Part shown: positions 1 through 64,000 of the stretch, piece by piece | Numbering within the stretch: the stretch's first letter is position 1 | How the letters are laid out: each line of letters starts with the position of its first letter | NCBI GenBank assembly: GCA_018920305.1 | Contig: JAHLMO010000001.1 | Location: 11,473 to 75,472 of the forward strand | Source: Candidatus Aenigmatarchaeota archaeon | Lineage (GTDB): Archaea > Aenigmatarchaeota > Aenigmatarchaeia > CG10238-14 > SpSt-28 | Length of the DNA stretch: 64,000 nt | Direction: 5' to 3' | Notes under the pieces: model-generated | Databases searched by the model: none | Told to the model about the DNA's origin: nothing | Seen by the model: the letters and a program-made list of their open reading frames with translations, nothing else | Position numbers and translations under genes: made by a program

Positions 1-606
1 ATCTAAAATCTTTAAAGCAAAGGATTTTATAAATTCTAATAATTCGTCACTTACTTCACTTCCAACACTTTTTAAAGCTAATTCTTTATCTACACTTTCT
101 CTTTTTGGATTTTTTGCTAGATTTTTAACAAATTTTTCTAATGAAGTTTCTTTTTCGACATATTCTGGAAAATATATTTGATAAATTCTTCTTAACCTTT
201 CTACCAATAAATTGATAATTTTTTCATTATCTTCTATCGCTTGAATTAATTGAGAAATTATTCTATCTAATACTCTTTGCTCAGCCTCTAATTTTAATAA
301 TTTTTCACTAATTTTTTTACTTCTTTCAATAATTTCTTCTCTCGAAATTTTCAAATTATTTACTAGAAAATTTAAAATTGTTTCACTAAAATCTTTTGGT
401 TCATACTTATAACCAAATTTTGGGTATGTAAAAATAATTTCTTCGCCTAAATCTTTAATAAATTCTTTTTCAAAATCACTTAATTCTTGTTTTTTAATTT
501 CTAAAATTAAATTTATTTGATTTTCATCAAAGAGTTTATACTTTACTATTTCGTTTTTTTCATTAATTGCATAAATTCCTATTGCATTTATTGAAATGTA
601 TATCAT
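1..606 (-). CDS. Nop5/Nop56-58 family C/D-box snoRNP protein, N-terminal part. The gene runs off the window start.
   Basis: The reverse-strand ORF starts with ATG at 604-606 and is open to position 1. Its translation (MIYISINAIGIYAINEKNEIV... LLVERLRRIYQIYFPEYVEKE...) contains the Nop-domain block resembling LREWYxWHFPEL of Nop5/Nop56/58. Confidence 0.5.
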   Translation of the reverse strand, partial: MIYISINAIGIYAINEKNEIVKYKLFDENQINLILEIKKQELSDFEKEFIKDLGEEIIFTYPKFGYKYEPKDFSETILNFLVNNLKISREEIIERSKKISEKLLKLEAEQRVLDRIISQLIQAIEDNEKIINLLVERLRRIYQIYFPEYVEKETSLEKFVKNLAKNPKRESVDKELALKSVGSEVSDELLEFIKSFALKILD

Positions 607-634
607 AAAAATATAACAGCATAAATTTAAAATT

Positions 635-862
635 ATGGATACTCTGTTTTTAATAGGCTTAGGTTTAATTTTTATTGGAATATTCCTTATAATTTTATCA
701 GTATTTTTGAATAGTAAAAAAGAGGGAAAAAGTGAAAGTGGTTTTGTAATAGTTGTTTGGCCCTTTTTTGTTGCTGGTGGAAGTGAAAAAGTTGTACCAA
801 TTTTATTGATCTTAGCTATAATCTTATCGATTATTCTTTTCGCGTTCTTTCTCTTAAGATAG
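635..862 (+). CDS. Small hydrophobic hypothetical protein of 75 aa
   Basis: An ORF with two predicted TM-like hydrophobic stretches. It has no recognisable family and may be spurious. Confidence 0.25.
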   Translation: MDTLFLIGLGLIFIGIFLIILSVFLNSKKEGKSESGFVIVVWPFFVAGGSEKVVPILLILAIILSIILFAFFLLR

Positions 863-954
863 TTAAGTTATATAAATCAGACACATTATAACTCTAGATC
901 TACTAATGAAAAAGAGCTTAAATTTTTAAATATTAAATTTTGGCAAACTAATTT

Positions 955-2001
955 ATGAAATTTATTATAGTCAGTAGATTAGAAAAAATTAAAAATATTG
1001 ATATTGTTATAAAAGTTTTTAACAAATTAAAAGACGATGAACTCTGGATAGTAGGAAAAGGAAAATATGAAAACGAATTAAAAAAACTAGCTAAAGCAAA
1101 AAATATAAAATTTTTTGGCTTCGTTGATGAAAAAACACTAAAAAAATTGTATAAAGAAGCAGATGTATGTATAATGCCACATATTAATGAACCTTTTGGA
1201 TTAGTTCCATATGAAATAGCAAAATTTGGTAAACCAAGTATTATTAGTAAATTAAGTGGAATCGCGGAATTAGCAAAAGAATATAAATTTGGACTAATTT
1301 TTGATCCTTATGATGAAAATGATTTATTAGAAAAAATTAAAACTATAAAAATTAAGAAGATTTATAGACAACTAAGTAAAAATGCCAATAATCTTAAAAA
1401 ATATATTAATCCCAATACCGAATTTAAAAAATTTTTAGAACACATACCAAAAAATACTAAAAGAATTCTAATAATTCATTCTCAGTTCATTGAAATTGGT
1501 GGAGCAGAAAAATCAATAATAGGAATGTACGAAAAACTTAAAAGAATTTATAATTGTGAAATCTATTTTGAAATAGATAAGAATTATAAAAAATGGAAAA
1601 TTTTATATAAATCGAAAATAAGGAAAATTACGTATATCTTTAGAATTTTTAATTCATTAAGCAATTTAATTAAAAAATTTAAAAATAATGATATAGTAAT
1701 TGTTTCACTAACTGGAAATATTTTATCTATACCAGCATATTGGTCAAGTCTAATTCTTGGTAATCTCATTAATAAAAAAATTATTATTTACTTACATGAA
1801 ATACCGATAAGTTTTCGATCTCTCACAAAAATCGAAAAAATTCTACTATTTCCAATAATTTTCTTAGACATTTTATTAACAAAAGTTTTAATTCAAAATA
1901 ATTATATAATAATAGCAAATTCTAAGTTTTTAAGAAAACATTTCATAAAGAGGTATAAAAAAACTGTAAAAGACATTATATATCCAATTTTTCACTTATA
2001 A
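955..2001 (+). CDS. GT-B (GT4-like) glycosyltransferase with its domains in an unusual order
   Basis: Residues 1-140 carry the GT4 C-terminal Rossmann-domain motifs (SRLxxxK..., FFGFVDEKTLKKLYKEADVCIMPHINEPFGLVPYEIAKFGKPSI). Residues about 160-348 look like a GT4 N-terminal domain (ILIIHSQFIEIGGAEK...). The domain order is the reverse of canonical. Confidence 0.55.
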   Translation: MKFIIVSRLEKIKNIDIVIKVFNKLKDDELWIVGKGKYENELKKLAKAKNIKFFGFVDEKTLKKLYKEADVCIMPHINEPFGLVPYEIAKFGKPSIISKLSGIAELAKEYKFGLIFDPYDENDLLEKIKTIKIKKIYRQLSKNANNLKKYINPNTEFKKFLEHIPKNTKRILIIHSQFIEIGGAEKSIIGMYEKLKRIYNCEIYFEIDKNYKKWKILYKSKIRKITYIFRIFNSLSNLIKKFKNNDIVIVSLTGNILSIPAYWSSLILGNLINKKIIIYLHEIPISFRSLTKIEKILLFPIIFLDILLTKVLIQNNYIIIANSKFLRKHFIKRYKKTVKDIIYPIFHL

Positions 2002-2063
2002 AATTCTTTTGTTCCTTAGAGTATTAAATTTAATTTCAAATTAAAAACGTTACTGTAAAATAG

Positions 2064-2807
2064 TTAAAAGAGTTTGGATTTAAAGTATAAAATATTTACA
2101 CTATCAGGATAATCGACTAAAACAAATCCTTTAAGATCAAACCCATTTTTAATAAATTTCTTAAATATTAATCTAGAAATTTCTAACGAATGACATTCTA
2201 TAATCCATTCAGGAATTTGCTTTATTAAATCGTCATCCACAGAAACTAGAAACTTTTCACAACCTTCGCAATCTATTTTAGCTATATCCGCTTTTTCCTT
2301 AATTGCCTTTTCTAAGACTTCTTTCCAACTTATACACTTAACTTTTATTTCTTTTGGTTTGTTTACTTTATTTTTAAATAGGGATAAACCACTAGATTCA
2401 TATTCGCTTTCCTCAACTATAAATTTCATTATGCCATTTTCTTTACAAACTGCATAAGGATATATTTCGCAGTTAATATCGAATTTTCTAATAATATTAT
2501 TAGCAAATTCTACATTTTCTTTAATTGGTTCATATGCTATAATCTTTTTGGCTCCAAGCTTATAAAAAAGTAAAATGCTATCTCCTATCCATGCACCAAC
2601 ATCTAAAACAACTCTATTTTTAAATTTTATTTTAAATTTTAAGTAATCCCTTACATCAGAAAATACATATCCGCTTAATAAAGAAATTTTATTATATTTA
2701 TTGTTAAGAAAACGAACTAACTCCAAATATTCTTTAAAAATTCTGTGCTCATCTTTAAAATAAATCTTTCTGTTCTTTTTACCTAAGCGCAACCCTATAA
2801 AATTCAA
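2064..2807 (-). CDS. FkbM-family SAM-dependent methyltransferase
   Basis: It has the VLDVGAWIGDS SAM-binding glycine motif, the block AKKIIAYEPIKENVEFA, and the conserved CEGCE of the FkbM / Methyltransf_21 family. Confidence 0.7.
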   Translation of the reverse strand: MNFIGLRLGKKNRKIYFKDEHRIFKEYLELVRFLNNKYNKISLLSGYVFSDVRDYLKFKIKFKNRVVLDVGAWIGDSILLFYKLGAKKIIAYEPIKENVEFANNIIRKFDINCEIYPYAVCKENGIMKFIVEESEYESSGLSLFKNKVNKPKEIKVKCISWKEVLEKAIKEKADIAKIDCEGCEKFLVSVDDDLIKQIPEWIIECHSLEISRLIFKKFIKNGFDLKGFVLVDYPDSVNILYFKSKLF

Positions 2808-2848
2808 CAGGTTATTTATTACATACTCTTTTTTACTTATTGAGATTG

Positions 2849-3448
2849 CTACACCTTATTTTTTAATTCAATTAATTTTTCCAAAATCAAATTAATGGCT
2901 TCTTCAAATAATTCCTCTGGCTTATAAAAACTTGTTGTTTCAATATTAAAAATAAATTCTGAATCATTATAAGAATATCCGCAATTTCCTGCTTGCCATT
3001 TTGCATGCTCTTTTCCTAAACCAAGCTGAGCAATAGCTTCTAATTCTAATTCTTCGTCTTCGTTTAAATAAGTAATTGGAATTTTATCATATAATGGCTT
3101 AACTTTTTCATCACTACTTTTTAAATCTCCACTATAAACATATCCTGGTCCTTTTTTATAAAGATATAATTTTACTTGACATTTTACACAACCTTTTCCT
3201 TCACAATCGCATTTATTTGGTAAAGTATGAAAATTCTTATCAAAAGTTAGTGGAATTAAACCTAATCTATGAGCAATTGCTTCATCTGGCAAAACGCTAT
3301 CGTTTTTATAAAAATCTACCCATTCAATAGCCATCGTAGGTATTTCTGCAATTATAACTCTTCTTATTATAGCTGCAATTCCTGGAGTAATTCCCTTTAC
3401 TTTAAGCTTTATTTCATCTCTATTTTTTTCTATTACTTCAATTTCCAT
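2849..3448 (-). CDS. rpoD: DNA-directed RNA polymerase subunit D (Rpo3/Rpb3 homolog)
   Basis: The N-terminus ...LKVKGITPGIAAIIRRVIIAEIPTMAIEWVDFYKNDSVLPDEAIAHRLGLIPL matches the Rpb3/RpoD dimerisation domain. An internal Cys cluster (CDCEGKGCVKC) is typical of archaeal subunit D. Confidence 0.7.
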   Translation of the reverse strand: MEIEVIEKNRDEIKLKVKGITPGIAAIIRRVIIAEIPTMAIEWVDFYKNDSVLPDEAIAHRLGLIPLTFDKNFHTLPNKCDCEGKGCVKCQVKLYLYKKGPGYVYSGDLKSSDEKVKPLYDKIPITYLNEDEELELEAIAQLGLGKEHAKWQAGNCGYSYNDSEFIFNIETTSFYKPEELFEEAINLILEKLIELKNKV

Positions 3449-3480
3449 AAACTATTTCATTTAAACTTTAAATAATTATG

Positions 3481-3595
3481 CGGGGGTCGCCTAGCCTGGG
3501 CAAGGGCGGCGGGCTCAAGATAGAATTGAGCTTTGAATAATGATAAGAAACCCGCTGGCTTAGTGCCTTCGTGGGTTCAAATCCCACCCCCCGCA
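3481..3595 (+). tRNA. tRNA-Leu(CAA) with an intron of about 30 nt in the anticodon loop
   Basis: A GC-rich island in AT-rich DNA. It has the acceptor pair GCGGGGG/CCCCCGC, the anticodon stem GCGGG/CCCGC with loop CTCAAGA, and a 30-nt insert at the canonical 37/38 position. The long variable arm TGGCTTAGTGCCTTC is of the class II Leu type, and the T-arm is GTGGG-TTCAAAT-CCCAC. Confidence 0.85.
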
Positions 3596-3618
3596 AATTA
3601 TTCAAATTTTTTATATTT

Positions 3619-4098
3619 CTATATTTCTATGTTTTTAATTAAATAATAAGCTAAATGTGTTTTCAAATCTTTAGATTCTTTCAGTTTTTCTACATCAAAA
3701 ATTCTTATTTCTTTAATTTCTTTTCTATTAAAATCTCTAACTTTTTTCAAATCGTATGCCAAGAAAAAATAAAACTTTTCATTAGAAATTCCAGGAGTAA
3801 CATAAAAACTTCCAATTTTTTTAATTTTTCCAATATAGCCAGTTTCTTCTAACAATTCTCTTTTAGCAGCTATATATTCGCTTTCGTTCCTTTCTATTTT
3901 TCCAGCAGGTAATTCCCACAAGTTTTTTCTAATAGGAAATCTATACTGTTTAACTAAAATTACCTTATTTTTATCTATTAAAGGTATTATTACAACAGCT
4001 TTAGAAACTTTTATAAATTCTATAGTTTTGTTTTCTAATTCATAAACAAAAAAAGAAATTTTATTACCTTCAAATTTTAATTTTAGAAATTTTTTCAT
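3619..4098 (-). CDS. Nudix hydrolase (ADP-ribose pyrophosphatase-like)
   Basis: The Nudix box is present: ELPAGKIERNESEYIAAKRELLEETG (Gx5Ex7REUxEExGU). Confidence 0.8.
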   Translation of the reverse strand: MKKFLKLKFEGNKISFFVYELENKTIEFIKVSKAVVIIPLIDKNKVILVKQYRFPIRKNLWELPAGKIERNESEYIAAKRELLEETGYIGKIKKIGSFYVTPGISNEKFYFFLAYDLKKVRDFNRKEIKEIRIFDVEKLKESKDLKTHLAYYLIKNIEI

Positions 4099-4502
4099 TT
4101 TTTACCTAAAATTTCTATTATAACTTTTCTTTCTCTGCTTCTATCTAATTCGATAAGTAATATTCTTTGCCAAGTACCTCTTATTAACTCACTATCTTTT
4201 ATTGGAAAAATTAAGAACTGTTTTAAATAGGAAGATGCTAAATGTGCTGATGCATTATCATCTATAAAATTATGTCTCCAATTACCTTCAAAATCTTTTT
4301 TTATTTTTTCAATTATATCTTCTTTTAAATTTTCCTCGTTTTCATTAGCTATTAAGCAAGTAGTTGCATGTGGTAAAAATATTAAGCAAATTCCCTCTTT
4401 AATATTTGAATTCCTTACAAAATTTTCTACTTCATTAGTTAAATCTACTATTTCATATTTTCTTTTTGTTTTAATGGTAAATTCTTTAAAAATAATTTCC
4501 AT
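4095..4502 (-). CDS. YjbQ/UPF0047 family protein (secondary thiamine-phosphate synthase-like)
   Basis: A 135-aa protein with the family-like blocks ICLIFLPHATTCLIANENE and GNWRHN...DNASAHLASS. Confidence 0.6.
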   Translation of the reverse strand: MEIIFKEFTIKTKRKYEIVDLTNEVENFVRNSNIKEGICLIFLPHATTCLIANENEENLKEDIIEKIKKDFEGNWRHNFIDDNASAHLASSYLKQFLIFPIKDSELIRGTWQRILLIELDRSRERKVIIEILGKK

Positions 4503-4511
4503 AAAAATTTA

Positions 4512-5387
4512 ATGAAGTTAGAAGAATATTTTGAAGAATATAAAAAGAGATTTGATAAACTAAAGAAAATTTCAGAAGAAGTTTGGAATTATATTGATAA
4601 GAATATAGAAAATGCTAATATATTAGAATTAGCAAAAAATATAGAAGAAAAAATAAAAGAATTAGGAGCAAAGCCAGCTTTTCCTGTAAATATTTCAATT
4701 AATGAAATCGCCGCCCATTATACGCCAGAGGAAAATTTCTACATAGATTTAGAAAAACATATGGTAAAAATAGATTTTGGAATTCATATAGATGGTTATA
4801 TTTTTGATACTGCAAAAACATACTATAAAGGAATTCATCAAGAAATTATAGAAGCAACAAAAAAAGCCTTTGAAGAGAGTTTAAAAGAAATAAAAAGCGG
4901 AAATAAAATAAATATTCCTGGAAAAATCGTAGAAGAAATTGCTAGCGAATATAAATTAAAACCTATAAGAAATTTAGGCGGACATGGATTAGGATATTTT
5001 AAAATTCATGATAAACCTAGTATATTAAATACATTTTTTAAAACAGAAGAAGAGTTTATAAGTGGAATGCCGATTGCTTGGGAAGTTTTTATAACAAACG
5101 GAAATGGATATGTAAAAGATAGTTATCCAGCTTTAATATTTGAAATCAAAAACATAGATAAAATAAATTTGATTAGAGTCGCAGAATTGAGAAAAATAAT
5201 AGAACATGCTTATAAAGAATTTAAAACTTTACCTTTTGCAAAAAGATGGCTAAATTTTGAAAAAAATTTAGTTGAATTAGCAATTAATGAAGGTGTAAAG
5301 AAAGATATAATATATGAATATTCTGTTTTAAAAGAATCTAAAAATTCTTTTGTTGCTCAATTTGAAACTACTATTATAGTAGAATAA
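4512..5387 (+). CDS. map: Methionine aminopeptidase, archaeal type 2
   Basis: It shows the M24 pita-bread motifs: AAHYTP, FGIHIDGYIFDTAKT, GGHGLGYFKIHDKP. Its length of about 291 aa is typical of archaeal MetAP. Confidence 0.85.
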   Translation: MKLEEYFEEYKKRFDKLKKISEEVWNYIDKNIENANILELAKNIEEKIKELGAKPAFPVNISINEIAAHYTPEENFYIDLEKHMVKIDFGIHIDGYIFDTAKTYYKGIHQEIIEATKKAFEESLKEIKSGNKINIPGKIVEEIASEYKLKPIRNLGGHGLGYFKIHDKPSILNTFFKTEEEFISGMPIAWEVFITNGNGYVKDSYPALIFEIKNIDKINLIRVAELRKIIEHAYKEFKTLPFAKRWLNFEKNLVELAINEGVKKDIIYEYSVLKESKNSFVAQFETTIIVE

Positions 5388-5819
5388 AATTAAAATTACA
5401 TATAAAATTATTGGTTGAAAAATGTTTTGAAAATTATAAAAATAGAAATCTAAATTTATTTCAAAATTTAATATTAAAAATATTTCAAAAATTATTCGAA
5501 AGAAATTTTGAAAATAAGCCAAAAATAAAAATAAAAAAATTAGCTTAAATTTTTTTCTTAATAAAAAAAACGGAAATATTAATAAAAAAGATGAAATTTT
5601 TAAACAATCTTTTGAAATTACAAATTCTATGTTATTTATATAAATTTTTTCGTTGACTCTAGTTATTTCAGAAAAATAAAAATTTAAGAATTTTTCGATG
5701 ATCATCGCATTTAAAATTTGAAAATAAAAAATATCTAAATAATCAAAAAGATAAACTAAGAATATTCCTATACTTAACGATATTAATATTTCAAAATACT
5801 TAGTAATTTTTCTTTCCAT
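5328..5819 (-). CDS. Hypothetical polytopic membrane protein of 163 aa
   Basis: A long ORF in a roughly 80% AT region, which is unlikely by chance given AT-rich stop codons. It is strongly hydrophobic with no recognisable family, and it overlaps the ends of both flanking genes. Confidence 0.3.
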   Translation of the reverse strand: MERKITKYFEILISLSIGIFLVYLFDYLDIFYFQILNAMIIEKFLNFYFSEITRVNEKIYINNIEFVISKDCLKISSFLLIFPFFLLRKKFKLIFLFLFLAYFQNFFRIIFEIFLILNFEINLDFYFYNFQNIFQPIILYVILILFYYNSSFKLSNKRIFRFF

Positions 5820-6736
5820 TTGTTTTTTAAATACTCTAATTTAATTTTTCCAATTTTTTCATATTTTGATGTATCATCAAAAATTAATTTGAAGTTCCAG
5901 ATATTTTCTATATTTTTATCAGTTATTACAAATTCAACTCCTAAATTCTCTATTATATAAAATTTTTCTATTTGATTTGATACAATAGCGAAATTATTTA
6001 TATATTGCTTAATAATTTTTAGGAAATCTTCATTAATTTCTTCTATCTTTAAATATGGAATTTCATTATCTTCTAACTTTAATTTCAAAATTTCTATAAC
6101 AGTTTTTAAAGCTTCGTTTTCTATTTCTAATTTTCTATCTCTTACTTCTCTAAATTCAATTATCTTTCTTTCTATTATTCTTTTATTTTTTAATTCTTCA
6201 ATCAAATCTTTTAATTTTTTGTTTTCTTCTTTTAGAATTTTTATTTTTTCTACTAATCTTTTAACATCTGTTGAATTGTAACTTTTGTAATTTTTTATAA
6301 GCTCTTTATTATCTTTATCTTTATTTGAATCATTTTTTTCGATTAAATTTTTTGTCTCAACTTTTTTATTCAATAATTTTTTTCTTAAAAATTTCATAGC
6401 TACTATTGCTGAAAATATTGCATCTCTTTCATGCCAATTATTATAAGAATAATTCGATGTTAACTTTTGTTTTTTGCTTTCTCTTACATTTTCTTTAGGA
6501 TGAAAAACTTTAACTCCTAAAGACTTTGAAATTTTTATTATTTTTTTTGGAACTTTAGCTACATCACAAGAAATTAATAAAGGCTTTCCAAATTTTATTA
6601 TATCATCTATCATTTCACTTATTTTATATTCTTTTTTACTTTTTAAAAATAATACATTAAGATTTTTATCTAAAATACAAATTGCAGAAGTTGTACCGAT
6701 ATCAATACCTACAACTATTTCATTCTGAATATTCAT
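5783..6736 (-). CDS. RNase H-like fold protein (DUF460/COG2433-type) with a long C-terminal coiled coil
   Basis: The N-terminus IVVGIDIGTTSAICILD is an RNase H-like or YqgF-like start. The C-terminal 120 aa form a heptad-repeat coiled coil (KILKEENKKLKDLIEELKNK...). Confidence 0.4.
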   Translation of the reverse strand: MNIQNEIVVGIDIGTTSAICILDKNLNVLFLKSKKEYKISEMIDDIIKFGKPLLISCDVAKVPKKIIKISKSLGVKVFHPKENVRESKKQKLTSNYSYNNWHERDAIFSAIVAMKFLRKKLLNKKVETKNLIEKNDSNKDKDNKELIKNYKSYNSTDVKRLVEKIKILKEENKKLKDLIEELKNKRIIERKIIEFREVRDRKLEIENEALKTVIEILKLKLEDNEIPYLKIEEINEDFLKIIKQYINNFAIVSNQIEKFYIIENLGVEFVITDKNIENIWNFKLIFDDTSKYEKIGKIKLEYLKNKWKEKLLSILKY

Positions 6737-7364
6737 AATTTATTATTTTTAAGAATTTTTTAGCTCTCTTTTCGCCTAAAATATCTACTAACTTATGTTT
6801 CTCTGCATTAATAAAATTTTTTATTGATTTAAACTTTTTTAAAATTTTTTCTGCTGTTTTATATGAAACTCCAGGAAAATTAATTAAAATTGAAATTATT
6901 AATTTTTTCATTTCTTCTTGATTTTTCTTAATTTTTCTTTTAGCTTTAGGTAAAACTATAAAATCTGAGGAATATTTTTTACATATTTTTATTAATAATT
7001 TTGCAGTTTCGTAAATGTTTTCTGTAAATATTACTGAAATATTTGTAGATGCTAAAATTTTGCTTAAAATTCCATAAAAAATCTCTTTTTTATCCTCCTC
7101 TATATAACTTCCTTCTAATATTAAAATATACTTTTTAAATTCGTTTTTATTTTCTATTTGCTCGAAAATTCTTTTATCAAATGTCGAATTTAAAAAATCT
7201 TTGTATGTTTTTCTTTCAATTGCAATATCCCCTATTATAAAATCAACATTTAAATTTTCTTCAATTACATTTATTTCTTTTTCATTTTTTAAAATTTCAA
7301 TTATTTCTTTCTCTCTATAATCTGCGATTATTATTGGTTTTTGAACTAATAATTTTTGTATCAT
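6720..7364 (-). CDS. hef: Hef/XPF-family ERCC4 nuclease domain plus HhH2, encoded as a separate ORF
   Basis: The ERCC4 motifs ADYREKE and GDIAIERKTYKDF are present, and the C-terminal HhH region reads ...FPGVSYKTAEKILKKF. Its start codon overlaps the stop of the upstream helicase ORF (TAATG). Confidence 0.8.
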   Translation of the reverse strand: MIQKLLVQKPIIIADYREKEIIEILKNEKEINVIEENLNVDFIIGDIAIERKTYKDFLNSTFDKRIFEQIENKNEFKKYILILEGSYIEEDKKEIFYGILSKILASTNISVIFTENIYETAKLLIKICKKYSSDFIVLPKAKRKIKKNQEEMKKLIISILINFPGVSYKTAEKILKKFKSIKNFINAEKHKLVDILGEKRAKKFLKIINYEYSE

Positions 7365-8884
7365 TAGTTATTATTCATCAATTCTTTCTTTATATCCATA
7401 ATTATTTTTCTCATTCTTTTTTCTTTATGAAATGCAGACCAATAATATGCTTCGTCTCTTGTATTTTTTGTTATTAAAATTATAACTTTTCCATGTTCTT
7501 GTCTTCCAACTCTTCCTCTTCTTTGAATAGCTCTTATTTCACTAGGAACAGGCTCATAAAATATTGCATAATCTGTTTTTGGAATATCTAAACCTTCTTC
7601 TCCAACACTAGAACAAACTAATACATTATAAATTCCATGAGCAAAATTTCTAATTACTTCGGCTTGTTCTTTTTGTGTCATTCCATCATACTTATCTCTC
7701 TTTGCTTGTCCAACAAGCTTTGCAACTTTTATACCTTTTGATTTTAATTCATTATATATAAATTCTACTGTAGCTCTATAATTTGCAAAAACGATAATTT
7801 TTACATTTTGATTTTGAGAAATTAAAAATTTAATTATTTCTTCTAATTTTTCTAATTTTGGATGTGGTAATTTTTTATTAACATAATCTCTAACTATACT
7901 TTCTGCAATTTTTATTCTTATATCATTAACTAAAGCTCTTTCATATATTTTATTACTGTTTTTTAATTTTTCCAAATATTCTAAAAAATAAACAGAACTT
8001 TGAGTTTCTATTAATTCTAACAAATATTCAACTTTAATTAATTGAAGTAACTTAAACAAGATTTCTCTAAATATTTTTTTATCCAAAATTTCTGATTTTC
8101 CTAAAAATTCTTCATAGACTTTTATTAACTCTTTTTTTGTAATATCTTCGCTATTTAATATTCCTAAATTTTTTAAATTTTTTATTAATTCATTTCTAAC
8201 TTTTTCAATTTCTTCTTTAGCTCTTTTTATTTCGTTTGGTAACTCTACAGAAACAAAAATTTTTTCTATTTTTTTAATATAGGGTCTAATATCTTTATCG
8301 TATTCGCTTCTAATTTCAATATACTCTATATTCAAATGATTTTTTATTTCTTCAATTCTTTCTTTTTCACTTCCTGGAGAAGCAGTTAATGCTAATATTA
8401 AAGGAAATTTTGATTGCTCTAAATATTTTTTTGCAACATATGTATATGAATATTCTTTTACACATCTGTGAGCTTCATCAAAAATTATTAAGCTAAAATC
8501 ATTAAGATTTAATATATTTTCTTCTAAATCGTTTTGAATGGTTTGTGGAGTTGCAATTATTATTTTTGCAAATTTATATAAAAATTTTCTATCTTCTTTT
8601 GGAATTTTTCCTGTAATATCAACAATTCTATTTCTATCTATTTTAAAAAGTTTTCTAAAAGTTTCTGTATGTTGTAAAACAAGTGGTCTCGTTGGAGCTA
8701 GCATCATTATTTTGCTTTCTGGATATTTCATTAATCTATTTGCAGCAACAATTATAGCTATAATTGTTTTACCTGTTCCTGTTGGTAAAATAACTAATGA
8801 ATTTCCCTTAATAGCTGTATTAGCAATATTTATTTGATATTCTCTAATTTCAATTAGTTCTGTTCTTAATAGATCGCTTATCAT
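7364..8884 (-). CDS. hef: Hef helicase domain (SF2 DEAH-box helicase, ERCC4-type)
   Basis: Walker A is LVILPTGTGKT and the DEAH box is IIFDEAHRC. Helicase C motifs include LVGQAK...QRRGRVGR. The ORF ends where the nuclease ORF begins. Confidence 0.85.
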   Translation of the reverse strand: MISDLLRTELIEIREYQINIANTAIKGNSLVILPTGTGKTIIAIIVAANRLMKYPESKIMMLAPTRPLVLQHTETFRKLFKIDRNRIVDITGKIPKEDRKFLYKFAKIIIATPQTIQNDLEENILNLNDFSLIIFDEAHRCVKEYSYTYVAKKYLEQSKFPLILALTASPGSEKERIEEIKNHLNIEYIEIRSEYDKDIRPYIKKIEKIFVSVELPNEIKRAKEEIEKVRNELIKNLKNLGILNSEDITKKELIKVYEEFLGKSEILDKKIFREILFKLLQLIKVEYLLELIETQSSVYFLEYLEKLKNSNKIYERALVNDIRIKIAESIVRDYVNKKLPHPKLEKLEEIIKFLISQNQNVKIIVFANYRATVEFIYNELKSKGIKVAKLVGQAKRDKYDGMTQKEQAEVIRNFAHGIYNVLVCSSVGEEGLDIPKTDYAIFYEPVPSEIRAIQRRGRVGRQEHGKVIILITKNTRDEAYYWSAFHKEKRMRKIIMDIKKELMNNN

Positions 8885-8891
8885 TAAATAT

Positions 8892-9908
8892 TTAAATTTT
8901 TACTAAATTAATTGGATTTCCATTTATAAAGCTTATAATATTTTCTAACGTAATTCTTCTAATTTCTTGAATTGCTTCATAAGTATTAAAAGCATTATGT
9001 GGAGTAATTATTACATTTTTTTCTTTATCTTCCAATTCTATTAGAATATGATTTGCAATTAAACTTTCTAAACTTTCCTTATCCAATTTACCTTTTAATA
9101 AAAGTTCTATTTCTTCTTTTATTAAGTTTTCTCCCTCTAATACATCTAGACCTACCGCTTTTACTTTTCCACTCTTTAAATATTTAACAAGCGCTTTTGT
9201 ATCTATCAAAGCCCCTCTAGCAGTATTTATAATTATTACACCATCTTTCATTTTTTCGAATGCCTCTTCATTAAGTAAATGAAAATTTTCTTTTGTTAAA
9301 TTTGCATGAATAGAAATTATATCAGAATTTCTTAATAATGTATCTAAATCTACATATTCATATCCAATTCTTCTAGCTTCTTCATAATTTGGATAAATAT
9401 CGTAACATATAACTCTCATTCCAAAAGCTTTTGCTATCTCAGCAACTCTTCTACCAATTTTTCCAGCACCAATAATTCCTAAAACTTTCCCCTTTAATTC
9501 AAATCCTCTCAAATTTTCTAAGCTAAAATCTCCTTTTCTTGTTCTTTCAAAACTTTCTATTATTTTTCTAGAAATTGCCAAAATTAATGCAAAAGTATGT
9601 TCAGCAACACTTTCTATTCCATAAGATGGTACATTAGAAACTAAAATATTCTTTTCTTTACATACTTTTAGATCTATATGATCATAACCTGTACTTCTTG
9701 TACAAATAAATTTTAACTTTTTTGCGTTTTTTAAAACTCTTTCATTAATTTTTGAATAAATAAATATACTTACTATATCTGAATTTTCTATTAAATGTGA
9801 GTTTTCTTCATTTAATGGAAAATCATAAAATTCTAGTTCGAATTCTTTTAAATTGTTCTTAAAAAATTCGATATCTTCGTTCGTTACTTCAAAAAAAGTT
9901 ATTCTCAT
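8892..9908 (-). CDS. D-isomer-specific 2-hydroxyacid dehydrogenase (NAD-dependent)
   Basis: The NAD-binding motif is GIIGAGKIGRRVAEIAKAFGMRV. The catalytic-region blocks typical of D-2-hydroxyacid dehydrogenases (INTARG, PHNAF) are also present. Confidence 0.8.
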   Translation of the reverse strand: MRITFFEVTNEDIEFFKNNLKEFELEFYDFPLNEENSHLIENSDIVSIFIYSKINERVLKNAKKLKFICTRSTGYDHIDLKVCKEKNILVSNVPSYGIESVAEHTFALILAISRKIIESFERTRKGDFSLENLRGFELKGKVLGIIGAGKIGRRVAEIAKAFGMRVICYDIYPNYEEARRIGYEYVDLDTLLRNSDIISIHANLTKENFHLLNEEAFEKMKDGVIIINTARGALIDTKALVKYLKSGKVKAVGLDVLEGENLIKEEIELLLKGKLDKESLESLIANHILIELEDKEKNVIITPHNAFNTYEAIQEIRRITLENIISFINGNPINLVKI

Positions 9909-10514
9909 CTAATTACATTTAGTATAGCCACATTCTGGATTTATGCAAGTATAACAACCTTCTTCGACCTTTAAAGTTTTCATTCCGCATTTAGGACAAA
10001 TTTGAAATTTATCATTTATATCTTCTTTAATATTAAAATCTAATATCTTGTTTTCTTCCTTTTTCTCTTTTTCTAACATTCCCATCTCTGTAAAAAATTC
10101 TTCTAAAATCTCAGCTAATTCGCCATAAAAAGATGCTATATATTTTCCATTTTTAAAATATCCAGTACCGTTTGGATCATATACACTTCTTAATTCCTCT
10201 AATATAAATGTAGGATCTTCTGTTCTTCTAAATATCGCAGATAGTAATCTAGTTAAAATCACAAACTCTGCAGCTTTTGTTAAATCTTTTGAATTTAAAA
10301 AAATTTCAAATGGCCTTACTTTATTACCATCTTTTATATAACCGATCGTAACAAAAACACTATGCTTTACAAATCTACTTTTTAATTTATATACTCTAGC
10401 ATCAATTACATAAGGTCTTTCTAAAGGTTTTGCTAAAGAAGTTTCATTTAATTCTTTTAATTCTTTCTTATCAGAAATCTCTTTTACTTTCTTAATCTTG
10501 GATAAAACAATCAT
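9909..10514 (-). CDS. Likely split C-terminal piece of class II ribonucleotide reductase (NrdJb-like) ending in a Cys-rich zinc finger
   Basis: It begins 2 nt after the stop of the RNR ORF on the same strand. The C-terminus CPKCGMKTLKVEEGCYTCINPECGYTKC is a 4+Cys zinc ribbon of the kind found at the C-terminus of class II RNRs. Confidence 0.5.
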   Translation of the reverse strand: MIVLSKIKKVKEISDKKELKELNETSLAKPLERPYVIDARVYKLKSRFVKHSVFVTIGYIKDGNKVRPFEIFLNSKDLTKAAEFVILTRLLSAIFRRTEDPTFILEELRSVYDPNGTGYFKNGKYIASFYGELAEILEEFFTEMGMLEKEKKEENKILDFNIKEDINDKFQICPKCGMKTLKVEEGCYTCINPECGYTKCN

Positions 10515-10516
10515 AA

Positions 10517-13048
10517 TTAATTATCTTCTATTTTTATATTTCCTTCTTTTATTAAATGATAAATTGTTGTCATTCTATTATTTATTACTAAAATTTCATC
10601 TCCTCTAACTCTATAAATATTTCCATTTTCATCTTCTATTTCAAAAATTTTAGAAGCAATTTCTTCAAATTCGCTCTTTTCTTTTATTTCTTTTAAAACT
10701 GGAAATCTACTTCCTTCTCTATAAATTGTTACACTTTTTAATCCTTTCTTCCAAGCATAGATATATAAATCAGAAATTACTTCTGGATGTATATCTGCTG
10801 GTAAATTAATTGTGCTTGAAATACTATGATCTATATATTTTTGAGCTATAGCTTGAATTTCTACTCTTCTAAATGGATCTATATAATGAGCAGTTTTAAA
10901 AAAACAAGAAGGTAAAATTTTCTTTAATTCATTAATATCAACATTTTGTGCAATCTCATTTAAATTATTCATATCTAAATAAGCTTGTATTGTAGAATGG
11001 AAAACTCTAAACATTTTATTTCTTTCAAAACTTTCCGTTCTTCTTAAATAATAAATTGCAAATATTGGTTCGATTCCACCACTAACTCCAATATATACTT
11101 TTCCATTATATTCAAAACTTTTTACGATATTTGAAATGCTTCCAGTTGGTGCAATACTTAATAAGGCTAAATTTCTTATTCCATATTTAGAAATTAATTT
11201 TCTAGTTTTTTTGCTTAATGCTTCCTTAGCAAAAGGATTTTGTAAATATTTTTCATAATCAATATCTAACTTTCCTTTTTCTTTAGCTAATAACGCACTG
11301 TATTTGTATGCATAATTAGCTATAAACCTCATTACTTTTTCCAAAACTTTTTGAGCCTCTTCACTATCATAATCTAAAAGTAATTGAATAAACATATCTG
11401 CAATTCCCATAACTCCTAAGCCAATTCTTCTAGTTTTTCTAGAAGCTTCTCTTTGCTTTTCCAATGGATGTAAAAGAATATTCCAACTAATTACGTTATC
11501 TAAAAATCTTATTGAATGCTTAACTACTTTCTTTAATAAATTAAAATCTATTTTCGCATTTTTAGTAAATGGATATAAAACAAATCTAGAGAGATTTATA
11601 GATCCCAAATTGCAAGCACCACCATCTTCTAACGGAACTTCACTACAAGGATTTGTTGTTATTATTGGAAATCCTACATAATCGCTAGGACTATACTTTT
11701 TCATTCTACTCCAAAACATTATACCTGGTTCTGCAGTTTTATAATTACTTTCAACGAATTTATTCCAAATATCTCTTGCTTTTACTAATTTTAAAATTTT
11801 GCCAGTTTGTTCACTTTCAAAATACAATAGAAAATCTCCAGCATATCTTATTGCTAAATCAAAATCTTCATTTTTTAATTCTATAACATAATCTCCAAAA
11901 ATATCTCTCTTATTTACATCTTTCAAATCTTCCTCTTTAATATCGACTCTATATTTTTCTTGCAAATATTTTTTCAAATCTTCAAAACTTTCAAATACTT
12001 TTTCCAAAGTGTATTTCTCTATGTCTTTGCCAGGAATTCCGTATGAATAATGAATATCTTGAATGTTTTTTACACTTTTTATTATTCCCTTATAATTTTT
12101 TCTATAAACTAATATTTTGTTTTCATATTTGTTTTGTTCCTCTAAGGCATGCATGATTTCATCGCTAACTTTTATGCTTATGTTTGCAAATCTTACTTGA
12201 GTATTTTCCATTATCTTTTTTTCAATTTCTTTTAATTCTTCTTCGCTAAATTTATCTGAAAACCTTAATTCTTCAATTATTTGAGAAGTTATCCAGTTTG
12301 GTACATGTTTAGCATCTATAAAATCAAAAACATCTGGATGTTTCACATCTATACTTAACATTAAAGCTCCTCTTCTTCCTTCTTGTCCAATTAGTCCTGT
12401 AGTTAAAGAATATAATTCCATAAAGCTTACGCTACCTGTAGATTTTAATGCAGCATTATGAACTACAGAATTTTTTGGTCTTAAAACGCTAATATCAATT
12501 CCTACTCCACCACCATAAGAATACGTTCTTGCAGCTTCATATGCTGCTTTATAAATTCCCTCTATGCTATCATCTTCTATAATAACTACAAAACAATTAG
12601 CTAAAGTTTTAACTCTAAATAAATCACCAGCACCAGCCAATACTCTTCCACCTGGTAAAAAATATCCTTCATACATTAAGTTGTAAAAAATTCTTGCATA
12701 TTTAATCGCATTTTCCTCTTTTTCTTCTGCAGAGGCTACAAAGGATGCAACCCTTAAAAATACATGCTCTGGCCTTTCTTCAATAAAATTTCCATCTAAA
12801 TCCTTTAAATAATATTTATTTTTATAAATGCTTTTTGCTAATTCGTTTGTTGCTAAATAATTTGGATTTGATGGCAACAAATCTTTATCGTACATTTCTA
12901 AAAGTTTGAAATAAATTTTTTTGTACTTTTCTATTCTTTCTATACCTAAAATTTTTACAATTTTTTTTGAAGGATTGTTAAACATTCTTAACATACCTTG
13001 GGCCAATTTTATACTTTCTTCTTTTTTTAAAGTTTTTAGAATTTCCAT
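10517..13048 (-). CDS. nrdJ: Adenosylcobalamin-dependent (class II) ribonucleotide reductase, catalytic part
   Basis: The active-site region is TTNPCSEVPLEDGGACNLGSINLSRF (NPC.E ... CNLGSINL). The N-terminal RNR all-alpha domain and the GYFLPGGRVLAGAG block are present. Confidence 0.85.
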   Translation of the reverse strand: MEILKTLKKEESIKLAQGMLRMFNNPSKKIVKILGIERIEKYKKIYFKLLEMYDKDLLPSNPNYLATNELAKSIYKNKYYLKDLDGNFIEERPEHVFLRVASFVASAEEKEENAIKYARIFYNLMYEGYFLPGGRVLAGAGDLFRVKTLANCFVVIIEDDSIEGIYKAAYEAARTYSYGGGVGIDISVLRPKNSVVHNAALKSTGSVSFMELYSLTTGLIGQEGRRGALMLSIDVKHPDVFDFIDAKHVPNWITSQIIEELRFSDKFSEEELKEIEKKIMENTQVRFANISIKVSDEIMHALEEQNKYENKILVYRKNYKGIIKSVKNIQDIHYSYGIPGKDIEKYTLEKVFESFEDLKKYLQEKYRVDIKEEDLKDVNKRDIFGDYVIELKNEDFDLAIRYAGDFLLYFESEQTGKILKLVKARDIWNKFVESNYKTAEPGIMFWSRMKKYSPSDYVGFPIITTNPCSEVPLEDGGACNLGSINLSRFVLYPFTKNAKIDFNLLKKVVKHSIRFLDNVISWNILLHPLEKQREASRKTRRIGLGVMGIADMFIQLLLDYDSEEAQKVLEKVMRFIANYAYKYSALLAKEKGKLDIDYEKYLQNPFAKEALSKKTRKLISKYGIRNLALLSIAPTGSISNIVKSFEYNGKVYIGVSGGIEPIFAIYYLRRTESFERNKMFRVFHSTIQAYLDMNNLNEIAQNVDINELKKILPSCFFKTAHYIDPFRRVEIQAIAQKYIDHSISSTINLPADIHPEVISDLYIYAWKKGLKSVTIYREGSRFPVLKEIKEKSEFEEIASKIFEIEDENGNIYRVRGDEILVINNRMTTIYHLIKEGNIKIEDN

Positions 13049-13092
13049 AGTAGTATATACTGCTAAGAATTTTTATAGATTTCTATAATATT

Positions 13093-14070
13093 ATGACAGA
13101 ATTTGTTATATGGGCAGAAAAATATAGGCCAAATAGAATAGATGATTTAATAGATCAGGAACATGTAAAAGAAAGAGTAAAAATGTTTTTAAAAGAAAAA
13201 AATTTGCCACATATGCTATTTACAGGCCCACCAGGAACTGGAAAAACTACATTAGCTTTAATAATTGCAAAAGAAATATATGGAGAAAATTGGAAAGCAA
13301 ATGTTTTAGAATTAAATGCTTCCGATGAGAGAGGAATAGATGTTATTAGAGGAAAAGTAAAGGAATTTGCAAGAACAAAAGCTATCGGAGATTTTCCCTT
13401 CAAAATAATTATAATGGACGAAGCAGATGCATTAACTCAAGAAGCTCAACAAGCATTAAGAAGAACTATGGAAGATTTTTCTTCAGTTACGAGATTCATA
13501 CTATGTTGTAACTATTCTTCTAAAATAATTGAACCTATCCAATCTAGATGTGCTGTTTTTAGATTTAAAGCACTACCAGAAAAAGCTCAAAGAGAGTTTA
13601 TAGATAGAATTGTTAAAGGAGAAAATTTAGAAATAGATGAAAAAGCGATAGAAGCAATAATTAATATTGCTGAAGGTGATTTAAGAAAAGTTGCAAATTT
13701 ATTACAAGCAGCTGCCTCTATATCTAAAAAAATTACCGCAGATATGATATATGAAGTTGCTTCATTAGCTAAGCCAAAAGAAGTTGAAGAAATGCTAAAT
13801 TTAGCATTATCTGGAACAATTGAAGGATTTAACAAGGCAAGAGAAAAATTAATATACTTTATAGTTAAAGAAGGTTTGGCTGGAGAAGATTTAATAAAAG
13901 AAATTTATAGACAAGCATTGAAATTAAATATTCAAGATGATAAAAAAATAGAATTAATAGAAAAAATTGGAGAGTATGAATTTAGAATTAATGAAGGTGG
14001 AGATGCACTAATTCAACTAACAGCTTTATTAGCTCAAATAGCTTTAATTGGAAAATCTATTAAGAAATGA
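13093..14070 (+). CDS. rfcS: Replication factor C small subunit
   Basis: It has the Walker A block [11 protein letters not shown] and Walker B block [11 protein letters not shown]. The SRC motif ([11 protein letters not shown]) and an RFC-box-like N-terminus are also present. Confidence 0.9.
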
Positions 14071-14267
14071 TAGATAAAGAACTATTAGATATCTTAGCTT
14101 GTCCAAAATGTAAAGGAGATTTAGAATTAAAAGAAATGTTTTTAGTATGTTATAATTGCAAGTTGGCTTTTCCTATTTTAGACGATGTCCCAGATTTACT
14201 ATTAGAAGATGCCTGGAAATTAGAAGATGCCGAAAAAAACAACTTTAAACACCAACTTCATTTATGA
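14067..14267 (+). CDS. Trm112/UPF0434-family small zinc-ribbon protein
   Basis: [14 protein letters not shown]...[18 protein letters not shown] matches the Trm112-like fold. The ATG overlaps the rfcS stop (ATGA). Confidence 0.65.
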
Positions 14268-15039
14268 TTTTTTTATATAAATTTTTTGCTTTTTCATAAC
14301 TTTTCATATCGTTAATTGGTAACCAAATATCGTGTGAAACAAATAGACTATATAATTTTCTTTCTTTTGATAATTTAGGTAATATTATATCTTCAAATTC
14401 TATTGATTTTAGTTCATTTAAATCGATATATTCATCTATCAAATCTATTACTTCTTTTTCTAGTAAATACATTCCTATAGATACAAAAACATTCATTAAT
14501 GGTTTTTCAATAAAATCTATAATAAAGTTATTTTCTACTTTTGCAACCCCAAAAGGAAATTCAAAACCATTAGTTAATACAATTGTTCCTAAGATATCAT
14601 ATCTTTTTCTAACTTCTAAATGAGTTAATAATAATTTAATTGGTAAGAAATTATCTAATTTTAAATCATCTGGAAAAGATATTATAATTCTTTCTCTTTT
14701 CAAAATTCCTACTTCATATGCATATTTTAATGCTTTTCCTTTTCCCCAATTACTTGTTTTAGGATCTATGCAAATTTCATAATTTATTTTATCTCTATAG
14801 TTTCTTTTTTCTAAATGATCTATTATTTGATCTGCATATTTTCCAAGCAAAAATATGAAATTCCTAAATCCGCAACTAAAATATAAATCAATTTCTTTAT
14901 CTAAGAGTGTATAATTTTCAGAAAGTTCTAATAAAGCTTTAGGCATATCTATATTCATTCTTTTTCCGCTTCCACCAGCTAAAATTACTACTTTTGTATC
15001 TCTAATTTCTTTCTCAATTTCTTTAAAAACATTACTCAT
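14245..15039 (-). CDS. Sugar-phosphate nucleotidyltransferase (NTP_transferase family)
   Basis: The N-terminal VVILAGGSGKRM...PKALL signature is that of NDP-sugar pyrophosphorylases. Confidence 0.7.
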   Translation of the reverse strand: MSNVFKEIEKEIRDTKVVILAGGSGKRMNIDMPKALLELSENYTLLDKEIDLYFSCGFRNFIFLLGKYADQIIDHLEKRNYRDKINYEICIDPKTSNWGKGKALKYAYEVGILKRERIIISFPDDLKLDNFLPIKLLLTHLEVRKRYDILGTIVLTNGFEFPFGVAKVENNFIIDFIEKPLMNVFVSIGMYLLEKEVIDLIDEYIDLNELKSIEFEDIILPKLSKERKLYSLFVSHDIWLPINDMKSYEKAKNLYKKIINEVGV

Positions 15040-15074
15040 ATTATATTTATTTTTTAACGTTAATTATAAGATGT

Positions 15075-15482
15075 ATGATATTAGGCTATTCCATAACATA
15101 TTTGAATGCAGAAAAATTTGAAATAAAGGAAAATATAAATAAACTCGATATTAATACAAGCTTAAATATAAAAAATATACAAGAAATGAAAGTTCAGCAA
15201 GAGAAAAAACAACAAAAAGTATTAAAAGTAGATTTCGAATTTTTAGTTAACTATGAACCAAAAATTGGAGAAATTAGAATAGAAGGTTATTTAATTTATT
15301 CTGGAAAAGATATGGAAGAGATCTTAGAAAAATGGCAAAAAGATAAAAAAATTGAAAACAAAGAATTTGAAATAGAAGTAAAAAATTTTATATTAAGAAG
15401 AGGTGTTATAATATCGACATTTTTAAGTGAATACCTCGCTATTCATCCACCGATACCAATACCTCAAATTTTACCTAAATAA
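15075..15482 (+). CDS. Hypothetical protein of 135 aa
   Basis: An ORF with no recognisable motif. Confidence 0.35.
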   Translation: MILGYSITYLNAEKFEIKENINKLDINTSLNIKNIQEMKVQQEKKQQKVLKVDFEFLVNYEPKIGEIRIEGYLIYSGKDMEEILEKWQKDKKIENKEFEIEVKNFILRRGVIISTFLSEYLAIHPPIPIPQILPK

Positions 15483-15486
15483 TTTA

Positions 15487-15951
15487 ATGTTAGAAGAATT
15501 AATAAAAGATTTATCATATTTAGGTTTTTTTATAGCTGGTTTGATAAGCTCTTCAACAATCTTTTTCCCTATACCATTTTATTTTTTAATAGCAATTTCA
15601 CCAAAATTAGGATTAAACCCTTATATAGCTGCATTATTTAGTGCTGCTGGAGCTACGTTAGGAGAATTAACGTCATACTTTGTTGGTCAAGGTATTTCTT
15701 CTTATGCATGGAACAAATTAAAAGAAAATAAAACATACAAGAGAATGATAAGATTATTTGAAAAATATGGAAGTCGAATATTAATAGTTTTTTCTTTTTC
15801 TCCCTTACCTTTTGATTTTATTGGAATCATGTGTGGATTTTTAAAATATGATCTAAAAAAATTTTTAATAATAACATTTATAGGTAAGTTATTTAAAATG
15901 TTATTAATAGCTTATTTTGGAGAAATCGCACTACATTATATAGGATGGTAA
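15487..15951 (+). CDS. DedA/YqaA-family membrane protein
   Basis: GLISSSTIFFPIPFYFLIAISPKLGLNPYIAALFSAAGATLGELTSYFVGQG matches the SNARE-associated/DedA core. The start was chosen at the internal Met (MLEELIK...), whereas the track ORF begins at 15427. Confidence 0.6.
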   Translation: MLEELIKDLSYLGFFIAGLISSSTIFFPIPFYFLIAISPKLGLNPYIAALFSAAGATLGELTSYFVGQGISSYAWNKLKENKTYKRMIRLFEKYGSRILIVFSFSPLPFDFIGIMCGFLKYDLKKFLIITFIGKLFKMLLIAYFGEIALHYIGW

Positions 15952-16295
15952 AAGAAATAAAGCAAGTAATAGTTATTAGAACTGATTTAGAAATGGGAAA
16001 AGGAAAAATGATATCCCAAGCTTGTCATGCAAGTTTAGAAGCTTATAAACTAGCTCCACCATATTTTAAAAATAAATGGAAATTTTTTGGATATAAGAAA
16101 GTAGTTCTAAAAGTTTCCAGCTTAGAAGAATTGTTAAAAATATATGAAGAAGCAAAAAAAGAAAAAATACCTTGTGTATTAATAAAAGATGCAGGAAAAA
16201 CTCAATTAGAAAGCGGAACTATTACTTGCGTTGCACTTGGTCCATACTATTCAGAAAAAATCGATAAAATTACAAAAAATCTAAAATTATTATGA
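15945..16295 (+). CDS. pth2: Peptidyl-tRNA hydrolase, archaeal PTH2 type
   Basis: QVIVIRTDLEMGKGKMISQACHAS ... CVLIKDAGKTQLESGTITCVALGP is the hallmark of the PTH2 family. The length is 116 aa. Confidence 0.85.
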   Translation: MVKEIKQVIVIRTDLEMGKGKMISQACHASLEAYKLAPPYFKNKWKFFGYKKVVLKVSSLEELLKIYEEAKKEKIPCVLIKDAGKTQLESGTITCVALGPYYSEKIDKITKNLKLL

Positions 16296-16404
16296 AAAGA
16301 AAAAAGAAAAGATTAGAAAAAGAAATCGAAGAATTTGCATTAAAAGAATTTTATAAATTTATTAAGAAGATAAGAAAAAATGAAAAGAATTTAAGATATA
16401 TTGG

Positions 16405-18693
16405 TTAGCCTATATATCTTTCTTTTCTTCTTTCTGTTTCTATTACTCTTTTCTTCAATCTCTCTTCGAACTTCTTATAAAATTCTATCATTTCCTTAGA
16501 AATAGATGGTTTTACTATTTCTAATGCCTTTTCAAAATGAATTGCTTTAATTAACATTTTTTCTGGCTCTATCTTTTTTTCTATAGCCTCTCTTAAAGCT
16601 AAAATAGCTGCTTCTTTACATATCGCTTCTAAATCAGCTCCACTATAGTTTTCTGCTTTTTCTGCAATTTTTTCTAAATCAACGTCTTTATCTAATGGCA
16701 TGTTTCTTGTATGAATTTTAAGAATTTCTAATCTGCCTTTTGCATCTGGTGGGGGAACATAAATTAATCTATCAAATCTTCCTGGCCTCAATAATGCTGG
16801 ATCTAATATATCTGGTCTGTTTGTAGCTGCAATAACTACTACATTTTTTAAATCTTTTATTCCACTCATTTCCGTTAATAATTGTGCAACTACATTTTCT
16901 GTAATTCTTGTACCAACTTCTAATCCTCTCATAGGAGCAATAGCATCTATTTCGTCTATAAAAATAATGCTTGGAGAAACTTCTCTTGCTTTTCTAAATA
17001 TCTCTCTTATTGCTTTTTCGCTTTCACCAACCCACTTACTAAATATTTCTGGTCCTTTAATAGCAATAAAGTTTGCTCCGCTTTCGTTTGCAACAGCTTT
17101 AGCTAATAATGTTTTTCCTGTTCCTGGTGGACCATATAATAATACTCCCTTTGGCGGTTCTATTCCTAATCTTTCAAAATATTTTGGATATTTTAACGGC
17201 CATTCAACTATTTCTCTTAATTTTTGTTTTACTTCTTCTAATCCACCGATATCTTCCCATTTAACTTTTGGAACTTCTACAAAAACTTCTCTCATTGCGC
17301 TTGGTTGAACAACTCTTAATGCATATTCAAAATCTTCCTTTTTAACGACCAATTTTTCTAAAACTTCTCTTGGAATTTCTCCTTCTTTATAATTTTGAAT
17401 TTCTGGCAAAACTCTTCTTAGTGCATGCATAGCAGCTTCTTTACATAAAGCAGCCAAATCTGCACCTACATAGCCATGAGTAATTTCTGCAATTTTTTCT
17501 AAATCAACGTCTTTATCTAATGGCATGTTTCTTGTATGAATTTTAAGAATTTCTAATCTGCCTTTTGCATCTGGTGGAGGTACTTCTATTTCTCTATCAA
17601 ATCTTCCAGGTCTTCTTAATGCTGGATCTAATGCATTTGGTCTATTAGTTGCTCCAATAACAATAACTTTTCCTCTACTTTTTAATCCATCCATTAAAGC
17701 TAATAATTGGGCTACTATTCTCTTTTCAACTTCACCAACAACTTCTTCTCTTTTAGGAGCAACAGCATCTATTTCATCTATAAAAATAATGCTTGGGGCA
17801 TTTTTTTCTGCTTCTTCAAAAATATCTCTTAATCTTTTTTCACTTTCTCCAAACCACTTACTCATTATTTCAGGACCATTAATAGAAATAAAATATGCTC
17901 CGCTTTCGTTTGCAACAGCTTTAGCTAATAATGTTTTTCCTGTTCCTGGTGGACCATATAATAATACTCCCTTTGGCGGTTCTATTCCTAATCTTTCAAA
18001 AATTTCTGGATGTCTTAGAGGTAATTCAACAATTTCTCTTAATTTTCGTTTTACTTCTTCCAAATCTCCAATATCTTCCCAAGTAATCTTCGGAATTCCC
18101 CTTTCTTCTACTTCTATAAATTTTGGTTTTTCTTTCAAAACTTCTATTACAGTTTCATCATCAATAACTACAATTCCAGAAGGTTCAGTATTTACTACAT
18201 AGAAAGTGATTTGAGGAAATGGATTAAAGAAAAAGAAATCTTCTATATCTTCTCCGAAAATTGTTGATAAAAATTCATCTCTTCTTCTATATATTGGAGA
18301 AGGAACTATCAAATCTCCTTTAACTACAGGTCTTTTTAAAAGACTTTGTTTTAAATAAGAAATGCTAGCTGTAAATATTTTTTCTTCAGCAGGAGCTAAT
18401 ATAACTTTTTTTGCAATTTTATATTCTGCTTTTCTAACTTTTACGTTTTCTCCAACAGAAACTCTAGCGTTTCTTCTTGTAATTCCATCCATTCTTATTA
18501 TATTTAAACCTATATCTGCAGGATAAGCTCTTAAAGCAATTGCAGCTGTTTTTCTTTTTCCTTCTATTTCTACTATTTCTCCCTCTCTAACTCCTATTTT
18601 TAATAAATTGTTTGAATCAATTCTAACAATTCCTTTATAAGATTCTTCTTTCGCAGTTAATTCTCCAACTCTCAATATAAGCTCTTCTGGCAT
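16405..18693 (-). CDS. cdc48: CDC48/VCP-like AAA+ ATPase (N-domain plus D1 and D2 AAA domains)
   Basis: Two full AAA modules are present. Each carries [34 protein letters not shown], the SRH and [25 protein letters not shown]48 N-terminal double-psi barrel region is also present. Confidence 0.9.
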
Positions 18694-18773
18694 AATATTA
18701 TCTTTAAAAATCTTTTTAAAAGAAAAAATAGATCTCCAAAAATTATATTTAAAATTTTACTTTATTATTTTTT

Positions 18774-19625
18774 ATGAATACAATGAAAGAAACTATCGAA
18801 CAAAAAGAAGATTTTGTAAATCTTGTAAAAATTATAGAAAAAAGTTTAAGATCTATTAAGGATGAGTGGAAATTTTTAATTTTGGTTTTTATTCCATGGA
18901 TTCTCTATTTGATATTGCTAGAATTAAAGTTATTGAGACTCGAATTAACCATAGCTAGTATATTCTCAATAACACCTCCAATATTACCATTAGTTGGTAG
19001 CGAGTTATTTATTTCGAATATAAAAATTGACAAGTGGGCTAGTCAATTAGAGTATGCTCTAAAAGCTAAAGATAAAACTGTAATTGAAAATGTCATTAAA
19101 AACATGTTAGCGACGCAAATCTTTTCATTTGGTGTTATTGTATATTATTTTTTCATTTATTCATTATATTCCGGAAAGAAACTTAAAAGAGTTGATTTTA
19201 TCTTCCCTATTCTTCTTGCATTCTTTTTTTCACTTCTAATTGGATATATATCTAAAATTCAATATCTTATTATTTCTCTTTTTAGTCTTATTCTAGCTCT
19301 AGTTATTCCAATTAGAAACGATGGATTTAGTTTTATCGACTCTTTTAGAGAAAGTTTTAAAAGATTTAAAGAAAATTGGTTTGAACTTATTTTAATACTT
19401 TTAATTGTGTTAGGCTTACAGACTTTTGCAACTATTCTAATTAGAGAAGCAGGAAATTTATTACTAGAGTTCTTGAATTTAAGTTACGATGTTAAGAAAA
19501 AGATAGAATTAATCCTAGTTTTTCTTGTATTAAGCGCTATTGTTCTCTTTCAAATTATTCTCTTAACAAATTACTATCTAACTAGAAAAGAAAATAGCAA
19601 ACAAAATCAAACGTTAAATATTTAA
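18774..19625 (+). CDS. Hypothetical polytopic membrane protein of 283 aa
   Basis: It contains several hydrophobic helices and has no family signature. Confidence 0.45.
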   Translation: MNTMKETIEQKEDFVNLVKIIEKSLRSIKDEWKFLILVFIPWILYLILLELKLLRLELTIASIFSITPPILPLVGSELFISNIKIDKWASQLEYALKAKDKTVIENVIKNMLATQIFSFGVIVYYFFIYSLYSGKKLKRVDFIFPILLAFFFSLLIGYISKIQYLIISLFSLILALVIPIRNDGFSFIDSFRESFKRFKENWFELILILLIVLGLQTFATILIREAGNLLLEFLNLSYDVKKKIELILVFLVLSAIVLFQIILLTNYYLTRKENSKQNQTLNI

Positions 19626-19635
19626 TATTTAATAG

Positions 19636-21396
19636 CTATTGTTTAGCTAAACTATTTACTAAAATATTGCCAATCTCTTTTTCATATTCTTTAATTTTTC
19701 TTAAAACGTTTAACAAAAAACTTTTGGCTTCATTTAAAACATTTTCTAAAGAATTTTTTCCCTCTATGATTTCATCCATTTTTCTTTCAAAATCTCTAGT
19801 TAACTCTTCGCTTAGAATTTCTGGACAATACTTTAAAAATATTTCTACTACCGCTTTTCCTAAGTCTGTTATTTTCATTTTATCTCCAATTACATATTTT
19901 CTATCATAAAGAGTTTTTACTATTTCCGCTCTTGTAGCTTTAGTTCCCAAATTTCTAGATTCTAATTCCTTTATTAAACTTGCTCTTGTATATCTTGCAG
20001 GAGGTTTGGTTTTCTCTTTTAATAAATTTACTGATTTTATAGGAATTTCTTCATACAAACTTAGAGTTGGCAAAATGTCTTCTTCTAATTTAATATAATC
20101 TTTATATATTTTTAGCCAATTTTCTTTAACTGTTCGATGAAAAGTATTATGAAAAATAAAATTATCAACCTTTGCAATTACTTTAATACTTTTTCTTATT
20201 GCTGGTTTATGTAAACAAACTAAAAATCTTTTAACAATTAAATCGTATAACATAATTTCTGGTTTGCTTAATTTTTTGAAGTCAGGAATTTCTTCTGTAG
20301 GTATTATTGCTGGGTGTGCAGGATCATCTTTTTTTCCTTCAACAATTTCAATTTTATCGAAAGATAAAATTTCCTTAACAAAATAACTATAAAATGGAAT
20401 TTTGCTAATGGAATTCAAAATAGGAAAAATATTTATACCTTTTAATTTCTGAGAAGAAGATCTAGGATAAGAAATATATCCTTTTAAATATAAACTTTCT
20501 GCAATTTTTAAAGTATATTCTGGCTTAAATCCAAAAACATAATAAGCTTCCTCTTGTAAATCTGTAGTGTTAAATGGTGGTAAAGGATTTAATTTATATT
20601 CTTCTTCTTTTATTTGAACAATTTTTATTTTCTTGTTTTTTATTTTTTCAATAATTTCTTTTGCTTTATTATAATCTTTAATTCTATCTTCTATGTAAAA
20701 CAAATAAAATTTTATTCCATTTTTTTCAATTTCCAACTTTATTTTATAATAAATTTCTGGCTTAAAATTTTCAATTTCTTTTTCTCTTAAATAGACTAAA
20801 TATAAAGCTGGTCCTTGAACTCTACCTATTGATAAAATTCTTTTTTCATTTGAAACCTTTCTCAAACTAATCATTAATGCTCTTGATAAATTAATCCCCC
20901 AATACCAATCTAAATAATGTCTTGCTAATCCTGCGTTTACTTGATTAATCTCAAATTCGATAAGATTACTAAAGGATTTAATTATTTCACTTTTCGTTAA
21001 TGTACTAAATTTCATTCTTTTGATTTCCTTATTTAGACCTATTAAATATTTTAATATGTTCCATGCAATTACATATCCTTCAATATCATAATCGGTTGCT
21101 ACAATAACTTTATTTACATCTCTTGCTAAATCTTTTATTAATTTTGCAAATTTTTCTGCTCTATTATCTACTATTTCCCAATCGGCATTGAAAATTGGAT
21201 AATCAAAGTTATTTTCTTGGGGTTCTAATTTAAATAAATGACCCAAAGCAGATACAACATAATAAATTTTATTATTATAATAAGAAACGAAATAAGGAAC
21301 TTTATTATTAACTATTTTTTTAGCTATTGGAAATAAACTATATGCAATTTTTCTCATAGCAGTAGGTTTTTCTGTTAAAATAATAATTTTTTCCAT
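19636..21396 (-). CDS. topA: Type IA DNA topoisomerase (topo I/III-like), compact at 586 aa
   Basis: The Toprim start is MEKIIILTEKPTAMRKIA and the GRVQGPAL block is present. The active-site Tyr motif is GYISYPRSSS (equivalent to GxxxYxRTDS). Confidence 0.8.
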   Translation of the reverse strand: MEKIIILTEKPTAMRKIAYSLFPIAKKIVNNKVPYFVSYYNNKIYYVVSALGHLFKLEPQENNFDYPIFNADWEIVDNRAEKFAKLIKDLARDVNKVIVATDYDIEGYVIAWNILKYLIGLNKEIKRMKFSTLTKSEIIKSFSNLIEFEINQVNAGLARHYLDWYWGINLSRALMISLRKVSNEKRILSIGRVQGPALYLVYLREKEIENFKPEIYYKIKLEIEKNGIKFYLFYIEDRIKDYNKAKEIIEKIKNKKIKIVQIKEEEYKLNPLPPFNTTDLQEEAYYVFGFKPEYTLKIAESLYLKGYISYPRSSSQKLKGINIFPILNSISKIPFYSYFVKEILSFDKIEIVEGKKDDPAHPAIIPTEEIPDFKKLSKPEIMLYDLIVKRFLVCLHKPAIRKSIKVIAKVDNFIFHNTFHRTVKENWLKIYKDYIKLEEDILPTLSLYEEIPIKSVNLLKEKTKPPARYTRASLIKELESRNLGTKATRAEIVKTLYDRKYVIGDKMKITDLGKAVVEIFLKYCPEILSEELTRDFERKMDEIIEGKNSLENVLNEAKSFLLNVLRKIKEYEKEIGNILVNSLAKQ

Positions 21397-21421
21397 ATTT
21401 TAAAATCGGATAAAATATTTT

Positions 21422-23611
21422 ATGTATGTTATAGGAATTACTCCTGGTGTTTTTCAAATTGCTAGAGCTGCTGGTGCTGAGATTGCAAGAGAATTTGCAG
21501 GAATAGAAGAAAAATTAAGATATGGATATACCGTTGGATGTAATTTCTTTCAAATAGATCAAGAAGTTTTTGGAGAATTTGTAGAACCAAATTTAATTAA
21601 AAGAATTTCTAGATTAATTCAAGAAATGAATATTCAATGGGCATTACATGGATTATTAATTGGAGAAGTTTATCAAACATTAGAACCAATAAATTTTATT
21701 CTTTGGAAATTATCTCATTTAATTCTAAATAGAGATTTAATTTTTTTATACGAAATCTTGCAAGAAATAAAAAGGAATAATTATTCAAAAGAAGTTTTTC
21801 CACACTATACAATTTATCACGCAAGTAAAGAATTGGTTGTTGGTTATGCATACTTTAGGGAAAAAGAAATATTATCAGAAGTTTTAACTACAACTCCAGA
21901 GGGTAATACAGATTGGGATAGTTTCTTAGAAAAAAGAAGGAAATTAAAAGAATGGTTTCTAGAAAATCTATTTGAAATTTTATTTAAAAGAGAGGTTTCT
22001 AGAAGATTCGCAGGTTTTATTCCTTCTCCACTATCTCTTGCTTTAATTAATTCGTTATACATCCCTTTTAAAGATAATAAAATATCTGAAGAAGATCTAA
22101 GAAAAATTTTAGAGAAAATAAAAGAAGACATAAGTGAGATTAATATAGATAATATCGTTAGTTCTTTTAATAATCTTAAGGAAATTGGAATTAAGTTAAT
22201 TGATGAAAACATAATAAGAATTGAAGAAAAAGTTGGCAGTCCTTCTTTAATTAATTTTTTAAGAGATATATATCCAAAAATTAAAAAATTATTTGAAAAA
22301 GTAGAAATTTTCTTTAAAGAAAAAAATTTAGAAAATGAATTTAAAAAAGCGAAATTAGAAAGTTTAGAAAATTCTTATTTAATATATAAGCAACAGTATG
22401 AAAGAGGAATAGCAAAAGGTGCAATACTTTATGAAGATATAGCTATGGTACTAGTATGCAAGGATGTTGAATTTGGTTATTTCGAACCAAATTATAAATC
22501 TTTCTTATCAAAAAAGACTTGTGAATTTTTAATTAAAAGATTATTGGATGGGAAAAAAATTGAAGAGCACGTAAGAGAAGCTTATAAAAAATTAGACATT
22601 AAATTTGAAAAAGAATTAATAGATTTTGAAAGAGGAGAGATAAATTTAACTCCAAAATTAAATGTTTTAGCTTCAATCGTTTATTCAATTTCTCATTTTT
22701 TAGTTGGTATAGAGAATTTTCCCGAAATTTTGGATGAAACAAAAAGAAGGAATATTCATTTAAATGAAGAAGAAAGAAAAAGAATTGAAGAATTTGCGAA
22801 AAAAAGTCCGTATGAAAAATTGAAAATAATAATAGAGGAACTTAGAAAGATTGGAGTTGATAGAGAAGAAGCATTTTTTATTGCAATAGAAACTCCAGAA
22901 GCTTCTCCACCTTATGAAGGATTGAGAAGAATATGTAGATTAAAAGATGTCTTTATTACAAGTGAAGCTTTGAACTTAGAATTTCAAGTTAGATATAATA
23001 CAAATGAAAAAGCTTTTGCTGCATGTATTGATACAGAACATTTATTATCTAATGCATTTAATATAAACAATGAAATAGAAGAATTAATTAAATATATTGA
23101 AAAATGGAAAAACGAAATTTATTCAAGAGTCGCAATATACCATATAGGAATTCCAAAACCATATTTTGGAACTACACACATTCCCTTCGATATTGGAAGT
23201 GATGAACAATATTTAATTTATGAATATTCGTTTAAATTAAAAAAGGCTGGTTTTAATGATGAGAAAAAAAATAATTTAAAAAGATATAGTTATTTAATTT
23301 TTGAAAGAGGTGGTGGACAATTACCATTTCAATTTTTAAGAACTGTAATATTAGCATTAAGAATAATTAAGAAATATTTAGAAATGAATATAGAACCAAA
23401 TGAAATAGAAAAGAAAAAAGAATACTATTCTGAATTTTTTGGATTTGACGAACAATTTATTAGAGAAAAAGAAATTATTTTTCGACATGCACTAGAACCG
23501 TTAAAAGGACTAATTGTTTGGCCAGAAGAAACACATACAATTTTAGGAAGAGAAGCAATAGAAAGATTTAGAAAAAGACCAGAAGAATGGGCAGGAGAAG
23601 AATATAAATAA
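21422..23611 (+). CDS. Large hypothetical protein of 729 aa, with a possible xylose-isomerase-like TIM-barrel segment
   Basis: It is long and unbroken in AT-rich DNA. The C-terminal third has blocks reminiscent of the AP-endonuclease-2/sugar-phosphate-isomerase TIM-barrel fold (AACIDTEHLL..., RVAIYHIGIP...HIPFDIGSDE). No confident family assignment can be made. Confidence 0.55.
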   Translation: MYVIGITPGVFQIARAAGAEIAREFAGIEEKLRYGYTVGCNFFQIDQEVFGEFVEPNLIKRISRLIQEMNIQWALHGLLIGEVYQTLEPINFILWKLSHLILNRDLIFLYEILQEIKRNNYSKEVFPHYTIYHASKELVVGYAYFREKEILSEVLTTTPEGNTDWDSFLEKRRKLKEWFLENLFEILFKREVSRRFAGFIPSPLSLALINSLYIPFKDNKISEEDLRKILEKIKEDISEINIDNIVSSFNNLKEIGIKLIDENIIRIEEKVGSPSLINFLRDIYPKIKKLFEKVEIFFKEKNLENEFKKAKLESLENSYLIYKQQYERGIAKGAILYEDIAMVLVCKDVEFGYFEPNYKSFLSKKTCEFLIKRLLDGKKIEEHVREAYKKLDIKFEKELIDFERGEINLTPKLNVLASIVYSISHFLVGIENFPEILDETKRRNIHLNEEERKRIEEFAKKSPYEKLKIIIEELRKIGVDREEAFFIAIETPEASPPYEGLRRICRLKDVFITSEALNLEFQVRYNTNEKAFAACIDTEHLLSNAFNINNEIEELIKYIEKWKNEIYSRVAIYHIGIPKPYFGTTHIPFDIGSDEQYLIYEYSFKLKKAGFNDEKKNNLKRYSYLIFERGGGQLPFQFLRTVILALRIIKKYLEMNIEPNEIEKKKEYYSEFFGFDEQFIREKEIIFRHALEPLKGLIVWPEETHTILGREAIERFRKRPEEWAGEEYK

Positions 23612-23666
23612 AAAACAAATAACATTTAAGTTTAAAATTATGATAAGTTTTCTAAGAATAAAATAG

Positions 23667-23751
23667 GGGCCGGTAGCTTAGCGGAAAAGCGCCGCCTTCG
23701 CATTTAAAAAGAAAAAGGCGGAGACCCCGGGTTCGAATCCCGGCCGGTCCA
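23667..23751 (+). tRNA. tRNA-Ala(CGC) with an intron of about 13 nt
   Basis: The acceptor GGGCCGG/CCGGTCC carries the G3:U70 alanine identity pair. The anticodon stem CCGCC/GGCGG has the loop TTCGCAT, and a 13-nt A-rich insert sits at position 37/38. The T-arm is CCGGG-TTCGAAT-CCCGG. Confidence 0.85.
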
Positions 23752-23811
23752 ATTTAAATAGAAAAAAGTACAAAACTTTTTTCATTTAAAAAGTAAATTT
23801 TTTATGTTGTT

Positions 23812-24231
23812 ATGGAAAAAAATATTAGTTTTTTTGTTAAAATTGAAAAATTAAAAAAAGCTAGAAAAAGAGAAAAAGCAAGTGAAAAAGAAATATTTGA
23901 AATATTGAAAGATGCTTATAATAAAAAAATTGTGTTTGAATCTCAAGATAAACTTATAAAATATTTAAAAGAAAAAATTGGCAATAAAAATTTACCATCT
24001 AAAGAAAAAATTAGAAAAATTATAATTAAAGTTGGTTATAAAATTAAATATTCTACAAAAAAAGTTGATAAAGAATTAGATAAATGTCCTATATGTTTTT
24101 CTCCATTATTTGAAAAATATTCGATAAATTTAAGAAATGAAAAAATTATTGAATATTATTATTGCAAATTTTGTAATTTTAAAACAAAAGATAAAAGAGA
24201 TTTGCCAATAAAACTTAAATTTATTCTGTAG
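23812..24231 (+). CDS. Hypothetical Lys-rich protein with a C-terminal zinc ribbon
   Basis: CPICFSPLF...YYCKFCNF forms a CxxC...CxxC ribbon. The N-terminus is basic and Lys-rich. Confidence 0.45.
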   Translation: MEKNISFFVKIEKLKKARKREKASEKEIFEILKDAYNKKIVFESQDKLIKYLKEKIGNKNLPSKEKIRKIIIKVGYKIKYSTKKVDKELDKCPICFSPLFEKYSINLRNEKIIEYYYCKFCNFKTKDKRDLPIKLKFIL

Positions 24232-24937
24232 CTCTTGGAGCTACAACAAAGTCTAATATCATTTTATCAGTTTCTTTAAATGTTAACTTAATTGGATAAT
24301 CTGTTGCCCATTGGATTATTACTGTATCTGCAACTTTTGCTACTTTACTCATTGCAACTAAATAATCTAATGGATATCTTGCTCTACTATTTTCTTCTAC
24401 CTGTAAATCAAATAAAATGTCTTGACCTCTCTCGATTTCTATATCTAAAGAACTTAACTCACCAATAGCATAAAATCTTATTTTATTTCCATTCGTAGAT
24501 ATTTCTATTTCATCAGCAATCTGTTTTGCATCATCTAAAATTCTTTTAAAACCTTCACTAGCTATTTCTGCTCTTGCTTTAAATGTTAAAGCATCTATAT
24601 TTGGTAACTCTTCTTCTGTTAAAGTTAATATCGGCATAGTAAACTTTCTTCTTGCAGAATTTTCGAAAGAAATTACTAGTTTACCTGCTTCGTCATACAT
24701 TACTAATTTATCTTTTTTTGTTCCTCTTTTTAAAATTGTTTTTAATTCGTCTAAATTTACTCCTATAGATTCTTTTTCGACCTCAAATTCTTCAAAAGCT
24801 ATTGGTAATATATTAAGTCTTATTACAGAAATTAAAGCTTTATCTGCAGCGGTAAATATTAAACCTTTATCTTTTTCAAGTTTTATTACACCTTCTTCTA
24901 CTAACTTACTTATACTATCAAAAACATCTTTAAACAT
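24221..24937 (-). CDS. pcn: DNA polymerase sliding clamp PCNA
   Basis: MFKDVFDSISKLVEEGVIKLEKDKGLIFTAADKALISVIRLNI... aligns with the PCNA N-terminus. The start was chosen at the internal Met to give about 239 aa, whereas the track ORF extends to 25021. Confidence 0.85.
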   Translation of the reverse strand: MFKDVFDSISKLVEEGVIKLEKDKGLIFTAADKALISVIRLNILPIAFEEFEVEKESIGVNLDELKTILKRGTKKDKLVMYDEAGKLVISFENSARRKFTMPILTLTEEELPNIDALTFKARAEIASEGFKRILDDAKQIADEIEISTNGNKIRFYAIGELSSLDIEIERGQDILFDLQVEENSRARYPLDYLVAMSKVAKVADTVIIQWATDYPIKLTFKETDKMILDFVVAPRATE

Positions 24938-24983
24938 TGTTGTCTCGTATGTTGATACCCTGAACATAAAAATAATATTTAAT

Positions 24984-25265
24984 TTAAATATAAAGGTTTT
25001 TATACTTAAAGAAAATTTCATTTACTTTTTTGAACTTTTCAAAATCAATTTTCTGAACTATATCAACTATAAAATCCTCTTTATCTTTTGTAAAAAAAAT
25101 TCTTACAAAATCGTTTGTATTTACTTTAAATATAGAAAGAAAAAAAATATTACAGTCTTCTATTTTAAAACCTTCATCTCTGACTTCGCTTATTTTGGAA
25201 TAGGTAAAATATTTTCCATCTTTTAGTTCTTTTGTAATTTCTTTAGGATCAATATATTTATACAT
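24984..25265 (-). CDS. Hypothetical protein of 93 aa
   Basis: An ORF with no recognisable motif. Confidence 0.35.
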   Translation of the reverse strand: MYKYIDPKEITKELKDGKYFTYSKISEVRDEGFKIEDCNIFFLSIFKVNTNDFVRIFFTKDKEDFIVDIVQKIDFEKFKKVNEIFFKYKNLYI

Positions 25266-25294
25266 AAAATGTTATTGACAAAAATTGCTTTAAA

Positions 25295-25621
25295 TTATTC
25301 ATATCCCCTCCAAGAATAATTACATTTTGTACATATATAGAATACTGTTGGTGGCTCATCAGCACTCCTTGTTTGCTGTACATAATAATATGCTTCCTCA
25401 TTACCACATTTCGGACAAATAACCTTTGTTTTTGGTAAATTTTTTTCTGACTCTTTTTTAGTAATTAAAATTGCTTCCTCGCTTTCCTTCTTTACTTTAG
25501 TCGTTATTTTTATATCATCTTCAAAAGAATAGTTTTTATCGCATTTTTTACAGTAAAAAACTATTCCTTTTTTTGTTCTCTTTGGTATTAATATATTTCC
25601 ACACTTTGGACATGTCCTCAT
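25295..25621 (-). CDS. tfs: Transcription factor S / RNA polymerase subunit M (TFIIS-like)
   Basis: The N-terminal zinc ribbon is CPKCGN...CKKC. The C-terminal TFIIS-type ribbon reads CPKCGNEEAYYYVQQTRSADEPPTVFYICTKCNYSWR. Confidence 0.85.
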   Translation of the reverse strand: MRTCPKCGNILIPKRTKKGIVFYCKKCDKNYSFEDDIKITTKVKKESEEAILITKKESEKNLPKTKVICPKCGNEEAYYYVQQTRSADEPPTVFYICTKCNYSWRGYE

Positions 25622-25701
25622 TATATATAAAAAGCTTTACCCTTTTATATTTTTTTAAGTAGGTAAGAAGAATATAAGAATATTTTGAAAATAAATTATT
25701 T

Positions 25702-26148
25702 ATGAAAGGAATATCCCCATTAATTGCTACAATAATTTTAATAGCCCTAACAATTGCCATTGCTGGAATATTAGGTTTATGGGTAGCAAGTTATGTTGGT
25801 ACACAAACAGCTCAAATTAATAAATCTTCAGAGGAAATTATTACAATAGAATGTTCATTAATGAAATTTGAAGTTATTTCATGTGCAAAAAATAATGATC
25901 AAGTTAGAATAATACTTTTAAACAACGGACCAATAGTCATTAATGGTTTAAAAATAAATTTTATCGAAAGAGACGAAAATGGAAATATTATAGATGTTGA
26001 TTCACAAGATCTTAATGAAAAAATTAATAGAGGAGATTATAAAGCATTTACTCAACAAATTCCTTCTAATTTTCAAAATAAAGATTTTACTTTAGAAATT
26101 AGAAGCATTCAATGTCTAGATGTAAAAAGAGAAATTATATGTAGATAA
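25702..26148 (+). CDS. Archaeal type IV pilin-like protein (class III signal peptide)
   Basis: The N-terminus MKGISPLIATIILIALTIAIAG is a typical KG/ISP prepilin-peptidase (PibD/FlaK) cleavage context. It is followed by a hydrophobic helix. Confidence 0.75.
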   Translation: MKGISPLIATIILIALTIAIAGILGLWVASYVGTQTAQINKSSEEIITIECSLMKFEVISCAKNNDQVRIILLNNGPIVINGLKINFIERDENGNIIDVDSQDLNEKINRGDYKAFTQQIPSNFQNKDFTLEIRSIQCLDVKREIICR

Positions 26149-26955
26149 TTAAATCAAAATTGAAAAAACTACATAGCCAATTAGCATAAGAACAATTGAA
26201 TATCTTAATCCTGGAATTATGCTTCCTTCACTCATTTTTCCTATTAACATACCACTAAAGAAACTTTGAATTAAAATTAAGTGTATTAGAATTTCTTTAA
26301 TTTCTTGGATATTTATTGCAAGTTGCTGAGATTGTTGAACTGCTGGAAGTAAAAATTTTACTAAAATTATCATTATTATTAAAAACATGAAATAAATCAT
26401 AAAACCATTTATTTTTGTTGGTGCTGATATCATTTCTCTTTCTCTTCTTACTTTTTCTGTTTCTATAATACTTCTTATAACCGCTTCTATTGTTGTATTT
26501 ACATCTCCACCTGCTTTTAAAGCTTCTCCAATAGTTATACTAATTTTTTTGATTAATTTAGATTCACTTCTTCTAGCTAAATTATTCAAAGCTTTATCAA
26601 AAGGTATTCCGAGTTTTACTTCAGAATACATTTTTTTAATTAGAGGTGAAAGAGATTTATAATCAAAATCTTTTAAATTTTCCAGTGAAGATATTATACT
26701 TCTTCCACTTCTAATATTTTCCGATAAATCTCTTAAAAAAATTGAAAAGAAAAATTCCATTTCCTTTCTTTTTCTATGTTTTTCATTAAAAATCAAAAAT
26801 ATACCTATTAATGGAATAAAGATTGCTAAAACATTTAAAGAAGTTTGAATAACTATATTTTTGAATATTTTAGAGAGAAGAAAATTGTTTAGAAAAAATA
26901 TAAATATTCCTAAAAAAATTAATATAAGTATTGTTAAAATTTCTTCGAGCTTCAT
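26149..26955 (-). CDS. FlaJ/TadC-like pilus-assembly membrane protein (T2SS-F domain), half 2
   Basis: Polytopic membrane protein with a T2SSF-like cytoplasmic loop. It overlaps the upstream FlaJ-half ORF by 4 nt (ATGA). Confidence 0.65.
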   Translation of the reverse strand: MKLEEILTILILIFLGIFIFFLNNFLLSKIFKNIVIQTSLNVLAIFIPLIGIFLIFNEKHRKRKEMEFFFSIFLRDLSENIRSGRSIISSLENLKDFDYKSLSPLIKKMYSEVKLGIPFDKALNNLARRSESKLIKKISITIGEALKAGGDVNTTIEAVIRSIIETEKVRREREMISAPTKINGFMIYFMFLIIMIILVKFLLPAVQQSQQLAINIQEIKEILIHLILIQSFFSGMLIGKMSEGSIIPGLRYSIVLMLIGYVVFSILI

Positions 26956-27809
26956 ATTTCAACTTCGATAGTCTTTATTATCATTAAAAAAATTATGTTT
27001 AAAAATGGTAATATTATATATGAAAAAATTTTTAACAAGTCCATTAAAGAAATAAAACCAATATTTGCTTGAATTGCTGCCATAACAACGATTATAGAAA
27101 CTAGAAGAAGTGGTGCAGATATTACTAAACCTACATATATTTCACTTATCGTACCTAATTTTTGTAAAAAATCTTCTCTCTTTATTTTCCAGTCAAACAT
27201 TAGATAATCATAAGTTACTTTTAAATAATTTTTCAAATCCCCACCACTTTCAATTATAGATGCTATATTGTTTAAAAATTTCTGAAACAATAAAGAACAA
27301 GAAGTTGAAGCAACTCTTCGTATTGCAGAAATAAAATCTTCCCCATAAACTTCTACTCTAGTAATTATTTCTTTAAATTCTTTAGAAATTGCTCCATACT
27401 CATCCTCAAATTTAGAAATTATTTTAAAAATTAGATAAGGATTAATATTACTTTCTGCTAAAGAAATCATGTGAGAAACTAATGGTATAAAATTTGACTC
27501 TATTTGAAATTTATATGAACTCTCTTTTTGGAATATATTAAAATAAAATGTCAAAAATGTAATAATAGGCAAAACAATTGGAAATAAAAATTTTATTATT
27601 AACAAATTGTCAGGAAGAGAAATGGGTATAAAAAGAAATATTATACCTATTATTAAGGATAAGAAAACAAAGAAAAAAATTCTAGCCAAATAAACAGAAT
27701 ATAGCGTTTTTGATCTTGTAGCTATTAAGGCTTTTCTTATTCTTAAAAAAAATGGAAATTTTTTTGTTCTTTCTACCAACCAAGAAAATAGTTGATATTC
27801 AAAACTCAT
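26952..27809 (-). CDS. FlaJ/TadB-like pilus-assembly membrane protein (T2SS-F domain), half 1
   Basis: Polytopic membrane protein lying directly downstream of the FlaI ATPase. Archaeal FlaJ is usually one protein of about 550 aa carrying two such domains. Confidence 0.6.
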   Translation of the reverse strand: MSFEYQLFSWLVERTKKFPFFLRIRKALIATRSKTLYSVYLARIFFFVFLSLIIGIIFLFIPISLPDNLLIIKFLFPIVLPIITFLTFYFNIFQKESSYKFQIESNFIPLVSHMISLAESNINPYLIFKIISKFEDEYGAISKEFKEIITRVEVYGEDFISAIRRVASTSCSLLFQKFLNNIASIIESGGDLKNYLKVTYDYLMFDWKIKREDFLQKLGTISEIYVGLVISAPLLLVSIIVVMAAIQANIGFISLMDLLKIFSYIILPFLNIIFLMIIKTIEVEI

Positions 27810-27815
27810 AAATAA

Positions 27816-29420
27816 TTAACTTTCAATTACAAAAATATAACCTAATTCTTTAGCAAGCAAATTTTCCCTTAATTTTAGAATTATTTTTTTTGCTTCTTCG
27901 TATTCTATTTTTTCCTCAATGATTTTCATTAAAAAGTTTTTATCCCTATAATATAATTTTATAATTTCTACAACTTCTTCATAAGTTCTTTTTCCACTTT
28001 TAAGAAGCCATTCTAAAACTTTTTTTCTATTCTCTATTTCTTTTTTTGCAGTTTCCAAAGATAATCCAAACTTTTCACATATCCTTGAAATTAATATGCT
28101 TTCATTAACTTTTTCTAAAATATCTTCAAATGGATTCCATCTAAATACAATATTTTGCATTATATTTCCTTTTTCATCAAGACCAACAATTTCTATTATT
28201 TCTTGAACTCTTCTTGCAAATTCTCCCTTTTCTCTTACTCTTCTCATCACTATTACTAAATCTAATGCTTCTAATAAACTTACTGGTAACTCTATTGGTG
28301 GAGAAATTAGTCTTTTTACTAGCGATGTTACATCTTCTGCATGAAATGTTGATGCGCTTGCATGTCCAGAAGCCATACCTTGAAACATTACATAAACTTC
28401 TTTTCCTCGCGTTTCTCCAACAATAACATAATCTGGATTCATTCTAAGACTTTCTCTTAATAAATCGAATAAATTTACTTCTCCATATTTTGATCCTGTA
28501 GGTAAAGGTAAACCAAAACCTGTTCTAGTAACCAAAGGAACCCAATGTTCATGCATAAATCTTAATTCCCTAGTATCTTCTATGCTAACTATTTTTGCTT
28601 CTGGCTTAATAAAAATTCCAAGGCTGTTTAATAAGCTTGTTTTTCCACTTCCTACTCCACCAATAATTAAAAAAGAAATTTTATGTTCGATCAAAAACCA
28701 AAGATAAGCTAAAGCTTCTATGTTTATCGTTTTTAATTCTACTAATTCAATTGGAGAGAAAGGTTTTTCGGTAAATTTTCTTATAGTAAAGGAAGGTCCT
28801 CTTTGGGAAACTTCTTCGCTAAATGTTGCACTAACTCTAGAACCATCTGGTAAAGAACCTTCTAATAGTGGTTCTGCATAAGATACATGTCTTCCACATC
28901 TTTGAGCTAATTTTATAATAAATTCTTTTAATTCATCGACATCATTAAAAATTATATTAGTTCTTATGTTCCCAAAATATCTATGTGTTACATAAATTGG
29001 AATATTTATTCCGCTACAGCTTATATCTTCAATATATGGATCATTCATTAGAGGTTCTATCTTACCTAATCCTATAAAATCCCTAGAAATATAATAAGAA
29101 ATCTTCAATAAGCTTTCGCTATCAATTTTAACTTTTAATATTTTTAAAACTTTTTTAATTGCGTCTTCTAATAACTTATTTAATTTTTCCCTATCTTTAA
29201 TAGCTATTATATTAACATCTAAGTATTCTAGTATAAGTTCTTTTATCTTTTCTAACTGTTTTTTTTCATTATCACTTAATTGTGGCTCAATTACTTCATA
29301 AACTATTGACTTTAAATTTCTATCATAAAAAATATGAGCATATGCAAAAGATTTTATTAATTCATAAGAAATATTTAGATCTTCTAATTTTTCCGGAATT
29401 CTTATTTCCTTTTCATTCAT
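27816..29420 (-). CDS. FlaI/VirB11/GspE-family secretion ATPase (archaeal type IV pilus/archaellum assembly ATPase)
   Basis: Walker A is LIIGGVGSGKTS. The Asp/His boxes (MRNPDYVIVGETRG, GHASASTFHA) are typical of FlaI/TadA. Confidence 0.85.
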   Translation of the reverse strand: MNEKEIRIPEKLEDLNISYELIKSFAYAHIFYDRNLKSIVYEVIEPQLSDNEKKQLEKIKELILEYLDVNIIAIKDREKLNKLLEDAIKKVLKILKVKIDSESLLKISYYISRDFIGLGKIEPLMNDPYIEDISCSGINIPIYVTHRYFGNIRTNIIFNDVDELKEFIIKLAQRCGRHVSYAEPLLEGSLPDGSRVSATFSEEVSQRGPSFTIRKFTEKPFSPIELVELKTINIEALAYLWFLIEHKISFLIIGGVGSGKTSLLNSLGIFIKPEAKIVSIEDTRELRFMHEHWVPLVTRTGFGLPLPTGSKYGEVNLFDLLRESLRMNPDYVIVGETRGKEVYVMFQGMASGHASASTFHAEDVTSLVKRLISPPIELPVSLLEALDLVIVMRRVREKGEFARRVQEIIEIVGLDEKGNIMQNIVFRWNPFEDILEKVNESILISRICEKFGLSLETAKKEIENRKKVLEWLLKSGKRTYEEVVEIIKLYYRDKNFLMKIIEEKIEYEEAKKIILKLRENLLAKELGYIFVIES

Positions 29421-29433
29421 AAATAAAATTATT

Positions 29434-29715
29434 CTACATTTTTAGTTTTTTTCTTACAGCTTTTCCTGGTTGAACTACTCCCAAAAATCTTGCACATTTT
29501 GGACAGACTCTTAATTTTACAGAACTTAAACTAACTAAGTTTGGATTTACGTTTTTTAATATAAGAGGATCTTTTATTGAAAATTTCTTATTTATAATAA
29601 AGGTTTTATATCTAGGATATAATCCACCACACAAATCACAGTGAATATGATATTCATTACCTCTAGCTTTTGTATGCTGATAAGTTCTTTTATATGGTGC
29701 TTTGCTTATTGGCAT
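29434..29715 (-). CDS. rps26e: Ribosomal protein eS26
   Basis: MPISKAPYKRTYQHTKARGNEYHIHCDLCGGLYPRYKTFIIN ... RVCPKCARFLGVV parallels the eS26 pattern (basic N-terminus, then HCxxCG...PKDKAI...RN, then YCVSCAIH). Confidence 0.6.
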   Translation of the reverse strand: MPISKAPYKRTYQHTKARGNEYHIHCDLCGGLYPRYKTFIINKKFSIKDPLILKNVNPNLVSLSSVKLRVCPKCARFLGVVQPGKAVRKKLKM

Positions 29716-29742
29716 ACAAAAATATGTATGAAAAATATATAT

Positions 29743-30147
29743 TTAAATTCTTTTTTCTTTTCTTAGATTTTCGAACTCATAAAAGAATGAAAGTTTCTCA
29801 AAAAATCCTTTTAAATCTTTATAGTTTTCCAAAATATCTCCCAATATCTTAAATAAATCCCATCTACAAATTGGTAGTGTTTTTAGCTTTTCGATTCTTT
29901 CAATTTCTTTTTGATCTACTTTCTTATCTTTCAAAAAATTAATAATTTTTTCCAATATCTCTTTATTAGTATCACTTTTCGGTAAAGTTAAATATAAAGG
30001 TTCTTTACAAATAATACAATTTATAACAGAAAGAGGTGATTCCTCATTAGATATTTCAAAGTAATCAAAATCCCAAAAGTCTTCATAAAAATCGAATTCA
30101 AAACGCAAGAAAGAACTAGATAAAATTTTATTTAATTCATTTCTCAA
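29743..30147 (-). CDS. Hypothetical acidic protein of 134 aa with a TTG start
   Basis: The track ORF begins at a TTG codon immediately 3' of a GC-rich hairpin. It has no family signature. Confidence 0.4.
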   Translation of the reverse strand: MRNELNKILSSSFLRFEFDFYEDFWDFDYFEISNEESPLSVINCIICKEPLYLTLPKSDTNKEILEKIINFLKDKKVDQKEIERIEKLKTLPICRWDLFKILGDILENYKDLKGFFEKLSFFYEFENLRKEKRI

Positions 30148-30362
30148 CCGGGTTTGAGGACGGTTTCCCCCCCGGCTTTTATTTTTAGAAGATTTGTATC
30201 TATACCTTTCATTTTTAATTTTTCTATATTAGAAAAACAAATAGAATTATAACTGAATTGATCCTCTATAGAATTTGTTGCTGATGAAATTCTAAACTGT
30301 TCCATGTCCTTTTATATTATTAATATATAAAGTTTAAAGAATATAAAGATTTCTATTGTATT
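30148..30362. promoter_or_regulatory. Divergent intergenic region containing a GC-rich hairpin
   Basis: A 215-bp spacer separates divergently transcribed genes. It contains CCGGGTTTGAGGACGGTTTCCCCCCCGG (about 30150-30177), the only GC-rich patch in the region, followed by a T-run. Confidence 0.3.
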
Positions 30363-31145
30363 ATGAATTATAAAGTTTTACTAAATTTTTTAAAAAATAA
30401 GGAGATTATTAAGAAAAAAATAAATGAAATAAAAAATGCTTCAAAATTAAACTTAAAAGAAAAATGGAATTATTATTTACCAAAAGCAAAAGAAGATAAA
30501 TGTATTGCAATAGATGGAAGTTATAATTTCTTAAAGTATAGATCTTTAGTTTTTTATGCAATTAATATTGCTAGCGTAATTTATGAAAACTCAAAAATCA
30601 AAGTTGATGTTTTTCCAATTTTTGATATGGTAGAAGATTTTATTTATTTAGAAGATTTTTTGAAATCTGAAATGTTAAAAAAGGAGATAGAAATTGCCAA
30701 AAATTATTGTAAAGAGTTTAATATAATTCTCGATGGTTCTTTAATTTATTTTTTAAATTTTATTCCACCAAATGAAAGAAAAAATTATTTAAATTTTTTT
30801 GAAGAAAGCGATAAATTAATATTTTCAATATCGAAAACCCCAATTAAAAAAATTGAAGAAATTGATGTAGGATTTTCAAACGAAATATTTAAAGAAAAAA
30901 ATTTTGGAATTATTACGTTTTATTTTAAACTAAAAAAATCTTCACTAGTCTATAAAGTTGAAACTTTTGAGAAAAATAAAGATAGAATTGAAGAAATAGT
31001 TTCATTGATTAAATTTTTTGACTATAGAGGTTATCCATATATCTTAAAAAAAGCACATAAAGAAGCAAAAATATCCAATAAAGATATGGAAAGGTTTGCA
31101 AAAATTTTAGGAATAAAAGAAGAAACCGGAAGAGAAGTATTATGA
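30363..31145 (+). CDS. nurA: NurA-like 5'-3' nuclease
   Basis: The conserved aspartate motifs CIAIDGS and IILDGSLIY are present, and it lies immediately upstream of and overlapping HerA. At 260 aa it is short for NurA. Confidence 0.6.
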   Translation: MNYKVLLNFLKNKEIIKKKINEIKNASKLNLKEKWNYYLPKAKEDKCIAIDGSYNFLKYRSLVFYAINIASVIYENSKIKVDVFPIFDMVEDFIYLEDFLKSEMLKKEIEIAKNYCKEFNIILDGSLIYFLNFIPPNERKNYLNFFEESDKLIFSISKTPIKKIEEIDVGFSNEIFKEKNFGIITFYFKLKKSSLVYKVETFEKNKDRIEEIVSLIKFFDYRGYPYILKKAHKEAKISNKDMERFAKILGIKEETGREVL

Positions 31146-32593
31146 TAATAGGTAGATGTGTTGGGGAGGCAAGAATTAACGAAGTTACATTTATATCTAC
31201 TAAAATGCCAGAAATTGGACAATATGTTATTTTAGAGTATGATAATAAAAAGATTTTAGGAATGATAGAAGATCTAATAAGATTTAATCCTACAATAAAT
31301 GAAGAATTGCTAAGTGAAGAAGAAATAGAATCAATTAAAAAATTTGAAGAGAGTTATGTAATAAAAGGAAAAATAAAAATTCTAGGAGATATAGAGAATT
31401 TAAAATTACCAAAAATCCCTCCAGAACCAGGTACAGCAATCAAAATTGCTACTAAGGAAATCTTAGAGAAAATTTTTGGAAAAGACGAAAAGTCTATAAG
31501 TATTGGAAAGCTTTTAACAAATGAAAATGTTGAAGTTTATGTTAATGTAAATAAAATGATTTCTAGACATTTAGCAATTCTATCTATAACTGGAGCAGGG
31601 AAGTCCAATACTGTATGTGTAATAGTTGAAGAGTTAGCAAAAAAAGGCGTTACAAGTTTAATTTTCGATATGCATAGCGAATATGTAGATGCAGAATTTT
31701 CGAAAAAAAAGATATTACCAACAAAAATTAATCCAATCCATTTACATTATAAAGAAGCTGCAAGAATGATGAATATCGGAGAAGAAGCATATATTCAAGA
31801 GATGTATTTCAGAAAAGCTTGGGAAAGTGTAAAAGAAAAGATAATTAATATGAAAATTAGTTTGAATATAAACGATTTTTTTAACTCTTTAATTAAAGAA
31901 TTAGATAGTTTTGCAAAAAGAGAAAGAAGTTCCGAAGAATCTATATATAAAGTAATTTTAAAGGTTGAAGAATTTAAAGAAAAGTTTGGAGAAATTTTCG
32001 ATTTAAGTTACGATGATATTGTTAATCAAATAGAAAAAGGAAAAGTTAACATATTAAATTTAGGTTCTGTAGATGATGAGGTAGCAGATATCTTTGTAAG
32101 TCATATTTTAAGAAAGATTTTAGAGGAAAGAAAGAAATTCGTAACAAGTGGCAAAGGATTAAGTTTTCCAATATTCGTTATAATAGAAGAAGCTCATATA
32201 TTAATTCCAAAAGAATTTGATACATTTTCAAAATATTGGGCTTCGAGAATTGCTAGAGAAGGTAGAAAATTTGGAGTTGGATTATGCTTAGTAAGTCAAA
32301 GACCAAAAGCTTTAGATGCTAATGTATTAAGTCAAGCAAATAATATGATAATCTTAAAATTAGTTGAACCTAACGATCAAAAATATGTACAAGCAGCTAG
32401 TGAAATGTTAACAGATGAATTATTAGTTCATTTATCTTCATTAAATATTGGAGAAGCTATCGTTATTGGTCCTATGATAAAAATTCCCGCTTTAGTCAAA
32501 ATTCATGAATTCCAAAAAAAGAATATAGGAAAAGATATCGACTTTATAGAAGAAAGTAAAAAAATGGAAAAAAAAGAAATCGATTTAATATAA
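31142..32593 (+). CDS. herA: HerA-like FtsK/HerA-family DNA helicase/ATPase
   Basis: The N-terminus has a HAS-barrel-like region. Walker A is LSITGAGKSNTV and Walker B is IFVIIEEAHILIP. The arginine-finger region is CLVSQRPKALD. Confidence 0.8.
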   Translation: MIIGRCVGEARINEVTFISTKMPEIGQYVILEYDNKKILGMIEDLIRFNPTINEELLSEEEIESIKKFEESYVIKGKIKILGDIENLKLPKIPPEPGTAIKIATKEILEKIFGKDEKSISIGKLLTNENVEVYVNVNKMISRHLAILSITGAGKSNTVCVIVEELAKKGVTSLIFDMHSEYVDAEFSKKKILPTKINPIHLHYKEAARMMNIGEEAYIQEMYFRKAWESVKEKIINMKISLNINDFFNSLIKELDSFAKRERSSEESIYKVILKVEEFKEKFGEIFDLSYDDIVNQIEKGKVNILNLGSVDDEVADIFVSHILRKILEERKKFVTSGKGLSFPIFVIIEEAHILIPKEFDTFSKYWASRIAREGRKFGVGLCLVSQRPKALDANVLSQANNMIILKLVEPNDQKYVQAASEMLTDELLVHLSSLNIGEAIVIGPMIKIPALVKIHEFQKKNIGKDIDFIEESKKMEKKEIDLI

Positions 32594-32626
32594 AAATAAA
32601 AATTAAAATTATTATTATGAACAAAG

Positions 32627-32977
32627 ATGAGAGTAGTAGCAAAGCATGTATTTGGAAGTTTATATGAATGTGATGAAAAAATTCTTAGTAATATTAATAA
32701 ATTAAGAAAAATTGTAAAAGAAGCAGTAAAAATTTCTAATTCTAAGTTAATAAGAATTACTTCCTATAAATTTGGTGGAGGTGGAGGAATTAGTATAATA
32801 GCTATTGTTGCAGAATCTCATATATCTATTCATACTTATCCAGAATATAAATATGCTTTAGTTGATGTTTTTATATGCGGAACTCATACAAAACCAGAAG
32901 AAGCTTTTGAATATATTGTAAAAGAATTAAAAGCGAAAAACTATAACAAAAAAATTGAATTAAGAAATTTAGAATAA
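32627..32977 (+). CDS. speH: S-adenosylmethionine decarboxylase proenzyme (pyruvoyl-dependent, SpeH type)
   Basis: The block IVAESHISIHTYPEYKYALVDVFICG contains the ES/H self-cleavage site. The size, about 116 aa, is typical. Confidence 0.8.
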   Translation: MRVVAKHVFGSLYECDEKILSNINKLRKIVKEAVKISNSKLIRITSYKFGGGGGISIIAIVAESHISIHTYPEYKYALVDVFICGTHTKPEEAFEYIVKELKAKNYNKKIELRNLE

Positions 32978-33310
32978 CTTAAAGTATTTTTTTGTTTTTA
33001 TTATTTTTCTTTTTACTTCTTTAAGAATTTTTTCATCTTGTGTAGCAATTATAAAATTGTCTTTGTACTTAATTATTAATTCGTCTACTTTTCCTTTTTC
33101 TTTTATTACTTTAATTTTATTGCTTCTAATTAATAATTTCACTGCTTTTAAATATCTTTTATTTATATTTCCTATTTCTCCTAAACTACCCTCTAGAATA
33201 TATATCTCGTAATTTCCAAAATTTTCATCTAAAAAATCTTCGAATAATCTAAATTTTTTTTCTTTTATTAAATAAACTAAAAAATTTGTATCTAGTAATA
33301 TCTTTTCCAT
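32969..33310 (-). CDS. PIN-domain protein (VapC-like small nuclease)
   Basis: The N-terminus MEKILLDTNFLVYL is the first PIN acidic motif. The length is 113 aa, and no adjacent antitoxin-like ORF is seen. Confidence 0.55.
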   Translation of the reverse strand: MEKILLDTNFLVYLIKEKKFRLFEDFLDENFGNYEIYILEGSLGEIGNINKRYLKAVKLLIRSNKIKVIKEKGKVDELIIKYKDNFIIATQDEKILKEVKRKIIKTKKYFKLF

Positions 33311-33324
33311 ATTTATTTTTCTTT

Positions 33325-34242
33325 ATGAAAATTTATCCAATTGCATTTGATTCTTTAGGAGTAAGAAGTATGTGTACCTTAGTATGTATCAATAATTTAA
33401 AAATAATTATAGATCCTTATGCTGCATTAGCTCCAAAAAGATTTGGATTGGAGCCAAGTAATTTAGAAATAGATATGCTGAATTTTTATCTGAAGCAAAT
33501 TTACAAAATAGGAAATTTTTGTAATTATGCAATAGTTACTCATTATCATTATGATCATCATCCTAGACCAAACGATACTAATTTTTTTGAAAGTTTTAGA
33601 AATTGTAAATTTCTAATAAAAAATTTTGAAAAAGAACATTATAGTGCAAGAAAAAGAGGAAAACTGTTCGAAGAAAATTTGAAAAAGTTTAAAATAGAAT
33701 ACGAATTTGCAGATAACGAAGAAATAAAAATTGGAAGAACTAAAATAATTTTTTCTGAACCTGTATGGCATGGTGAAGTTAACTCAAAAGTTGGAAGAGT
33801 TATTACACTATTACTTAAATATAAAAAAGAAAAATTCTTTTTCGGAAGTGATGCCCAATTTTTAATAGATGAAAATGCATTAAATTTTGTTTTAGATCAC
33901 AAACCAAAATATCTTATAATAGATGGCTTTCCAACCATATTAGAAGGATATAAAGTAAAAAAAGAAAGTTTTAAAATTGGAGTTAAACATATGGAAAAAA
34001 TTTTTGAAGAAATAAATTACGAGTGGATTATAATTGATCATCATTTATTGAGAGACAAAAATTTTGATAAGAAATTTCCATATTTTGATTATAAAAAAAT
34101 AACTACAGCTGCCAAATATTATAATTTAGAAAATTTACTTTTAGAAGCTTATAGAAAAGAAATATTTGAAAATAAAATAAGTTTTGATCTAAATAAATAT
34201 AAATCACATTTTAGTAACTTGATTAAAAATGTGCTAAGTTAA
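33325..34242 (+). CDS. Metallo-beta-lactamase-fold hydrolase
   Basis: The HxHxDH motif IVTHYHYDHH is present. The start was chosen at the internal Met, whereas the track ORF starts at 33286. Confidence 0.6.
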   Translation: MKIYPIAFDSLGVRSMCTLVCINNLKIIIDPYAALAPKRFGLEPSNLEIDMLNFYLKQIYKIGNFCNYAIVTHYHYDHHPRPNDTNFFESFRNCKFLIKNFEKEHYSARKRGKLFEENLKKFKIEYEFADNEEIKIGRTKIIFSEPVWHGEVNSKVGRVITLLLKYKKEKFFFGSDAQFLIDENALNFVLDHKPKYLIIDGFPTILEGYKVKKESFKIGVKHMEKIFEEINYEWIIIDHHLLRDKNFDKKFPYFDYKKITTAAKYYNLENLLLEAYRKEIFENKISFDLNKYKSHFSNLIKNVLS

Positions 34243-34252
34243 TTAAAAATTT

Positions 34253-34873
34253 ATGAATCGGTTTGAAATATTTAAAGAAAGGAAAAAATCTGCGATACGA
34301 AATCTTTTAGAAGCCATTAAAAATAATGAAGTAGATAAGCCAATAGAAAAAGAATTGTTAAAAATTAATGAGTACGAAATTGTTTATTCAACTTCTAGTT
34401 GCGCAGGAAGAATTGCGCTATTAGTTGATAAAGGAAATAAAAAAGATTCATTTTTTATAGGTAAATGGCATGAAAAAGTTAATGCTGAAGAAATAATTAA
34501 AAGTTTAAAAGAAAATATAAAAAACGACTTGATCTGGTTTAAACAAGAGCCATTTATTATTCATCTTGTTTTTCCAAAAATAAAATTTGCGAGAGATGTA
34601 TTAAAAATTGCGAGAGATGTTGGCTTTAAACATAGCGGTATAATAAGTTTAAAAAAAGAAAAGATTGTTCTAGAGGTTACTGGTTTAGATAGAATAGATT
34701 TTCCTATCGTAATTAATTCGGAACTTACAATTTCTTTAGAAAATTTTATTAAAATAGTTGATTTAGCAAATTCTAAAATGATTAGAAATGCTATTTTGAG
34801 ACAGAAATTTTTTAATTATTTTTTTGAATATCTAGAAAAAAATTCAAAAAAAGAAGTTAACTTAATCGTCTAA
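34253..34873 (+). CDS. taw3: tRNA wyosine-derivative biosynthesis protein Taw3 (TYW3 family)
   Basis: It has the conserved SSCSGR-like block VYSTSSCAGRIALL, and its length is typical of the family. Confidence 0.65.
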   Translation: MNRFEIFKERKKSAIRNLLEAIKNNEVDKPIEKELLKINEYEIVYSTSSCAGRIALLVDKGNKKDSFFIGKWHEKVNAEEIIKSLKENIKNDLIWFKQEPFIIHLVFPKIKFARDVLKIARDVGFKHSGIISLKKEKIVLEVTGLDRIDFPIVINSELTISLENFIKIVDLANSKMIRNAILRQKFFNYFFEYLEKNSKKEVNLIV

Positions 34874-34893
34874 ATATTTGATAAATTATTCTT

Positions 34894-35460
34894 TTATTCT
34901 TCAAATATTTCTGCTTCAAACTCGTAAATTTCTGTTTCCTCATCTAACCAACAATCTTTTCTTAAACCAGCTTTTAAACACAAATTTTCTAAAAATTCTT
35001 TTTTATCTTTAATTATTTTCCATACTTGTGGTAAAAATAGCGCAGATTGAAATCCTTTAACTATCATATAGCCCTTATTTTTATCTAATATGTTTAGTAT
35101 ATCTATTCTGTTTTTAACTTTATTATCTATTCTTTTCATTTCGCCCAAAATACTTACCTCTATTTTTATATCTTTTAATTCTGCTTCTTTTAACTCTTCA
35201 AATCTAGGATCTTTACAAGCTTCTTTTGCTGCTTTAGATATTGCAATTGCTAAAGGATATATAGGATAAGGAAATCCTATACAACCTCTTAAATTATTAT
35301 TTTTATAGATACTAACAAAAACTCCTTTTAATTCTGAAAATTGTTTAGGTAAACTATTTAAATCTATTTCAATTTCTTTCTTATTTTTTACGAAATTGAC
35401 TATCGATTTTTTAGCAATATCTAAAACAACTTTTTTAAAATTATTTTCATTTCCTCTCAT
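34894..35460 (-). CDS. AMMECR1-domain protein
   Basis: The LRGCIGFPYP motif is characteristic of AMMECR1. Confidence 0.8.
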   Translation of the reverse strand: MRGNENNFKKVVLDIAKKSIVNFVKNKKEIEIDLNSLPKQFSELKGVFVSIYKNNNLRGCIGFPYPIYPLAIAISKAAKEACKDPRFEELKEAELKDIKIEVSILGEMKRIDNKVKNRIDILNILDKNKGYMIVKGFQSALFLPQVWKIIKDKKEFLENLCLKAGLRKDCWLDEETEIYEFEAEIFEE

Positions 35461-35515
35461 TTAATTTATCTATTTTAAAGACAGAAATCTATAAATTTAT
35501 AATTTTATAATTGTT

Positions 35516-35905
35516 ATGGCTAAATATCACGAAGAAATTAAGGGAAGAACTCCTACAGGAGCAAAATTTATTCCTCGTTATAAAGTTAAAAAGAAATGTC
35601 ATTTAGGTGGGGATGAAATATTAGTAGAATTAAGAGATAGAGAAAGAAAAATAGTAAGAAGAACTAAAGGTGGAAATAAAAAATTTAAGCTAAGATTTGC
35701 AACATATGCTAATGTATTCGATGGAAAAAATTATAAAAAGGTAAAAATTTTAGATGTTATAGAAAATAAAGCTCACCCTCTTTATGAAAGAAGAAAAATA
35801 ATTACAAAAGGTGCAATAATAAAAACAGAAATTGGATTAGCTAAAGTAACATCGAGACCCTCGCAACATGGAGTAGTTAACGCAATATTAATTCAAAAAA
35901 GTTAA
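35516..35905 (+). CDS. rps8e: Ribosomal protein eS8
   Basis: GRTPTGAKFIPRYKVKKKCHLGG...RRTKGGNKKFKLRFATYANV matches eS8. Confidence 0.8.
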   Translation: MAKYHEEIKGRTPTGAKFIPRYKVKKKCHLGGDEILVELRDRERKIVRRTKGGNKKFKLRFATYANVFDGKNYKKVKILDVIENKAHPLYERRKIITKGAIIKTEIGLAKVTSRPSQHGVVNAILIQKS

Positions 35906-36603
35906 ATTTCTAAAACTAATTCGTCTTCTGATAAAAATTTAGAAAAAAATCTATTAATATTTTCTAAATCTCTTCTAAATAATTTTTCATAAACTATTGA
36001 ATCTTCTTTTACTCCATGACTAAAATCGATTAGATAGATTTTATCATTACCAACTAAAATGTTATGCTCACTTAAATCACCATGTACTAAGCCTATTTTC
36101 TTTAATTTTTTTAAATTCTCAATTACTTGATTATAGAAATCTTTCGCAATTTCATAATCTAACTTAACATCTTTTAATAAAGGATATGGAATTTCATTCT
36201 CTCCCAAAAATTCCATTACTAAAATATTTTGATATGAAGCTATAGGTTTTGGACAATTAACTTTCGCTTTTTCATAAGCAAGTTTCAAATTTCTATATTC
36301 CCTATTGCACCAATAAAAAACTACATTTCTTTTCTCTCTTTTTATCCTTTCATATCTAGGGTCTAAAACTAATAAATTTCTTATCATCTTAAAATCAGAA
36401 TGATATATCCTATATATCTTTATAGCAACATAATTTTTTTCAAAATCTTTTCCCAAAAAAACAACACTTTCTTTTCCTTCTTTAATAATTTTTACTAATC
36501 CAAAAATTATCATTTTATTTCTTAACTCAACTAAAGCTTTTACAGTTAAATCATCTAAAACCTTAGAATATACTTTTAATTCTTCTTTAAATTCTAGGCT
36601 CAT
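35902..36603 (-). CDS. rio1: RIO-type serine/threonine protein kinase (Rio1-like)
   Basis: The ATP-binding region is KESVVF...VAIKIYR, and the catalytic/metal-binding blocks are LVHGDLSEHNILV and IYLIDFSHGV. Confidence 0.8.
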   Translation of the reverse strand: MSLEFKEELKVYSKVLDDLTVKALVELRNKMIIFGLVKIIKEGKESVVFLGKDFEKNYVAIKIYRIYHSDFKMIRNLLVLDPRYERIKREKRNVVFYWCNREYRNLKLAYEKAKVNCPKPIASYQNILVMEFLGENEIPYPLLKDVKLDYEIAKDFYNQVIENLKKLKKIGLVHGDLSEHNILVGNDKIYLIDFSHGVKEDSIVYEKLFRRDLENINRFFSKFLSEDELVLEI

Positions 36604-36892
36604 TTGGCAAATTTTTTATGTATCCATTCTTTCTTAACCAATTAGCTTCAGATTGAGTGTATACATGTATAATATCGCATCTATCATCCATAAAAGGCCA
36701 TTTTTTTATTAATACAACATCTCCGACCTTAACCCAAAATTTCCTCGCAATTTTTCCAGCAATTCTTGCCATTCTTTCTTTTCCATCTTCACAAATAACT
36801 TTAACTTTATCTCCAGCATAGAACATTTCAACTAAAGCGTACGTTTCTCCATTTTTTTCATCAGCAATTCTAACTTTGGTTTCCTCACTCAT
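36587..36892 (-). CDS. eif1a: Translation initiation factor 1A (aIF1A)
   Basis: The OB-fold S1-like domain contains ...KVGDVVLIKKWPFMDDRCDIIHVY..., typical of eIF1A. It shares the conserved archaeal neighbourhood with Rio kinase. Confidence 0.8.
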   Translation of the reverse strand: MSEETKVRIADEKNGETYALVEMFYAGDKVKVICEDGKERMARIAGKIARKFWVKVGDVVLIKKWPFMDDRCDIIHVYTQSEANWLRKNGYIKNLPNEPRI

Positions 36893-37554
36893 ATTTTTCT
36901 TATTAATATCGTATCCAAATATACTTTTTTTCCTTCTTTTATTCCAACTAAAGTTTTCGATATTTTATACTCTATAGGAAATTCTTTAGATATAAAATTT
37001 AATATTTCATACGCAGTTGACTTTGAACCAATATATAAATCTATACCCTCTTTTCTTTTCTCTATCTTTGATATAAAACTTAAAAAGTCTGTCTTATTTC
37101 TTTTTTCAACTATATTTTGAATTTTTTTTAGTAACTCTTCACTAACTTCAAATCTAAGTTGAATTATTGCTTGCTTATAACCGCTATTTTTCATAGCACA
37201 AAACTTACAAACAAATGGTTTTTCTCTTACTTCTATTTCTTTTTTTGAAATAATTATATTATTTTTTAAAAAAGTTATCGATATTCTATTTTCAAATATT
37301 TCAAAGTTTTTATCTAAATTAATTTTTTTGAAAATATCATAATGAAGAGAAAAATGAGATAAAGCTTCTTCATAAGAATTGAACAAGTATTTTTTAGATA
37401 AGGAATATCTATTACAATATTTACATTTATAAATTGAAATAAATTTAGGAATTTTAATCCTATTTTCAAAATCTCTTCTAAAGCAATCTAAACAAAATTT
37501 TTCAATAAATATTTTTGTTTCCTTTCCACACTTTGGGCATATAGTTCTTATCAT
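36889..37554 (-). CDS. Zinc-finger protein, possibly NMD3-family (ribosomal 60S export adaptor homolog)
   Basis: The N-terminal Cys clusters are ICPKCGKE...FCLDCF...YKCKYCNRY...CKFCAM. It is the operon partner of aIF1A-Rio, and the family assignment is tentative. Confidence 0.35.
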   Translation of the reverse strand: MIRTICPKCGKETKIFIEKFCLDCFRRDFENRIKIPKFISIYKCKYCNRYSLSKKYLFNSYEEALSHFSLHYDIFKKINLDKNFEIFENRISITFLKNNIIISKKEIEVREKPFVCKFCAMKNSGYKQAIIQLRFEVSEELLKKIQNIVEKRNKTDFLSFISKIEKRKEGIDLYIGSKSTAYEILNFISKEFPIEYKISKTLVGIKEGKKVYLDTILIRKI

Positions 37555-37589
37555 TAAAAATAAATAGTTTAATTGTAAAAAAACAATTA

Positions 37590-38183
37590 ATGAAATATAC
37601 TTTAATACTATTAGCTTTGATTTTTATTAGCTTTATTTTTCAAATTTTAATCGAAGGTTATACACGATTTTTAGCTTTAATTCCAAGCAAAGTTTTTGAA
37701 GGAGAAATTTATAGAATTGTAACTTCTATTTTTTTACATGGTGATGAAATTCATCTTTTTTTCAATTCTTTTGCCCTATTTATATTTGGTAGTGTTTTAG
37801 AAAAGGTAATAGGAGGTAAAAGGTATTTACTTGTTTTTTTCTTAAGCGGAATTATTGGAAGTATTGCATACATTCTTACTAGTATTTTATTAAATGAAAT
37901 TAATATACCAGCTGTTGGAGCAAGCGGAGCAATTTATGGAATAATCGGAACTTTAGCAATTTTAAGACCAACAACAATAGTTTTAGTTTATTTTGTTCCA
38001 ATTCCAATTTTGTTTTTTGCATTTTTCTGGATTATAGTAGAAAGTTTAGCAACTTTATTTCAATTCTTTGGCGTAAAAACTGGTATAGCATCTCAAGCGC
38101 ATTTAGCTGGAATAATTTTTGGAATACTTTATGGTTATAATCTAAAAGAAAAAGGTAAGATAAGAATAAGATATGAAATATGA
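37590..38183 (+). CDS. Rhomboid-family intramembrane serine protease
   Basis: The catalytic GxSG is GASGAIYGIIG and the downstream His is AHLAGIIFG. There are about 6 TM helices. Confidence 0.8.
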   Translation: MKYTLILLALIFISFIFQILIEGYTRFLALIPSKVFEGEIYRIVTSIFLHGDEIHLFFNSFALFIFGSVLEKVIGGKRYLLVFFLSGIIGSIAYILTSILLNEINIPAVGASGAIYGIIGTLAILRPTTIVLVYFVPIPILFFAFFWIIVESLATLFQFFGVKTGIASQAHLAGIIFGILYGYNLKEKGKIRIRYEI

Positions 38184-38190
38184 AATATAA

Positions 38191-40635
38191 TTAAAATTTA
38201 AAAAATTGGTGTAGAGATTTTTGTTTTGTGCCCTTAAGTATATCTGTTTCACTAATATTTAATATAGAAAGCACTCTTAAGGCAGCTGGTAAAATTTGGT
38301 TGTTTATATAATAATCGATATCTATATCTTCTTTTTTTGCAAATAAAACGTATTCTGCTTTTTCAGAAATACTACTACCATACTTTGTAATTACAAAAGG
38401 AATTATACTACCTTTAGATAGATTAATTCCTCTTTGAATAGCTTTTTTAGCAGCAATTACATGTGGGCTAATTTGTTTATATTCGCTTATATCTTTAGTT
38501 AATTGCTCATATATAGTAACATCTTCTAACTTAAAATCATAATTTTTTAATTTATTTATCTCATTCCTTACATAATCAATTGCTTTATTAACATCATTTT
38601 CTTTCAATATTATTTCTAAAACATTTCTTTGAATGTTTTTAGCTAACTTACACCAATCTCTTCGTACTGTCTCAAAACCCCTAATTTCTAATTCATTACT
38701 TTCGCTTAGAAGTGCATATCTTTTCTTTGCGCCTATCTCTTTTTCTCTCCTTTTAACAAAAATTCCCCTAATATAAAAACCTCTATATTCTAATTCCATT
38801 TTACCCTTTAAAGAATTATTAACAAGATTCAGAAAATTATTTGCAATCTCAATTAACTGCTCTCTTGTTAAATTTTTATTAGAAACCATTAATGAATCTG
38901 TATCTCCATATATTATCTCTAAATTAAACTTTTTTGCCATTTCTGAAATATTTTTTATATAAAATCTTTCAAAAGCAGTAACACTTTCTGCACACTCTCT
39001 TTTATACCATCTAGCACCTATATAACCTAAATATCCATAAGTTGCATTCGCTAGAATTTTCAAAGAATATTGAAAACTATCTAATAATTTATATTCCTCG
39101 CTGTTTTTATCTATATTTTTAAGAATTTTTTTAATTTTTGCTCTTTCTTCAATTAAAAATTCTAAATGTTTAGGAATAAAACCTTTTTTAAATGTACAAA
39201 AGTGATAATTCAACTCCGGAACTTTATTTTCTTCTTTACATTTTTGATGTTCACAATTAAAAGTATCTATAGATATGTTATGAGTAACTATAATACTAGG
39301 ATATAAAGATCTAAAATCAAAAACAATTATATTTTCATGTATTCCAGTTTTTGGTTCAAAGACAAAAGCACCTTTATATGGAGTTTTCAATCTTCTAATT
39401 TGTAATTCTTCGTGTTTTGGTTTATTTGGAGCTATTTGATTATCTTTAAATGCATTTTTTAATAAATATGCTTCAACTAATTGAGAATATGTATTTCTAC
39501 AAACATCGAACAAGCTTAAATAAGTTATTTTTGATAAAGATATTAGTTGAGGTAAGAAAATCTCTAATAATTTTAAAACTAATTCACAATCCCAAACATT
39601 ATATTCAATAATTTTTTCAACGTTTTTTCCCTCTTTAAATATTTTTTGCATTTCTTCAAAAGACATTTCTTTCTTTCCATATCCTAAAAATTCTTTTGCA
39701 ACTGCATCTAAAGTTAAAACTTCTGTTTTAATAGTTGGTGACAAAATATGATCTACATAAACATAAATATCTAAATAGACTCTTCCAGGAATTTTAAAGG
39801 TTTTTATCCAACCTCTCTTAACAGTTTTTATCTTCGAATTTTCTTTGCCTATATTTAATTCTATTCCATATTTTTCGGCTTTTTCTTTCAATAAAGGAAA
39901 ATCAAAACCATCAGTATTATATCCAGCTAAGATATCTGGATCTCTTTCTTTTACTATATCAACAAATTTTTTTATTAATTCTTTTTCAGTTTTAAATACT
40001 TCACAATTTTCTATCTTAAAACTTCCAAATTCCAAACTTAATGTTTTTTTAAATCCATCATTTCCAACAATTGAGATTAAAGCGATTTTTTGGGAATTTT
40101 TTTCTTCGAAAACTTCTATATCAAATGCATATATTTTCATTTTTGGAATTTTTTGAAGTTCTATCTTTTCAATTCTTGTTGCTAAAATTTTTTTATCTTT
40201 TTCTATTCCAACAACTTTAATCCAGGAAGATGGAGAAATGTCATTATCTATTAAAAATCTTCTATAAAAAGGTATATCATATTCAAACGTTTCTATAACT
40301 TCTTCAAAATTATCCTTAATATATTTTCTAACTTTTGGAACTTTTTTTGGATTGTTTATTACTATCTTTAAAACTTTTAACTCTTTTCCTAAAAATTCTT
40401 TTTTTTGAATTTCTATCTCTTCAATTTTTGCTCCAGCAATTTTTGTTTCTTTAATTTTTTCAATAAAAGACGGAATTTTCTCTTCTTCTACATATACATA
40501 AAAATATGGTAAAAAATTTTTATAATAAACTGTATAACTCTCACCATTCTCATCTTTACAAAAAATTCTTATAACTGGTTTTTCATCTTTTGTTATCAGA
40601 TAATCAATGTCCAAAATAAACACAAGTTTTTCCAT
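38191..40635 (-). CDS. polB: Family B DNA polymerase
   Basis: The Exo I motif is FDIEV. Polymerase motifs are A (DFRSLYPSII), B (K.LANATYG.LG) and C (YGDTDS). No intein insertion is present. Confidence 0.9.
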   Translation of the reverse strand: MEKLVFILDIDYLITKDEKPVIRIFCKDENGESYTVYYKNFLPYFYVYVEEEKIPSFIEKIKETKIAGAKIEEIEIQKKEFLGKELKVLKIVINNPKKVPKVRKYIKDNFEEVIETFEYDIPFYRRFLIDNDISPSSWIKVVGIEKDKKILATRIEKIELQKIPKMKIYAFDIEVFEEKNSQKIALISIVGNDGFKKTLSLEFGSFKIENCEVFKTEKELIKKFVDIVKERDPDILAGYNTDGFDFPLLKEKAEKYGIELNIGKENSKIKTVKRGWIKTFKIPGRVYLDIYVYVDHILSPTIKTEVLTLDAVAKEFLGYGKKEMSFEEMQKIFKEGKNVEKIIEYNVWDCELVLKLLEIFLPQLISLSKITYLSLFDVCRNTYSQLVEAYLLKNAFKDNQIAPNKPKHEELQIRRLKTPYKGAFVFEPKTGIHENIIVFDFRSLYPSIIVTHNISIDTFNCEHQKCKEENKVPELNYHFCTFKKGFIPKHLEFLIEERAKIKKILKNIDKNSEEYKLLDSFQYSLKILANATYGYLGYIGARWYKRECAESVTAFERFYIKNISEMAKKFNLEIIYGDTDSLMVSNKNLTREQLIEIANNFLNLVNNSLKGKMELEYRGFYIRGIFVKRREKEIGAKKRYALLSESNELEIRGFETVRRDWCKLAKNIQRNVLEIILKENDVNKAIDYVRNEINKLKNYDFKLEDVTIYEQLTKDISEYKQISPHVIAAKKAIQRGINLSKGSIIPFVITKYGSSISEKAEYVLFAKKEDIDIDYYINNQILPAALRVLSILNISETDILKGTKQKSLHQFFKF

Positions 40636-40661
40636 AAATAAGATGATTCATTAAAACAATT

Positions 40662-41351
40662 ATGAGAATAGCAATTTTATTTAGCGGTGGTAAAGATTCT
40701 ACTTACACAATTTTAAAATCTTTTGAAGATGGTTATAAAGTTAAATATTTATTTACTGTTAAACCTAAAAATAAAGATTCATATATGTTTCATTCAGTAG
40801 CATTAGATATAACTAAGATACAAGCAGAATTAATGAATATAAAGCACTTTTATATTGAAGTTAGTGGAGAAAAAGAAAAAGAAGTTGAAGAATTAATTGA
40901 AAAATTAAGAGAATTTTCTGAAGAAATCGATGCTATAGGAATAGGTGGAATTAAAAGTAAATATCAATATATTAGATTTAAAAAAGTATGTGATGAGTTA
41001 AATTTAAAACTATATATGCCTCTACATAATATCGATTGTGAAAAATATTGGAGACTTTTATTGGAAAAAAAATTTAAAATAATTATAACAAAAGTTAGTG
41101 CTGAAGGTTTAGATAAAGAGTTTTTAGGAAAAATTATAGATGAAAAAATTTTGAACGAATTAATAAATAAAAGTAAAAAATTTGGTTTCGATCTATGTTT
41201 TGAAGGCGGAGAAGCAGAGACTTTAGTACTTGATTGCCCTTTATTTAAAAGGGAAATTAAATTAAAAAAATTTAAACTGATATCTGAAAATCTTTCTCAT
41301 TTTCTAGAAATTGAAGATATAGAAATTGTAGATAAGTCAAATTCTTTATAA
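40662..41351 (+). CDS. PP-loop ATP pyrophosphatase of MJ0570/DUF71 family (diphthine-ammonia ligase Dph6-like)
   Basis: The PP-loop is ILFSGGKDST. The alpha/beta hydrolase-like C-terminus has EGGEAETLVLDCPLF, typical of the family. Confidence 0.7.
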   Translation: MRIAILFSGGKDSTYTILKSFEDGYKVKYLFTVKPKNKDSYMFHSVALDITKIQAELMNIKHFYIEVSGEKEKEVEELIEKLREFSEEIDAIGIGGIKSKYQYIRFKKVCDELNLKLYMPLHNIDCEKYWRLLLEKKFKIIITKVSAEGLDKEFLGKIIDEKILNELINKSKKFGFDLCFEGGEAETLVLDCPLFKREIKLKKFKLISENLSHFLEIEDIEIVDKSNSL

Positions 41352-42746
41352 AAGATAAATAATTAAAGAAGAAATGAAAAAGAAAAGAATTACTAAAACA
41401 AAATTTATTTTTAATATTTCTATTTCTTTTCCTTTTAATTCATCTATCATTGTAGTTATTGCTATTATATTAAATAAAGATATCATATTACCCAAACCCG
41501 CACCAATATTTTGTAAAGCCACTATTTTGTTAACATCTAAACCAAGTTCTAAAGCTATTTCTTTTTGAATATTTACAAAAGTTAAATTAGATAAAGTCGC
41601 AGAACCAAATATAAAAGCACCAAAAATTCCTATCAAGGGAGCAATGAAAAAATAAACATCTTTATCAATTTTCACTAGATGTTGATTTATTATATCTAAT
41701 ACGCTCGGTGAATTAGTAGAATTTCTTCCAGAAAAAGTTAAATAACTTGAAAGAAAAGACAAGAAAAATATTATTAGAAATAATTTTAGAGATTTGTTTA
41801 ATAAATCTAAGCTCTCATTATATATTTTTATTTTTTCTTCTCTTTCTTTTAAAATGATTAAAATTAAAGAAATTAATAAAACTATTGGAGCTATGTTAAA
41901 ATTAGATAATATCTTATTTATTAATTCTACATTTAAAAACTTCAAGAAGACAAAAGCTATTATAGAAATAAAGAAAGGGTAAAAAACTTTTAAAAAATTT
42001 TTAAAAATAGTAACATTTTCGATGAATAAATAAATAATAGCTCCTAGAGCTGCAAAAATTATCGTAAAGACAAAAAAATCTGTTCTAGATATAGCAAAGA
42101 CAATTAAAGAAAAAATTGAGAAAGCAATTATTATTTTAACTATTTCGTTAAAATTAATATTTTCTTTTTTCTCTAACTTTGTATATAGAAAATAAGAAGA
42201 AAAAAGTATGAAAAAAGCTAGTATAGAAAAAACATACCCAACTAATTTAACAAATTCTAAACTTTCTAAACCTTTATTACCAATAATAATAGGTGTTGCA
42301 AAAGCTCCAAAAGTCGAGTACGAATCAGAAATAAGAGAAACTGAAGCAGAAAGCACTGGATTAAAATTAAGATTATAAAGAGTTTTTGTACATATCATTC
42401 CTGGTGTTCCGAATCCAACTAAACCTTCAAGTAATATAGTTAAGAAAACTCCAATAGTTATGAAAACTAAAAAGTTTTTCTGCTTAAAAGAAAGGAAAAA
42501 ACTCTTATTTTCTTTTTCTACTATTTTAAATAGTAATAGCAAAGAAAAGACTAACAAAAAAACTCTAAAAGCAGTAAATAATGAGTCTAAATTCGCAATT
42601 AAAATTTCATGAAAATAAACTCCATAAATAAACGAAATAAAAAGCGTTATTAAATAAGTTATTAAAGATGCTTTGAATAAGTCTCTTAAAAGTAGGATAG
42701 AAAGAAAAATAGCTAAAAATGGTAATAATACTATAATATAAATCAT
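41346..42746 (-). CDS. Polytopic membrane permease of 466 aa, family unclear
   Basis: It has at least 12 hydrophobic segments with internal symmetry, and no diagnostic motif was recognised. Confidence 0.45.
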   Translation of the reverse strand: MIYIIVLLPFLAIFLSILLLRDLFKASLITYLITLFISFIYGVYFHEILIANLDSLFTAFRVFLLVFSLLLLFKIVEKENKSFFLSFKQKNFLVFITIGVFLTILLEGLVGFGTPGMICTKTLYNLNFNPVLSASVSLISDSYSTFGAFATPIIIGNKGLESLEFVKLVGYVFSILAFFILFSSYFLYTKLEKKENINFNEIVKIIIAFSIFSLIVFAISRTDFFVFTIIFAALGAIIYLFIENVTIFKNFLKVFYPFFISIIAFVFLKFLNVELINKILSNFNIAPIVLLISLILIILKEREEKIKIYNESLDLLNKSLKLFLIIFFLSFLSSYLTFSGRNSTNSPSVLDIINQHLVKIDKDVYFFIAPLIGIFGAFIFGSATLSNLTFVNIQKEIALELGLDVNKIVALQNIGAGLGNMISLFNIIAITTMIDELKGKEIEILKINFVLVILFFFISSLIIYLL

Positions 42747-42767
42747 ATAAAGATTAAGAGAAAAAAT

Positions 42768-43082
42768 TTAAATTACCTTAATCTTCACATCGATTTCATT
42801 ACCAAAATCAATCCTCATAATTTGTTTTAGCACTCTCTCATCTGGCTGTAAATAAATTAATCTTTTATGTATTCTCATCTCCCAAACTTCCCAAGTTGCA
42901 TTTCCATGACCAGTACCATCTTTAATATTTGCCATCGTATAAACTTTTAATCTTTTTGTTGGTAATGGTATTGGACCTTTAAACATTATTCCGTGCTTCT
43001 TTGCTATACTAATAATTTCATTTGTAACTCTCTGTAATTCTTCTAAATTTCTACTTGCTAACTTTATTATTACCTTATCCAT
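42768..43082 (-). CDS. rps10: Ribosomal protein uS10
   Basis: IKLASRNLEELQRVTNEIISIAKKHG...KGPIPLPTKRLKVYT...WEMRIHKRLI is the uS10 signature. Confidence 0.8.
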   Translation of the reverse strand: MDKVIIKLASRNLEELQRVTNEIISIAKKHGIMFKGPIPLPTKRLKVYTMANIKDGTGHGNATWEVWEMRIHKRLIYLQPDERVLKQIMRIDFGNEIDVKIKVI

Positions 43083-43242
43083 ATATTACTTATTAAACTA
43101 TCAAAAATATATTATTTTAGATCAAATTTAAGGTGTTTATTGATGCTTATTTATATAATTTTTTGTAGAAATCTATATATATTAAAAACAGAAAAATATT
43201 TATTTTTATCGATAAAAAACAAATTTACTTCAAAGTAATAAC

Positions 43243-44331
43243 ATGGAAATACAAAAATCAAAATGTAAAGTTTGCGGAAGCGAAAACATAATTTTTGATT
43301 CAAGTAGAGGCGAATATCTCTGTCAAAATTGTGGAGCTGTCCTAGAAGATTATGTCATTGATTTATCTCAAGAATGGAGAGCTTTTAGTAGCGAACAATT
43401 AGAAAGAAGAGCAAGAACAGGTAGTCCATTGTCTATTGTTAAACATGATAAAGGATTATCAACACAAGTTGGAAAGGGAACAGCAGAGCTATATAAGGTT
43501 CCTACCGAAAAAAGATTTCAATACTATAGATTAACTCAATGGAGTAAAAGGTTGTCGACTTCAAAAGACAGAAACATAAGTTATGCATTATCAGAATTAC
43601 AAAGAATTGTATCTTCATTACAGCTTCCGAAAACTGTTTTAGAAAGAGCTGCAATGTATTACGAACAGTTAATAAGTAGAGGTGCAATAAGAGGAAGAAG
43701 TCTAGAAGGTATAATTGCTTCTTTAGTCTATTATGCTGCAAAAGAATTACATACACCAAGAACATTTGATGAAATCGCTGAAGTTGTTGGAATAGATAAA
43801 AGAGAATTAGGAAGAGTATATAGATATGTTGCAAGAGAACTTGGATTAAGAATATTGCCAGCAGATGCGAGAGATTTTATACCTAGATTCTGTAGTTTAA
43901 TAAATGTAAGTGAAAAAGTTCAAAAAAGAGCATTAGAATTATTAGAGCAAGCAGAGAAAGCTGGAATTGTAAGTGGAAAAGGTCCAACAGGAATCGCTGC
44001 TGCTGTAATATTTATTGCATCCTTATTAGAAGGAGAAAGAAGAACTCAAAGAGAAATTGCTGAAAAATGTAAACTAACTGAAGTAACAATAAGAAATAGA
44101 TATAAGGAAATTGTTGAGAGATTAGGATTAGAAAATATTATAAAAGAAAAAGAGGCTGAATTGGAAAAAGAAGAAACTATAGAAAAGAAAATAGAGAAAA
44201 AAGAGGAAAAAGTTATAATACCATTAATAAAAAAGAAAGAAGAGAAAAAAGAGGAAAAAAAGATAGGAAAAAAAGAGAAGAAAAAAGAAAAGAAGGTTAA
44301 GAAGAAAAAAAGCAAAAAAGTTAAAAAGTAG
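43243..44331 (+). CDS. tfb: Transcription initiation factor TFB with a Lys/Glu-rich C-terminal extension
   Basis: The N-terminal zinc ribbon is CKVCGSENIIFDSSRGEYLCQNCG. It is followed by the B-reader/linker, two cyclin folds and a recognition helix (KLTEVTIRNRYKEI). The last roughly 60 aa are low-complexity KE repeats (KKEEKKEEKKIGKKEKKKEKKVKKKKSKKVKK). Confidence 0.9.
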   Translation: MEIQKSKCKVCGSENIIFDSSRGEYLCQNCGAVLEDYVIDLSQEWRAFSSEQLERRARTGSPLSIVKHDKGLSTQVGKGTAELYKVPTEKRFQYYRLTQWSKRLSTSKDRNISYALSELQRIVSSLQLPKTVLERAAMYYEQLISRGAIRGRSLEGIIASLVYYAAKELHTPRTFDEIAEVVGIDKRELGRVYRYVARELGLRILPADARDFIPRFCSLINVSEKVQKRALELLEQAEKAGIVSGKGPTGIAAAVIFIASLLEGERRTQREIAEKCKLTEVTIRNRYKEIVERLGLENIIKEKEAELEKEETIEKKIEKKEEKVIIPLIKKKEEKKEEKKIGKKEKKKEKKVKKKKSKKVKK

Positions 44332-44347
44332 AAATAAGAAAATTTAT

Positions 44348-45994
44348 ATGAAGTATTTAGTAACTTCTGCGCTACCCTATACAAACAATTTACCACACAT
44401 AGGAAACATAGCTGGATCTCATTTGCCTGCTGATATCTTTCAAAAATTATTAAGAATTTTTGGATATGATGTTCTTTTTGTTGGAGGTACAGATGAGCAT
44501 GGAAGCCCAATTGAAATAGCTGCAATAAAAGAAAAGACAACTCCAAAAGAATTGTGTGATAAGTACTACGTTTTACACAAAAAAATTTATGAGTGGTTAA
44601 GAATTGATTACGATAACTTTTCAAGAACTTCTAATAAGACTAATCACGAAATGACTCAGTATATCTTTAATAAATTATACGAAAACAAGTATATTTTTGA
44701 AGATAAAATAATTTTACCATATTGTGAAAATGATAAAAAATTTTTGCCAGATAGATATGTTGAGGGTACATGTCCATATTGTAAATATGAAAGAGCAAGA
44801 GGAGATCAATGCGAAAATTGCGGAAGATTATTAGATCCAAAAGATTTGATAAATCCTAAGTGTTCTATTTGTGGAAATAGACCTATATTTAAAGAGTCAA
44901 AACACTTATTTATCGATTTAAGAAAATTAGAAAAAAAACTATTAAAATGGATTAATAAGAATAAACATTGGAAAGAAAATGTAAGAAATTTTGCTATAAG
45001 CTGGATCAAAGAAGGATTAAAACCAAGAAGTATTACTAGAGATTTAAGTTGGGGTATAAAAGTTCCACTGGAAGGATACGAAGATAAAGTTTTTTACGTT
45101 TGGTTTGATGCTCCAATAGGTTATATTTCATCAACAAAAGAATATTTCGAAAAAATTGGAAAAGAAGAAGAATGGAAAAATTATTGGCTAAAAGGATCTA
45201 AAGCAAAAATATATCATTTTTTAGGAAAAGATAATATTCCTTTTCATACTATATTTTGGCCTGCAATCTTAATGGGAACTAAGGAATTTAATTTGCCTTA
45301 TAATGTTGTTGGTTTAGAATATCTTAATTTTGAAAACAGAAAAATATCTAAAAGTCAAAATTGGGGTGTATTTTTTGAAATAGAAAATGATAAAATTTTT
45401 ATAAGAATTAAAGATAAACTATATGAAATCGATAGCGATTATATAAGATTTTATTTAGCTTATATTTTACCAGAAAATAAGGATACAAATTTTTTTGTTG
45501 AAGAATTTAAAGAAAAAATTAATAAAGAACTTATTGGGAATTTTGGAAACTTTACCTATAGAGTCTTAAGTTTTATTGAAAAATATTATTCACTAAAAAT
45601 TCCAAATGCTAAATTAAATAAAGAAGATAAGAAAATTTTAAATATATTTAAAGAATCAAAAAAGGAAATAAAAATTTTTATTAAAAATGTTGAAATAAAA
45701 AAAGTATTATATAAAATTTTAGAATTATCATCGATGGCAAATAAATTTTTCCAAGAAAACGAACCATGGAAAAATGAAAAAAATAGAGATAAGATTATAA
45801 TGATTAGTGCAAATTTAGTTAAAGATTTAGCTATTTTATTCTGGCCCTTTATAACAAAAGGTTCAGAAAAAATATTTGATCTGCTTAATTATAATTTTAA
45901 ACCACAAAATTCAATTAAAAGAATTGGAAAAATAGAATTAAAAAATCACATAATTAAAAAACCTGAAATTATATTTAAGCCTTTAGAAATTTAA
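44348..45994 (+). CDS. metG: Methionyl-tRNA synthetase
   Basis: The HIGH motif is PHIGNIAGSH and the KMSKS motif is KISKSQ. The CP1 zinc knuckle is CPYCKYERARGDQCENCG. Confidence 0.9.
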   Translation: MKYLVTSALPYTNNLPHIGNIAGSHLPADIFQKLLRIFGYDVLFVGGTDEHGSPIEIAAIKEKTTPKELCDKYYVLHKKIYEWLRIDYDNFSRTSNKTNHEMTQYIFNKLYENKYIFEDKIILPYCENDKKFLPDRYVEGTCPYCKYERARGDQCENCGRLLDPKDLINPKCSICGNRPIFKESKHLFIDLRKLEKKLLKWINKNKHWKENVRNFAISWIKEGLKPRSITRDLSWGIKVPLEGYEDKVFYVWFDAPIGYISSTKEYFEKIGKEEEWKNYWLKGSKAKIYHFLGKDNIPFHTIFWPAILMGTKEFNLPYNVVGLEYLNFENRKISKSQNWGVFFEIENDKIFIRIKDKLYEIDSDYIRFYLAYILPENKDTNFFVEEFKEKINKELIGNFGNFTYRVLSFIEKYYSLKIPNAKLNKEDKKILNIFKESKKEIKIFIKNVEIKKVLYKILELSSMANKFFQENEPWKNEKNRDKIIMISANLVKDLAILFWPFITKGSEKIFDLLNYNFKPQNSIKRIGKIELKNHIIKKPEIIFKPLEI

Positions 45995-46003
45995 TAATTT
46001 AGC

Positions 46004-46717
46004 TCAATCTTTTTTATACTTTGGAATGTTTTTTAATGCATCAAACATTGCTTGAATTAAGTTCATATGCTGTTTAGTTCTTCCAAAAGTTTTACTCCAT
46101 ACATCTTTTATTCCAGCAAGTCTTAGCAATTTTTTACTTTCATCATCTACAACTAATCCAGTACCTTTTGGAGCTGGAATTAATATTACCTTTACACTTC
46201 CACTTTTTCCATAAGTTTTCCACGGAATAGAATGTTCTTCTTTACACCAACATTCCCAGCTTCCACAACCTCTATAAACCTTTATAATATTTAATTTTGC
46301 TTTTCTAACTGCTTTTAAATATGCACTTCTTCCATCTTTTGCTTTTCCTCTTCCTATACCTACATGCCCATTTTCATCTCCAACAATAACCATTACAGAA
46401 TATCTTATTCTTCTTCCACTTGCCGTTACTTTTTGACTTCTTTTTATTGGAATTCTCTTACCAGCACCTCCTTTAGTTCCTCCCTTTCCAACTAATACTG
46501 GCTCTATTTTTAAATTTGGTAATAGAATATCCACTATTTCTGGCTCTAATATTTTTAAATTCTTCTCAAGAATCTCATCTATACTTTTTATTTTTCCCTC
46601 TAAAACTAACTTACCTAGCTTAGTTCTAGGTTTCCAATTAGCCAAAGATTCAGGTAGTGGTAATTTTATTTCCTCAGTTTGTTCTATTTGGTCTTGAACT
46701 TCTTCTACATTAACCAT
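46004..46717 (-). CDS. rps5: Ribosomal protein uS5
   Basis: It has the dsRBD-like N-domain (WKPRTKLGKLVLEGKI) and the C-terminal block (VTASGRRIRYSVMVIVGDENGHVGIGRGKAKD...PAPKGTGLV). Confidence 0.85.
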   Translation of the reverse strand: MVNVEEVQDQIEQTEEIKLPLPESLANWKPRTKLGKLVLEGKIKSIDEILEKNLKILEPEIVDILLPNLKIEPVLVGKGGTKGGAGKRIPIKRSQKVTASGRRIRYSVMVIVGDENGHVGIGRGKAKDGRSAYLKAVRKAKLNIIKVYRGCGSWECWCKEEHSIPWKTYGKSGSVKVILIPAPKGTGLVVDDESKKLLRLAGIKDVWSKTFGRTKQHMNLIQAMFDALKNIPKYKKD

Positions 46718-47237
46718 AATCTTTTAATATTTGTTCCTTAACTTTATAAAAATCATTTGTTATATTTTTAAACTTTTCTATATAACTAGCTATATGTCTT
46801 CCTTCTATTCTATCTTGCGAAGGTAATATTTTTTCGTTATGTGGAATTTTTAATCCAGCATCTATAGCACCTTTTAAAACTGCATATATTCTATTTCCTT
46901 TTGTACTTCTATTTAATCCTATATCTAATATTGCTTCTTGAATGTTATTTTTCAATGCTAGCTTACCAATTATTAATCCAGTTAAATAAGCTGCAGGCAA
47001 ATTTTTACAAGAATATTGCCAATTATATTTATCTTTTAATATTTTTGAAGTTATGCCAATTATCGTATAATCTTGAGCCTCTTTAGATTTAACTAATTGT
47101 GCAATAATATATTTATTTGTTTTTCTTACAACTAATCTTATTTTTCCGCTTTTTAACAAACCAATTCTTTGTCTATAGTCTGTTTTAAACTTTCTTCTTC
47201 TTCTGTATGGCATTTTATAAGTAGTTTTTTGAACCAT
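46710..47237 (-). CDS. rpl18: Ribosomal protein uL18
   Basis: YRRRRKFKTDYRQRIGLLKSGKIRLVVRKTNKYIIAQLV matches uL18 (L18P/L5e). Confidence 0.85.
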   Translation of the reverse strand: MVQKTTYKMPYRRRRKFKTDYRQRIGLLKSGKIRLVVRKTNKYIIAQLVKSKEAQDYTIIGITSKILKDKYNWQYSCKNLPAAYLTGLIIGKLALKNNIQEAILDIGLNRSTKGNRIYAVLKGAIDAGLKIPHNEKILPSQDRIEGRHIASYIEKFKNITNDFYKVKEQILKDYG

Positions 47238-47238
47238 T

Positions 47239-47658
47239 CTATTCTTTTTCTTTTATTAATTTATGTGTTTCAATATACAGTTTTAAATGAGAAACGTTTC
47301 TAAAAAATCCCCCTTTAGCTAAACTTCTTAACTTTTTATATGTTTGATTATCTATTTTTCCTTCCTCTTTTAATTTCTTTAAAAATCTTCTTATTGGTCT
47401 AATTCTGTTTATCCATTGTCTTTTTCGAGAAATTATAGAATATTTGCCGCCTTTTCTTACATGTTTTTTTTCTTTTTTATCTTTTCTCTCTAAAAAATCT
47501 TTTTTAACTTTAACTATTCCTCTAAATATTAATTTTTTTACATCAGCTGCAGTAATTGCTTTTTCTGCCTCTTTAATTTGAGATGGGTCTATCCATACTT
47601 TACTCTTTCCAACTTTTAATATTCTAGCTGCTAACCTTTTAACAGTTTCTAATGCCAT
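47239..47658 (-). CDS. rpl19e: Ribosomal protein eL19
   Basis: ALETVKRLAARILKVGKSKVWIDP... and a basic C-terminal helix are typical of eL19. Confidence 0.85.
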   Translation of the reverse strand: MALETVKRLAARILKVGKSKVWIDPSQIKEAEKAITAADVKKLIFRGIVKVKKDFLERKDKKEKKHVRKGGKYSIISRKRQWINRIRPIRRFLKKLKEEGKIDNQTYKKLRSLAKGGFFRNVSHLKLYIETHKLIKEKE

Positions 47659-47761
47659 TATTATATTTAATTTTTTAAATTTTTAATATAAGAAACTTCA
47701 ACATATTATAGAATATCGAATAAACTTTACCCAAAATAATATAAAAAACAAAATTTAATTT

Positions 47762-48898
47762 ATGCTTTGGGTTTTTAAATATAGGCCAAAAAGCTTGAAC
47801 GAATTTGTAAATCAAAAAGAAGCAATACAAAAATTTATACAATGGTATAAAAATTGGAAAAATATTAAAAAAGCTGCTTTATTATTTGGTCCGCCTGGAA
47901 CTGGAAAGAGTTGTTTTGTTGAAGCTTTTGCTAGAGATAATAATTTAGAACTAATACAATTAAATGCTAGCGACAAAAGAGATTATAACTCTATTAGAAA
48001 TATTATTGGAAATGCGGCAAAAACTTTAAGTATTTCTAAAAAAGGAAAAATGTTTTTTATAGATGAGGTTGATGGAATTTCTGCTAGAGAAGACACTGGT
48101 GCAGTAAAAGAAATTATTAGAATTATTCAAGAATCAAAATTTCCAATAGTTTTAGCAGCTAATGATCCGTTTGATCCAAAATTAAAGGAATTAAGAGAAA
48201 ATTGCGAATTAATAGAATTTAAAAGATTAAGTGTTTTTGATATTGAAAAAAAGCTTATTGAAATATTAGAAAAAGAGGGAATAAAGTATGATAGAAGTAT
48301 TGTAAGAGAAATTGCAAGTAGAAACAATGGAGATTTAAGAGGGGCTATAAATGATTTAGAAATTGTTGCTAGAAATAAAAAAGAAATAAAAAGAGAAGAT
48401 CTAGAAATATTAGGATTTAGAGATAGAGAACAACAAATATTCGAAGCACTAAAAATTCTTTTTAAAACGAAAAGTGCTATGGCTGCAAAATTGAGTATTG
48501 TTAATTTAGATATGGAACCTGATGAAATATTTTATTGGATTGAGGAAAACATTGCAAACGAATATGAAAAAATAGAAGAAATTGCACGCGCATACGAATG
48601 TTTAAGCAAAGCGGATTTATTTAGAAAAAGAATATTATCTAGACAAAATTGGAGATATTTAGTTTATATGAATGATTTAATGGCAATTGGAGTCGCATTA
48701 TCTAAAAAAGAAATGTATAGAAAATTTACAAAATATAGACCACCAAGTATTTTGAAACTACTAGCACAAACAAAACAGATAAGAGAACAGGAAAAGATAA
48801 AGTTGAAAGAATTTACCGAAAAATTACACTGTTCAACAAAAAAGATTAAAACAGAGTTTATGCCATATTTATCAAAAATTTTTGAAGGAAAAAAATAA
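47762..48898 (+). CDS. rfcL: Replication factor C large subunit
   Basis: Walker A is ALLFGPPGTGKS and Walker B is FFIDEVDG. The sensor region and the clamp-loader AAA+ lid are present. It is the second RFC paralog in the window. Confidence 0.8.
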   Translation: MLWVFKYRPKSLNEFVNQKEAIQKFIQWYKNWKNIKKAALLFGPPGTGKSCFVEAFARDNNLELIQLNASDKRDYNSIRNIIGNAAKTLSISKKGKMFFIDEVDGISAREDTGAVKEIIRIIQESKFPIVLAANDPFDPKLKELRENCELIEFKRLSVFDIEKKLIEILEKEGIKYDRSIVREIASRNNGDLRGAINDLEIVARNKKEIKREDLEILGFRDREQQIFEALKILFKTKSAMAAKLSIVNLDMEPDEIFYWIEENIANEYEKIEEIARAYECLSKADLFRKRILSRQNWRYLVYMNDLMAIGVALSKKEMYRKFTKYRPPSILKLLAQTKQIREQEKIKLKEFTEKLHCSTKKIKTEFMPYLSKIFEGKK

Positions 48899-48902
48899 TT
48901 TT

Positions 48903-51900
48903 ATGAGAAGAAAAGAAATTTTTTTAACTTTTTTATTTTTTACGATATTTATATATAGTTTATCGTTGTCTTTTTCTCAATCCTGGCTTTCTGATTGGCA
49001 ATATAGAATTCCAATAACAATAACAGAAAGAAGTGGAAATACTTTAACAGATTACCAAGTTTTAGTAGTAATTAATACACAAAATTTAATTTCTCAAGGA
49101 AAAATGAGAAGTGATTGTGGAGATATTAGATTTACCGATAGTGATGGAAGAACTTTACTAAATTATTGGATTGAAAGTGGATGTAATACGAATAATACAA
49201 GAATTTGGGTTAAAGTTCCAAATATTCCCGCTAGATCAAATAAAACAATTTATTTGTACTATGGAAATCCAAATGCTACAAGTTTAAGTAATATTTCTTC
49301 AGTATTTATTTGGACACAAAGAGAAATATTTCCAAACATTCCTAATTCAACATGGGGATCTGGATCATCTAATCCAGAAGATACATTCAACACGTACTAT
49401 CATGATGCAAGAAATGAAATATTAATTAGAGCTTCTGATTTTGGAAGAGATATAGCTCCAGTAAACATAACTGCATTAAGAATTTATGTAGTTCAACAGC
49501 CAGGAAGAGATTTAGATAATTATAGAGTAAGATATCAATTAACTACTAGAAATCAACTTACAAACAACTTTACAACTACTGGATGGATTTTAGTTTTTGG
49601 ACCTACTAATTTAGGAAGACCATCAGCAGGATCTGTAGTTACTTTAAATTTAAATCCACAAATAATTTGGACGAATCATTCTTTAAATTTATTGTTAGAT
49701 TTATCCAGAGATACAAATTCATATGTTGCTGGAGGGGGAATGTATAGAAAACTTGTAAATATTCCTAATACAATGTGTACTTTTTGGAGTGATTCTGGCA
49801 GAGTTTGGCCTTTTGATGGTACTTGTAATTTAAGAAACTATGTGCCAAGCATAATATTTGTCGGATGGTTTAGAAAATATATTTCTCCAGAACCAACAAT
49901 TTCTTTAGGAAATGAAGAATATCAAAGAAATCTAAATCCAATATGGATAAGATATGCATCTAATACTTCTTACGCTATAATTAATCAGCCTATACTATTC
50001 TCAAGTCTGTGGAATGCATCCCAAATTCAATCTAATTTATCTTTATCGCACTATATTTTTTCATATAAAATAGGAGATTCGCAATGGATCAATGAAACCT
50101 ACAGATTTAGTTCTGCTCCTCAAAATTGGCTTTCTGATTGGCAATATAGAATTCCAATAACAATAACAGAAAGAAGTGGAAATACTTTAACAGATTACCA
50201 AGTTTTAGTAGTAATTAATACACGAAACCTAATTTCTCAAGGCAAAATGAGAAATGATTGTGGAGATATAAGATTTACCGATAGTGATGGAAGAACTTTA
50301 TTAAATTATTGGATTGAAAGAGGATGTAATTCTGCTAATACAAGAATTTGGGTTAAAGTACCGAATATTCCTGCTAATTCAAATAAAACAATTTATTTGT
50401 ATTATGGAAATCCCAGTGCTACAAGTTTGAGCAATATTTCTAGAGTATTTGTTTGGGCCGAAAGAGAAATATTTCCAAACATTCCTAATTCAACATGGGG
50501 ATCTGGATCATCTAATCCAGAAGATACATTCAACACGTACTATCATGATGCAAGAAATGAAATATTAATTAGAGCTTCTGATTTCGGAAGAGATATAGCT
50601 CCAGTAAACATAACTGCATTAAGAATTTATGTAGTTCAACAGCCAGGAAGAGATTTAGATAATTATAGAGTAAGATATCAATTAACTACTAGAAATCAAC
50701 TTACAAACAACTTTACAACTTCCGGCTGGATTTTAGTTTTTGGACCTACTAATTTAGGAAGACCATCAGCAGGATCTGTAGTTACTTTAAATTTAAATCC
50801 ACAAATAATTTGGACAAATCATTCTTTAAATTTATTGTTAGATTTATCTAGAGATACATTTTCATGGGTTTCTGGAGGGGGAATGTATAGAAAACTTGTA
50901 AATATTCCTAATACAATGTGTACTTTTTGGAGTGATTCTGGCAGAGTTTGGCCTTTTGATGGTACTTGTAATTTAAGAAACTATGTGCCAAGCATAATAT
51001 TTGTCGGATGGTTTAGAAAATATATTTCTCCAGAACCAACAATTTCTTTAGGAAATGAAGAAACAAATTTACCTTTTACGGCATGGGCAAATGTTACAAA
51101 AAGCTTTTCTCAAGCTGGAAATTTATGTTGGAGATTTTATGTAAATAATTCTCTTGGTCTGTGGAACTCAACGCCGATAGATTGTAGTATTAATATAATT
51201 CCTCCCGAATTTTCACTAGAAGTTAAATTAGTCCAACCAAATGAAAATTCTATAAATAATCTAACTGTTGGAGAATCTTTAAATATAAGAGCTCATGTAA
51301 AATTGAAATCTCAATACAATTTCTGTATAGATGTAAATGCATATTTAAGATATAATGCTTCATCAAGCATGCCAGATTCTTTCGTTCCAACTTCCGCTAA
51401 TTCAATAATGTCAAATGTTAATCCTATATCTTTTAATTTATGTACAAATCAAGAAATTCCAATAAATTTTACAATATATGCAAATAAACCAAGTTTTAAA
51501 GTTTTAGATGTAAATTTTTGTGCTCTAAATATCTGCAACGATACATCAGACTTTTATGTTAATATCTCTATAGTTGCAACGAGAGACTTTAAATTAAGGA
51601 AAGGTTGGAACTTAATTTCGATACCACATAAGTTTATATATTTTGATTTAAGTAATGATGATTGTAATATAAGGGAAAAAATATTTCATCATTATAATGC
51701 ATCCTCAAATTCTTGGACATATTTTACTTATGATAAATTACTTCCAGGTATTTCATATTGGGTTTATAGCGAAAAGGATTGTACCTCTAAAATTGCAGTA
51801 AGTGGAACAGTTAATTTAAGCGATTTGCCAAAAGCTATAAAAGGAAGAAAAAATTTTATTGGTTCTTTAACTTCTTTAACAAACTTAAATCAAGTTGCAC

Positions 51901-52013
51901 AATATATTGGATGTAATAATCCTATACTTAGATATTGGGATACTTCTACTAACTCTTTTAGACAATCTACAATTTTAGAACCTTGGAAAGGTTATATACT
52001 CGAATGTAGTTAA
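48903..52013 (+). CDS. Large secreted/surface protein of about 1040 aa with two near-identical tandem beta-sandwich repeats (DUF2341-like WxYRxPITI...IWVKVP...IYLYYGN motif)
   Basis: The N-terminal signal peptide is MRRKEIFLTFLFFTIFIYSLSLSFS. There are many N-x-S/T sequons and Cys pairs. Two repeat units of about 312 aa are roughly 95% identical. The track ORF starts at 48882 and overlaps the rfcL end, so the Met at 48903 was preferred. Confidence 0.75.
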   Translation: MRRKEIFLTFLFFTIFIYSLSLSFSQSWLSDWQYRIPITITERSGNTLTDYQVLVVINTQNLISQGKMRSDCGDIRFTDSDGRTLLNYWIESGCNTNNTRIWVKVPNIPARSNKTIYLYYGNPNATSLSNISSVFIWTQREIFPNIPNSTWGSGSSNPEDTFNTYYHDARNEILIRASDFGRDIAPVNITALRIYVVQQPGRDLDNYRVRYQLTTRNQLTNNFTTTGWILVFGPTNLGRPSAGSVVTLNLNPQIIWTNHSLNLLLDLSRDTNSYVAGGGMYRKLVNIPNTMCTFWSDSGRVWPFDGTCNLRNYVPSIIFVGWFRKYISPEPTISLGNEEYQRNLNPIWIRYASNTSYAIINQPILFSSLWNASQIQSNLSLSHYIFSYKIGDSQWINETYRFSSAPQNWLSDWQYRIPITITERSGNTLTDYQVLVVINTRNLISQGKMRNDCGDIRFTDSDGRTLLNYWIERGCNSANTRIWVKVPNIPANSNKTIYLYYGNPSATSLSNISRVFVWAEREIFPNIPNSTWGSGSSNPEDTFNTYYHDARNEILIRASDFGRDIAPVNITALRIYVVQQPGRDLDNYRVRYQLTTRNQLTNNFTTSGWILVFGPTNLGRPSAGSVVTLNLNPQIIWTNHSLNLLLDLSRDTFSWVSGGGMYRKLVNIPNTMCTFWSDSGRVWPFDGTCNLRNYVPSIIFVGWFRKYISPEPTISLGNEETNLPFTAWANVTKSFSQAGNLCWRFYVNNSLGLWNSTPIDCSINIIPPEFSLEVKLVQPNENSINNLTVGESLNIRAHVKLKSQYNFCIDVNAYLRYNASSSMPDSFVPTSANSIMSNVNPISFNLCTNQEIPINFTIYANKPSFKVLDVNFCALNICNDTSDFYVNISIVATRDFKLRKGWNLISIPHKFIYFDLSNDDCNIREKIFHHYNASSNSWTYFTYDKLLPGISYWVYSEKDCTSKIAVSGTVNLSDLPKAIKGRKNFIGSLTSLTNLNQVAQYIGCNNPILRYWDTSTNSFRQSTILEPWKGYILECS
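48984..49920 (+). repeat. Tandem intragenic direct repeat, unit 1 (about 937 nt)
   Basis: It is nearly identical at the nucleotide level to 50127-51063, with an offset of 1143 nt. The second half of the unit is essentially 100% identical. Confidence 0.85.
50127..51063 (+). repeat. Tandem intragenic direct repeat, unit 2 (about 937 nt)
   Basis: It is the copy of 48984-49920. The two units are separated by a spacer of about 206 nt that has diverged from the corresponding sequence after unit 2. Confidence 0.85.
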
Positions 52014-52015
52014 AA

Positions 52016-52426
52016 TTAGCTAGGTTTCCAGCTAAATACAATTATTTCTTTGTAAAAAACCTTACCATCACTAAATATTAATTCAACTTCGCTTGTAGTT
52101 GGTAACTCTGTTGGTTGAAAAGGATATTGACAAGGAGAAACTCTAACATTTAAAGAAACATAATATCCAAAATCTTCTAATTTTTCTAACATTTTTGTAA
52201 ATTCTTCAATATTATATTTGAATTCATCGCAGTCTTTAGATAAATTAACGATTTCTAAAAATTTTTCTTTTATATTTTTAATTAATAATGCATATTCTGG
52301 TAAATAATATGAAGGATTTATAAAAAAAACACTGCTAATATTAAAATACAAAGTTATTAAAATACCTACAATTAGTATTGCTGCTAATGTCATAAATTGA
52401 GCTTTATAATATTTGTAAAATGGCAT
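52016..52426 (-). CDS. Hypothetical membrane-anchored protein of 136 aa
   Basis: It has an N-terminal TM helix (MTLAAILIVGILITLYF) and no family signature. It is convergent with the large surface protein, ending 3 nt from it. Confidence 0.4.
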   Translation of the reverse strand: MPFYKYYKAQFMTLAAILIVGILITLYFNISSVFFINPSYYLPEYALLIKNIKEKFLEIVNLSKDCDEFKYNIEEFTKMLEKLEDFGYYVSLNVRVSPCQYPFQPTELPTTSEVELIFSDGKVFYKEIIVFSWKPS

Positions 52427-52703
52427 GTTTCTGATTATCTATAATTAAAATATTTTTTTCATTAATTAATCCAATTTTTATTAGCAAATCTACTGAATTT
52501 TTTCCAAAAGCGTTTATTATATCAAATCTCTCTTTTTTAATTAAATTTATTAATTCGTTTTCGTTAACTAACTTCTCAAAATAAAAATTTTTCGAAACCT
52601 TTATCTTTAAATCATTAAAAAAATATTCTTTTTCTAAAACTTCCTCATCGCAAATAGCTAAAATTTTAAAACCAAATTTTTCGTGTATTTTTATACAAAA
52701 CAT
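52404..52703 (-). CDS. Hypothetical protein of 99 aa
   Basis: An ORF lying in an operon between aIF2-beta and the membrane protein. Confidence 0.35.
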   Translation of the reverse strand: MFCIKIHEKFGFKILAICDEEVLEKEYFFNDLKIKVSKNFYFEKLVNENELINLIKKERFDIINAFGKNSVDLLIKIGLINEKNILIIDNQKHAILQIL

Positions 52704-53108
52704 CTAATATCTTAGAATCTTTTTATTACCACATGCTTCACACTTTAAATATCTTATTTTATTTTCCTCTATTATAATTGTTTCTGGTTTATTGCATACA
52801 TCACAAATAACAAAATTCTTTATATACTCTTCTAACTTTTTTCTTAAAATTTCTTTATTAACTAATCCATTTAAAACTAATATATCATTTTCAAATCTTG
52901 CAGGAATTCCAACTATTCTAGAGAAGTCTCCCTTAAAATCTTCTTCTTTTCTTTTTATTTTAAAGAGTATTTCCTTAATATTTAAAACATAAGTTTTGTT
53001 TTTTTCGTATTTAACTTCAATTTCTGGAATTGCATATCTATCGCTAGAAATAAAAACATCGGGAAGTTTCTTCAGAGCTTCTTCTAACATTTCTTCATAA
53101 CTCTTCAT
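52704..53108 (-). CDS. eif2b: Translation initiation factor 2 beta subunit (aIF2-beta)
   Basis: The eIF2-beta core sits at the N-terminus. The C-terminal zinc ribbon is VICDVCNKPETIII...YLKCEACGN. The length is 134 aa. Confidence 0.8.
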   Translation of the reverse strand: MKSYEEMLEEALKKLPDVFISSDRYAIPEIEVKYEKNKTYVLNIKEILFKIKRKEEDFKGDFSRIVGIPARFENDILVLNGLVNKEILRKKLEEYIKNFVICDVCNKPETIIIEENKIRYLKCEACGNKKILRY

Positions 53109-53812
53109 TTTATAGCTTTATACTTTCCTGGAGCAATTTCATATATTTTTCCTTGATTCATTAGACTATCTATAGCCTTAATAACTTTTTCTTTATCTAA
53201 GTTAATAAATGATAAAATTTCTGAAATAGAAATCCCATCTTGAAATTTTTCTATTATTTCATAAATTTTTTCATCAACTTTTTCAATCATTTTTAGTTTA
53301 AGTACTTCATTTATTTGAATTTCGTCTAATTCAAATCTTCTTTTTGCTTCTTGAATTAATTCATTATAACTTAAAATTTCCGATAATTTTAGAATTTCAT
53401 TAACTTTTAATGAATTTTGTTTTATTCTTTTTATTATCTTAAGTTTAAAAAAACTTTCAAAAGAAAAATCAACTTTCTTAATAAACTCTGCTCTTAAATA
53501 TCTATAAGTTGTTTCTCTAATTTTTCCAAAGACAAAAATTATGTCGCCAATATCAACTTTAAAACTTTCGTTAACTAATTTTCCAAAACATTTTATGATA
53601 ATGTCATCTGTATCATCGCATACATTTAATCTTGCATACGTCATTTCGTTATTTACGTATTTATCAACTAAAGTTCCAACAATTCCTGCTCTAATAACCT
53701 TTTCCCCTAATTTAGTAACTATAAATGATGGTAATTTTTCCTCTTTGTTTCCCTCAAAATATGAAGAATTTTTTATTTCTATTATCCTTAGTGGTACTAT
53801 AGGATATCTCAT
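53105..53812 (-). CDS. RPA32-like OB-fold ssDNA-binding protein with a C-terminal winged helix
   Basis: The OB-fold region is IRAGIVGTLVDKYVNNEMTYARLNVCDDTDDIIIKCFGK...IGDIIFVFGKI. The C-terminal wH is GISISEILSFINLDKEKVIKAIDSLMNQGKIYE. Confidence 0.45.
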   Translation of the reverse strand: MRYPIVPLRIIEIKNSSYFEGNKEEKLPSFIVTKLGEKVIRAGIVGTLVDKYVNNEMTYARLNVCDDTDDIIIKCFGKLVNESFKVDIGDIIFVFGKIRETTYRYLRAEFIKKVDFSFESFFKLKIIKRIKQNSLKVNEILKLSEILSYNELIQEAKRRFELDEIQINEVLKLKMIEKVDEKIYEIIEKFQDGISISEILSFINLDKEKVIKAIDSLMNQGKIYEIAPGKYKAIK

Positions 53813-53855
53813 AAATTTGAAAGAAAATAAAAAATAAATATGTGCAAATATATGG

Positions 53856-53928
53856 GGGGAGGTAGTTTAGCTTGGGAGAATGCAGGCCTTGGGAGCCTGT
53901 GACCTGGGTTCAAATCCCGGCCTCCCCA
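53856..53928 (+). tRNA. tRNA-Pro(TGG), intron-less
   Basis: The acceptor is GGGGAGG/CCTCCCC. The anticodon stem CAGGC/GCCTG carries the loop CTTGGGA (anticodon TGG). The T-arm is CTGGG-TTCAAAT-CCCGG and the discriminator is A. Confidence 0.9.
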
Positions 53929-53954
53929 ATATTTTTGTTTAGAAGATATTATTT

Positions 53955-55283
53955 ATGAAAGAACTATTGGCAAATTTGGGTTTTTTATTGCAACTATCTG
54001 GATTTTTCATTTTTATTGTCGCAATAATTTCGATTTATCTAGATGAAATAAGAGAAGCTATATCTTTTTTTCTTACGGCATCTTTGTTCTTTATACTTGG
54101 GTTTCCTTTAAATGCTTTATCTGAAAGAAAAGAGATTAATTTTAGAGAGGGTTTGATTTTATTTTTTCTAACTTTTTTATTTTTAGGATTAATTGGTTCT
54201 ATACCTTATATATATTTAGATTTGTTTGAAAAAGAAGATTTAGCTTCAAAAATAATAAACTCAATTTTTGAAAGTGTTTCTGGATTTACAACTACTGGAA
54301 TTTCTCTTTTGGATAGCTCTAGTTTATCAACCTCTATGAAAATTTATAGAGCTTTTACTCAATTTATTGGTGGTATAGGAATAGTTTATTTATTATTAAC
54401 TTTTCTATATTCTTCGAATTATAAAGTTTCTAGAGTTTTTAATAAATTGTTGGGTTTTGATATTAAATCAGAAATAAAAAAGAATGTGCTCGAAATTTTA
54501 GTAGTTTTTAGTTTGATTACTATATCTTTATCTCTTCTAATGTATTATTTTAACGAAGACATAATAAAATCTTTTTGTTTAGTAATGAGTGGTATTTCAA
54601 CAGGTGGATTTTCTCATTATGATTTAAAAAGTTTAATAATAGAAGAAAAGATAATATTGATAGTTTCGATGATATTTGGCTCAATTTCTTTACTTATTTT
54701 ATCTAAATTCAAAAAAGAAATTATTCCATATATCGTATTTATTTTGATTTTGTTCTTAATCCTAAGTTTTAATGATATAGATGTTATAGACTCTCTATTT
54801 CACTCTGTATCTTTAATTTCTACAACAGGATATTCTTATATTGATTATAATACTTTTTCTCCTACTATACTTTTTATTTTTTCTATTTTAATGTTAATTG
54901 GAGGAATGGCAATTTCTACCTCTGGAGGAATAAAAATAATAAGAATTATAAATAGTATAAAATATATAGCAAAATTTATAAAAGGTTTTATAAAAGAAGA
55001 AAAAATAGAAGTTAAAGATGAGAAAGTTATTTCGTTATCATACCTATTTTGTTATCTTTTTATTTGGATAATAGTCAGTATAATTTTTTCTTTTTATACG
55101 AATAGCTTGGAAAAATCTTTATTCGATGCTGCATCAATTCTTTCAACAGGGGGATTTTCAAGCGGATTAATAAATTCAGACTTAGCTTTGGAACTTAAAA
55201 TTTTAATAATTTTTTTAATGATATTAGGAAGAATCGAGATAATACCTATATTCGCTATCTTTATATTTAGTAAAAATAAGTAA
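53955..55283 (+). CDS. trkH: TrkH/KtrB-family cation (K+) transporter
   Basis: Repeated M1PM2 selectivity-filter-like glycine motifs are present (SVSGFTTTGISLL, SGISTGGFS, SLISTTGYS, SILSTGGFSSG). There are about 10-12 TM segments. Confidence 0.8.
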   Translation: MKELLANLGFLLQLSGFFIFIVAIISIYLDEIREAISFFLTASLFFILGFPLNALSERKEINFREGLILFFLTFLFLGLIGSIPYIYLDLFEKEDLASKIINSIFESVSGFTTTGISLLDSSSLSTSMKIYRAFTQFIGGIGIVYLLLTFLYSSNYKVSRVFNKLLGFDIKSEIKKNVLEILVVFSLITISLSLLMYYFNEDIIKSFCLVMSGISTGGFSHYDLKSLIIEEKIILIVSMIFGSISLLILSKFKKEIIPYIVFILILFLILSFNDIDVIDSLFHSVSLISTTGYSYIDYNTFSPTILFIFSILMLIGGMAISTSGGIKIIRIINSIKYIAKFIKGFIKEEKIEVKDEKVISLSYLFCYLFIWIIVSIIFSFYTNSLEKSLFDAASILSTGGFSSGLINSDLALELKILIIFLMILGRIEIIPIFAIFIFSKNK

Positions 55284-55295
55284 TTTAAATTTTTT

Positions 55296-56732
55296 ATGAG
55301 TAAAGAGTTAGGAATTAAAGCGAAAAAAGAAAATTTAAGCGAATGGTATGAAGAAGTTGTTTTGAAAACTCAGTTAGCAGATTATTCCCCAGTTAAAGGT
55401 TGTATAATTTACTTACCCTATAGTTATGCAATTTGGAACTTAATTAAAGAGGAATTTACAAAAATTATAAAAGACGAAGTAAGCGAAGTTTATTTTCCGT
55501 TATTTATTCCAAAAAAAATTTTGGAAAAAGAAGCTAAACATTTCGAAGGATTTAGTCCAGAGGTTGCATGGGTTACTAGAGGTGGAGATAGCGATTTAGA
55601 TGAATGGCTAGCAGTTAGACCAACAAGTGAAACAATAATATATTCTTATATTTCCAAATTGATTAAAAGCTATAGAGATTTGCCACTAAGAATTATTCAA
55701 TGGTGTAATGTTGTAAGATGGGAAACAAAAGCAACTAAACCATTTTTAAGAGGGAGAGAATTTCTATGGCATGAGGGACATACTTTTCACGCAACTTTTG
55801 AAGAAGCTGAAGAGGAAATGAAAAAAAGAATTTATCAATATAAAGATTTTGTTGAAAGATATTTGGCAATACCCGTAATAGCTGGATATAAAAGCGAATA
55901 TGAAAAATTTGCTGGTGCACATACAACAACAACTATAGAAACTTTATTGCCAGATTTCAAAGCATTACAATGCGGTACATCACATAATTTAGCTGATAAT
56001 TTTTCAAAAGTGTTTGAAATATATTTTCAAGATAAAGATGGAAAAAATAAATTAGTATTTCAAACCTCTTGGGGATTTTCAACTAGATTAATAGGTGCGT
56101 TAGTAATGATTCACGGAGATGATAAAGGTTTAATTTTGCCACCAAAAATTGCTCCTTATCAAATTGTAATTGTGCCCATTTACTATAACGAAGAAGAAAA
56201 GAATTTAATATTTCAAAAAGTTAAAGAAATTGAAAATAAGTTAAAACAAAAATATAGGGTTATTTCCGACCTAAGAGAAGAATATACACCTGGATATAAA
56301 TTTAATGAATGGGAGATGAAAGGAGTTCCAATAAGAATAGAAATAGGAATGAATGAACTTAAAAATAAAACTTTAGTTATTCATAGAAGAGATGAAATGA
56401 AAAAAGAAATAATTAAAGAAGAAGAATTAGAAAGTAAGATTAATACTCTTATCGAAGAAATTCAATCAAACTTATTTAATAAAGCTAAAAAGTTTTTAGA
56501 CGAACATATATATGTTGCAAACAATTTCGAAGAATTTAAAGAAAAAATTGATAAAGGTTTTGTAATAGCTAATCATTGCGGTGATCAAGATTGCGAAGAA
56601 AAAATTAAAGAATTAACGAAAGCAACATGTAGAGTAATAGAATTTGATAATAATAAACCTTTTGGAGATGAAAAATGTGTACTTTGTGGAAAAAAAGCTA
56701 AATATAAAGCCTATTTTGCGAGAGCATACTAA
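55296..56732 (+). CDS. proS: Prolyl-tRNA synthetase, archaeal/eukaryotic type
   Basis: The class II motifs include motif 2 (FLRGREFLWHEGHTFHAT) and motif 3 region GALVMIHGDDKGL. The archaeal-type C-terminal zinc-binding domain ends ...CVLCGKKAKYKAYFARAY. Confidence 0.9.
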   Translation: MSKELGIKAKKENLSEWYEEVVLKTQLADYSPVKGCIIYLPYSYAIWNLIKEEFTKIIKDEVSEVYFPLFIPKKILEKEAKHFEGFSPEVAWVTRGGDSDLDEWLAVRPTSETIIYSYISKLIKSYRDLPLRIIQWCNVVRWETKATKPFLRGREFLWHEGHTFHATFEEAEEEMKKRIYQYKDFVERYLAIPVIAGYKSEYEKFAGAHTTTTIETLLPDFKALQCGTSHNLADNFSKVFEIYFQDKDGKNKLVFQTSWGFSTRLIGALVMIHGDDKGLILPPKIAPYQIVIVPIYYNEEEKNLIFQKVKEIENKLKQKYRVISDLREEYTPGYKFNEWEMKGVPIRIEIGMNELKNKTLVIHRRDEMKKEIIKEEELESKINTLIEEIQSNLFNKAKKFLDEHIYVANNFEEFKEKIDKGFVIANHCGDQDCEEKIKELTKATCRVIEFDNNKPFGDEKCVLCGKKAKYKAYFARAY

Positions 56733-56747
56733 AAATAAAAAATAAAA

Positions 56748-57515
56748 TTAAATTAGCCAAGAAAACCAGCTTCTTACTCTTTTTAGATACGTTGTAAATG
56801 GTACTTTATAATCTTCTCCAGCTAAATAAGCAGCTAATTTCATAAATTCTATTGCTGCTTTGCTGTAATCATTAATTTCTAAATATGTTTTACCCAAAGC
56901 TAATGCTTTTTCAAAATCTGCATCAAAAGGTATTGCAGCAATTACTGGCAAATTAGTTAATTCTTCTATTTCTCCAATAGTCAATTCATGTACTCTTCCT
57001 GTAACTTTATTGACTACAACACCAAGTGGTCTTAATCCTAATTTTTCTGCTACTTCATTTATTTTAATTACATCTGTCACTGCAGCTATGTTTGGATTGG
57101 TAACATATAATATTTCTTTCGAAGCTTTCATAGCACTTACAGCTTCTCTTCCGATTCCAGGTGCACTATCTATTAATACAAAATCGCTATAAGGAATTTC
57201 TTTTATTACTTTTTCTAACTTTGCGATATCTACATTTTGTAATTCGTTCACATCTAAAGAGCTTGGAATTATCTTTAAACCACTATCGTGAAAATATATT
57301 GCATCTATTACTGTTTTTGTTTCTTCTCTCAATACATGATTTAAAGTTGTTGGATTATAAAACATTCCAAAATTCATTGCTAAATGTGGAGTAGTTATAT
57401 TAGCATCTATTATAGTAACGCTTTTTCCTAACTTAGTCAAAGCTAAACCAAGATTTGATGTTACTGTTGTTTTACCTACACCGCCTTTTCCACTAGCTAC
57501 TGTTATTATTCTCAT
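56748..57515 (-). CDS. minD: MinD/ParA-family P-loop ATPase
   Basis: The deviant Walker A is ITVASGKGGVGKTT. The MinD-like switch regions are present, and the length is 255 aa. Confidence 0.85.
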   Translation of the reverse strand: MRIITVASGKGGVGKTTVTSNLGLALTKLGKSVTIIDANITTPHLAMNFGMFYNPTTLNHVLREETKTVIDAIYFHDSGLKIIPSSLDVNELQNVDIAKLEKVIKEIPYSDFVLIDSAPGIGREAVSAMKASKEILYVTNPNIAAVTDVIKINEVAEKLGLRPLGVVVNKVTGRVHELTIGEIEELTNLPVIAAIPFDADFEKALALGKTYLEINDYSKAAIEFMKLAAYLAGEDYKVPFTTYLKRVRSWFSWLI

Positions 57516-57544
57516 AAATATTTATTATATTCTAATTATTTATA

Positions 57545-58360
57545 TTAATCTTTATTAGCCCTTCTAGATAATTTAGACAGCTCTTCTTCTATTATTTTTC
57601 TAGAATTTTCTATAAGATTTTCAGAAATATCATATACATAATTTTTTTTAATTAATTTACAAATTTTTTCGCTAATTTTTTCATCTATAACTAGCTTAGG
57701 AAAGTTTTTAAAATCTTTAACAGTTAAAATTGGTTTATTTAATAAAGCCGCATAAAGCAATTCTCTATAAAACTTATTTTTAGAAAAGTCAATAACAATA
57801 TCAACATATTTTAATAACTTTATTAATTCTTTTTTTTCCAATTTTCTTTTTAAGAAATAAATTCCTTTGGAATTTGATGTATTTAAATCTAAAATTCCAT
57901 AAATATAAATTTCAAATTCTTTCGATAAAAGTGTTATTACTCCAACAACCTCTAAAGAAATTTTGTCACATAAAATCAATACAACTTTTCTATTTTTATT
58001 TTCAAAAATTTTTTCTATTTTAACTCTAGGAATATTATTGTTGATGACATATGGAAAGTAGATAACATTATCAAAGAAGCTTCTTTCAATCCTATAAACA
58101 TACATCTTCTCTCTATCGATTAAACTTAGTTCATCAATTTTGTTTATAACTTTTTCTAAATCTAATTTTAAATCAGAAAGATTTAAAATAAAATCTAATT
58201 CTTTATAATACTTTTCTAATTCACTGAACGGCAATAAAAAAATATTGTAATATCTTCTTCTCTCTTCTGAATCAAAAAGAAAATAGTAAAATTCGAAATT
58301 TAAAAATTTTAAAGCTTCAATTAAATCTATATCGTATTCATCTATTATTCCTATCTTCAT
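57545..58360 (-). CDS. Reduced GT-B-fold glycosyltransferase-like protein, paralog A2
   Basis: The C-terminal GT-B Rossmann pattern is IYFLKRKLEKKELIKLLKYVDIVIDFSKNKFYRELLYAALLNKPILTV (cf. F.G.L..EEL..LY..ADVFV.PS..E.FG...LEAMA.G.PVI). It shares blocks with 58987-59838 (MKIG..., NxIYFPYxI). Confidence 0.45.
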   Translation of the reverse strand: MKIGIIDEYDIDLIEALKFLNFEFYYFLFDSEERRRYYNIFLLPFSELEKYYKELDFILNLSDLKLDLEKVINKIDELSLIDREKMYVYRIERSFFDNVIYFPYVINNNIPRVKIEKIFENKNRKVVLILCDKISLEVVGVITLLSKEFEIYIYGILDLNTSNSKGIYFLKRKLEKKELIKLLKYVDIVIDFSKNKFYRELLYAALLNKPILTVKDFKNFPKLVIDEKISEKICKLIKKNYVYDISENLIENSRKIIEEELSKLSRRANKD

Positions 58361-58369
58361 AAATTAAAA

Positions 58370-58639
58370 TCATTCCCAAGAAATAAAACCTAACTCTGTA
58401 AGTTCCTTAAAAATTTCATCCAAAACTTTTTTAATCATTTCCTTATCCATTTGAGTTTTTTCGGATAGAAGTTCTAATATTTCTTCATACTTTTTTTTAC
58501 CATCACAATATTTTAATAGACCGACAGCAATAGGATCTATTTGATATAACTTTTCTTTATCAATAGTAACATAGTAAGTATTTAAATAATTAATTATAGT
58601 AAGATTTTCATTTTTTTTAGGCCTTTTTCCTTCAAACAT
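58370..58639 (-). CDS. PqqD-family / RiPP-recognition-element-like small protein of 89 aa
   Basis: LTIINYLNTYYVTIDKEKLYQIDPIAVGLLKYCDGKKKYEEILELLSEKTQMDKEMIKKVLDEIFKELTELGFI matches the PqqD consensus skeleton (L.N.T...W.L.DG.....EI...L...Y.VD.E....DV..FL..L...GLI). Confidence 0.5.
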   Translation of the reverse strand: MFEGKRPKKNENLTIINYLNTYYVTIDKEKLYQIDPIAVGLLKYCDGKKKYEEILELLSEKTQMDKEMIKKVLDEIFKELTELGFISWE

Positions 58640-58640
58640 T

Positions 58641-58922
58641 TCACTTTCCTAATCTTTTTCTTAACTCTTCTAATATCTCTTCATCTGTAACTTTTTGTGC
58701 AAATTTCTGCTTTAAATAACATAATTTTGCCTTCCCTACTTTTCTTTGATATATTATTTCTGCTCCTAATAATTCGTGTAAATATTTTGCTACAGTTATT
58801 CTGCTATATCCTAGCTTATCTGAAATTTGCTGTATTGTTAAACCTTCTGGATGTTTTCTTAACAAATCTATTATTAATTTTCTAGCATCTTCTTTTTTCT
58901 TTTTTTCCTCTTTTTCTTCCAT
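58641..58922 (-). CDS. Winged-helix transcriptional regulator
   Basis: The HTH is LTIQQISDKLGYSRITVAKYLHELLGAEIIYQRKVGKAKLCY. The N-terminus is a basic K/E stretch, and the stop is 1 nt from the PqqD-like start. Confidence 0.65.
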   Translation of the reverse strand: MEEKEEKKKKEDARKLIIDLLRKHPEGLTIQQISDKLGYSRITVAKYLHELLGAEIIYQRKVGKAKLCYLKQKFAQKVTDEEILEELRKRLGK

Positions 58923-58986
58923 AATATTAAGATAATAAAAAATATTTATATTTATTGTTTAACTTATTTGTTAACTAATTATTTTA

Positions 58987-59838
58987 TTAAATTCTTAATT
59001 TTATTTCTATTAATTCTCTTAACTCCTTTTCAAAAATTTTTGCAGAATTTCTATAATCGTATTCTTTTGCAATTAACTGATTTGCTTCATATTCTTCAAA
59101 GTTCAATAATCTCTGAATTTTAGCTAAAAAGTTTCCAAAATTTATATTTGGAGTACCTAAAAAACCATCATTAGTAATAACTATTTTTTTCATAGCCATT
59201 GCTTCTAATACTTCTTTCTTTTTATTTTCAATTGCAATTATTAAATTACTATTCAAATATAATTCTGCTCTCTCCTTTTTACTTAACTCTCTACTAATGA
59301 AAGTAATAAACGGATAAACTTTATCTGAAGTTGCTTGATACACGATAAAATTTAAATTTTTAATTAATTTTTTCAATTCTAAGATTTTTTCCAAGAATGA
59401 AACCAAGCCAGTATCAAAAGAATTCGCTAATATCGTAATTCTATTAATCTTATCAAATTTTTTAAATTTAGATTTAAAGTTACTGAAAAATTCAAAATCA
59501 ATAAAATATGGAAAATAAATACAATTTTCTACTTTTTTATTTCTAATCGCATAAAATTCGTAATCAAAAACGTATCTTTCTAATTCATTTTCCACAATTT
59601 TTACATTAACAGCATAATTGCTCTTAAAATTTATATTTTTATCTATAAAAAGGATTTTAACGTCTTCTTGTCTAATTGCGCTTTCAAAATTTAAGGTTTT
59701 TATTATTTTTATATTGTTTTCTGAAAAATATTCTCCAGATTCTTTACTTTTTTCAAATATTATGATTTCATATTTAATTAGACTTAAAAATTTTATTATG
59801 TCTTCATCTACTTTATCTAAAAGAAATCCTATTTTCAT
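58987..59838 (-). CDS. Reduced GT-B-fold glycosyltransferase-like protein, paralog A1
   Basis: The GT-B C-domain block ...ERAELYLNSNLIIAIENKKKEVLEAMAMKKIVITND contains the EAMA motif. It aligns with paralog A2 from the internal Met MKIGFLL..., so the start was set there (the track ORF extends to 59892). Confidence 0.45.
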   Translation of the reverse strand: MKIGFLLDKVDEDIIKFLSLIKYEIIIFEKSKESGEYFSENNIKIIKTLNFESAIRQEDVKILFIDKNINFKSNYAVNVKIVENELERYVFDYEFYAIRNKKVENCIYFPYFIDFEFFSNFKSKFKKFDKINRITILANSFDTGLVSFLEKILELKKLIKNLNFIVYQATSDKVYPFITFISRELSKKERAELYLNSNLIIAIENKKKEVLEAMAMKKIVITNDGFLGTPNINFGNFLAKIQRLLNFEEYEANQLIAKEYDYRNSAKIFEKELRELIEIKLRI

Positions 59839-60304
59839 AAAAATTAAATTGCTAACATCAATAATACTCTTAGTACTGATTTCTATTCTCACTTTTTTTA
59901 TAAAAGATAAATATTTATATGACGAATTAGATTACGAAATAAGATATGTTGCCTATGTTATAGATGGTGATACTTTTGTCGATAAGAATGGAGAAAGAGT
60001 AAGATTAATTGGAATTAACGCTCCTGAAATTGGTGAAAGATGTTATGAAGAAGCTAAAGCAAGATTAAAGGAGTTGATAGAAAAAAAGTATGTTAAATTG
60101 GTCTATGATGTTAAAAGGAAGGATAGATATAATAGAACTCTTGCATATGTTTTTGTTAACGATTTAAACGTTAATCTAATAATGATTAAAGAAGGTTATG
60201 CAGTTGTTTATCCAGATAGATTAAATACAAGGTTTTTAAATGAATTTTATTCTGCAGAAAAATATGCAAGAGAAAATAAAATTGGTTGTTTATGGAAAGA
60301 TTAA
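59798..60304 (+). CDS. Membrane-anchored staphylococcal-nuclease (SNase/thermonuclease) homolog
   Basis: The N-terminal TM anchor is LLTSIILLVLISILTFF. The SNase motifs are YVIDGDTF, RLIGINAPE and DRYNRTLAYVFV. The start is uncertain: ATG at 59798, or more likely TTG at 59851. Confidence 0.7.
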   Translation: MSSSTLSKRNPIFIKIKLLTSIILLVLISILTFFIKDKYLYDELDYEIRYVAYVIDGDTFVDKNGERVRLIGINAPEIGERCYEEAKARLKELIEKKYVKLVYDVKRKDRYNRTLAYVFVNDLNVNLIMIKEGYAVVYPDRLNTRFLNEFYSAEKYARENKIGCLWKD

Positions 60305-61386
60305 TCCAAAAAGTCTTCATTTTTAATCTTTTCTGGTAAATAAGTTTCTGTAACAAATTTTAGACCTCTACCAGCTAATGATTCTAATTCTGCTTTATAC
60401 TTCTTTTCTATAAACTTATTAATTTCTCTCTGCCAATGTTTTTTCTTAAACCACTCGTAATTCAATAATTCATATGCTCTTTTTATGTCAACATCTTTAG
60501 CTTTTATTGTCCAATTTTTTAATTTATAAGTCTCTATGTCTGTCATCGTTAAGCCTATAAATTTTGCATCCTTAGTTCCTAATCTATCTGAAATATGAGC
60601 TAAATTTATAGAGCCATATTTTATTACAGAATATATATAGAATCCATAAGGATCAGAGTCAGTAAAAACATATACAGGTAAATTAAACTCTTGATTTAAT
60701 CTTTGAATCAATCTTCTTGCTCCTCTAGGAGCTTGGCCCTGAGTTGTTAATAATATACACTTATGTTTTTTCCAAAATTTATCTTCATGTAATCTTTCCC
60801 ATGCGGCATTTTTCTCAACTACTAAAACAAACTCTGCTTCTACTTTTTTAAACTCTATTGCTTCTACATTGCTAGGTATTGCCCATCCACCGCTACCTAA
60901 TTTACTCCAATCTATTACATCTCCCCTATCCTCTATAATTACGTCGCCAACTACTCTTCCTTTTGTATCTGCATTTAAATGAAGTTGCTCTCTTAATACA
61001 TCTAAAGTAACTTCTAGATCAACTATACAACTATCACTTTCATCCTGCTCATCAAAAGTATTTTCATTGCTATTTGGTAAAGTTCTTTTCATCGCATAAA
61101 AGGCTTCTCTTAAGCTCGCATGTATATTTTCTTTTAATAATTCTTTTGCAAAACTAGCAACTAGTAAAGTTTGCATGAACTTCTTAGCTTTATGTAAATT
61201 GAAAAAATCTCTTTCAATTTTTTTATCTCCTAATCTTAAGATAAATTCTTTCTTATCAAATATTACATTTTTTAAACTTCTTGCAGGAATGAGCATCCTT
61301 GGATTTTCTCCTCTATTTATTTGTTCAAATAAATCTTTTCCTAAAATTTCCAATTTTTCTATTACTCTTTTAATATATTCTGCCAT
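60301..61386 (-). CDS. top6A: DNA topoisomerase VI subunit A (Spo11-like)
   Basis: The catalytic-Tyr region is SLREAFYAMKR and the Toprim acidic motif is VYVFTDSDPYGFYI. Confidence 0.9.
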   Translation of the reverse strand: MAEYIKRVIEKLEILGKDLFEQINRGENPRMLIPARSLKNVIFDKKEFILRLGDKKIERDFFNLHKAKKFMQTLLVASFAKELLKENIHASLREAFYAMKRTLPNSNENTFDEQDESDSCIVDLEVTLDVLREQLHLNADTKGRVVGDVIIEDRGDVIDWSKLGSGGWAIPSNVEAIEFKKVEAEFVLVVEKNAAWERLHEDKFWKKHKCILLTTQGQAPRGARRLIQRLNQEFNLPVYVFTDSDPYGFYIYSVIKYGSINLAHISDRLGTKDAKFIGLTMTDIETYKLKNWTIKAKDVDIKRAYELLNYEWFKKKHWQREINKFIEKKYKAELESLAGRGLKFVTETYLPEKIKNEDFLD

Positions 61387-61392
61387 AATTAA

Positions 61393-63141
61393 TTAAACTT
61401 CAATTTCTATTTCTGGCAATTTTTTGTTTGCAATTTCTTCTAACTTTTTTCTTATTTCATTCTCATCATAATTTGATAAAATAGAAATACTCCTAGCAAC
61501 TTCTGGTAGATATCTCTCAAAAATATTTCTTTTAGCTTTTATTAACTCTGCTTTTCTTTTCTTATAAATATATAGATAAACTTTTCTTAAAGCTTCTTGA
61601 ACTGACAATTCTAACTCTTTAATAATTTCTGGATATTCTGCAATCGCTTGTTTTCCTTCGCTTTTATATGGAATCCAAACAGAAATGAAATCTACTAATA
61701 TTAACATGTTATCTGCCGGCAGATTAGAATTTCCAGATTGAATTCCATAGTGACTCCAATTTATTGACATTAATACTTTTGTTATTGCGCAGTCTCTAGC
61801 ATTATAAAGTAAAGGAGTATGATTTGCAAATCTCAAAATTATTGATTGAGAAGGTATTTCTTCCTCTTCCATTTTCTTTAATTCCTTTAATCCATAAGCT
61901 ATAGCTACTTGAACTTGAAATGGAAAACCTCTATAAACTTTTGGTTTTCTCGTTATAGCTACATAATATTCAGCTGGATATAATTTTTTAAGAGCGTCTA
62001 TTAAATATTTATTATCTATAGGACTTAAACAATCCGTCGGTGGAGCTCTAATTTTTACTTTTTGAAGTGTATTAAATATTTTTTCTGCCTCTTGTAATGA
62101 AATTTCTTTCGGATCCTTAAACATATATTGCAGTATCTTATATGATAAAAATAATTTTCTTAATTCTTGCTCATTTAATTCTATAATTTTTTTGTTTTCA
62201 TCTAAGCCAGTTTCTTCTAGCGTCTTTTTTATTATATAATCTTGCTTAAATTCTTTTTTTAAGAAATCAAAAACTTTTAATTCTTTGTCTTTAATCTCTA
62301 TTTCTTCCGCTCTTAAACTTAATTTTAGAACTCTTATTACAGTTATTAAACTTATTCTAGAAAACTCTCCAACTAAAAAATCTAATAGCGTTTTTTTATC
62401 TGTTATTTCTAACATTCTTTTAAATATTCCCAACTCAATTCCATATGGATGCGGTTTAATTTCTTTAGGTTGTTTTGGTAATTTATTAGTTACTCTATCT
62501 AAAATTATTTTTTCTCCATCTTTTTCGAAAACAATTTTTGTAAATGGATTAACTAACCAAATTAATTTTAAATATTCTTCTATTTTACTAGTATATTTTC
62601 CTTCAACCTCTATTTCAATATCCAATCCATGCCAATTATCCTTGTTTTCTTCCTCACTATATTTTATAACTTTTGGTTCGTTTTTAATTACATCTATCAT
62701 TAACTCGAAATAATATATTTTCTTTGAGTTTATAGTCGCTGTATATATTTTAGCTGGCTTTGAAGTTGTTAGCTGAGAATAAAGTATGGCACCTTTTGCT
62801 CCTATTCCTTGAGTTCCTATAGATTGTCTTAATCTATAAAATTTGCTTCCAACTAAAAATTTTCCCAGTGCTATTGGTAACTTTTTTGGATTAATTCCAG
62901 GGCCGTTATCTATTACTCTAACTCTATATCTATTTTCATCTAATTTTCTTAATTTTACTTCTATCGTTGGTAAAATGTTTGCTTCAATACAAGCGTCTAT
63001 AGAATTATCTACAAATTCTTTTATTACAGTAAACAAAGATTTAGAAGGATTTTCATATCCCAAGAGATGTCTATTTTTTTCAAAAAATTCTGCAATACTT
63101 ACTTCTTTTATTTTCTCAGATATATCTAAACTTTGAGTCAT
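61393..63141 (-). CDS. top6B: DNA topoisomerase VI subunit B (GHKL ATPase)
   Basis: The Bergerat-fold N-box is EFVDNSIDA and the G-boxes are DNGPGI and GTQGIGAKGAILYS. The transducer domain is present. Confidence 0.9.
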   Translation of the reverse strand: MTQSLDISEKIKEVSIAEFFEKNRHLLGYENPSKSLFTVIKEFVDNSIDACIEANILPTIEVKLRKLDENRYRVRVIDNGPGINPKKLPIALGKFLVGSKFYRLRQSIGTQGIGAKGAILYSQLTTSKPAKIYTATINSKKIYYFELMIDVIKNEPKVIKYSEEENKDNWHGLDIEIEVEGKYTSKIEEYLKLIWLVNPFTKIVFEKDGEKIILDRVTNKLPKQPKEIKPHPYGIELGIFKRMLEITDKKTLLDFLVGEFSRISLITVIRVLKLSLRAEEIEIKDKELKVFDFLKKEFKQDYIIKKTLEETGLDENKKIIELNEQELRKLFLSYKILQYMFKDPKEISLQEAEKIFNTLQKVKIRAPPTDCLSPIDNKYLIDALKKLYPAEYYVAITRKPKVYRGFPFQVQVAIAYGLKELKKMEEEEIPSQSIILRFANHTPLLYNARDCAITKVLMSINWSHYGIQSGNSNLPADNMLILVDFISVWIPYKSEGKQAIAEYPEIIKELELSVQEALRKVYLYIYKKRKAELIKAKRNIFERYLPEVARSISILSNYDENEIRKKLEEIANKKLPEIEIEV

Positions 63142-63169
63142 ATATATTATAAGTAAACAATATTATTAT

Positions 63170-63616
63170 TTATTGTTGATCTTGTTTTGATAAATCTTTT
63201 TGATAAGGTAAAGGAATAATAATTTTTCCACCAATTTTTGAAATTCTATGTATTAAGTCTGCGAAAGTATTTATAATAGTCTGAACTGTTATTAAATCAA
63301 AACTAAATTTTTCTGGCTTAATTATTATTACACTACTCGGTGCATACACTATTGTAGCGAAAATCAAAGCATATATATTTTTTGCTAATATCTTTGTTTT
63401 TACCACACTAGAATAACTTTTTTCAAGATCTTTTATTTCTTTAGCTTCTAAATATTCTTCATCTATCACTATAATTTCATCAAATTCCTTTAATTTTTTA
63501 ATATGCTCTTTTAGTGCATCTTCAGCAATTTTCTTTTCTAGAGCGACAGTTTCAAACCACATTTCTGCTAAGATATAACCTTCTTTAATTTTATTTTCTA
63601 TTTCTCTCGTATCCAT
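63170..63616 (-). CDS. Hypothetical protein of 148 aa
   Basis: An ORF downstream of top6B with no recognisable motif. Confidence 0.4.
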   Translation of the reverse strand: MDTREIENKIKEGYILAEMWFETVALEKKIAEDALKEHIKKLKEFDEIIVIDEEYLEAKEIKDLEKSYSSVVKTKILAKNIYALIFATIVYAPSSVIIIKPEKFSFDLITVQTIINTFADLIHRISKIGGKIIIPLPYQKDLSKQDQQ

Positions 63617-63635
63617 ATTATACTAAAATCCAACT

Positions 63636-63953
63636 CTATAATATTAATTCAACTTTTGCTAAACAATTTGGACATCTGTATGAAGAATTTAAATTTATCG
63701 TTTTGTTCTCCCTATCAATTATAATACTTTTACAATTATAACACAAAACATTTCTTTCATCATTTATATAGACAAATCTTAGACCTGTTCTTTCTGCCAA
63801 ATCTTTTAATTCTAATAGTTCGTATATATTTTCATTATTTGGATAATGAATGTGAAACGGAATGGAAGAAGAAAGATCATTAATTATAAGCTCGCTAAAT
63901 TCTACTAACTTTTCTTTCTTATATTCTTCATTAATTATGTTTAATATTTCCAT
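63636..63953 (-). CDS. Hypothetical protein with a C-terminal zinc ribbon, 105 aa
   Basis: The ribbon is CYNCKSIII...YRCPNC (CxxC...CxxC). Confidence 0.4.
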   Translation of the reverse strand: MEILNIINEEYKKEKLVEFSELIINDLSSSIPFHIHYPNNENIYELLELKDLAERTGLRFVYINDERNVLCYNCKSIIIDRENKTINLNSSYRCPNCLAKVELIL

Positions 63954-64000
63954 ATGAAGTTTCTGTCTATAAAGATATAAGATTGTTTTTTTTAAGGTTT

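Follow-up and report, generated by a model that had tools for sequence, protein, structure and literature searches.

A tandem duplication in a surface-protein gene of a hot-spring DPANN archaeon is probably one allele of a recombination hot spot that alters attachment

Why would a giant gene lying among housekeeping genes of a tiny hot-spring DPANN archaeon carry two almost identical copies of a domain-sized unit? The window, by which we mean the whole 64,000-nt stretch of Candidatus Aenigmatarchaeota DNA that was analysed, belongs to a MAG contig of 166,942 bp, and the NCBI record of the gene already names its product 'DUF2341 domain-containing protein'. We found that near-identical strains carry unrelated domains in the same two positions of this gene. 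We lean towards the view that its product is a modular protein of the cell surface, and that homologous recombination swaps, duplicates and removes the ligand-binding heads. The duplication is then one allele of a recombination hot spot and probably alters what the cell attaches to.

The duplicated module and its surroundings

The open reading frame on the plus strand extends to 52013 and encodes 1043 aa if it starts at the TTG at 48882 and 1036 aa from the ATG at 48903, where homologues begin (MRRKEIF). From this ATG the gene does not overlap the rfcL stop, as had been proposed, but follows the TAA (48896-48898) after a 4-nt gap. The small convergent gene expected downstream is present, although its end falls 2 nt rather than 3 nt away. 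The neighbours (rfcL, ribosomal proteins, MetRS, DUF424, aIF2-beta and TrkH) are housekeeping genes, with rfcL upstream and the convergent gene, DUF424 and aIF2-beta downstream. No recombinase or reverse transcriptase was found among them, and no type IV pilus gene cluster (ATPase, TadC, pilins) adjoins the gene. The one class III-like N-terminus nearby is that of the convergent gene, whose beginning, MPFYKYYKA followed by QFMTLAAILIVGILITLYF, resembles an archaeal class III (prepilin) signal peptide. This 136-aa product has no family match, and a functional tie to the giant gene is conjecture. A sigma-70 promoter scan of the locus did no better than shuffled sequence, and the sigma-70 model is in any case irrelevant to an archaeon.

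Table 1. Features of the surface-protein gene and its downstream neighbour (window coordinates)
Feature	Position	Strand	Description
Complete surface-protein gene	48903..52013	+	1036 aa + stop; NCBI MBU5682164.1
Signal-peptide-like N-terminal segment	48903..48980	+	aa 1-26: MRRKE, hydrophobic core, SFS then Q; same sequence in orthologues
Unit 1	48984..49919	+	936 nt
D1, DUF2341 adaptor of unit 1	48981..49280	+	aa 27-126
X1, slot 1 cargo	49281..49868	+	aa 127-322; predicted beta-sandwich without Pfam family
Tail 1, FRKYISPEPTISLGNEE	49869..49919	+	Conserved strand closing each unit
Inter-unit spacer ('link')	49920..50126	+	Unique 69 aa; sub-pieces La and Lb
Unit 2	50127..51062	+	936 nt; 1143 nt offset from unit 1
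D2, DUF2341 adaptor of unit 2	50127..50423	+	aa 409-507; best Pfam stretch aa 452-517
X2, slot 2 cargo	50424..51011	+	aa 508-703
Tail 2	51012..51062	+	Same sequence as tail 1
Constant C-terminal region	51063..52010	+	316 aa; no Pfam or PDB relative
Convergent gene	52016..52426	-	136 aa; synteny in every allele

The N-terminus of the giant protein, MRRKEIFLTFLFFTIFIYSLSLSFSQ, is signal-peptide-like, as originally predicted, and is compatible with a Sec signal. The proposed richness in N-x-S/T also holds, with 28 sequons against 18.9 +/- 3.8 in shuffled sequences and 0-0.6 per 100 aa in cytoplasmic neighbours, and so does the pairing of cysteines: there are 18, two in each D, two in each X and ten in the C-terminal region. 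Lysine makes up 2.8% of residues; of six neighbouring proteins that were measured, TrkH has 6% and the other five have 12-14%. From this composition, the sequons and the even cysteine counts we infer that the protein is extracellular, and it is probably secreted, glycosylated and disulphide-bonded. The suggested S-layer association, on the other hand, found no S-layer or SLH-type domain in Pfam or NCBIfam searches of any segment. The missing match is compatible with a novel anchor.

Compared register by register, the two 936-nt units are 95.8% identical in DNA, far beyond chance, so that the intragenic duplication is real. The protein identity had been put at about 95% and comes to 297 of 312 residues (95.2%). 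The 39 nucleotide differences affect 31 codons, 16 of them synonymously and 15 non-synonymously, and they are spread unevenly: identity is 100% at 48984-49079 and 88% at 49080-49319, with long identical runs beyond. The distal 600 nt, thought to be essentially identical, are 98.2% identical with 11 differences. More substantially, the stretches after each unit (49920-50126 and 51063-51269) are not diverged linkers of about 200 nt but unrelated sequences (BLASTP E=27; tblastn likewise finds no similarity), and they occur in relatives as distinct modules, sometimes side by side. In one homologue (P0010) the counterparts of the spacer and of the start of the C-terminal region are contiguous, which suggests that the two may form a single domain split by unit 2. 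The 1143-nt offset pair is the only repeat detected, and Tandem Repeats Finder missed it because its longest period is 500.

Each unit opens with a DUF2341 adaptor (D), continues with a 196-aa cargo (X) of predicted beta-sandwich fold and closes with a tail of 17 aa. The DUF2341 assignment is secure, with PF10102 matching twice (E=4.5e-49; 165.3 bits against a cut-off of 23.4), whereas the concanavalin/LamG core that had been proposed alongside it is not borne out: X matches nothing in Pfam or NCBIfam, and its Foldseek matches to ConA reach only E of about 8e-3 and a TM of 0.26-0.29. The PF10102 match covers the C-terminal half of D and the first 10 or so residues of the cargo. Its best stretch here corresponds to model positions 1-66 of 84, and the last 18 or so positions, where the usual ConA-like cargo starts, are unmatched. 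The alternative cargoes of other alleles and homologues do have ConA-like matches, unlike X. Searches of X and of the C-terminal domain against PHROGs, PDB sequences and Pfam returned nothing.

Structure prediction gives X as a confident beta-sandwich (pLDDT 92.7 alone, >90 in context). The tail scores 39-64 in the isolated X model and >90 when D is present, which suggests that D may pair with the tail; the tail sequence variant co-varies with cargo type. Foldseek places X nearest to phage tail-fibre, minor-tail and baseplate proteins, at a TM of 0.45-0.58 that is weak to moderate and typical of generic jelly-rolls, and a 714-aa model gave only generic Ig/MG-like multi-domain matches. The C-terminal region is predicted by AlphaFold to contain several beta domains, about three judging by the strand list, and its last 150 or so residues (pLDDT >90) contain an internally repeated motif, GWNLISIP...GYWVY and then NFIGS...GYILE. 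It may serve as a stalk or anchor; no recognised anchor domain or ligand site was found in the protein. X itself represents a new cargo family without a Pfam model. At E<=0.001 the family comprises 173 representatives of clusters formed at 50% identity, and finding them took an exhaustive search of representatives, as word-indexed searches with X alone and with an X profile recovered 1 and 9 proteins.

Reuse of the module and the possible role of its heads

The D-cargo-tail module is reused widely. The 120 best homologues contain 248 D copies, and the tail motif follows 128 of these at a median distance of 193 aa. By similarity the cargoes can be sorted into 41 groups. In the relative L008 a pilin-like N-terminus is fused to D-X, with X at 85% protein identity, and the gene adjoins an archaellin-like gene; the 136-aa neighbour of our locus was considered as a homologue of this pilin and rejected, the sequences having no similarity. 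In a bacterial homologue (P0124), DUF2341 and X come after an N_methyl pilin motif. Viral or virus-like proteins use the module as well: a 710-aa tail protein on an IMG/VR viral contig (L012) has D followed by a ConA-like cargo and the tail at its C-terminal end, and P0070/L010 has 870 N-terminal residues resembling a tail fibre (PHROG tail fibre, E=5e-23) followed by D, cargo A and the tail. The latter shares 94.8% DNA identity over 906 nt with slot 1 of L002, an allele of our locus described below.

What might the heads do? DUF2341 proteins encoded in archaeal type IV pilus loci are predicted pilus-tip adhesins (PMC4858521), and a transposon screen for M. maripaludis mutants defective in transformation recovered multiple insertions in a DUF2341 gene of the epd pilus locus (PMC10133366). 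We propose that the present protein would consist of a constant C-terminal stalk or anchor bearing two heads, each built from D, a beta-sandwich cargo of about 200 aa and the tail strand. The heads would be ligand-binding (receptor-binding) domains, and swapping one would change the specificity of attachment to a host cell or substrate. That the heads bind is an argument by analogy, from the position of the module in tail-fibre-like and pilin-like proteins and from the fold neighbours of X.

The heads could instead be enzymes or nutrient-scavenging modules, such as glycan hydrolases or lyases directed at polymers of the host or the surroundings, kept as cassettes that tune substrate range. Many alternative cargoes do fall in the ConA-like lectin/glucanase superfamily (that of P0003 matches 3keto-disac_hyd above the cut-off, and others match Laminin_G and L-type lectin weakly), the invariant polar residues of X (NTxxHDxR, RDD, GGGM and DSxxWPFD) could form an active site, and one X-family member carries a dockerin. 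We nevertheless consider an enzymatic role unlikely: X matches no catalytic family in Pfam, NCBIfam or PDB sequences, the module sits at the distal end of tail-fibre-like and pilin-like proteins, a typical position for a binding domain, and the structural neighbours of X are phage receptor-binding proteins.

Alleles of the locus in close relatives

If the heads are exchangeable, close relatives should differ by whole heads. We compared the syntenic locus in eight other assemblies of close relatives, with flanks 94-100% identical to those of the window; all alleles come from MAGs. Written by the cargo in each slot, the window allele is (X,X). L005 is (Z,X), with flanks 99.5-100% identical, and L002 is (A,B), with 98.5-99.5% identity over full-length flanking genes. 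L011 is (A,?) and is 98.6% identical, its similarity stopping exactly at 49279. L004 is (X,B); its gene is complete, encodes 1076 aa and lies on a 549-kb contig with flanks 94-96.5% identical. L003 is (?,B), so that slot 2 holds the unrelated cargo B in three relatives. The spacer DNA of closely related two-slot alleles is 100% (L002) and 99.5% (L005) identical to that of the window. Altogether, four cargo types (X, A, B and Z) are distributed over two slots between flanks that hardly vary, which is the pattern expected of exchangeable heads. The original prediction of a surface-variation locus is thereby firmer than when first proposed, because whole domains differ between near-identical strains.

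Repeat number varies too, as had been suggested. L001 and L006, with flanks 98.8-100% and 99.4-100% identical, encode a single X in 655 aa, exactly 381 aa or 1143 nt less than the window allele, the crossover lying within the repeat; collapse in assembly is a caveat to these two alleles. P0003 and P0004, among the homologues, have three units. L001 is a clean chimera, agreeing with unit 1 at all 29 informative sites as far as 49442 and with unit 2 at all 10 from 49578, while the L006 copy is a more complex U1/U2/U1/U2 mosaic.

Where does the exchange occur? DNA similarity between alleles stops at 49279 and 50422 and returns at 49870 and 51013, which are exactly the D/cargo and cargo/tail junctions. 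The left junction follows the motif IYLYYGNPxATS[L/M]SN and the right junction precedes [RK]KYxSxEPxxSLGNEE. Cargo B has diverged in step with its flanks (95.9% and 92.9% identity). Within L004, D1 and D2 are 98.6% identical, whereas either is about 90% identical to the D copies of the window; by this comparison of sequences, the two D copies evolve in concert. In the window dS is 0.06 between X1 and X2 and about 0.20 between D1 and D2, similar to the value of about 0.2 between lineages. These values, together with the L004 identities, bear out the original preference for recent gene conversion over a single old duplication. Point changes give no signal of positive selection, with dN/dS below 1 everywhere (0.27-0.56 in X). 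A diversity-generating retroelement target was also considered and rejected: there is no reverse transcriptase nearby, and 14 of the 39 differences between the units have no adenine in either copy.

We suggest that the conserved D and tail or spacer DNA around each cargo would act as homology arms for the cell's general recombination, with no dedicated enzyme. Gene conversion between units would keep the D copies in concert and copy X into slot 2, unequal crossover would yield one-unit alleles, and cargoes would be replaced by different ones from other D-cargo-tail genes. The (X,X) allele of the window would have arisen when X took the place of an ancestral cargo B in slot 2.

Could some of these alleles, whether (X,X), one-unit or mixed, be artefacts of short-read metagenome assembly over a repeat in a strain mixture? 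Of the eight related contigs, four have one of their ends within the gene, and that of L001 begins 254 nt upstream of it. With all alleles taken from MAGs, strain-chimeric or collapsed assembly is possible for individual alleles. L001 is precisely the unit 1-to-unit 2 chimera expected from collapse through an identical 135-nt stretch, and X1 and X2 share identical runs of 122-191 nt. As an account of the whole series, however, misassembly is improbable. In the window, 39 sites distinguish the two units and a unique spacer of 207 nt lies between them, and two slots with this spacer were recovered independently in the window (167-kb contig), L002, L004 and L005. Cargo A occupies slot 1 in two assemblies (L002 and L011) and cargo B occurs in three, with divergence tracking its flanks. 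The one-unit gene was likewise found in two assemblies, and the mosaic of L006 lies on a contig spanning both flanks. Finally, assembly cannot explain concerted evolution of D within L004.

What selects for head replacement is a separate matter. The protein might be a virus receptor or exposed antigen, so that virus pressure would favour head replacement and copy-number change as escape. Viral tail proteins with the same adaptor and related cargoes do point to genetic traffic between viruses and surface genes, and hypothetical surface proteins of Nanoarchaeota show raised non-synonymous SNP density (PMC6142677). We regard this as very unlikely, however, because a binding module held in common with tail fibres favours sharing a ligand over being one, and nothing in the analysis identifies a virus of the source organism. 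This alternative bears on what drives selection and could hold together with the recombination mechanism. That an integrated virus left the gene behind, its product being a domesticated tail fibre rather than a cellular surface protein, is scarcely credible despite the D-cargo-tail modules in the IMG/VR tail protein and the tail-fibre-like protein: we rejected it on synteny, which is conserved from rfcL to the translation and ribosomal genes in nine of nine assemblies, and the locus has no further viral gene, the protein starts with a signal peptide rather than a fibre-like region, and the GC content of 28-30% is barely above the roughly 25% typical of the window.

Our preferred reading, recombining ligand-binding heads on a surface protein, matters because host recognition and attachment by DPANN episymbionts are largely unknown and few candidate molecules have been proposed. 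The present locus is a concrete candidate, and its position between rfcL and aIF2-beta makes it easy to locate. As the putative heads differ between near-identical strains, one could ask whether host range or attachment follows the type of head. Its diversity is under-sampled, since the locus is a recurrent breakpoint in MAG assemblies. For DUF2341, a widespread domain that is still uncharacterised, the analysis also delimits a working unit composed of adaptor, cargo and tail. The presence of the same module in viral tail proteins suggests that, in archaeal communities, cells and viruses trade recognition domains. More tentatively, DUF2341 and the C-terminal tail strand might form a universal 'cassette holder', a split adaptor for any beta-sandwich binding domain. 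Its conserved DNA would allow receptor-binding heads to pass, by plain homologous recombination, among pilin-like proteins, surface proteins encoded on the chromosome and tail fibres of viruses from the same hot springs. This is a possibility that we hold in some doubt. If true, an episymbiotic DPANN archaeon and viruses would use one shared pool of host-recognition heads. The cargo A sequences of a locus allele and of a tail-fibre-like gene are, as noted above, 94.8% identical in DNA.

Comparison with known systems

The nearest archaeal parallel is the DUF2341 proteins of pilus loci (PF10102; MJ1470/arCOG03508-type; for example M. maripaludis MMJJ_08210), which likewise combine DUF2341 with a large extracellular protein. 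The present gene differs in lying outside a pilus locus, in its signal-peptide-like N-terminus, in its private 316-aa C-terminal region and in its cargo X, which is not the usual ConA-like domain, although the relative L008 does have a pilin-like N-terminal domain. We found no direct demonstration of an adhesin role for any DUF2341 protein in the literature consulted.

Phage tail fibres have mosaic receptor-binding ends, and their host-range cassettes are exchanged by recombination at conserved junctions. The resemblance is close: a distal binding domain lies within conserved flanks and is exchanged between otherwise unrelated genes, the D-cargo-tail module occurs in tail proteins (L012 and P0070), and tail-fibre and minor-tail proteins come closest to X in fold. 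Unlike tail fibres, the present module is chromosomal, has housekeeping surroundings, is tandem and stands behind a signal peptide. Alp/Rib and Bap-type surface proteins contain tandem repeats that vary in copy number, and the present locus shares with them long, near-identical intragenic repeats and alleles differing by whole units (one versus two). Its units, however, are not uniform spacers, as each slot takes a different, unrelated domain.

Bacterial fibrillar adhesins diversify by domain shuffling, as the available portions of two accounts describe for CshA-type proteins (PMC10952558) and for receptor domains (PMC8860441). As far as those portions go, they have in common with the present protein a signal peptide, a beta-sandwich stalk, a variable binding head and whole-domain swaps. 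Set against the adhesins covered there, the present protein is archaeal (DPANN), uses a DUF2341 adaptor and has no recognised anchor (LPXTG, autotransporter), and its variation is between strains 98-100% identical in their flanks.

Some DPANN proteins are diversified by diversity-generating retroelements, in which a reverse transcriptase directs mutagenesis to adenines; the present locus has no reverse transcriptase nearby and its differences are not adenine-specific. Among the genes of episymbiotic archaea those for surface proteins vary most, and a role in host recognition has been proposed for them; Nanoarchaeota populations have such hypervariable surface proteins (PMC6142677). In both cases the variation consists of point substitutions, whereas the present locus replaces whole cassettes of about 600 nt.

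The giant gene and its protein

The window has a G+C content of ~25% and carries archaeal housekeeping genes, encoding TFB, MetRS, S5, L18, L19e, the RFC large subunit (rfcL), DUF424, aIF2-beta, TrkH, ProRS, PolB, RNR and CDC48. The giant gene lies downstream of rfcL. The original prediction had it overlapping the rfcL stop. If ATG 48903 is the start, however, the two genes are separated by a 4-nt gap; the alternative start TTG 48882 would lengthen the protein by 7 aa and produce an overlap with rfcL, but homologues start with MRRKEIF, which matches the ATG rather than the TTG. The product is deposited as MBU5682164.1 (NCBI), a "DUF2341 domain-containing protein" on a 166,942-bp MAG contig.

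The protein contains 2.8% lysine; of six neighbours measured, five contain 12-14% and TrkH 6%. It has 28 sequons, compared with 18.9 +/- 3.8 in shuffles. Cysteines are even in number in each domain (D, 2; X, 2; C-terminal part, 10). This composition is of the exported type, which suggests that the protein is secreted. Glycosylation and disulphide bonds are also probable, and the protein may carry an anchor.

Features of the giant protein (aa; segment borders drawn by comparison with homologues), the window (nt) and related loci (nt of each locus)
Feature	Position	Description
Putative signal peptide	aa 1-26	
D1	aa 27-126	DUF2341 adaptor
X1	aa 127-322	cargo
Tail 1	aa 323-339	FRKYISPEPTISLGNEE
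Spacer	aa 340-408	unique
D2	aa 409-507	DUF2341 adaptor
X2	aa 508-703	cargo
Tail 2	aa 704-720	same sequence as tail 1
C-terminal region	aa 721-1036	constant
Last ~150-aa domain	aa ~890-1036 (window 51570-52010)	candidate anchor
Giant gene	window 48903-52013 (+)	1036 aa counted from ATG
Unit 1	window 48984-49919	936 nt
Unit 2	window 50127-51062	936 nt
Convergent neighbour	window 52016-52426 (-)	136 aa
TFB homologue	window 43243-44331 (+)	
ORF amid replication genes	window 21422-23611 (+)	729 aa
Epimerase/dehydratase gene	L004 3927-4856	NAD-dependent
rfcL	L006 1065-2210	called as 381 aa
Pilin-like locus	L008 2805-4645	Nanopusillaceae MAG
Orthologue of L008 gene	L009 5263-6648	
P0070 gene	L010 189-3746	1185 aa
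Viral tail-protein gene	L012 3813-5945	710 aa

The predicted near-perfect tandem duplication is present. Compared in register (offset 1143 nt), the two units share 95.8% DNA identity and 297/312 amino acids, and Pfam matches DUF2341 twice (E=4.5e-49), as had been anticipated. The identity is mosaic, with the opening 96 nt identical and 49080-49319 at 88%. The final 600 nt, expected to be "essentially 100%" identical, are very similar at 98.2% but hold 11 differences, with identical runs of 122, 135 and 191 nt, so the wording was slightly too strong. Nor are the linkers diverged copies of a single sequence: the 207 nt 3' of unit 1 lack similarity to the sequence 3' of unit 2 (BLASTP E=27).

Each unit consists of an adaptor (D), a cargo (X) and a 17-aa tail. 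Of D, only the C-terminal half falls within the Pfam DUF2341 model, which extends ~10 residues further; the final 18 model positions, which normally fit the start of a ConA-like domain (NGDxTFxFFDDF), are unmatched here. In an AlphaFold model of aa 323-1036 (pLDDT 84.7), D2 and X2 are highly confident, confidence is low for tail 1 and the N-terminal half of the spacer, and the C-terminal region forms several beta domains (about three, read from the strand list). The pLDDT of tail 2 rises from 39-64 in a model of X in isolation to >90 when D is included, a hint at packing of the tail on the adaptor. A conserved domain occupies the last ~150 aa and contains a motif repeated twice (GWNLISIP...W...GYWVY...C, followed by NFIGS...YWD...PWKGYILEC). 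This domain recurs in the otherwise different DUF2341 proteins P0010, P0043, P0114 and P0058, had no relative among known families, Pfam or the PDB, and is a candidate anchor.

Several features of the surroundings were also noted. The 136-aa convergent gene is strictly syntenic with the giant gene across all alleles, and its N-terminus (MPFYKYYKA/QFMTLAAILIVGILITLYF) resembles an archaeal class III (prepilin) signal peptide. Its product matched no family, and in two alleles of the locus, L004 and L005, gene callers placed its start further downstream (125 aa). The TFB homologue bears a ~60-aa Lys/Glu-rich low-complexity C-terminal extension (KKEEKKIGKKEKKKEKK...). The 729-aa ORF had no Pfam match at E<=0.001. 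The 95%-related genome that carries L004 has an additional epimerase/dehydratase gene between L19e and rfcL, absent from the window and from L006, another allele. In L006, rfcL overlaps the giant gene by 4 nt, apparently through a 1-nt indel relative to the window (1138 versus 1137 aligned nt).

An allelic series of alternative cargoes

We found the giant gene in the same synteny in eight other assemblies. The position of the cargo in each unit can be regarded as a slot, and the alleles differ in what occupies it.

Alleles of the giant-gene locus (?, cargo not seen)
Allele	Cargo (slot 1, slot 2)	Flank identity	Gene or contig
Window	X, X		1036 aa
L001	single X	98.8-100%	655 aa
L006	single X	99.4-100%	655 aa
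L005	Z, X	99.5-100%	
L002	A, B	98.5-99.5%	full-length flanking genes
L011	A, ?	98.6%	contig stops 405 nt into gene
L004	X, B	94-96.5%	complete, 1076 aa, 549-kb contig
L003	?, B	91.7-97.6%	

X shares no similarity in DNA with cargoes A, B or Z. Similarity between alleles ends at 49279 and 50422 and restarts at 49870 and 51013. In protein, the left junction directly follows IYLYYGNPxATS[L/M]SN and the right junction directly precedes [RK]KYxSxEPxxSLGNEE. The tail variant travels with the cargo type: RKYISPEPTIS with X, RKYVSPEPTVS with A or Z, and RKYSSIEPxxS with B. We read the near-perfect duplication as the allele that has X in both slots. The divergence of cargo B parallels that of the flanks (L002-L003, 95.9% identity; L002-L004, 92.9%), which argues that B is the older occupant of slot 2. 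The slot 1 X of L004 is 89% identical to X1, approximately the flank divergence, and thus X appears to be old in slot 1 and to have been copied into slot 2 in the window lineage. In more distant homologues the number of units ranges from one to three, and pieces of the spacer (La and Lb) act there as connectors between units.

Could the series be an artefact of assembly? All alleles come from MAGs, and collapse or chimerism is possible for any one of them. Of the eight related contigs, four have an end within the giant gene and a fifth has one 254 nt upstream of it, a pattern that fits a repeat combined with strain heterogeneity. However, such effects do not readily account for the whole series. 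Four assemblies show the two-slot form with its unique spacer, three show cargo B, two show cargo A and two show the one-unit form (GCA_038835965.1 and GCA_039001175.1), and the 549-kb contig JAWBAK010000001.1 carries one allele in full.

Near-identical alleles (98-100%) are deposited as either Candidatus Aenigmatarchaeota or Nanopusillaceae/Nanobdellota, which indicates that the MAG taxonomy is inconsistent at the phylum level; both depositor labels (Aenigmatarchaeota and Nanopusillaceae) fall within Nanobdellati, that is, DPANN. Three related MAGs have isolate names (ZZQ, GMQS and DRC) that resemble hot-spring sample codes, and no record gives a habitat.

The D-cargo-tail unit and cargo X beyond the locus

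The same module occurs in quite different proteins. At L008, D-X-tail makes up the C-terminal two-thirds of a 461-aa protein that has a hydrophobic pilin-like N-terminus and is encoded immediately downstream of a 152-aa archaellin-like gene; its X is 85% identical in protein. The L009 orthologue, from another MAG, is 97.6% identical to the L008 gene and has three in-frame premature stops (TGG>TAG twice, AGA>TGA), which point to a pseudogene or sequence errors. P0070 (JAWAKR010000095.1, GCA_038887395.1) is a tail-fibre-like protein with GNVGIGTTNP repeats, in which 870 aa matching PHROG tail-fibre families (E=5e-23) are followed by D-A-tail. It shares 94.8% DNA identity with slot 1 of L002 over 906 ungapped nt. 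Binning placed the P0070 contig in Ignisphaera sp., an assignment that the G+C content of its flanks (24%) makes doubtful. The viral contig L012 (IMG/VR, IMGVR_UViG_3300050342_000003) encodes a tail protein whose final ~300 aa comprise a DUF2341 adaptor, a ConA-like cargo and an RKYTSPEP tail. Its head-protease and tape-measure matches are weak (E ~6e-4), and its tail-protein matches are clearer (E down to 4e-14). A Caudoviricetes record assigned to Methanomicrobiales also contains a D-like stretch. Among the best 120 homologues, the tail motif follows 128 of the 248 D copies at a median of 193 aa, and the cargoes in between fall into 41 similarity groups. Together, these observations indicate that D-cargo-tail is a general, portable unit.

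No relative of X was found in Pfam, NCBIfam, PHROG or PDB sequences. An exhaustive search yielded 173 cluster representatives at E<=0.001, each standing for one cluster at 50% identity. These relatives sit in large multidomain proteins with or without DUF2341; among them is one with a dockerin and another with the N-methylation motif of bacterial pilins. NTxxHDxR, RDD, GGGM and DSxxWPFD are among the invariant positions. AlphaFold predicts a confident beta-sandwich (pLDDT 92.7) with no close solved relative among PDB structures. The top PDB matches were the phi812 baseplate protein and the Bxb1 tail tip (TM 0.46-0.49), and the top matches in a viral model library were tail-fibre and minor-tail proteins (TM 0.45-0.58).

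Recombination, function and comparison with known systems

How are cargoes exchanged? The single unit of L001 equals unit 1 at 29/29 informative sites up to 49442 and unit 2 at 10/10 from 49578, as would be expected of an unequal crossover inside the 135-nt identical stretch. L006 is a finer U1/U2/U1/U2 mosaic. Within L004 the D copies share 98.6% identity, but each shares only 90-91% with either window D; D1 and D2 of the window are 93.2% identical. The two-slot architecture and spacer are common to both lineages, and the D copies therefore evolve in concert, by gene conversion rather than by independent duplication. Synonymous divergence (dS) is 0.06 for X1-X2, 0.20 for D1-D2 and ~0.2 between the two lineages. 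The surroundings of the gene lack recombinases, reverse transcriptases and notable inverted repeats, and differences between the units are not adenine-specific. The simplest mechanism would therefore be general homologous recombination, for which the conserved D and tail/spacer sequences could serve as substrates. The dN/dS of the giant gene is 0.2-0.56, compared with 0.03-0.12 for its neighbours. Constraint is thus relaxed yet purifying, and dN/dS gave no evidence of positive selection on point changes in the gene.

The distal ends of phage tail fibres are binding domains, and the distal end of fibres is the usual position of D-cargo-tail. Archaeal DUF2341 proteins have been proposed as pilus-tip binding proteins (PMC4858521). 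By analogy with both, we read the giant gene as encoding a putative secreted surface protein with a constant stalk or anchor and two exchangeable heads that may bind. In M. maripaludis, a search by transposon mutagenesis for transformation-defective mutants recovered multiple insertions in a DUF2341 gene of the epd pilus locus (PMC10133366).

What is new here? A domain annotation of the giant protein already exists, and the principles of modular adhesins, tail-fibre mosaicism and copy-number variation of repeats are known. The literature searched did not describe the DUF2341-cargo-tail unit as an exchanged cassette, a two-slot series of alleles among strains of a DPANN archaeon, the uncharacterised X cargo family, or cassettes common to these genes and tail-fibre genes. 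In Nanoarchaeota populations, non-synonymous variation is concentrated in hypothetical surface proteins (PMC6142677), whereas in the giant gene it is whole domains that vary.

Follow-up and report, generated by a model that had tools for sequence, protein, structure and literature searches.

We tentatively propose, as our leading reading, that a cluster of genes in the window (the whole 64,000-nt stretch of DNA analyzed) encodes a lineage-restricted MinD module, in which a winged-helix (wHTH) protein, an RRE-fold (PqqD-like) protein and a MinD ATPase form the obligatory core and GT-B-like proteins are fast-evolving clients or effectors (Table 1). Within it, and with the same reserve, the translationally coupled wHTH and RRE-fold proteins would be partners or adaptors of MinD. 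We favor this reading because the order of the trio is kept in five gene arrangements, one of which has no adjoining GT-B-like gene; because the trio evolves slowly, in identity and in dN/dS, while the GT-B-like proteins evolve fast and in two of their types have lost the EX7E motif; because a box and TATA element is conserved and the MinD tail stays amphipathic and cationic; and because enzymes that act on protein substrates outside RiPP pathways (PKMT, Rv2067c) also make use of RRE-like winged helices.

Table 1. Features of the cluster in reading order, with positions in the window
Feature	Position	Strand	Description
A1	58987..59838	-	Compact GT-B-fold protein, 283 aa with corrected start
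Intergenic region, 64 nt	58923..58986	-	Predicted internal promoter and operator
wHTH	58641..58922	-	93 aa, DNA-binding regulator type
PqqD/RRE-fold protein, discrete	58370..58639	-	89 aa
A2	57545..58360	-	271 aa, A1 paralog, putative GT-B fold
MinD, archaeal ATPase	56748..57515	-	255 aa
MinD C-terminal tail, 14 residues	56751..56792	-	Candidate membrane-targeting sequence

Locus organization and a predicted internal promoter

All five minus-strand open reading frames of the initial annotation are present, with junction gaps of exactly 64, 1, 9 and 29 nt, but the contrast it drew with gaps of 2-24 nt elsewhere does not hold, as same-strand gaps elsewhere in the window span -38 to 419 nt (median 4 nt). 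Short gaps occur everywhere at a coding density of about 96%, and 86% of those same-strand gaps do not exceed 29 nt; the packing of the five genes is therefore not distinctive. The start of A1, previously placed at GTG 59892, is almost certainly ATG 59838 (MKIGFLL...), a start that all orthologs and A2 share. The cluster neighbors housekeeping genes (TopoVI, ProRS, RPA) in reduced genomes, and the SNase gene described as divergent does lie in the opposite orientation (PF00565, 70 bits).

The 64-nt gap upstream of the wHTH gene is within the largest 11% of same-strand gaps in the window. Within it, a double GTTAAC-type box (58957-58975) precedes a BRE/TATA-like element, AATAAATATAAATAT, which lies at about 58942-58956, some 20-30 nt ahead of the wHTH ATG. 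The double box occurs twice in the 64 kb against 0.15 occurrences expected; single GTTAAC showed no enrichment across the window. The layout of box plus TATA upstream of the wHTH gene keeps its position in window-type and A3-type loci and in loci L021 and L017, and the gap is probably an internal promoter plus operator. The genes and gaps of the annotated five-gene operon thus stand, but, given the conserved promoter-like element in front of wHTH, RRE, A2 and MinD, A1 is better regarded as separate from a four-gene operon under its own conserved predicted promoter.

The first product of that operon is a winged-helix protein as annotated, exceeding the cutoffs of HTH_23 (31.2 bits), HTH_IclR (28.3 bits) and HTH_24 (27.0 bits), with similarity to ArsR/SmtB and Csa3-HTH. 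Its N-terminus is rich in Lys, its C-terminal helix (EEILEELRKRL) is conserved, and identity over all variants is 66-98% (dN/dS 0.02-0.05). The RRE-fold gene starts 1 nt past its stop codon, and in nearly all loci the two genes are start-stop coupled, with a 1-nt gap or a 1-nt overlap.

A conserved trio with variable GT-B neighbors

The cluster genes do recur together in other genomes, more than by chance: at least 15 loci were recovered, in three different genomic settings and in five arrangements (H, wHTH; P, PqqD; M, MinD), namely A1-H-P-A2-M, A-H-P-M, H-P-A-M, H-P-A3-M and H-P-M. The related loci come only from DPANN MAGs, almost all labeled Aenigmatarchaeota, the comparison covering one narrow clade through pattern-based scans that do not reach distant relatives. 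The order wHTH-RRE-MinD is kept in all five arrangements, and the trio remains contiguous after A genes were inserted or removed. Its flanks differ, with at least four contexts (TopoVI, reverse gyrase, ProRS/metallophosphatase and a membrane protein), so that the linkage is more than inherited synteny.

A joint machine need not be assumed for genes that sit together in compact, syntenic genomes: MinD could be a housekeeping ATPase, the wHTH protein an autoregulator, and the RRE-fold and GT-B proteins unrelated neighbors. The high coding density and short gaps fit such an account, as do the narrow taxonomic origin of all relatives and the fact that most loci come from close relatives with wider shared synteny (TopoVI ... 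ProRS-TrkH-RPA). We nevertheless consider it quite improbable, given the constancy of the trio across flanking contexts despite gain and loss of A genes, the start-stop coupling of the wHTH and RRE genes and the matching evolutionary rates of the three proteins. The wHTH, PqqD and MinD proteins diverge together at an equal, slow rate and the A proteins faster: at the far end of the comparison, identity to the window proteins is 66-75% for HTH, 60-70% for PqqD and 63-73% for MinD against 11-45% for A, and dN/dS is 0.02-0.07 for the trio against 0.10-0.18 for A1 and A2 (2-8 times higher in the A proteins). From locus to locus, the GT-B genes vary in how many there are, where they lie and whether their motifs are intact, and locus L020 has wHTH-PqqD-MinD with no adjoining A gene. 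Of the 15 loci in which both flanks can be seen, 14 do have an A-type gene next to the trio, which makes for a strong GT-B link that could be the primary function. The cluster was present in every related locus recovered, unlike sporadic RiPP clusters.

RRE-fold and GT-B-like proteins

The assignment of the 89-aa protein to the PqqD fold was borne out by profile (PF05402, 31.3 bits against a cutoff of 23.4) and by an AF2 model (pLDDT 92.7) whose top PDB matches are RRE domains, although no specific PqqD-type NCBIfam model scores it above cutoff (TIGR03859, 20.7 against 46). Its top structural matches, the discrete RRE proteins (lasso-peptide TfuB1 and TbiB1, PqqD and the RRE of PbtF), have the same size (85-94 aa) and share its fold of three strands then three helices, to which the model of the window protein adds one N-terminal and one C-terminal strand. 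The N-terminus (MFEGKxPxKN) is invariant and is modeled as a beta-strand with high confidence. Unlike RiPP RREs, the protein has no nearby gene for a precursor peptide, radical-SAM enzyme, protease, cyclase or YcaO; its own gene is linked to MinD and lies in the chromosome among housekeeping genes.

The paralogy claimed for A1 and A2 is firm between the two families (hhalign, 97.8% probability, E 8e-13, 257 columns) and marginal between the two proteins by BLASTP (E 0.034), and the EAMA and MKIG/IYFPY motifs are found as described. A2 would have a GT-B fold because it is a paralog of A1. "Uncharacterised" was an apt label, as neither Pfam nor NCBIfam has a match for the A family, of which 1.84 billion proteins include only 5 representatives; A2 has no match in Pfam, NCBIfam or PDB sequences. 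A1 carries an EX7E-like motif (E204-x7-E212) inside ENKKKEVLEAMA, and an invariant KKEVLEAM segment with EX7E spacing is kept in the A1 type. The motif is confined to that subtype, and A2 and A3 (285-321 aa) lack both acidic residues. Its equivalents are gone from A2 (SKNKFYRELLYAAL), which is therefore likely a non-canonical or inactive glycosyltransferase, although a dN/dS of 0.12-0.18 indicates that it is not a pseudogene. GT4-type GT-B enzymes (PimA, sucrose-phosphate synthase, BshA, PglA-type) typically have 340-400 aa against the 270-285 aa here; relative to them, the A proteins lack a Glycos_transf_1 profile match, the N-terminal domain lacks the Gly-rich loop, and A1 lacks the basic GRL..K pair that follows the first C-domain strand of the canonical GT4 of the same genome, to whose domain hhalign found no similarity. 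Active/inactive GT-B pairs such as GtfA-GtfB offer a comparison for A1 with A2 or A3, GtfB being a non-catalytic co-activator paralog of GtfA.

The four fold assignments of the initial annotation (PqqD/RRE, MinD, wHTH and GT-B-like) all hold; its central mechanism, in which the RRE protein presents a peptide or protein to the two GT-B proteins with MinD as accessory, is not supported. In an extended form, the 89-aa protein would present a peptide or protein encoded elsewhere to a catalytic A1, with A2 or A3 as non-catalytic co-activator, the wHTH protein regulating and MinD localizing the process at the membrane. The robust RRE fold, with RRE-leader complexes as its top matches, speaks for this, as do the persistence of an adjoining GT-B gene through rearrangements, the KKEVLEAM segment of the A1 type, a sugar-1-phosphate nucleotidylyltransferase encoded in the window and the recently reported RRE fusions to glycosyltransferases (GT2, PF00535; PMC12710340). 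We still regard it as unlikely. The short-ORF scan found no ORF of at least 20 aa in any intergenic gap of the window cluster, and no small ORF recurs in the gene lists and ORF scans of related loci; in L010, L016 and L023 the sole A type is the EX7E-less A3; A1 lacks the basic pair, and the A proteins have neither a glycosyltransferase profile match nor hhalign similarity; L020 has no adjoining A gene; and the evolutionary pace of the RRE protein follows that of MinD and wHTH rather than that of the A proteins.

MinD and its putative partners

The ATPase was correctly placed in the MinD family (TIGR01969 minD_arch, 234.2 bits against a cutoff of 201.75). It has no cysteines and, in common with other archaeal MinDs (A. 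fulgidus MinD-1, Pyrococcus, Haloferax volcanii MinD2/MinD4), a deviant Walker A motif (GKGGVGKT); among PDB entries it is closest to A. fulgidus MinD-1 (1hyq, E 1.5e-49), with the Pyrococcus MinDs (1g3q/1ion) next. Its tail, TYLKRVRSWFSWLI, is cationic, aromatic and moderately amphipathic; in all 11 orthologs it has a hydrophobic moment of 0.42-0.52 and a net charge of +1 to +3, while the sequence itself varies. By analogy with the membrane-targeting sequence of MinD/MinD4 (10.1101/2020.04.03.021790; PMC11407121), we view it as a candidate membrane-targeting sequence, like in character to the C-terminal tail of H. volcanii MinD4; MinD-like A/D ATPases use a C-terminal amphipathic helix (PMC11407121).

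A HTH gene, a small adaptor and a Walker ATPase just downstream of a palindrome-containing site also recall the three-part AspA-ParB-ParA cassette of Sulfolobus pNOB8 (also SegAB), where the palindrome bound by AspA lies ahead of its own cassette and ParB serves as bridging adaptor (10.1101/2025.11.19.689047). The cluster could by analogy position DNA, with the wHTH protein on centromere-like GTTAAC boxes, the RRE-fold protein as bridge, a membrane MinD moving or anchoring the locus and the GT-B genes as passengers. The resemblance of the wHTH protein to DNA-binding regulators would suit this, as would TopoVI, which adjoins the cluster in most loci but not in L006, L010, L016, L020 and L023. 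We think it very improbable, however: the ATPase, with its membrane-type tail, is orthologous to MinD and is not a DNA-binding ParA, the fold of the adaptor is that of an RRE and not of ParB, there are one or two boxes and no array, no relatives of the small proteins were found on plasmids or viral contigs, and the persistent adjacency of the embedded GT-B genes is left without explanation.

FleN/FlhG with FleQ/FlrA likewise pairs a MinD-family ATPase with a DNA-binding regulator, the ATPase also binding an assembly component, and FleN structures are among the sequence matches of the window MinD (E about 1e-16). FleQ/FlrA is an AAA+ enhancer-binding protein rather than a 93-aa wHTH protein, however, and the window cluster has no flagellar or archaellar genes, while its RRE-fold protein has no counterpart there. 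FlhG binds a transcription factor, its partner-switching logic has been described, and partners of A/D ATPases work via N-terminal regions (PMC11407121).

In the MinD module that we tentatively favor, wHTH-RRE-(A2)-MinD would be transcribed from its own promoter, with the wHTH protein binding the GTTAAC boxes and at least autoregulating, and the wHTH and RRE-fold proteins would be produced in similar amounts and work as a pair. RREs clamp leader peptides by beta-strand addition, and this one may so clamp a short peptide segment of a partner, candidates being the conserved wHTH tail, MinD or a GT-B protein. The ATP-bound MinD dimer would be held at the membrane by its C-terminal amphipathic tail. 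Partner proteins generally stimulate ParA/MinD ATPases, and the Lys-rich, invariant N-terminus of one of the small proteins may do so here. The MinD cycle would then position, recruit or gate peripheral GT-B proteins, of which A1 may still be catalytic and A2 and A3 would be non-catalytic paralogs; alternatively, MinD may sequester the wHTH regulator, as FleN/FlhG does FleQ/FlrA. Several points weigh against the module: ATPase-activating peptides are typically flexible tails, whereas the RRE-fold N-terminus is modeled as a beta-strand; the MinD tail has only a moderate hydrophobic moment, which other windows of the protein exceed in several orthologs; a wHTH gene first in its operon behind a palindrome also has the look of a plain autoregulator; and the comparison is confined to one narrow clade.

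No partners of archaeal MinD are known (PMC11588486; 10.1101/2020.04.03.021790), and our literature search found no papers connecting MinD with PqqD in archaea. H. volcanii minD2 likewise shares an operon with a gene for a small protein of unknown role, HVO_0596 (PMC11588486). The window MinD differs from those described in having wHTH, RRE-fold and GT-B proteins as neighbors, not chemotaxis or archaellum genes, and in belonging to DPANN, whereas a 2020 survey placed MinD only in Euryarchaeota (10.1101/2020.04.03.021790). Overall, an as yet undescribed MinD partner module seems a better description of the cluster than a pathway for peptide glycosylation.

Organization and conservation of the gene cluster

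On the minus strand the cluster reads as a compact GT-B-fold protein (A1, 283 aa), a 93-aa winged helix-turn-helix (wHTH) protein, an 89-aa protein with the fold of a RiPP recognition element (RRE), a paralog of the first protein (A2, 271 aa) and a MinD ATPase. The five ORFs and the junction gaps of 64, 1, 9 and 29 nt described in the initial annotation were confirmed, but its figure of 2-24 nt for gaps elsewhere was not: same-strand gaps in the rest of the window run from -38 to 419 nt around a median of 4 nt, so that the tight packing is nothing out of the ordinary and it is the 64-nt gap that stands out by its length, in a window of about 25% G+C and about 96% coding sequence. A1 starts at the ATG at 59838 (MKIGFLL), matching every ortholog and A2. 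The neighboring SNase gene does lie on the opposite (plus) strand, though instead of sharing a promoter region with A1, as had been proposed, it overlaps or abuts the A1 5' end. From its likely ATG at 59798, the SNase gene meets A1 in a head-to-head overlap of ~41 nt (59798-59838, both strands), which would place the promoter of each gene inside the other. The SNase N-terminus is signal-anchor-like, and an overlap of this type also appears in the gene calls of one related locus, L005 (5547-6041 versus 6001-6852).

Coordinates of the features in the window
Feature	Position	Strand	Remarks
ORF of 348 aa	955-2001	+	rearranged glycosyltransferase domains
tRNA	3480-3595	+	Rfam tRNA, 40.9 bits over 116 nt; this span and the lack of an ARAGORN call make it probably an intron-containing archaeal tRNA
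Sugar-1-phosphate nucleotidylyltransferase	14245-15039	-	envelope-related
tRNA	23667-23751		85 nt; ARAGORN label Asn, anticodon 'att', looks like a miscall
T2SSE-type ATPase and two T2SSF-type membrane proteins	26149-29420	-	envelope-related; type IV pilus or archaellum-like assembly
DUF2341 secreted protein	48903-52013	+	envelope-related; 1036 aa
MinD	56748-57515	-	TIGR01969, 234.2 bits (cutoff 201.75)
A2	57545-58360	-	paralogy to A1 marginal by BLASTP; hhalign 97.8%, E 8e-13
RRE-fold protein	58370-58639	-
wHTH	58641-58922	-	passes three HTH Pfam cutoffs; like ArsR, IclR, MarR and Csa3-type DNA-binding domains
TATA-like run	about 58942-58956		between A1 and the wHTH gene
GTTAAC boxes	58957-58975		between A1 and the wHTH gene
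Second double box (GTTAAC-N8-GTTAA)	60155-60174	+	within the SNase coding region

The expectation that the genes would be co-conserved in other genomes was borne out. Searches with A, PqqD and sequence patterns fetched 26 loci, and once duplicates had been removed these fell into five gene arrangements. The wHTH, RRE-fold and MinD genes are the invariant element, in constant order, with the wHTH stop and the RRE start 0-14 nt apart or overlapping by one base, while the flanks vary among loci (TopoVI, reverse gyrase, ProRS/metallophosphatase or a membrane protein). The MAGs that supplied the near-identical and related proteins bear the label Candidatus Aenigmatarchaeota, apart from one partial record labelled Nanopusillaceae. 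At the closest locus (L011, JAWBAK010000001.1) the core proteins are 97-98% identical to those of the window, and at the far end identity is 66-75% for the HTH protein, 60-70% for PqqD and 63-73% for MinD, against 11-45% for the A proteins; the three core proteins diverge together. Purifying selection acts on all five genes, with dN/dS of 0.10-0.18 for A1 and A2 versus 0.02-0.07 for the trio, i.e., 2-8 times higher. Slow evolution, unbroken contiguity and translational coupling of the trio point to the wHTH, the RRE-fold protein and MinD as a functional core, of which the GT-B proteins appear to be frequent, fast-evolving companions, dispensable as judged by adjacency. That the arrangement reflects mere synteny we regard as improbable.

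Gene arrangements among the deduplicated loci from DPANN MAGs (H, wHTH; P, RRE-fold protein; M, MinD)
Arrangement	Loci	Remarks
A1-H-P-A2-M	window, L011, L005, L009, L001, L003, L018, L025
A-H-P-M	L007, L021
H-P-A-M	L006
H-P-A3-M	L010, L016, L023	A3, a 285-321-aa distant A relative
H-P-M	L020	no adjacent A gene; divergent membrane-protein gene upstream

Neither an RNA gene nor an A pseudogene occupies the region upstream of the L020 core, which gave no Rfam match and an empty tblastn search and is accounted for by the membrane-protein gene. Some neighbors at other loci are of separate interest: a HEPN and nucleotidyltransferase pair (MNT-type toxin-antitoxin-like) lies between MinD and ProRS in a single sublineage (L001 7640-8316; L002/L012 2309-2985), the reverse gyrase adjoining the L010 cluster (439-5574, 1711 aa) has an intein bearing a LAGLIDADG domain, and TopoVI-A of L009 (3278-4369) is called as two ORFs of 181 and 178 aa, which suggests a frameshift or split gene.

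The two small winged-helix proteins

All four fold predictions of the initial annotation were right, including PqqD for the 89-aa protein, which matches PF05402 over residues 23-86 at 31.3 bits against a gathering threshold of 23.4 (E 2.7e-7). Most of its orthologs carry a precomputed match to the same family, and the protein belongs to the RRE fold. Its N-terminus is invariant (MFEGKxPxKN), and the wHTH protein starts with a Lys-rich segment and ends in a conserved helix. A role as the PqqD of PQQ biosynthesis was rejected (TIGR03859 equivalog, 20.7 bits against a cutoff of 46), and the cluster contains no radical-SAM or pqq genes (pqqA/B/C/E neighbors). The reading as a known anti-phage defense system was rejected as well, since the PADLOC matches were limited to wHTH similarity of a generic kind (such as Csa3 HTH) and one weak match to a P-loop. 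A plasmid or viral origin of the small proteins was likewise rejected, a search for relatives on plasmids and viruses having found none.

An archaeal-type MinD with a candidate membrane-targeting tail

The ATPase has a deviant Walker A motif (GKGGVGKT, residues 9-16) and belongs to archaeal MinD (TIGR01969); its nearest relatives in the PDB are archaeal MinDs, the closest solved being A. fulgidus MinD-1 (E 1.5e-49), and it scores 59 against a cutoff of 180 for the ParA_partition model NF041546. The top Pfam name (PF10609) would suggest an Fe-S carrier of the Mrp/NBP35/ApbC (NUBPL) type, a reading we rejected because the protein has zero cysteines, hence no CXXC, and falls far under the cutoffs of the NCBIfam Mrp and ApbC models. 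The C-terminal tail is cationic, aromatic and moderately amphipathic (hydrophobic moment 0.42-0.52, not always the top window of the protein), a character kept in 11 orthologs, and is a candidate membrane-targeting helix. Bona fide archaeal-type MinD (TIGR01969 above cutoff) is encoded in the DPANN MAGs of the window and of all related loci; a 2020 survey of archaeal MinD described homologs in Euryarchaeota only, and DPANN are absent from its text (10.1101/2020.04.03.021790).

A conserved element upstream of the wHTH gene

Every variant has a BRE/TATA-like element 20-40 nt ahead of the wHTH start codon, preceded by one or two boxes of the GTTAAC type. The position of this arrangement is maintained, being -52 to -54 for loci of the window type, -64 for the A3 type and, for L021 and L017, about -40. 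Two copies of the double box are present in the 64 kb, where 0.15 would be expected; the single GTTAAC shows no enrichment. Scanning for sigma-70 promoters (33 found versus 28 expected) is uninformative in AT-rich archaeal DNA, and a terminator scan found none. In other lineages A1 is absent or relocated and the order wHTH-PqqD-(A)-MinD is kept; because loci with A1 upstream still have the element, A1 probably forms a transcription unit of its own, which leaves wHTH-RRE-A2-MinD as the probable operon.

The two double boxes of the window lie 1.2 kb apart, flanking A1. L011, L001 and L003 have similar sequences where the window has the box in the SNase gene, but L005 and L009 do not; this box may reflect coding constraint only (VNDLNVN).

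A conserved double box upstream of genes for small winged-helix proteins and an ATPase would suit a partition-like analogue of the AspA-ParB-ParA system (10.1101/2025.11.19.689047), yet the ATPase is of MinD rather than ParA type and the small proteins are without plasmid or viral relatives, leaving this reading distinctly improbable.

A minimal GT-B family with divergent paralogs

The A proteins belong to the GT-B fold glycosyltransferase superfamily, a membership visible by structure only: neither single-protein nor profile searches of A1 and A2 against PDB sequences gave a match. The family is very small: at 50% identity it has five representatives in a set of 1.84 billion proteins, and a combined A1 and A2 profile searched against the 1.84 billion representatives returned the family itself only. 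Glycos_transf_1 (PF00534) matched none of A1, A2, P0014 or the L007 and L010 variants, and the A3 of L016 reached E 0.03 and 14.3 bits, under the cutoff of 26.4. A3, the sole A-type protein of three lineages, matches the A profile over the C-domain only (hhalign 80.7%, E 1.3e-5).

Anchoring the A proteins by hhalign to the window's own canonical GT4 Glycos_transf_1 domain found no similarity, and we therefore placed the catalytic motifs manually, using sequence and secondary structure rather than superposition. So placed, the acidic residues of the A1 type have the EX7E spacing of the window's canonical GT4 (EPFGLVPYE), and both are lost in A2 (SKNKFYRELLYAAL) and in A3 (TQNVFDFVRAFS; NSSSPFDLVTAL). 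A1-type proteins, including the single copies of L006 and L007, share an invariant 'KKEVLEAM' ((E/D)N.KKEVLEAM). The basic Arg/Lys pair of donor binding ('GRL..K' segment), likewise placed manually, is absent in A1 (ANSFDTG versus the reference SRLEKIK), and A2 has one invariant Lys there. On these motifs catalysis by A1 is possible, and A2 and A3 look non-canonical or inactive. The A proteins define a new minimal GT-B family of about 280 aa, one paralog of which is apparently active and another apparently inactive; this bears on what the fold minimally requires.

Elsewhere in the window, the 348-aa ORF carries at residues 3-145 a strong Glycos_transf_1 domain (105 bits), normally the C-terminal Rossmann domain of a GT4 enzyme, and a segment resembling a GT4 N-terminal domain ('KRILIIHSQFIEIGGAEKS') begins only near residue 170. 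The ORF could encode a GT-B enzyme that has undergone circular permutation, or the fused remnants of two tandem GT genes. The envelope-related genes listed in the table might be related to the targets of the GT-B proteins.

Possible RRE-guided glycosylation and the missing precursor

The initial annotation proposed that the RRE-fold protein presents a peptide or protein to the two GT-B enzymes under the module's own wHTH regulator, with MinD as an accessory. Such guided glycosylation would account both for the RRE fold and for GT-B genes being so regularly adjacent, and RRE-glycosyltransferase fusions have been reported, so far with GT2 enzymes (PMC12710340). The short precursor ORF that had been anticipated did not materialize: our ORF scan of the gaps between the genes of the cluster found none of at least 20 aa, and at the related loci neither the gene lists nor the ORF scans showed a small ORF that recurs. 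The locus thus lacks the precursor-peptide gene that, beside an RRE and a modifying enzyme, defines a RiPP biosynthetic gene cluster; a precursor encoded elsewhere is possible. Candidates following MinD in L007 (53 aa) and in L010 and L016 (103-117 aa) were rejected as unconserved elsewhere, and the latter resemble diphthamide-synthase fragments. Since glycosylation leaves unexplained the missing precursor, the degenerate A2 and A3, L020 with no adjacent A gene and the rate pattern, we consider it unlikely.

A candidate partner set for an archaeal MinD

ParA/MinD ATPases each work with a partner protein, usually through the partner's N-terminal region; MinD-like members bind membranes by a C-terminal amphipathic helix, and FlhG/FleN binds a transcription factor (PMC11407121). 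For archaeal MinDs no MinE/MinC-type partner is known and the mechanism is unresolved (PMC11588486; 10.1101/2020.04.03.021790). This partner biology, together with the amphipathic MinD tail and the conserved termini of the small proteins, leads us to favor, tentatively, a MinD-centered module in which the two winged-helix proteins would serve as MinD's adaptor/activator pair and the GT-B proteins as clients or effectors; we infer all of its interaction steps. In a more specific and somewhat doubtful version, the RRE-fold protein and the co-translated wHTH would be a dedicated MinD partner (adaptor and/or ATPase activator) that couples membrane-bound MinD to compact GT-B-fold cargo, standing in for MinE or ParB. 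To our knowledge, archaea are without either.

Each part of the cluster is of known fold or family, and the combination itself was not found described; our literature search found no paper combining archaea, MinD and PqqD. The cluster can be regarded as a cassette of the ParA/MinD family whose set of partners is unprecedented and whose GT-B proteins make up a new, minimal family. Its distribution is limited to uncultured DPANN archaea of one narrow clade, and its functions throughout are ones we infer. It nevertheless offers a concrete, compact candidate partner set for MinD, namely proteins of 93 and 89 aa with clear domain assignments and one confident model, and if the more specific version is true, no archaeal MinD would have had a defined set of partners before, and no stand-alone RRE a cell-biological role outside RiPP pathways. 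Genome mining has so far used the RRE fold as a marker for RiPP biosynthesis. The MinD-centered reading, if true, would extend the fold to a different cellular role and would caution that a discrete PqqD-like gene need not mark a RiPP cluster.
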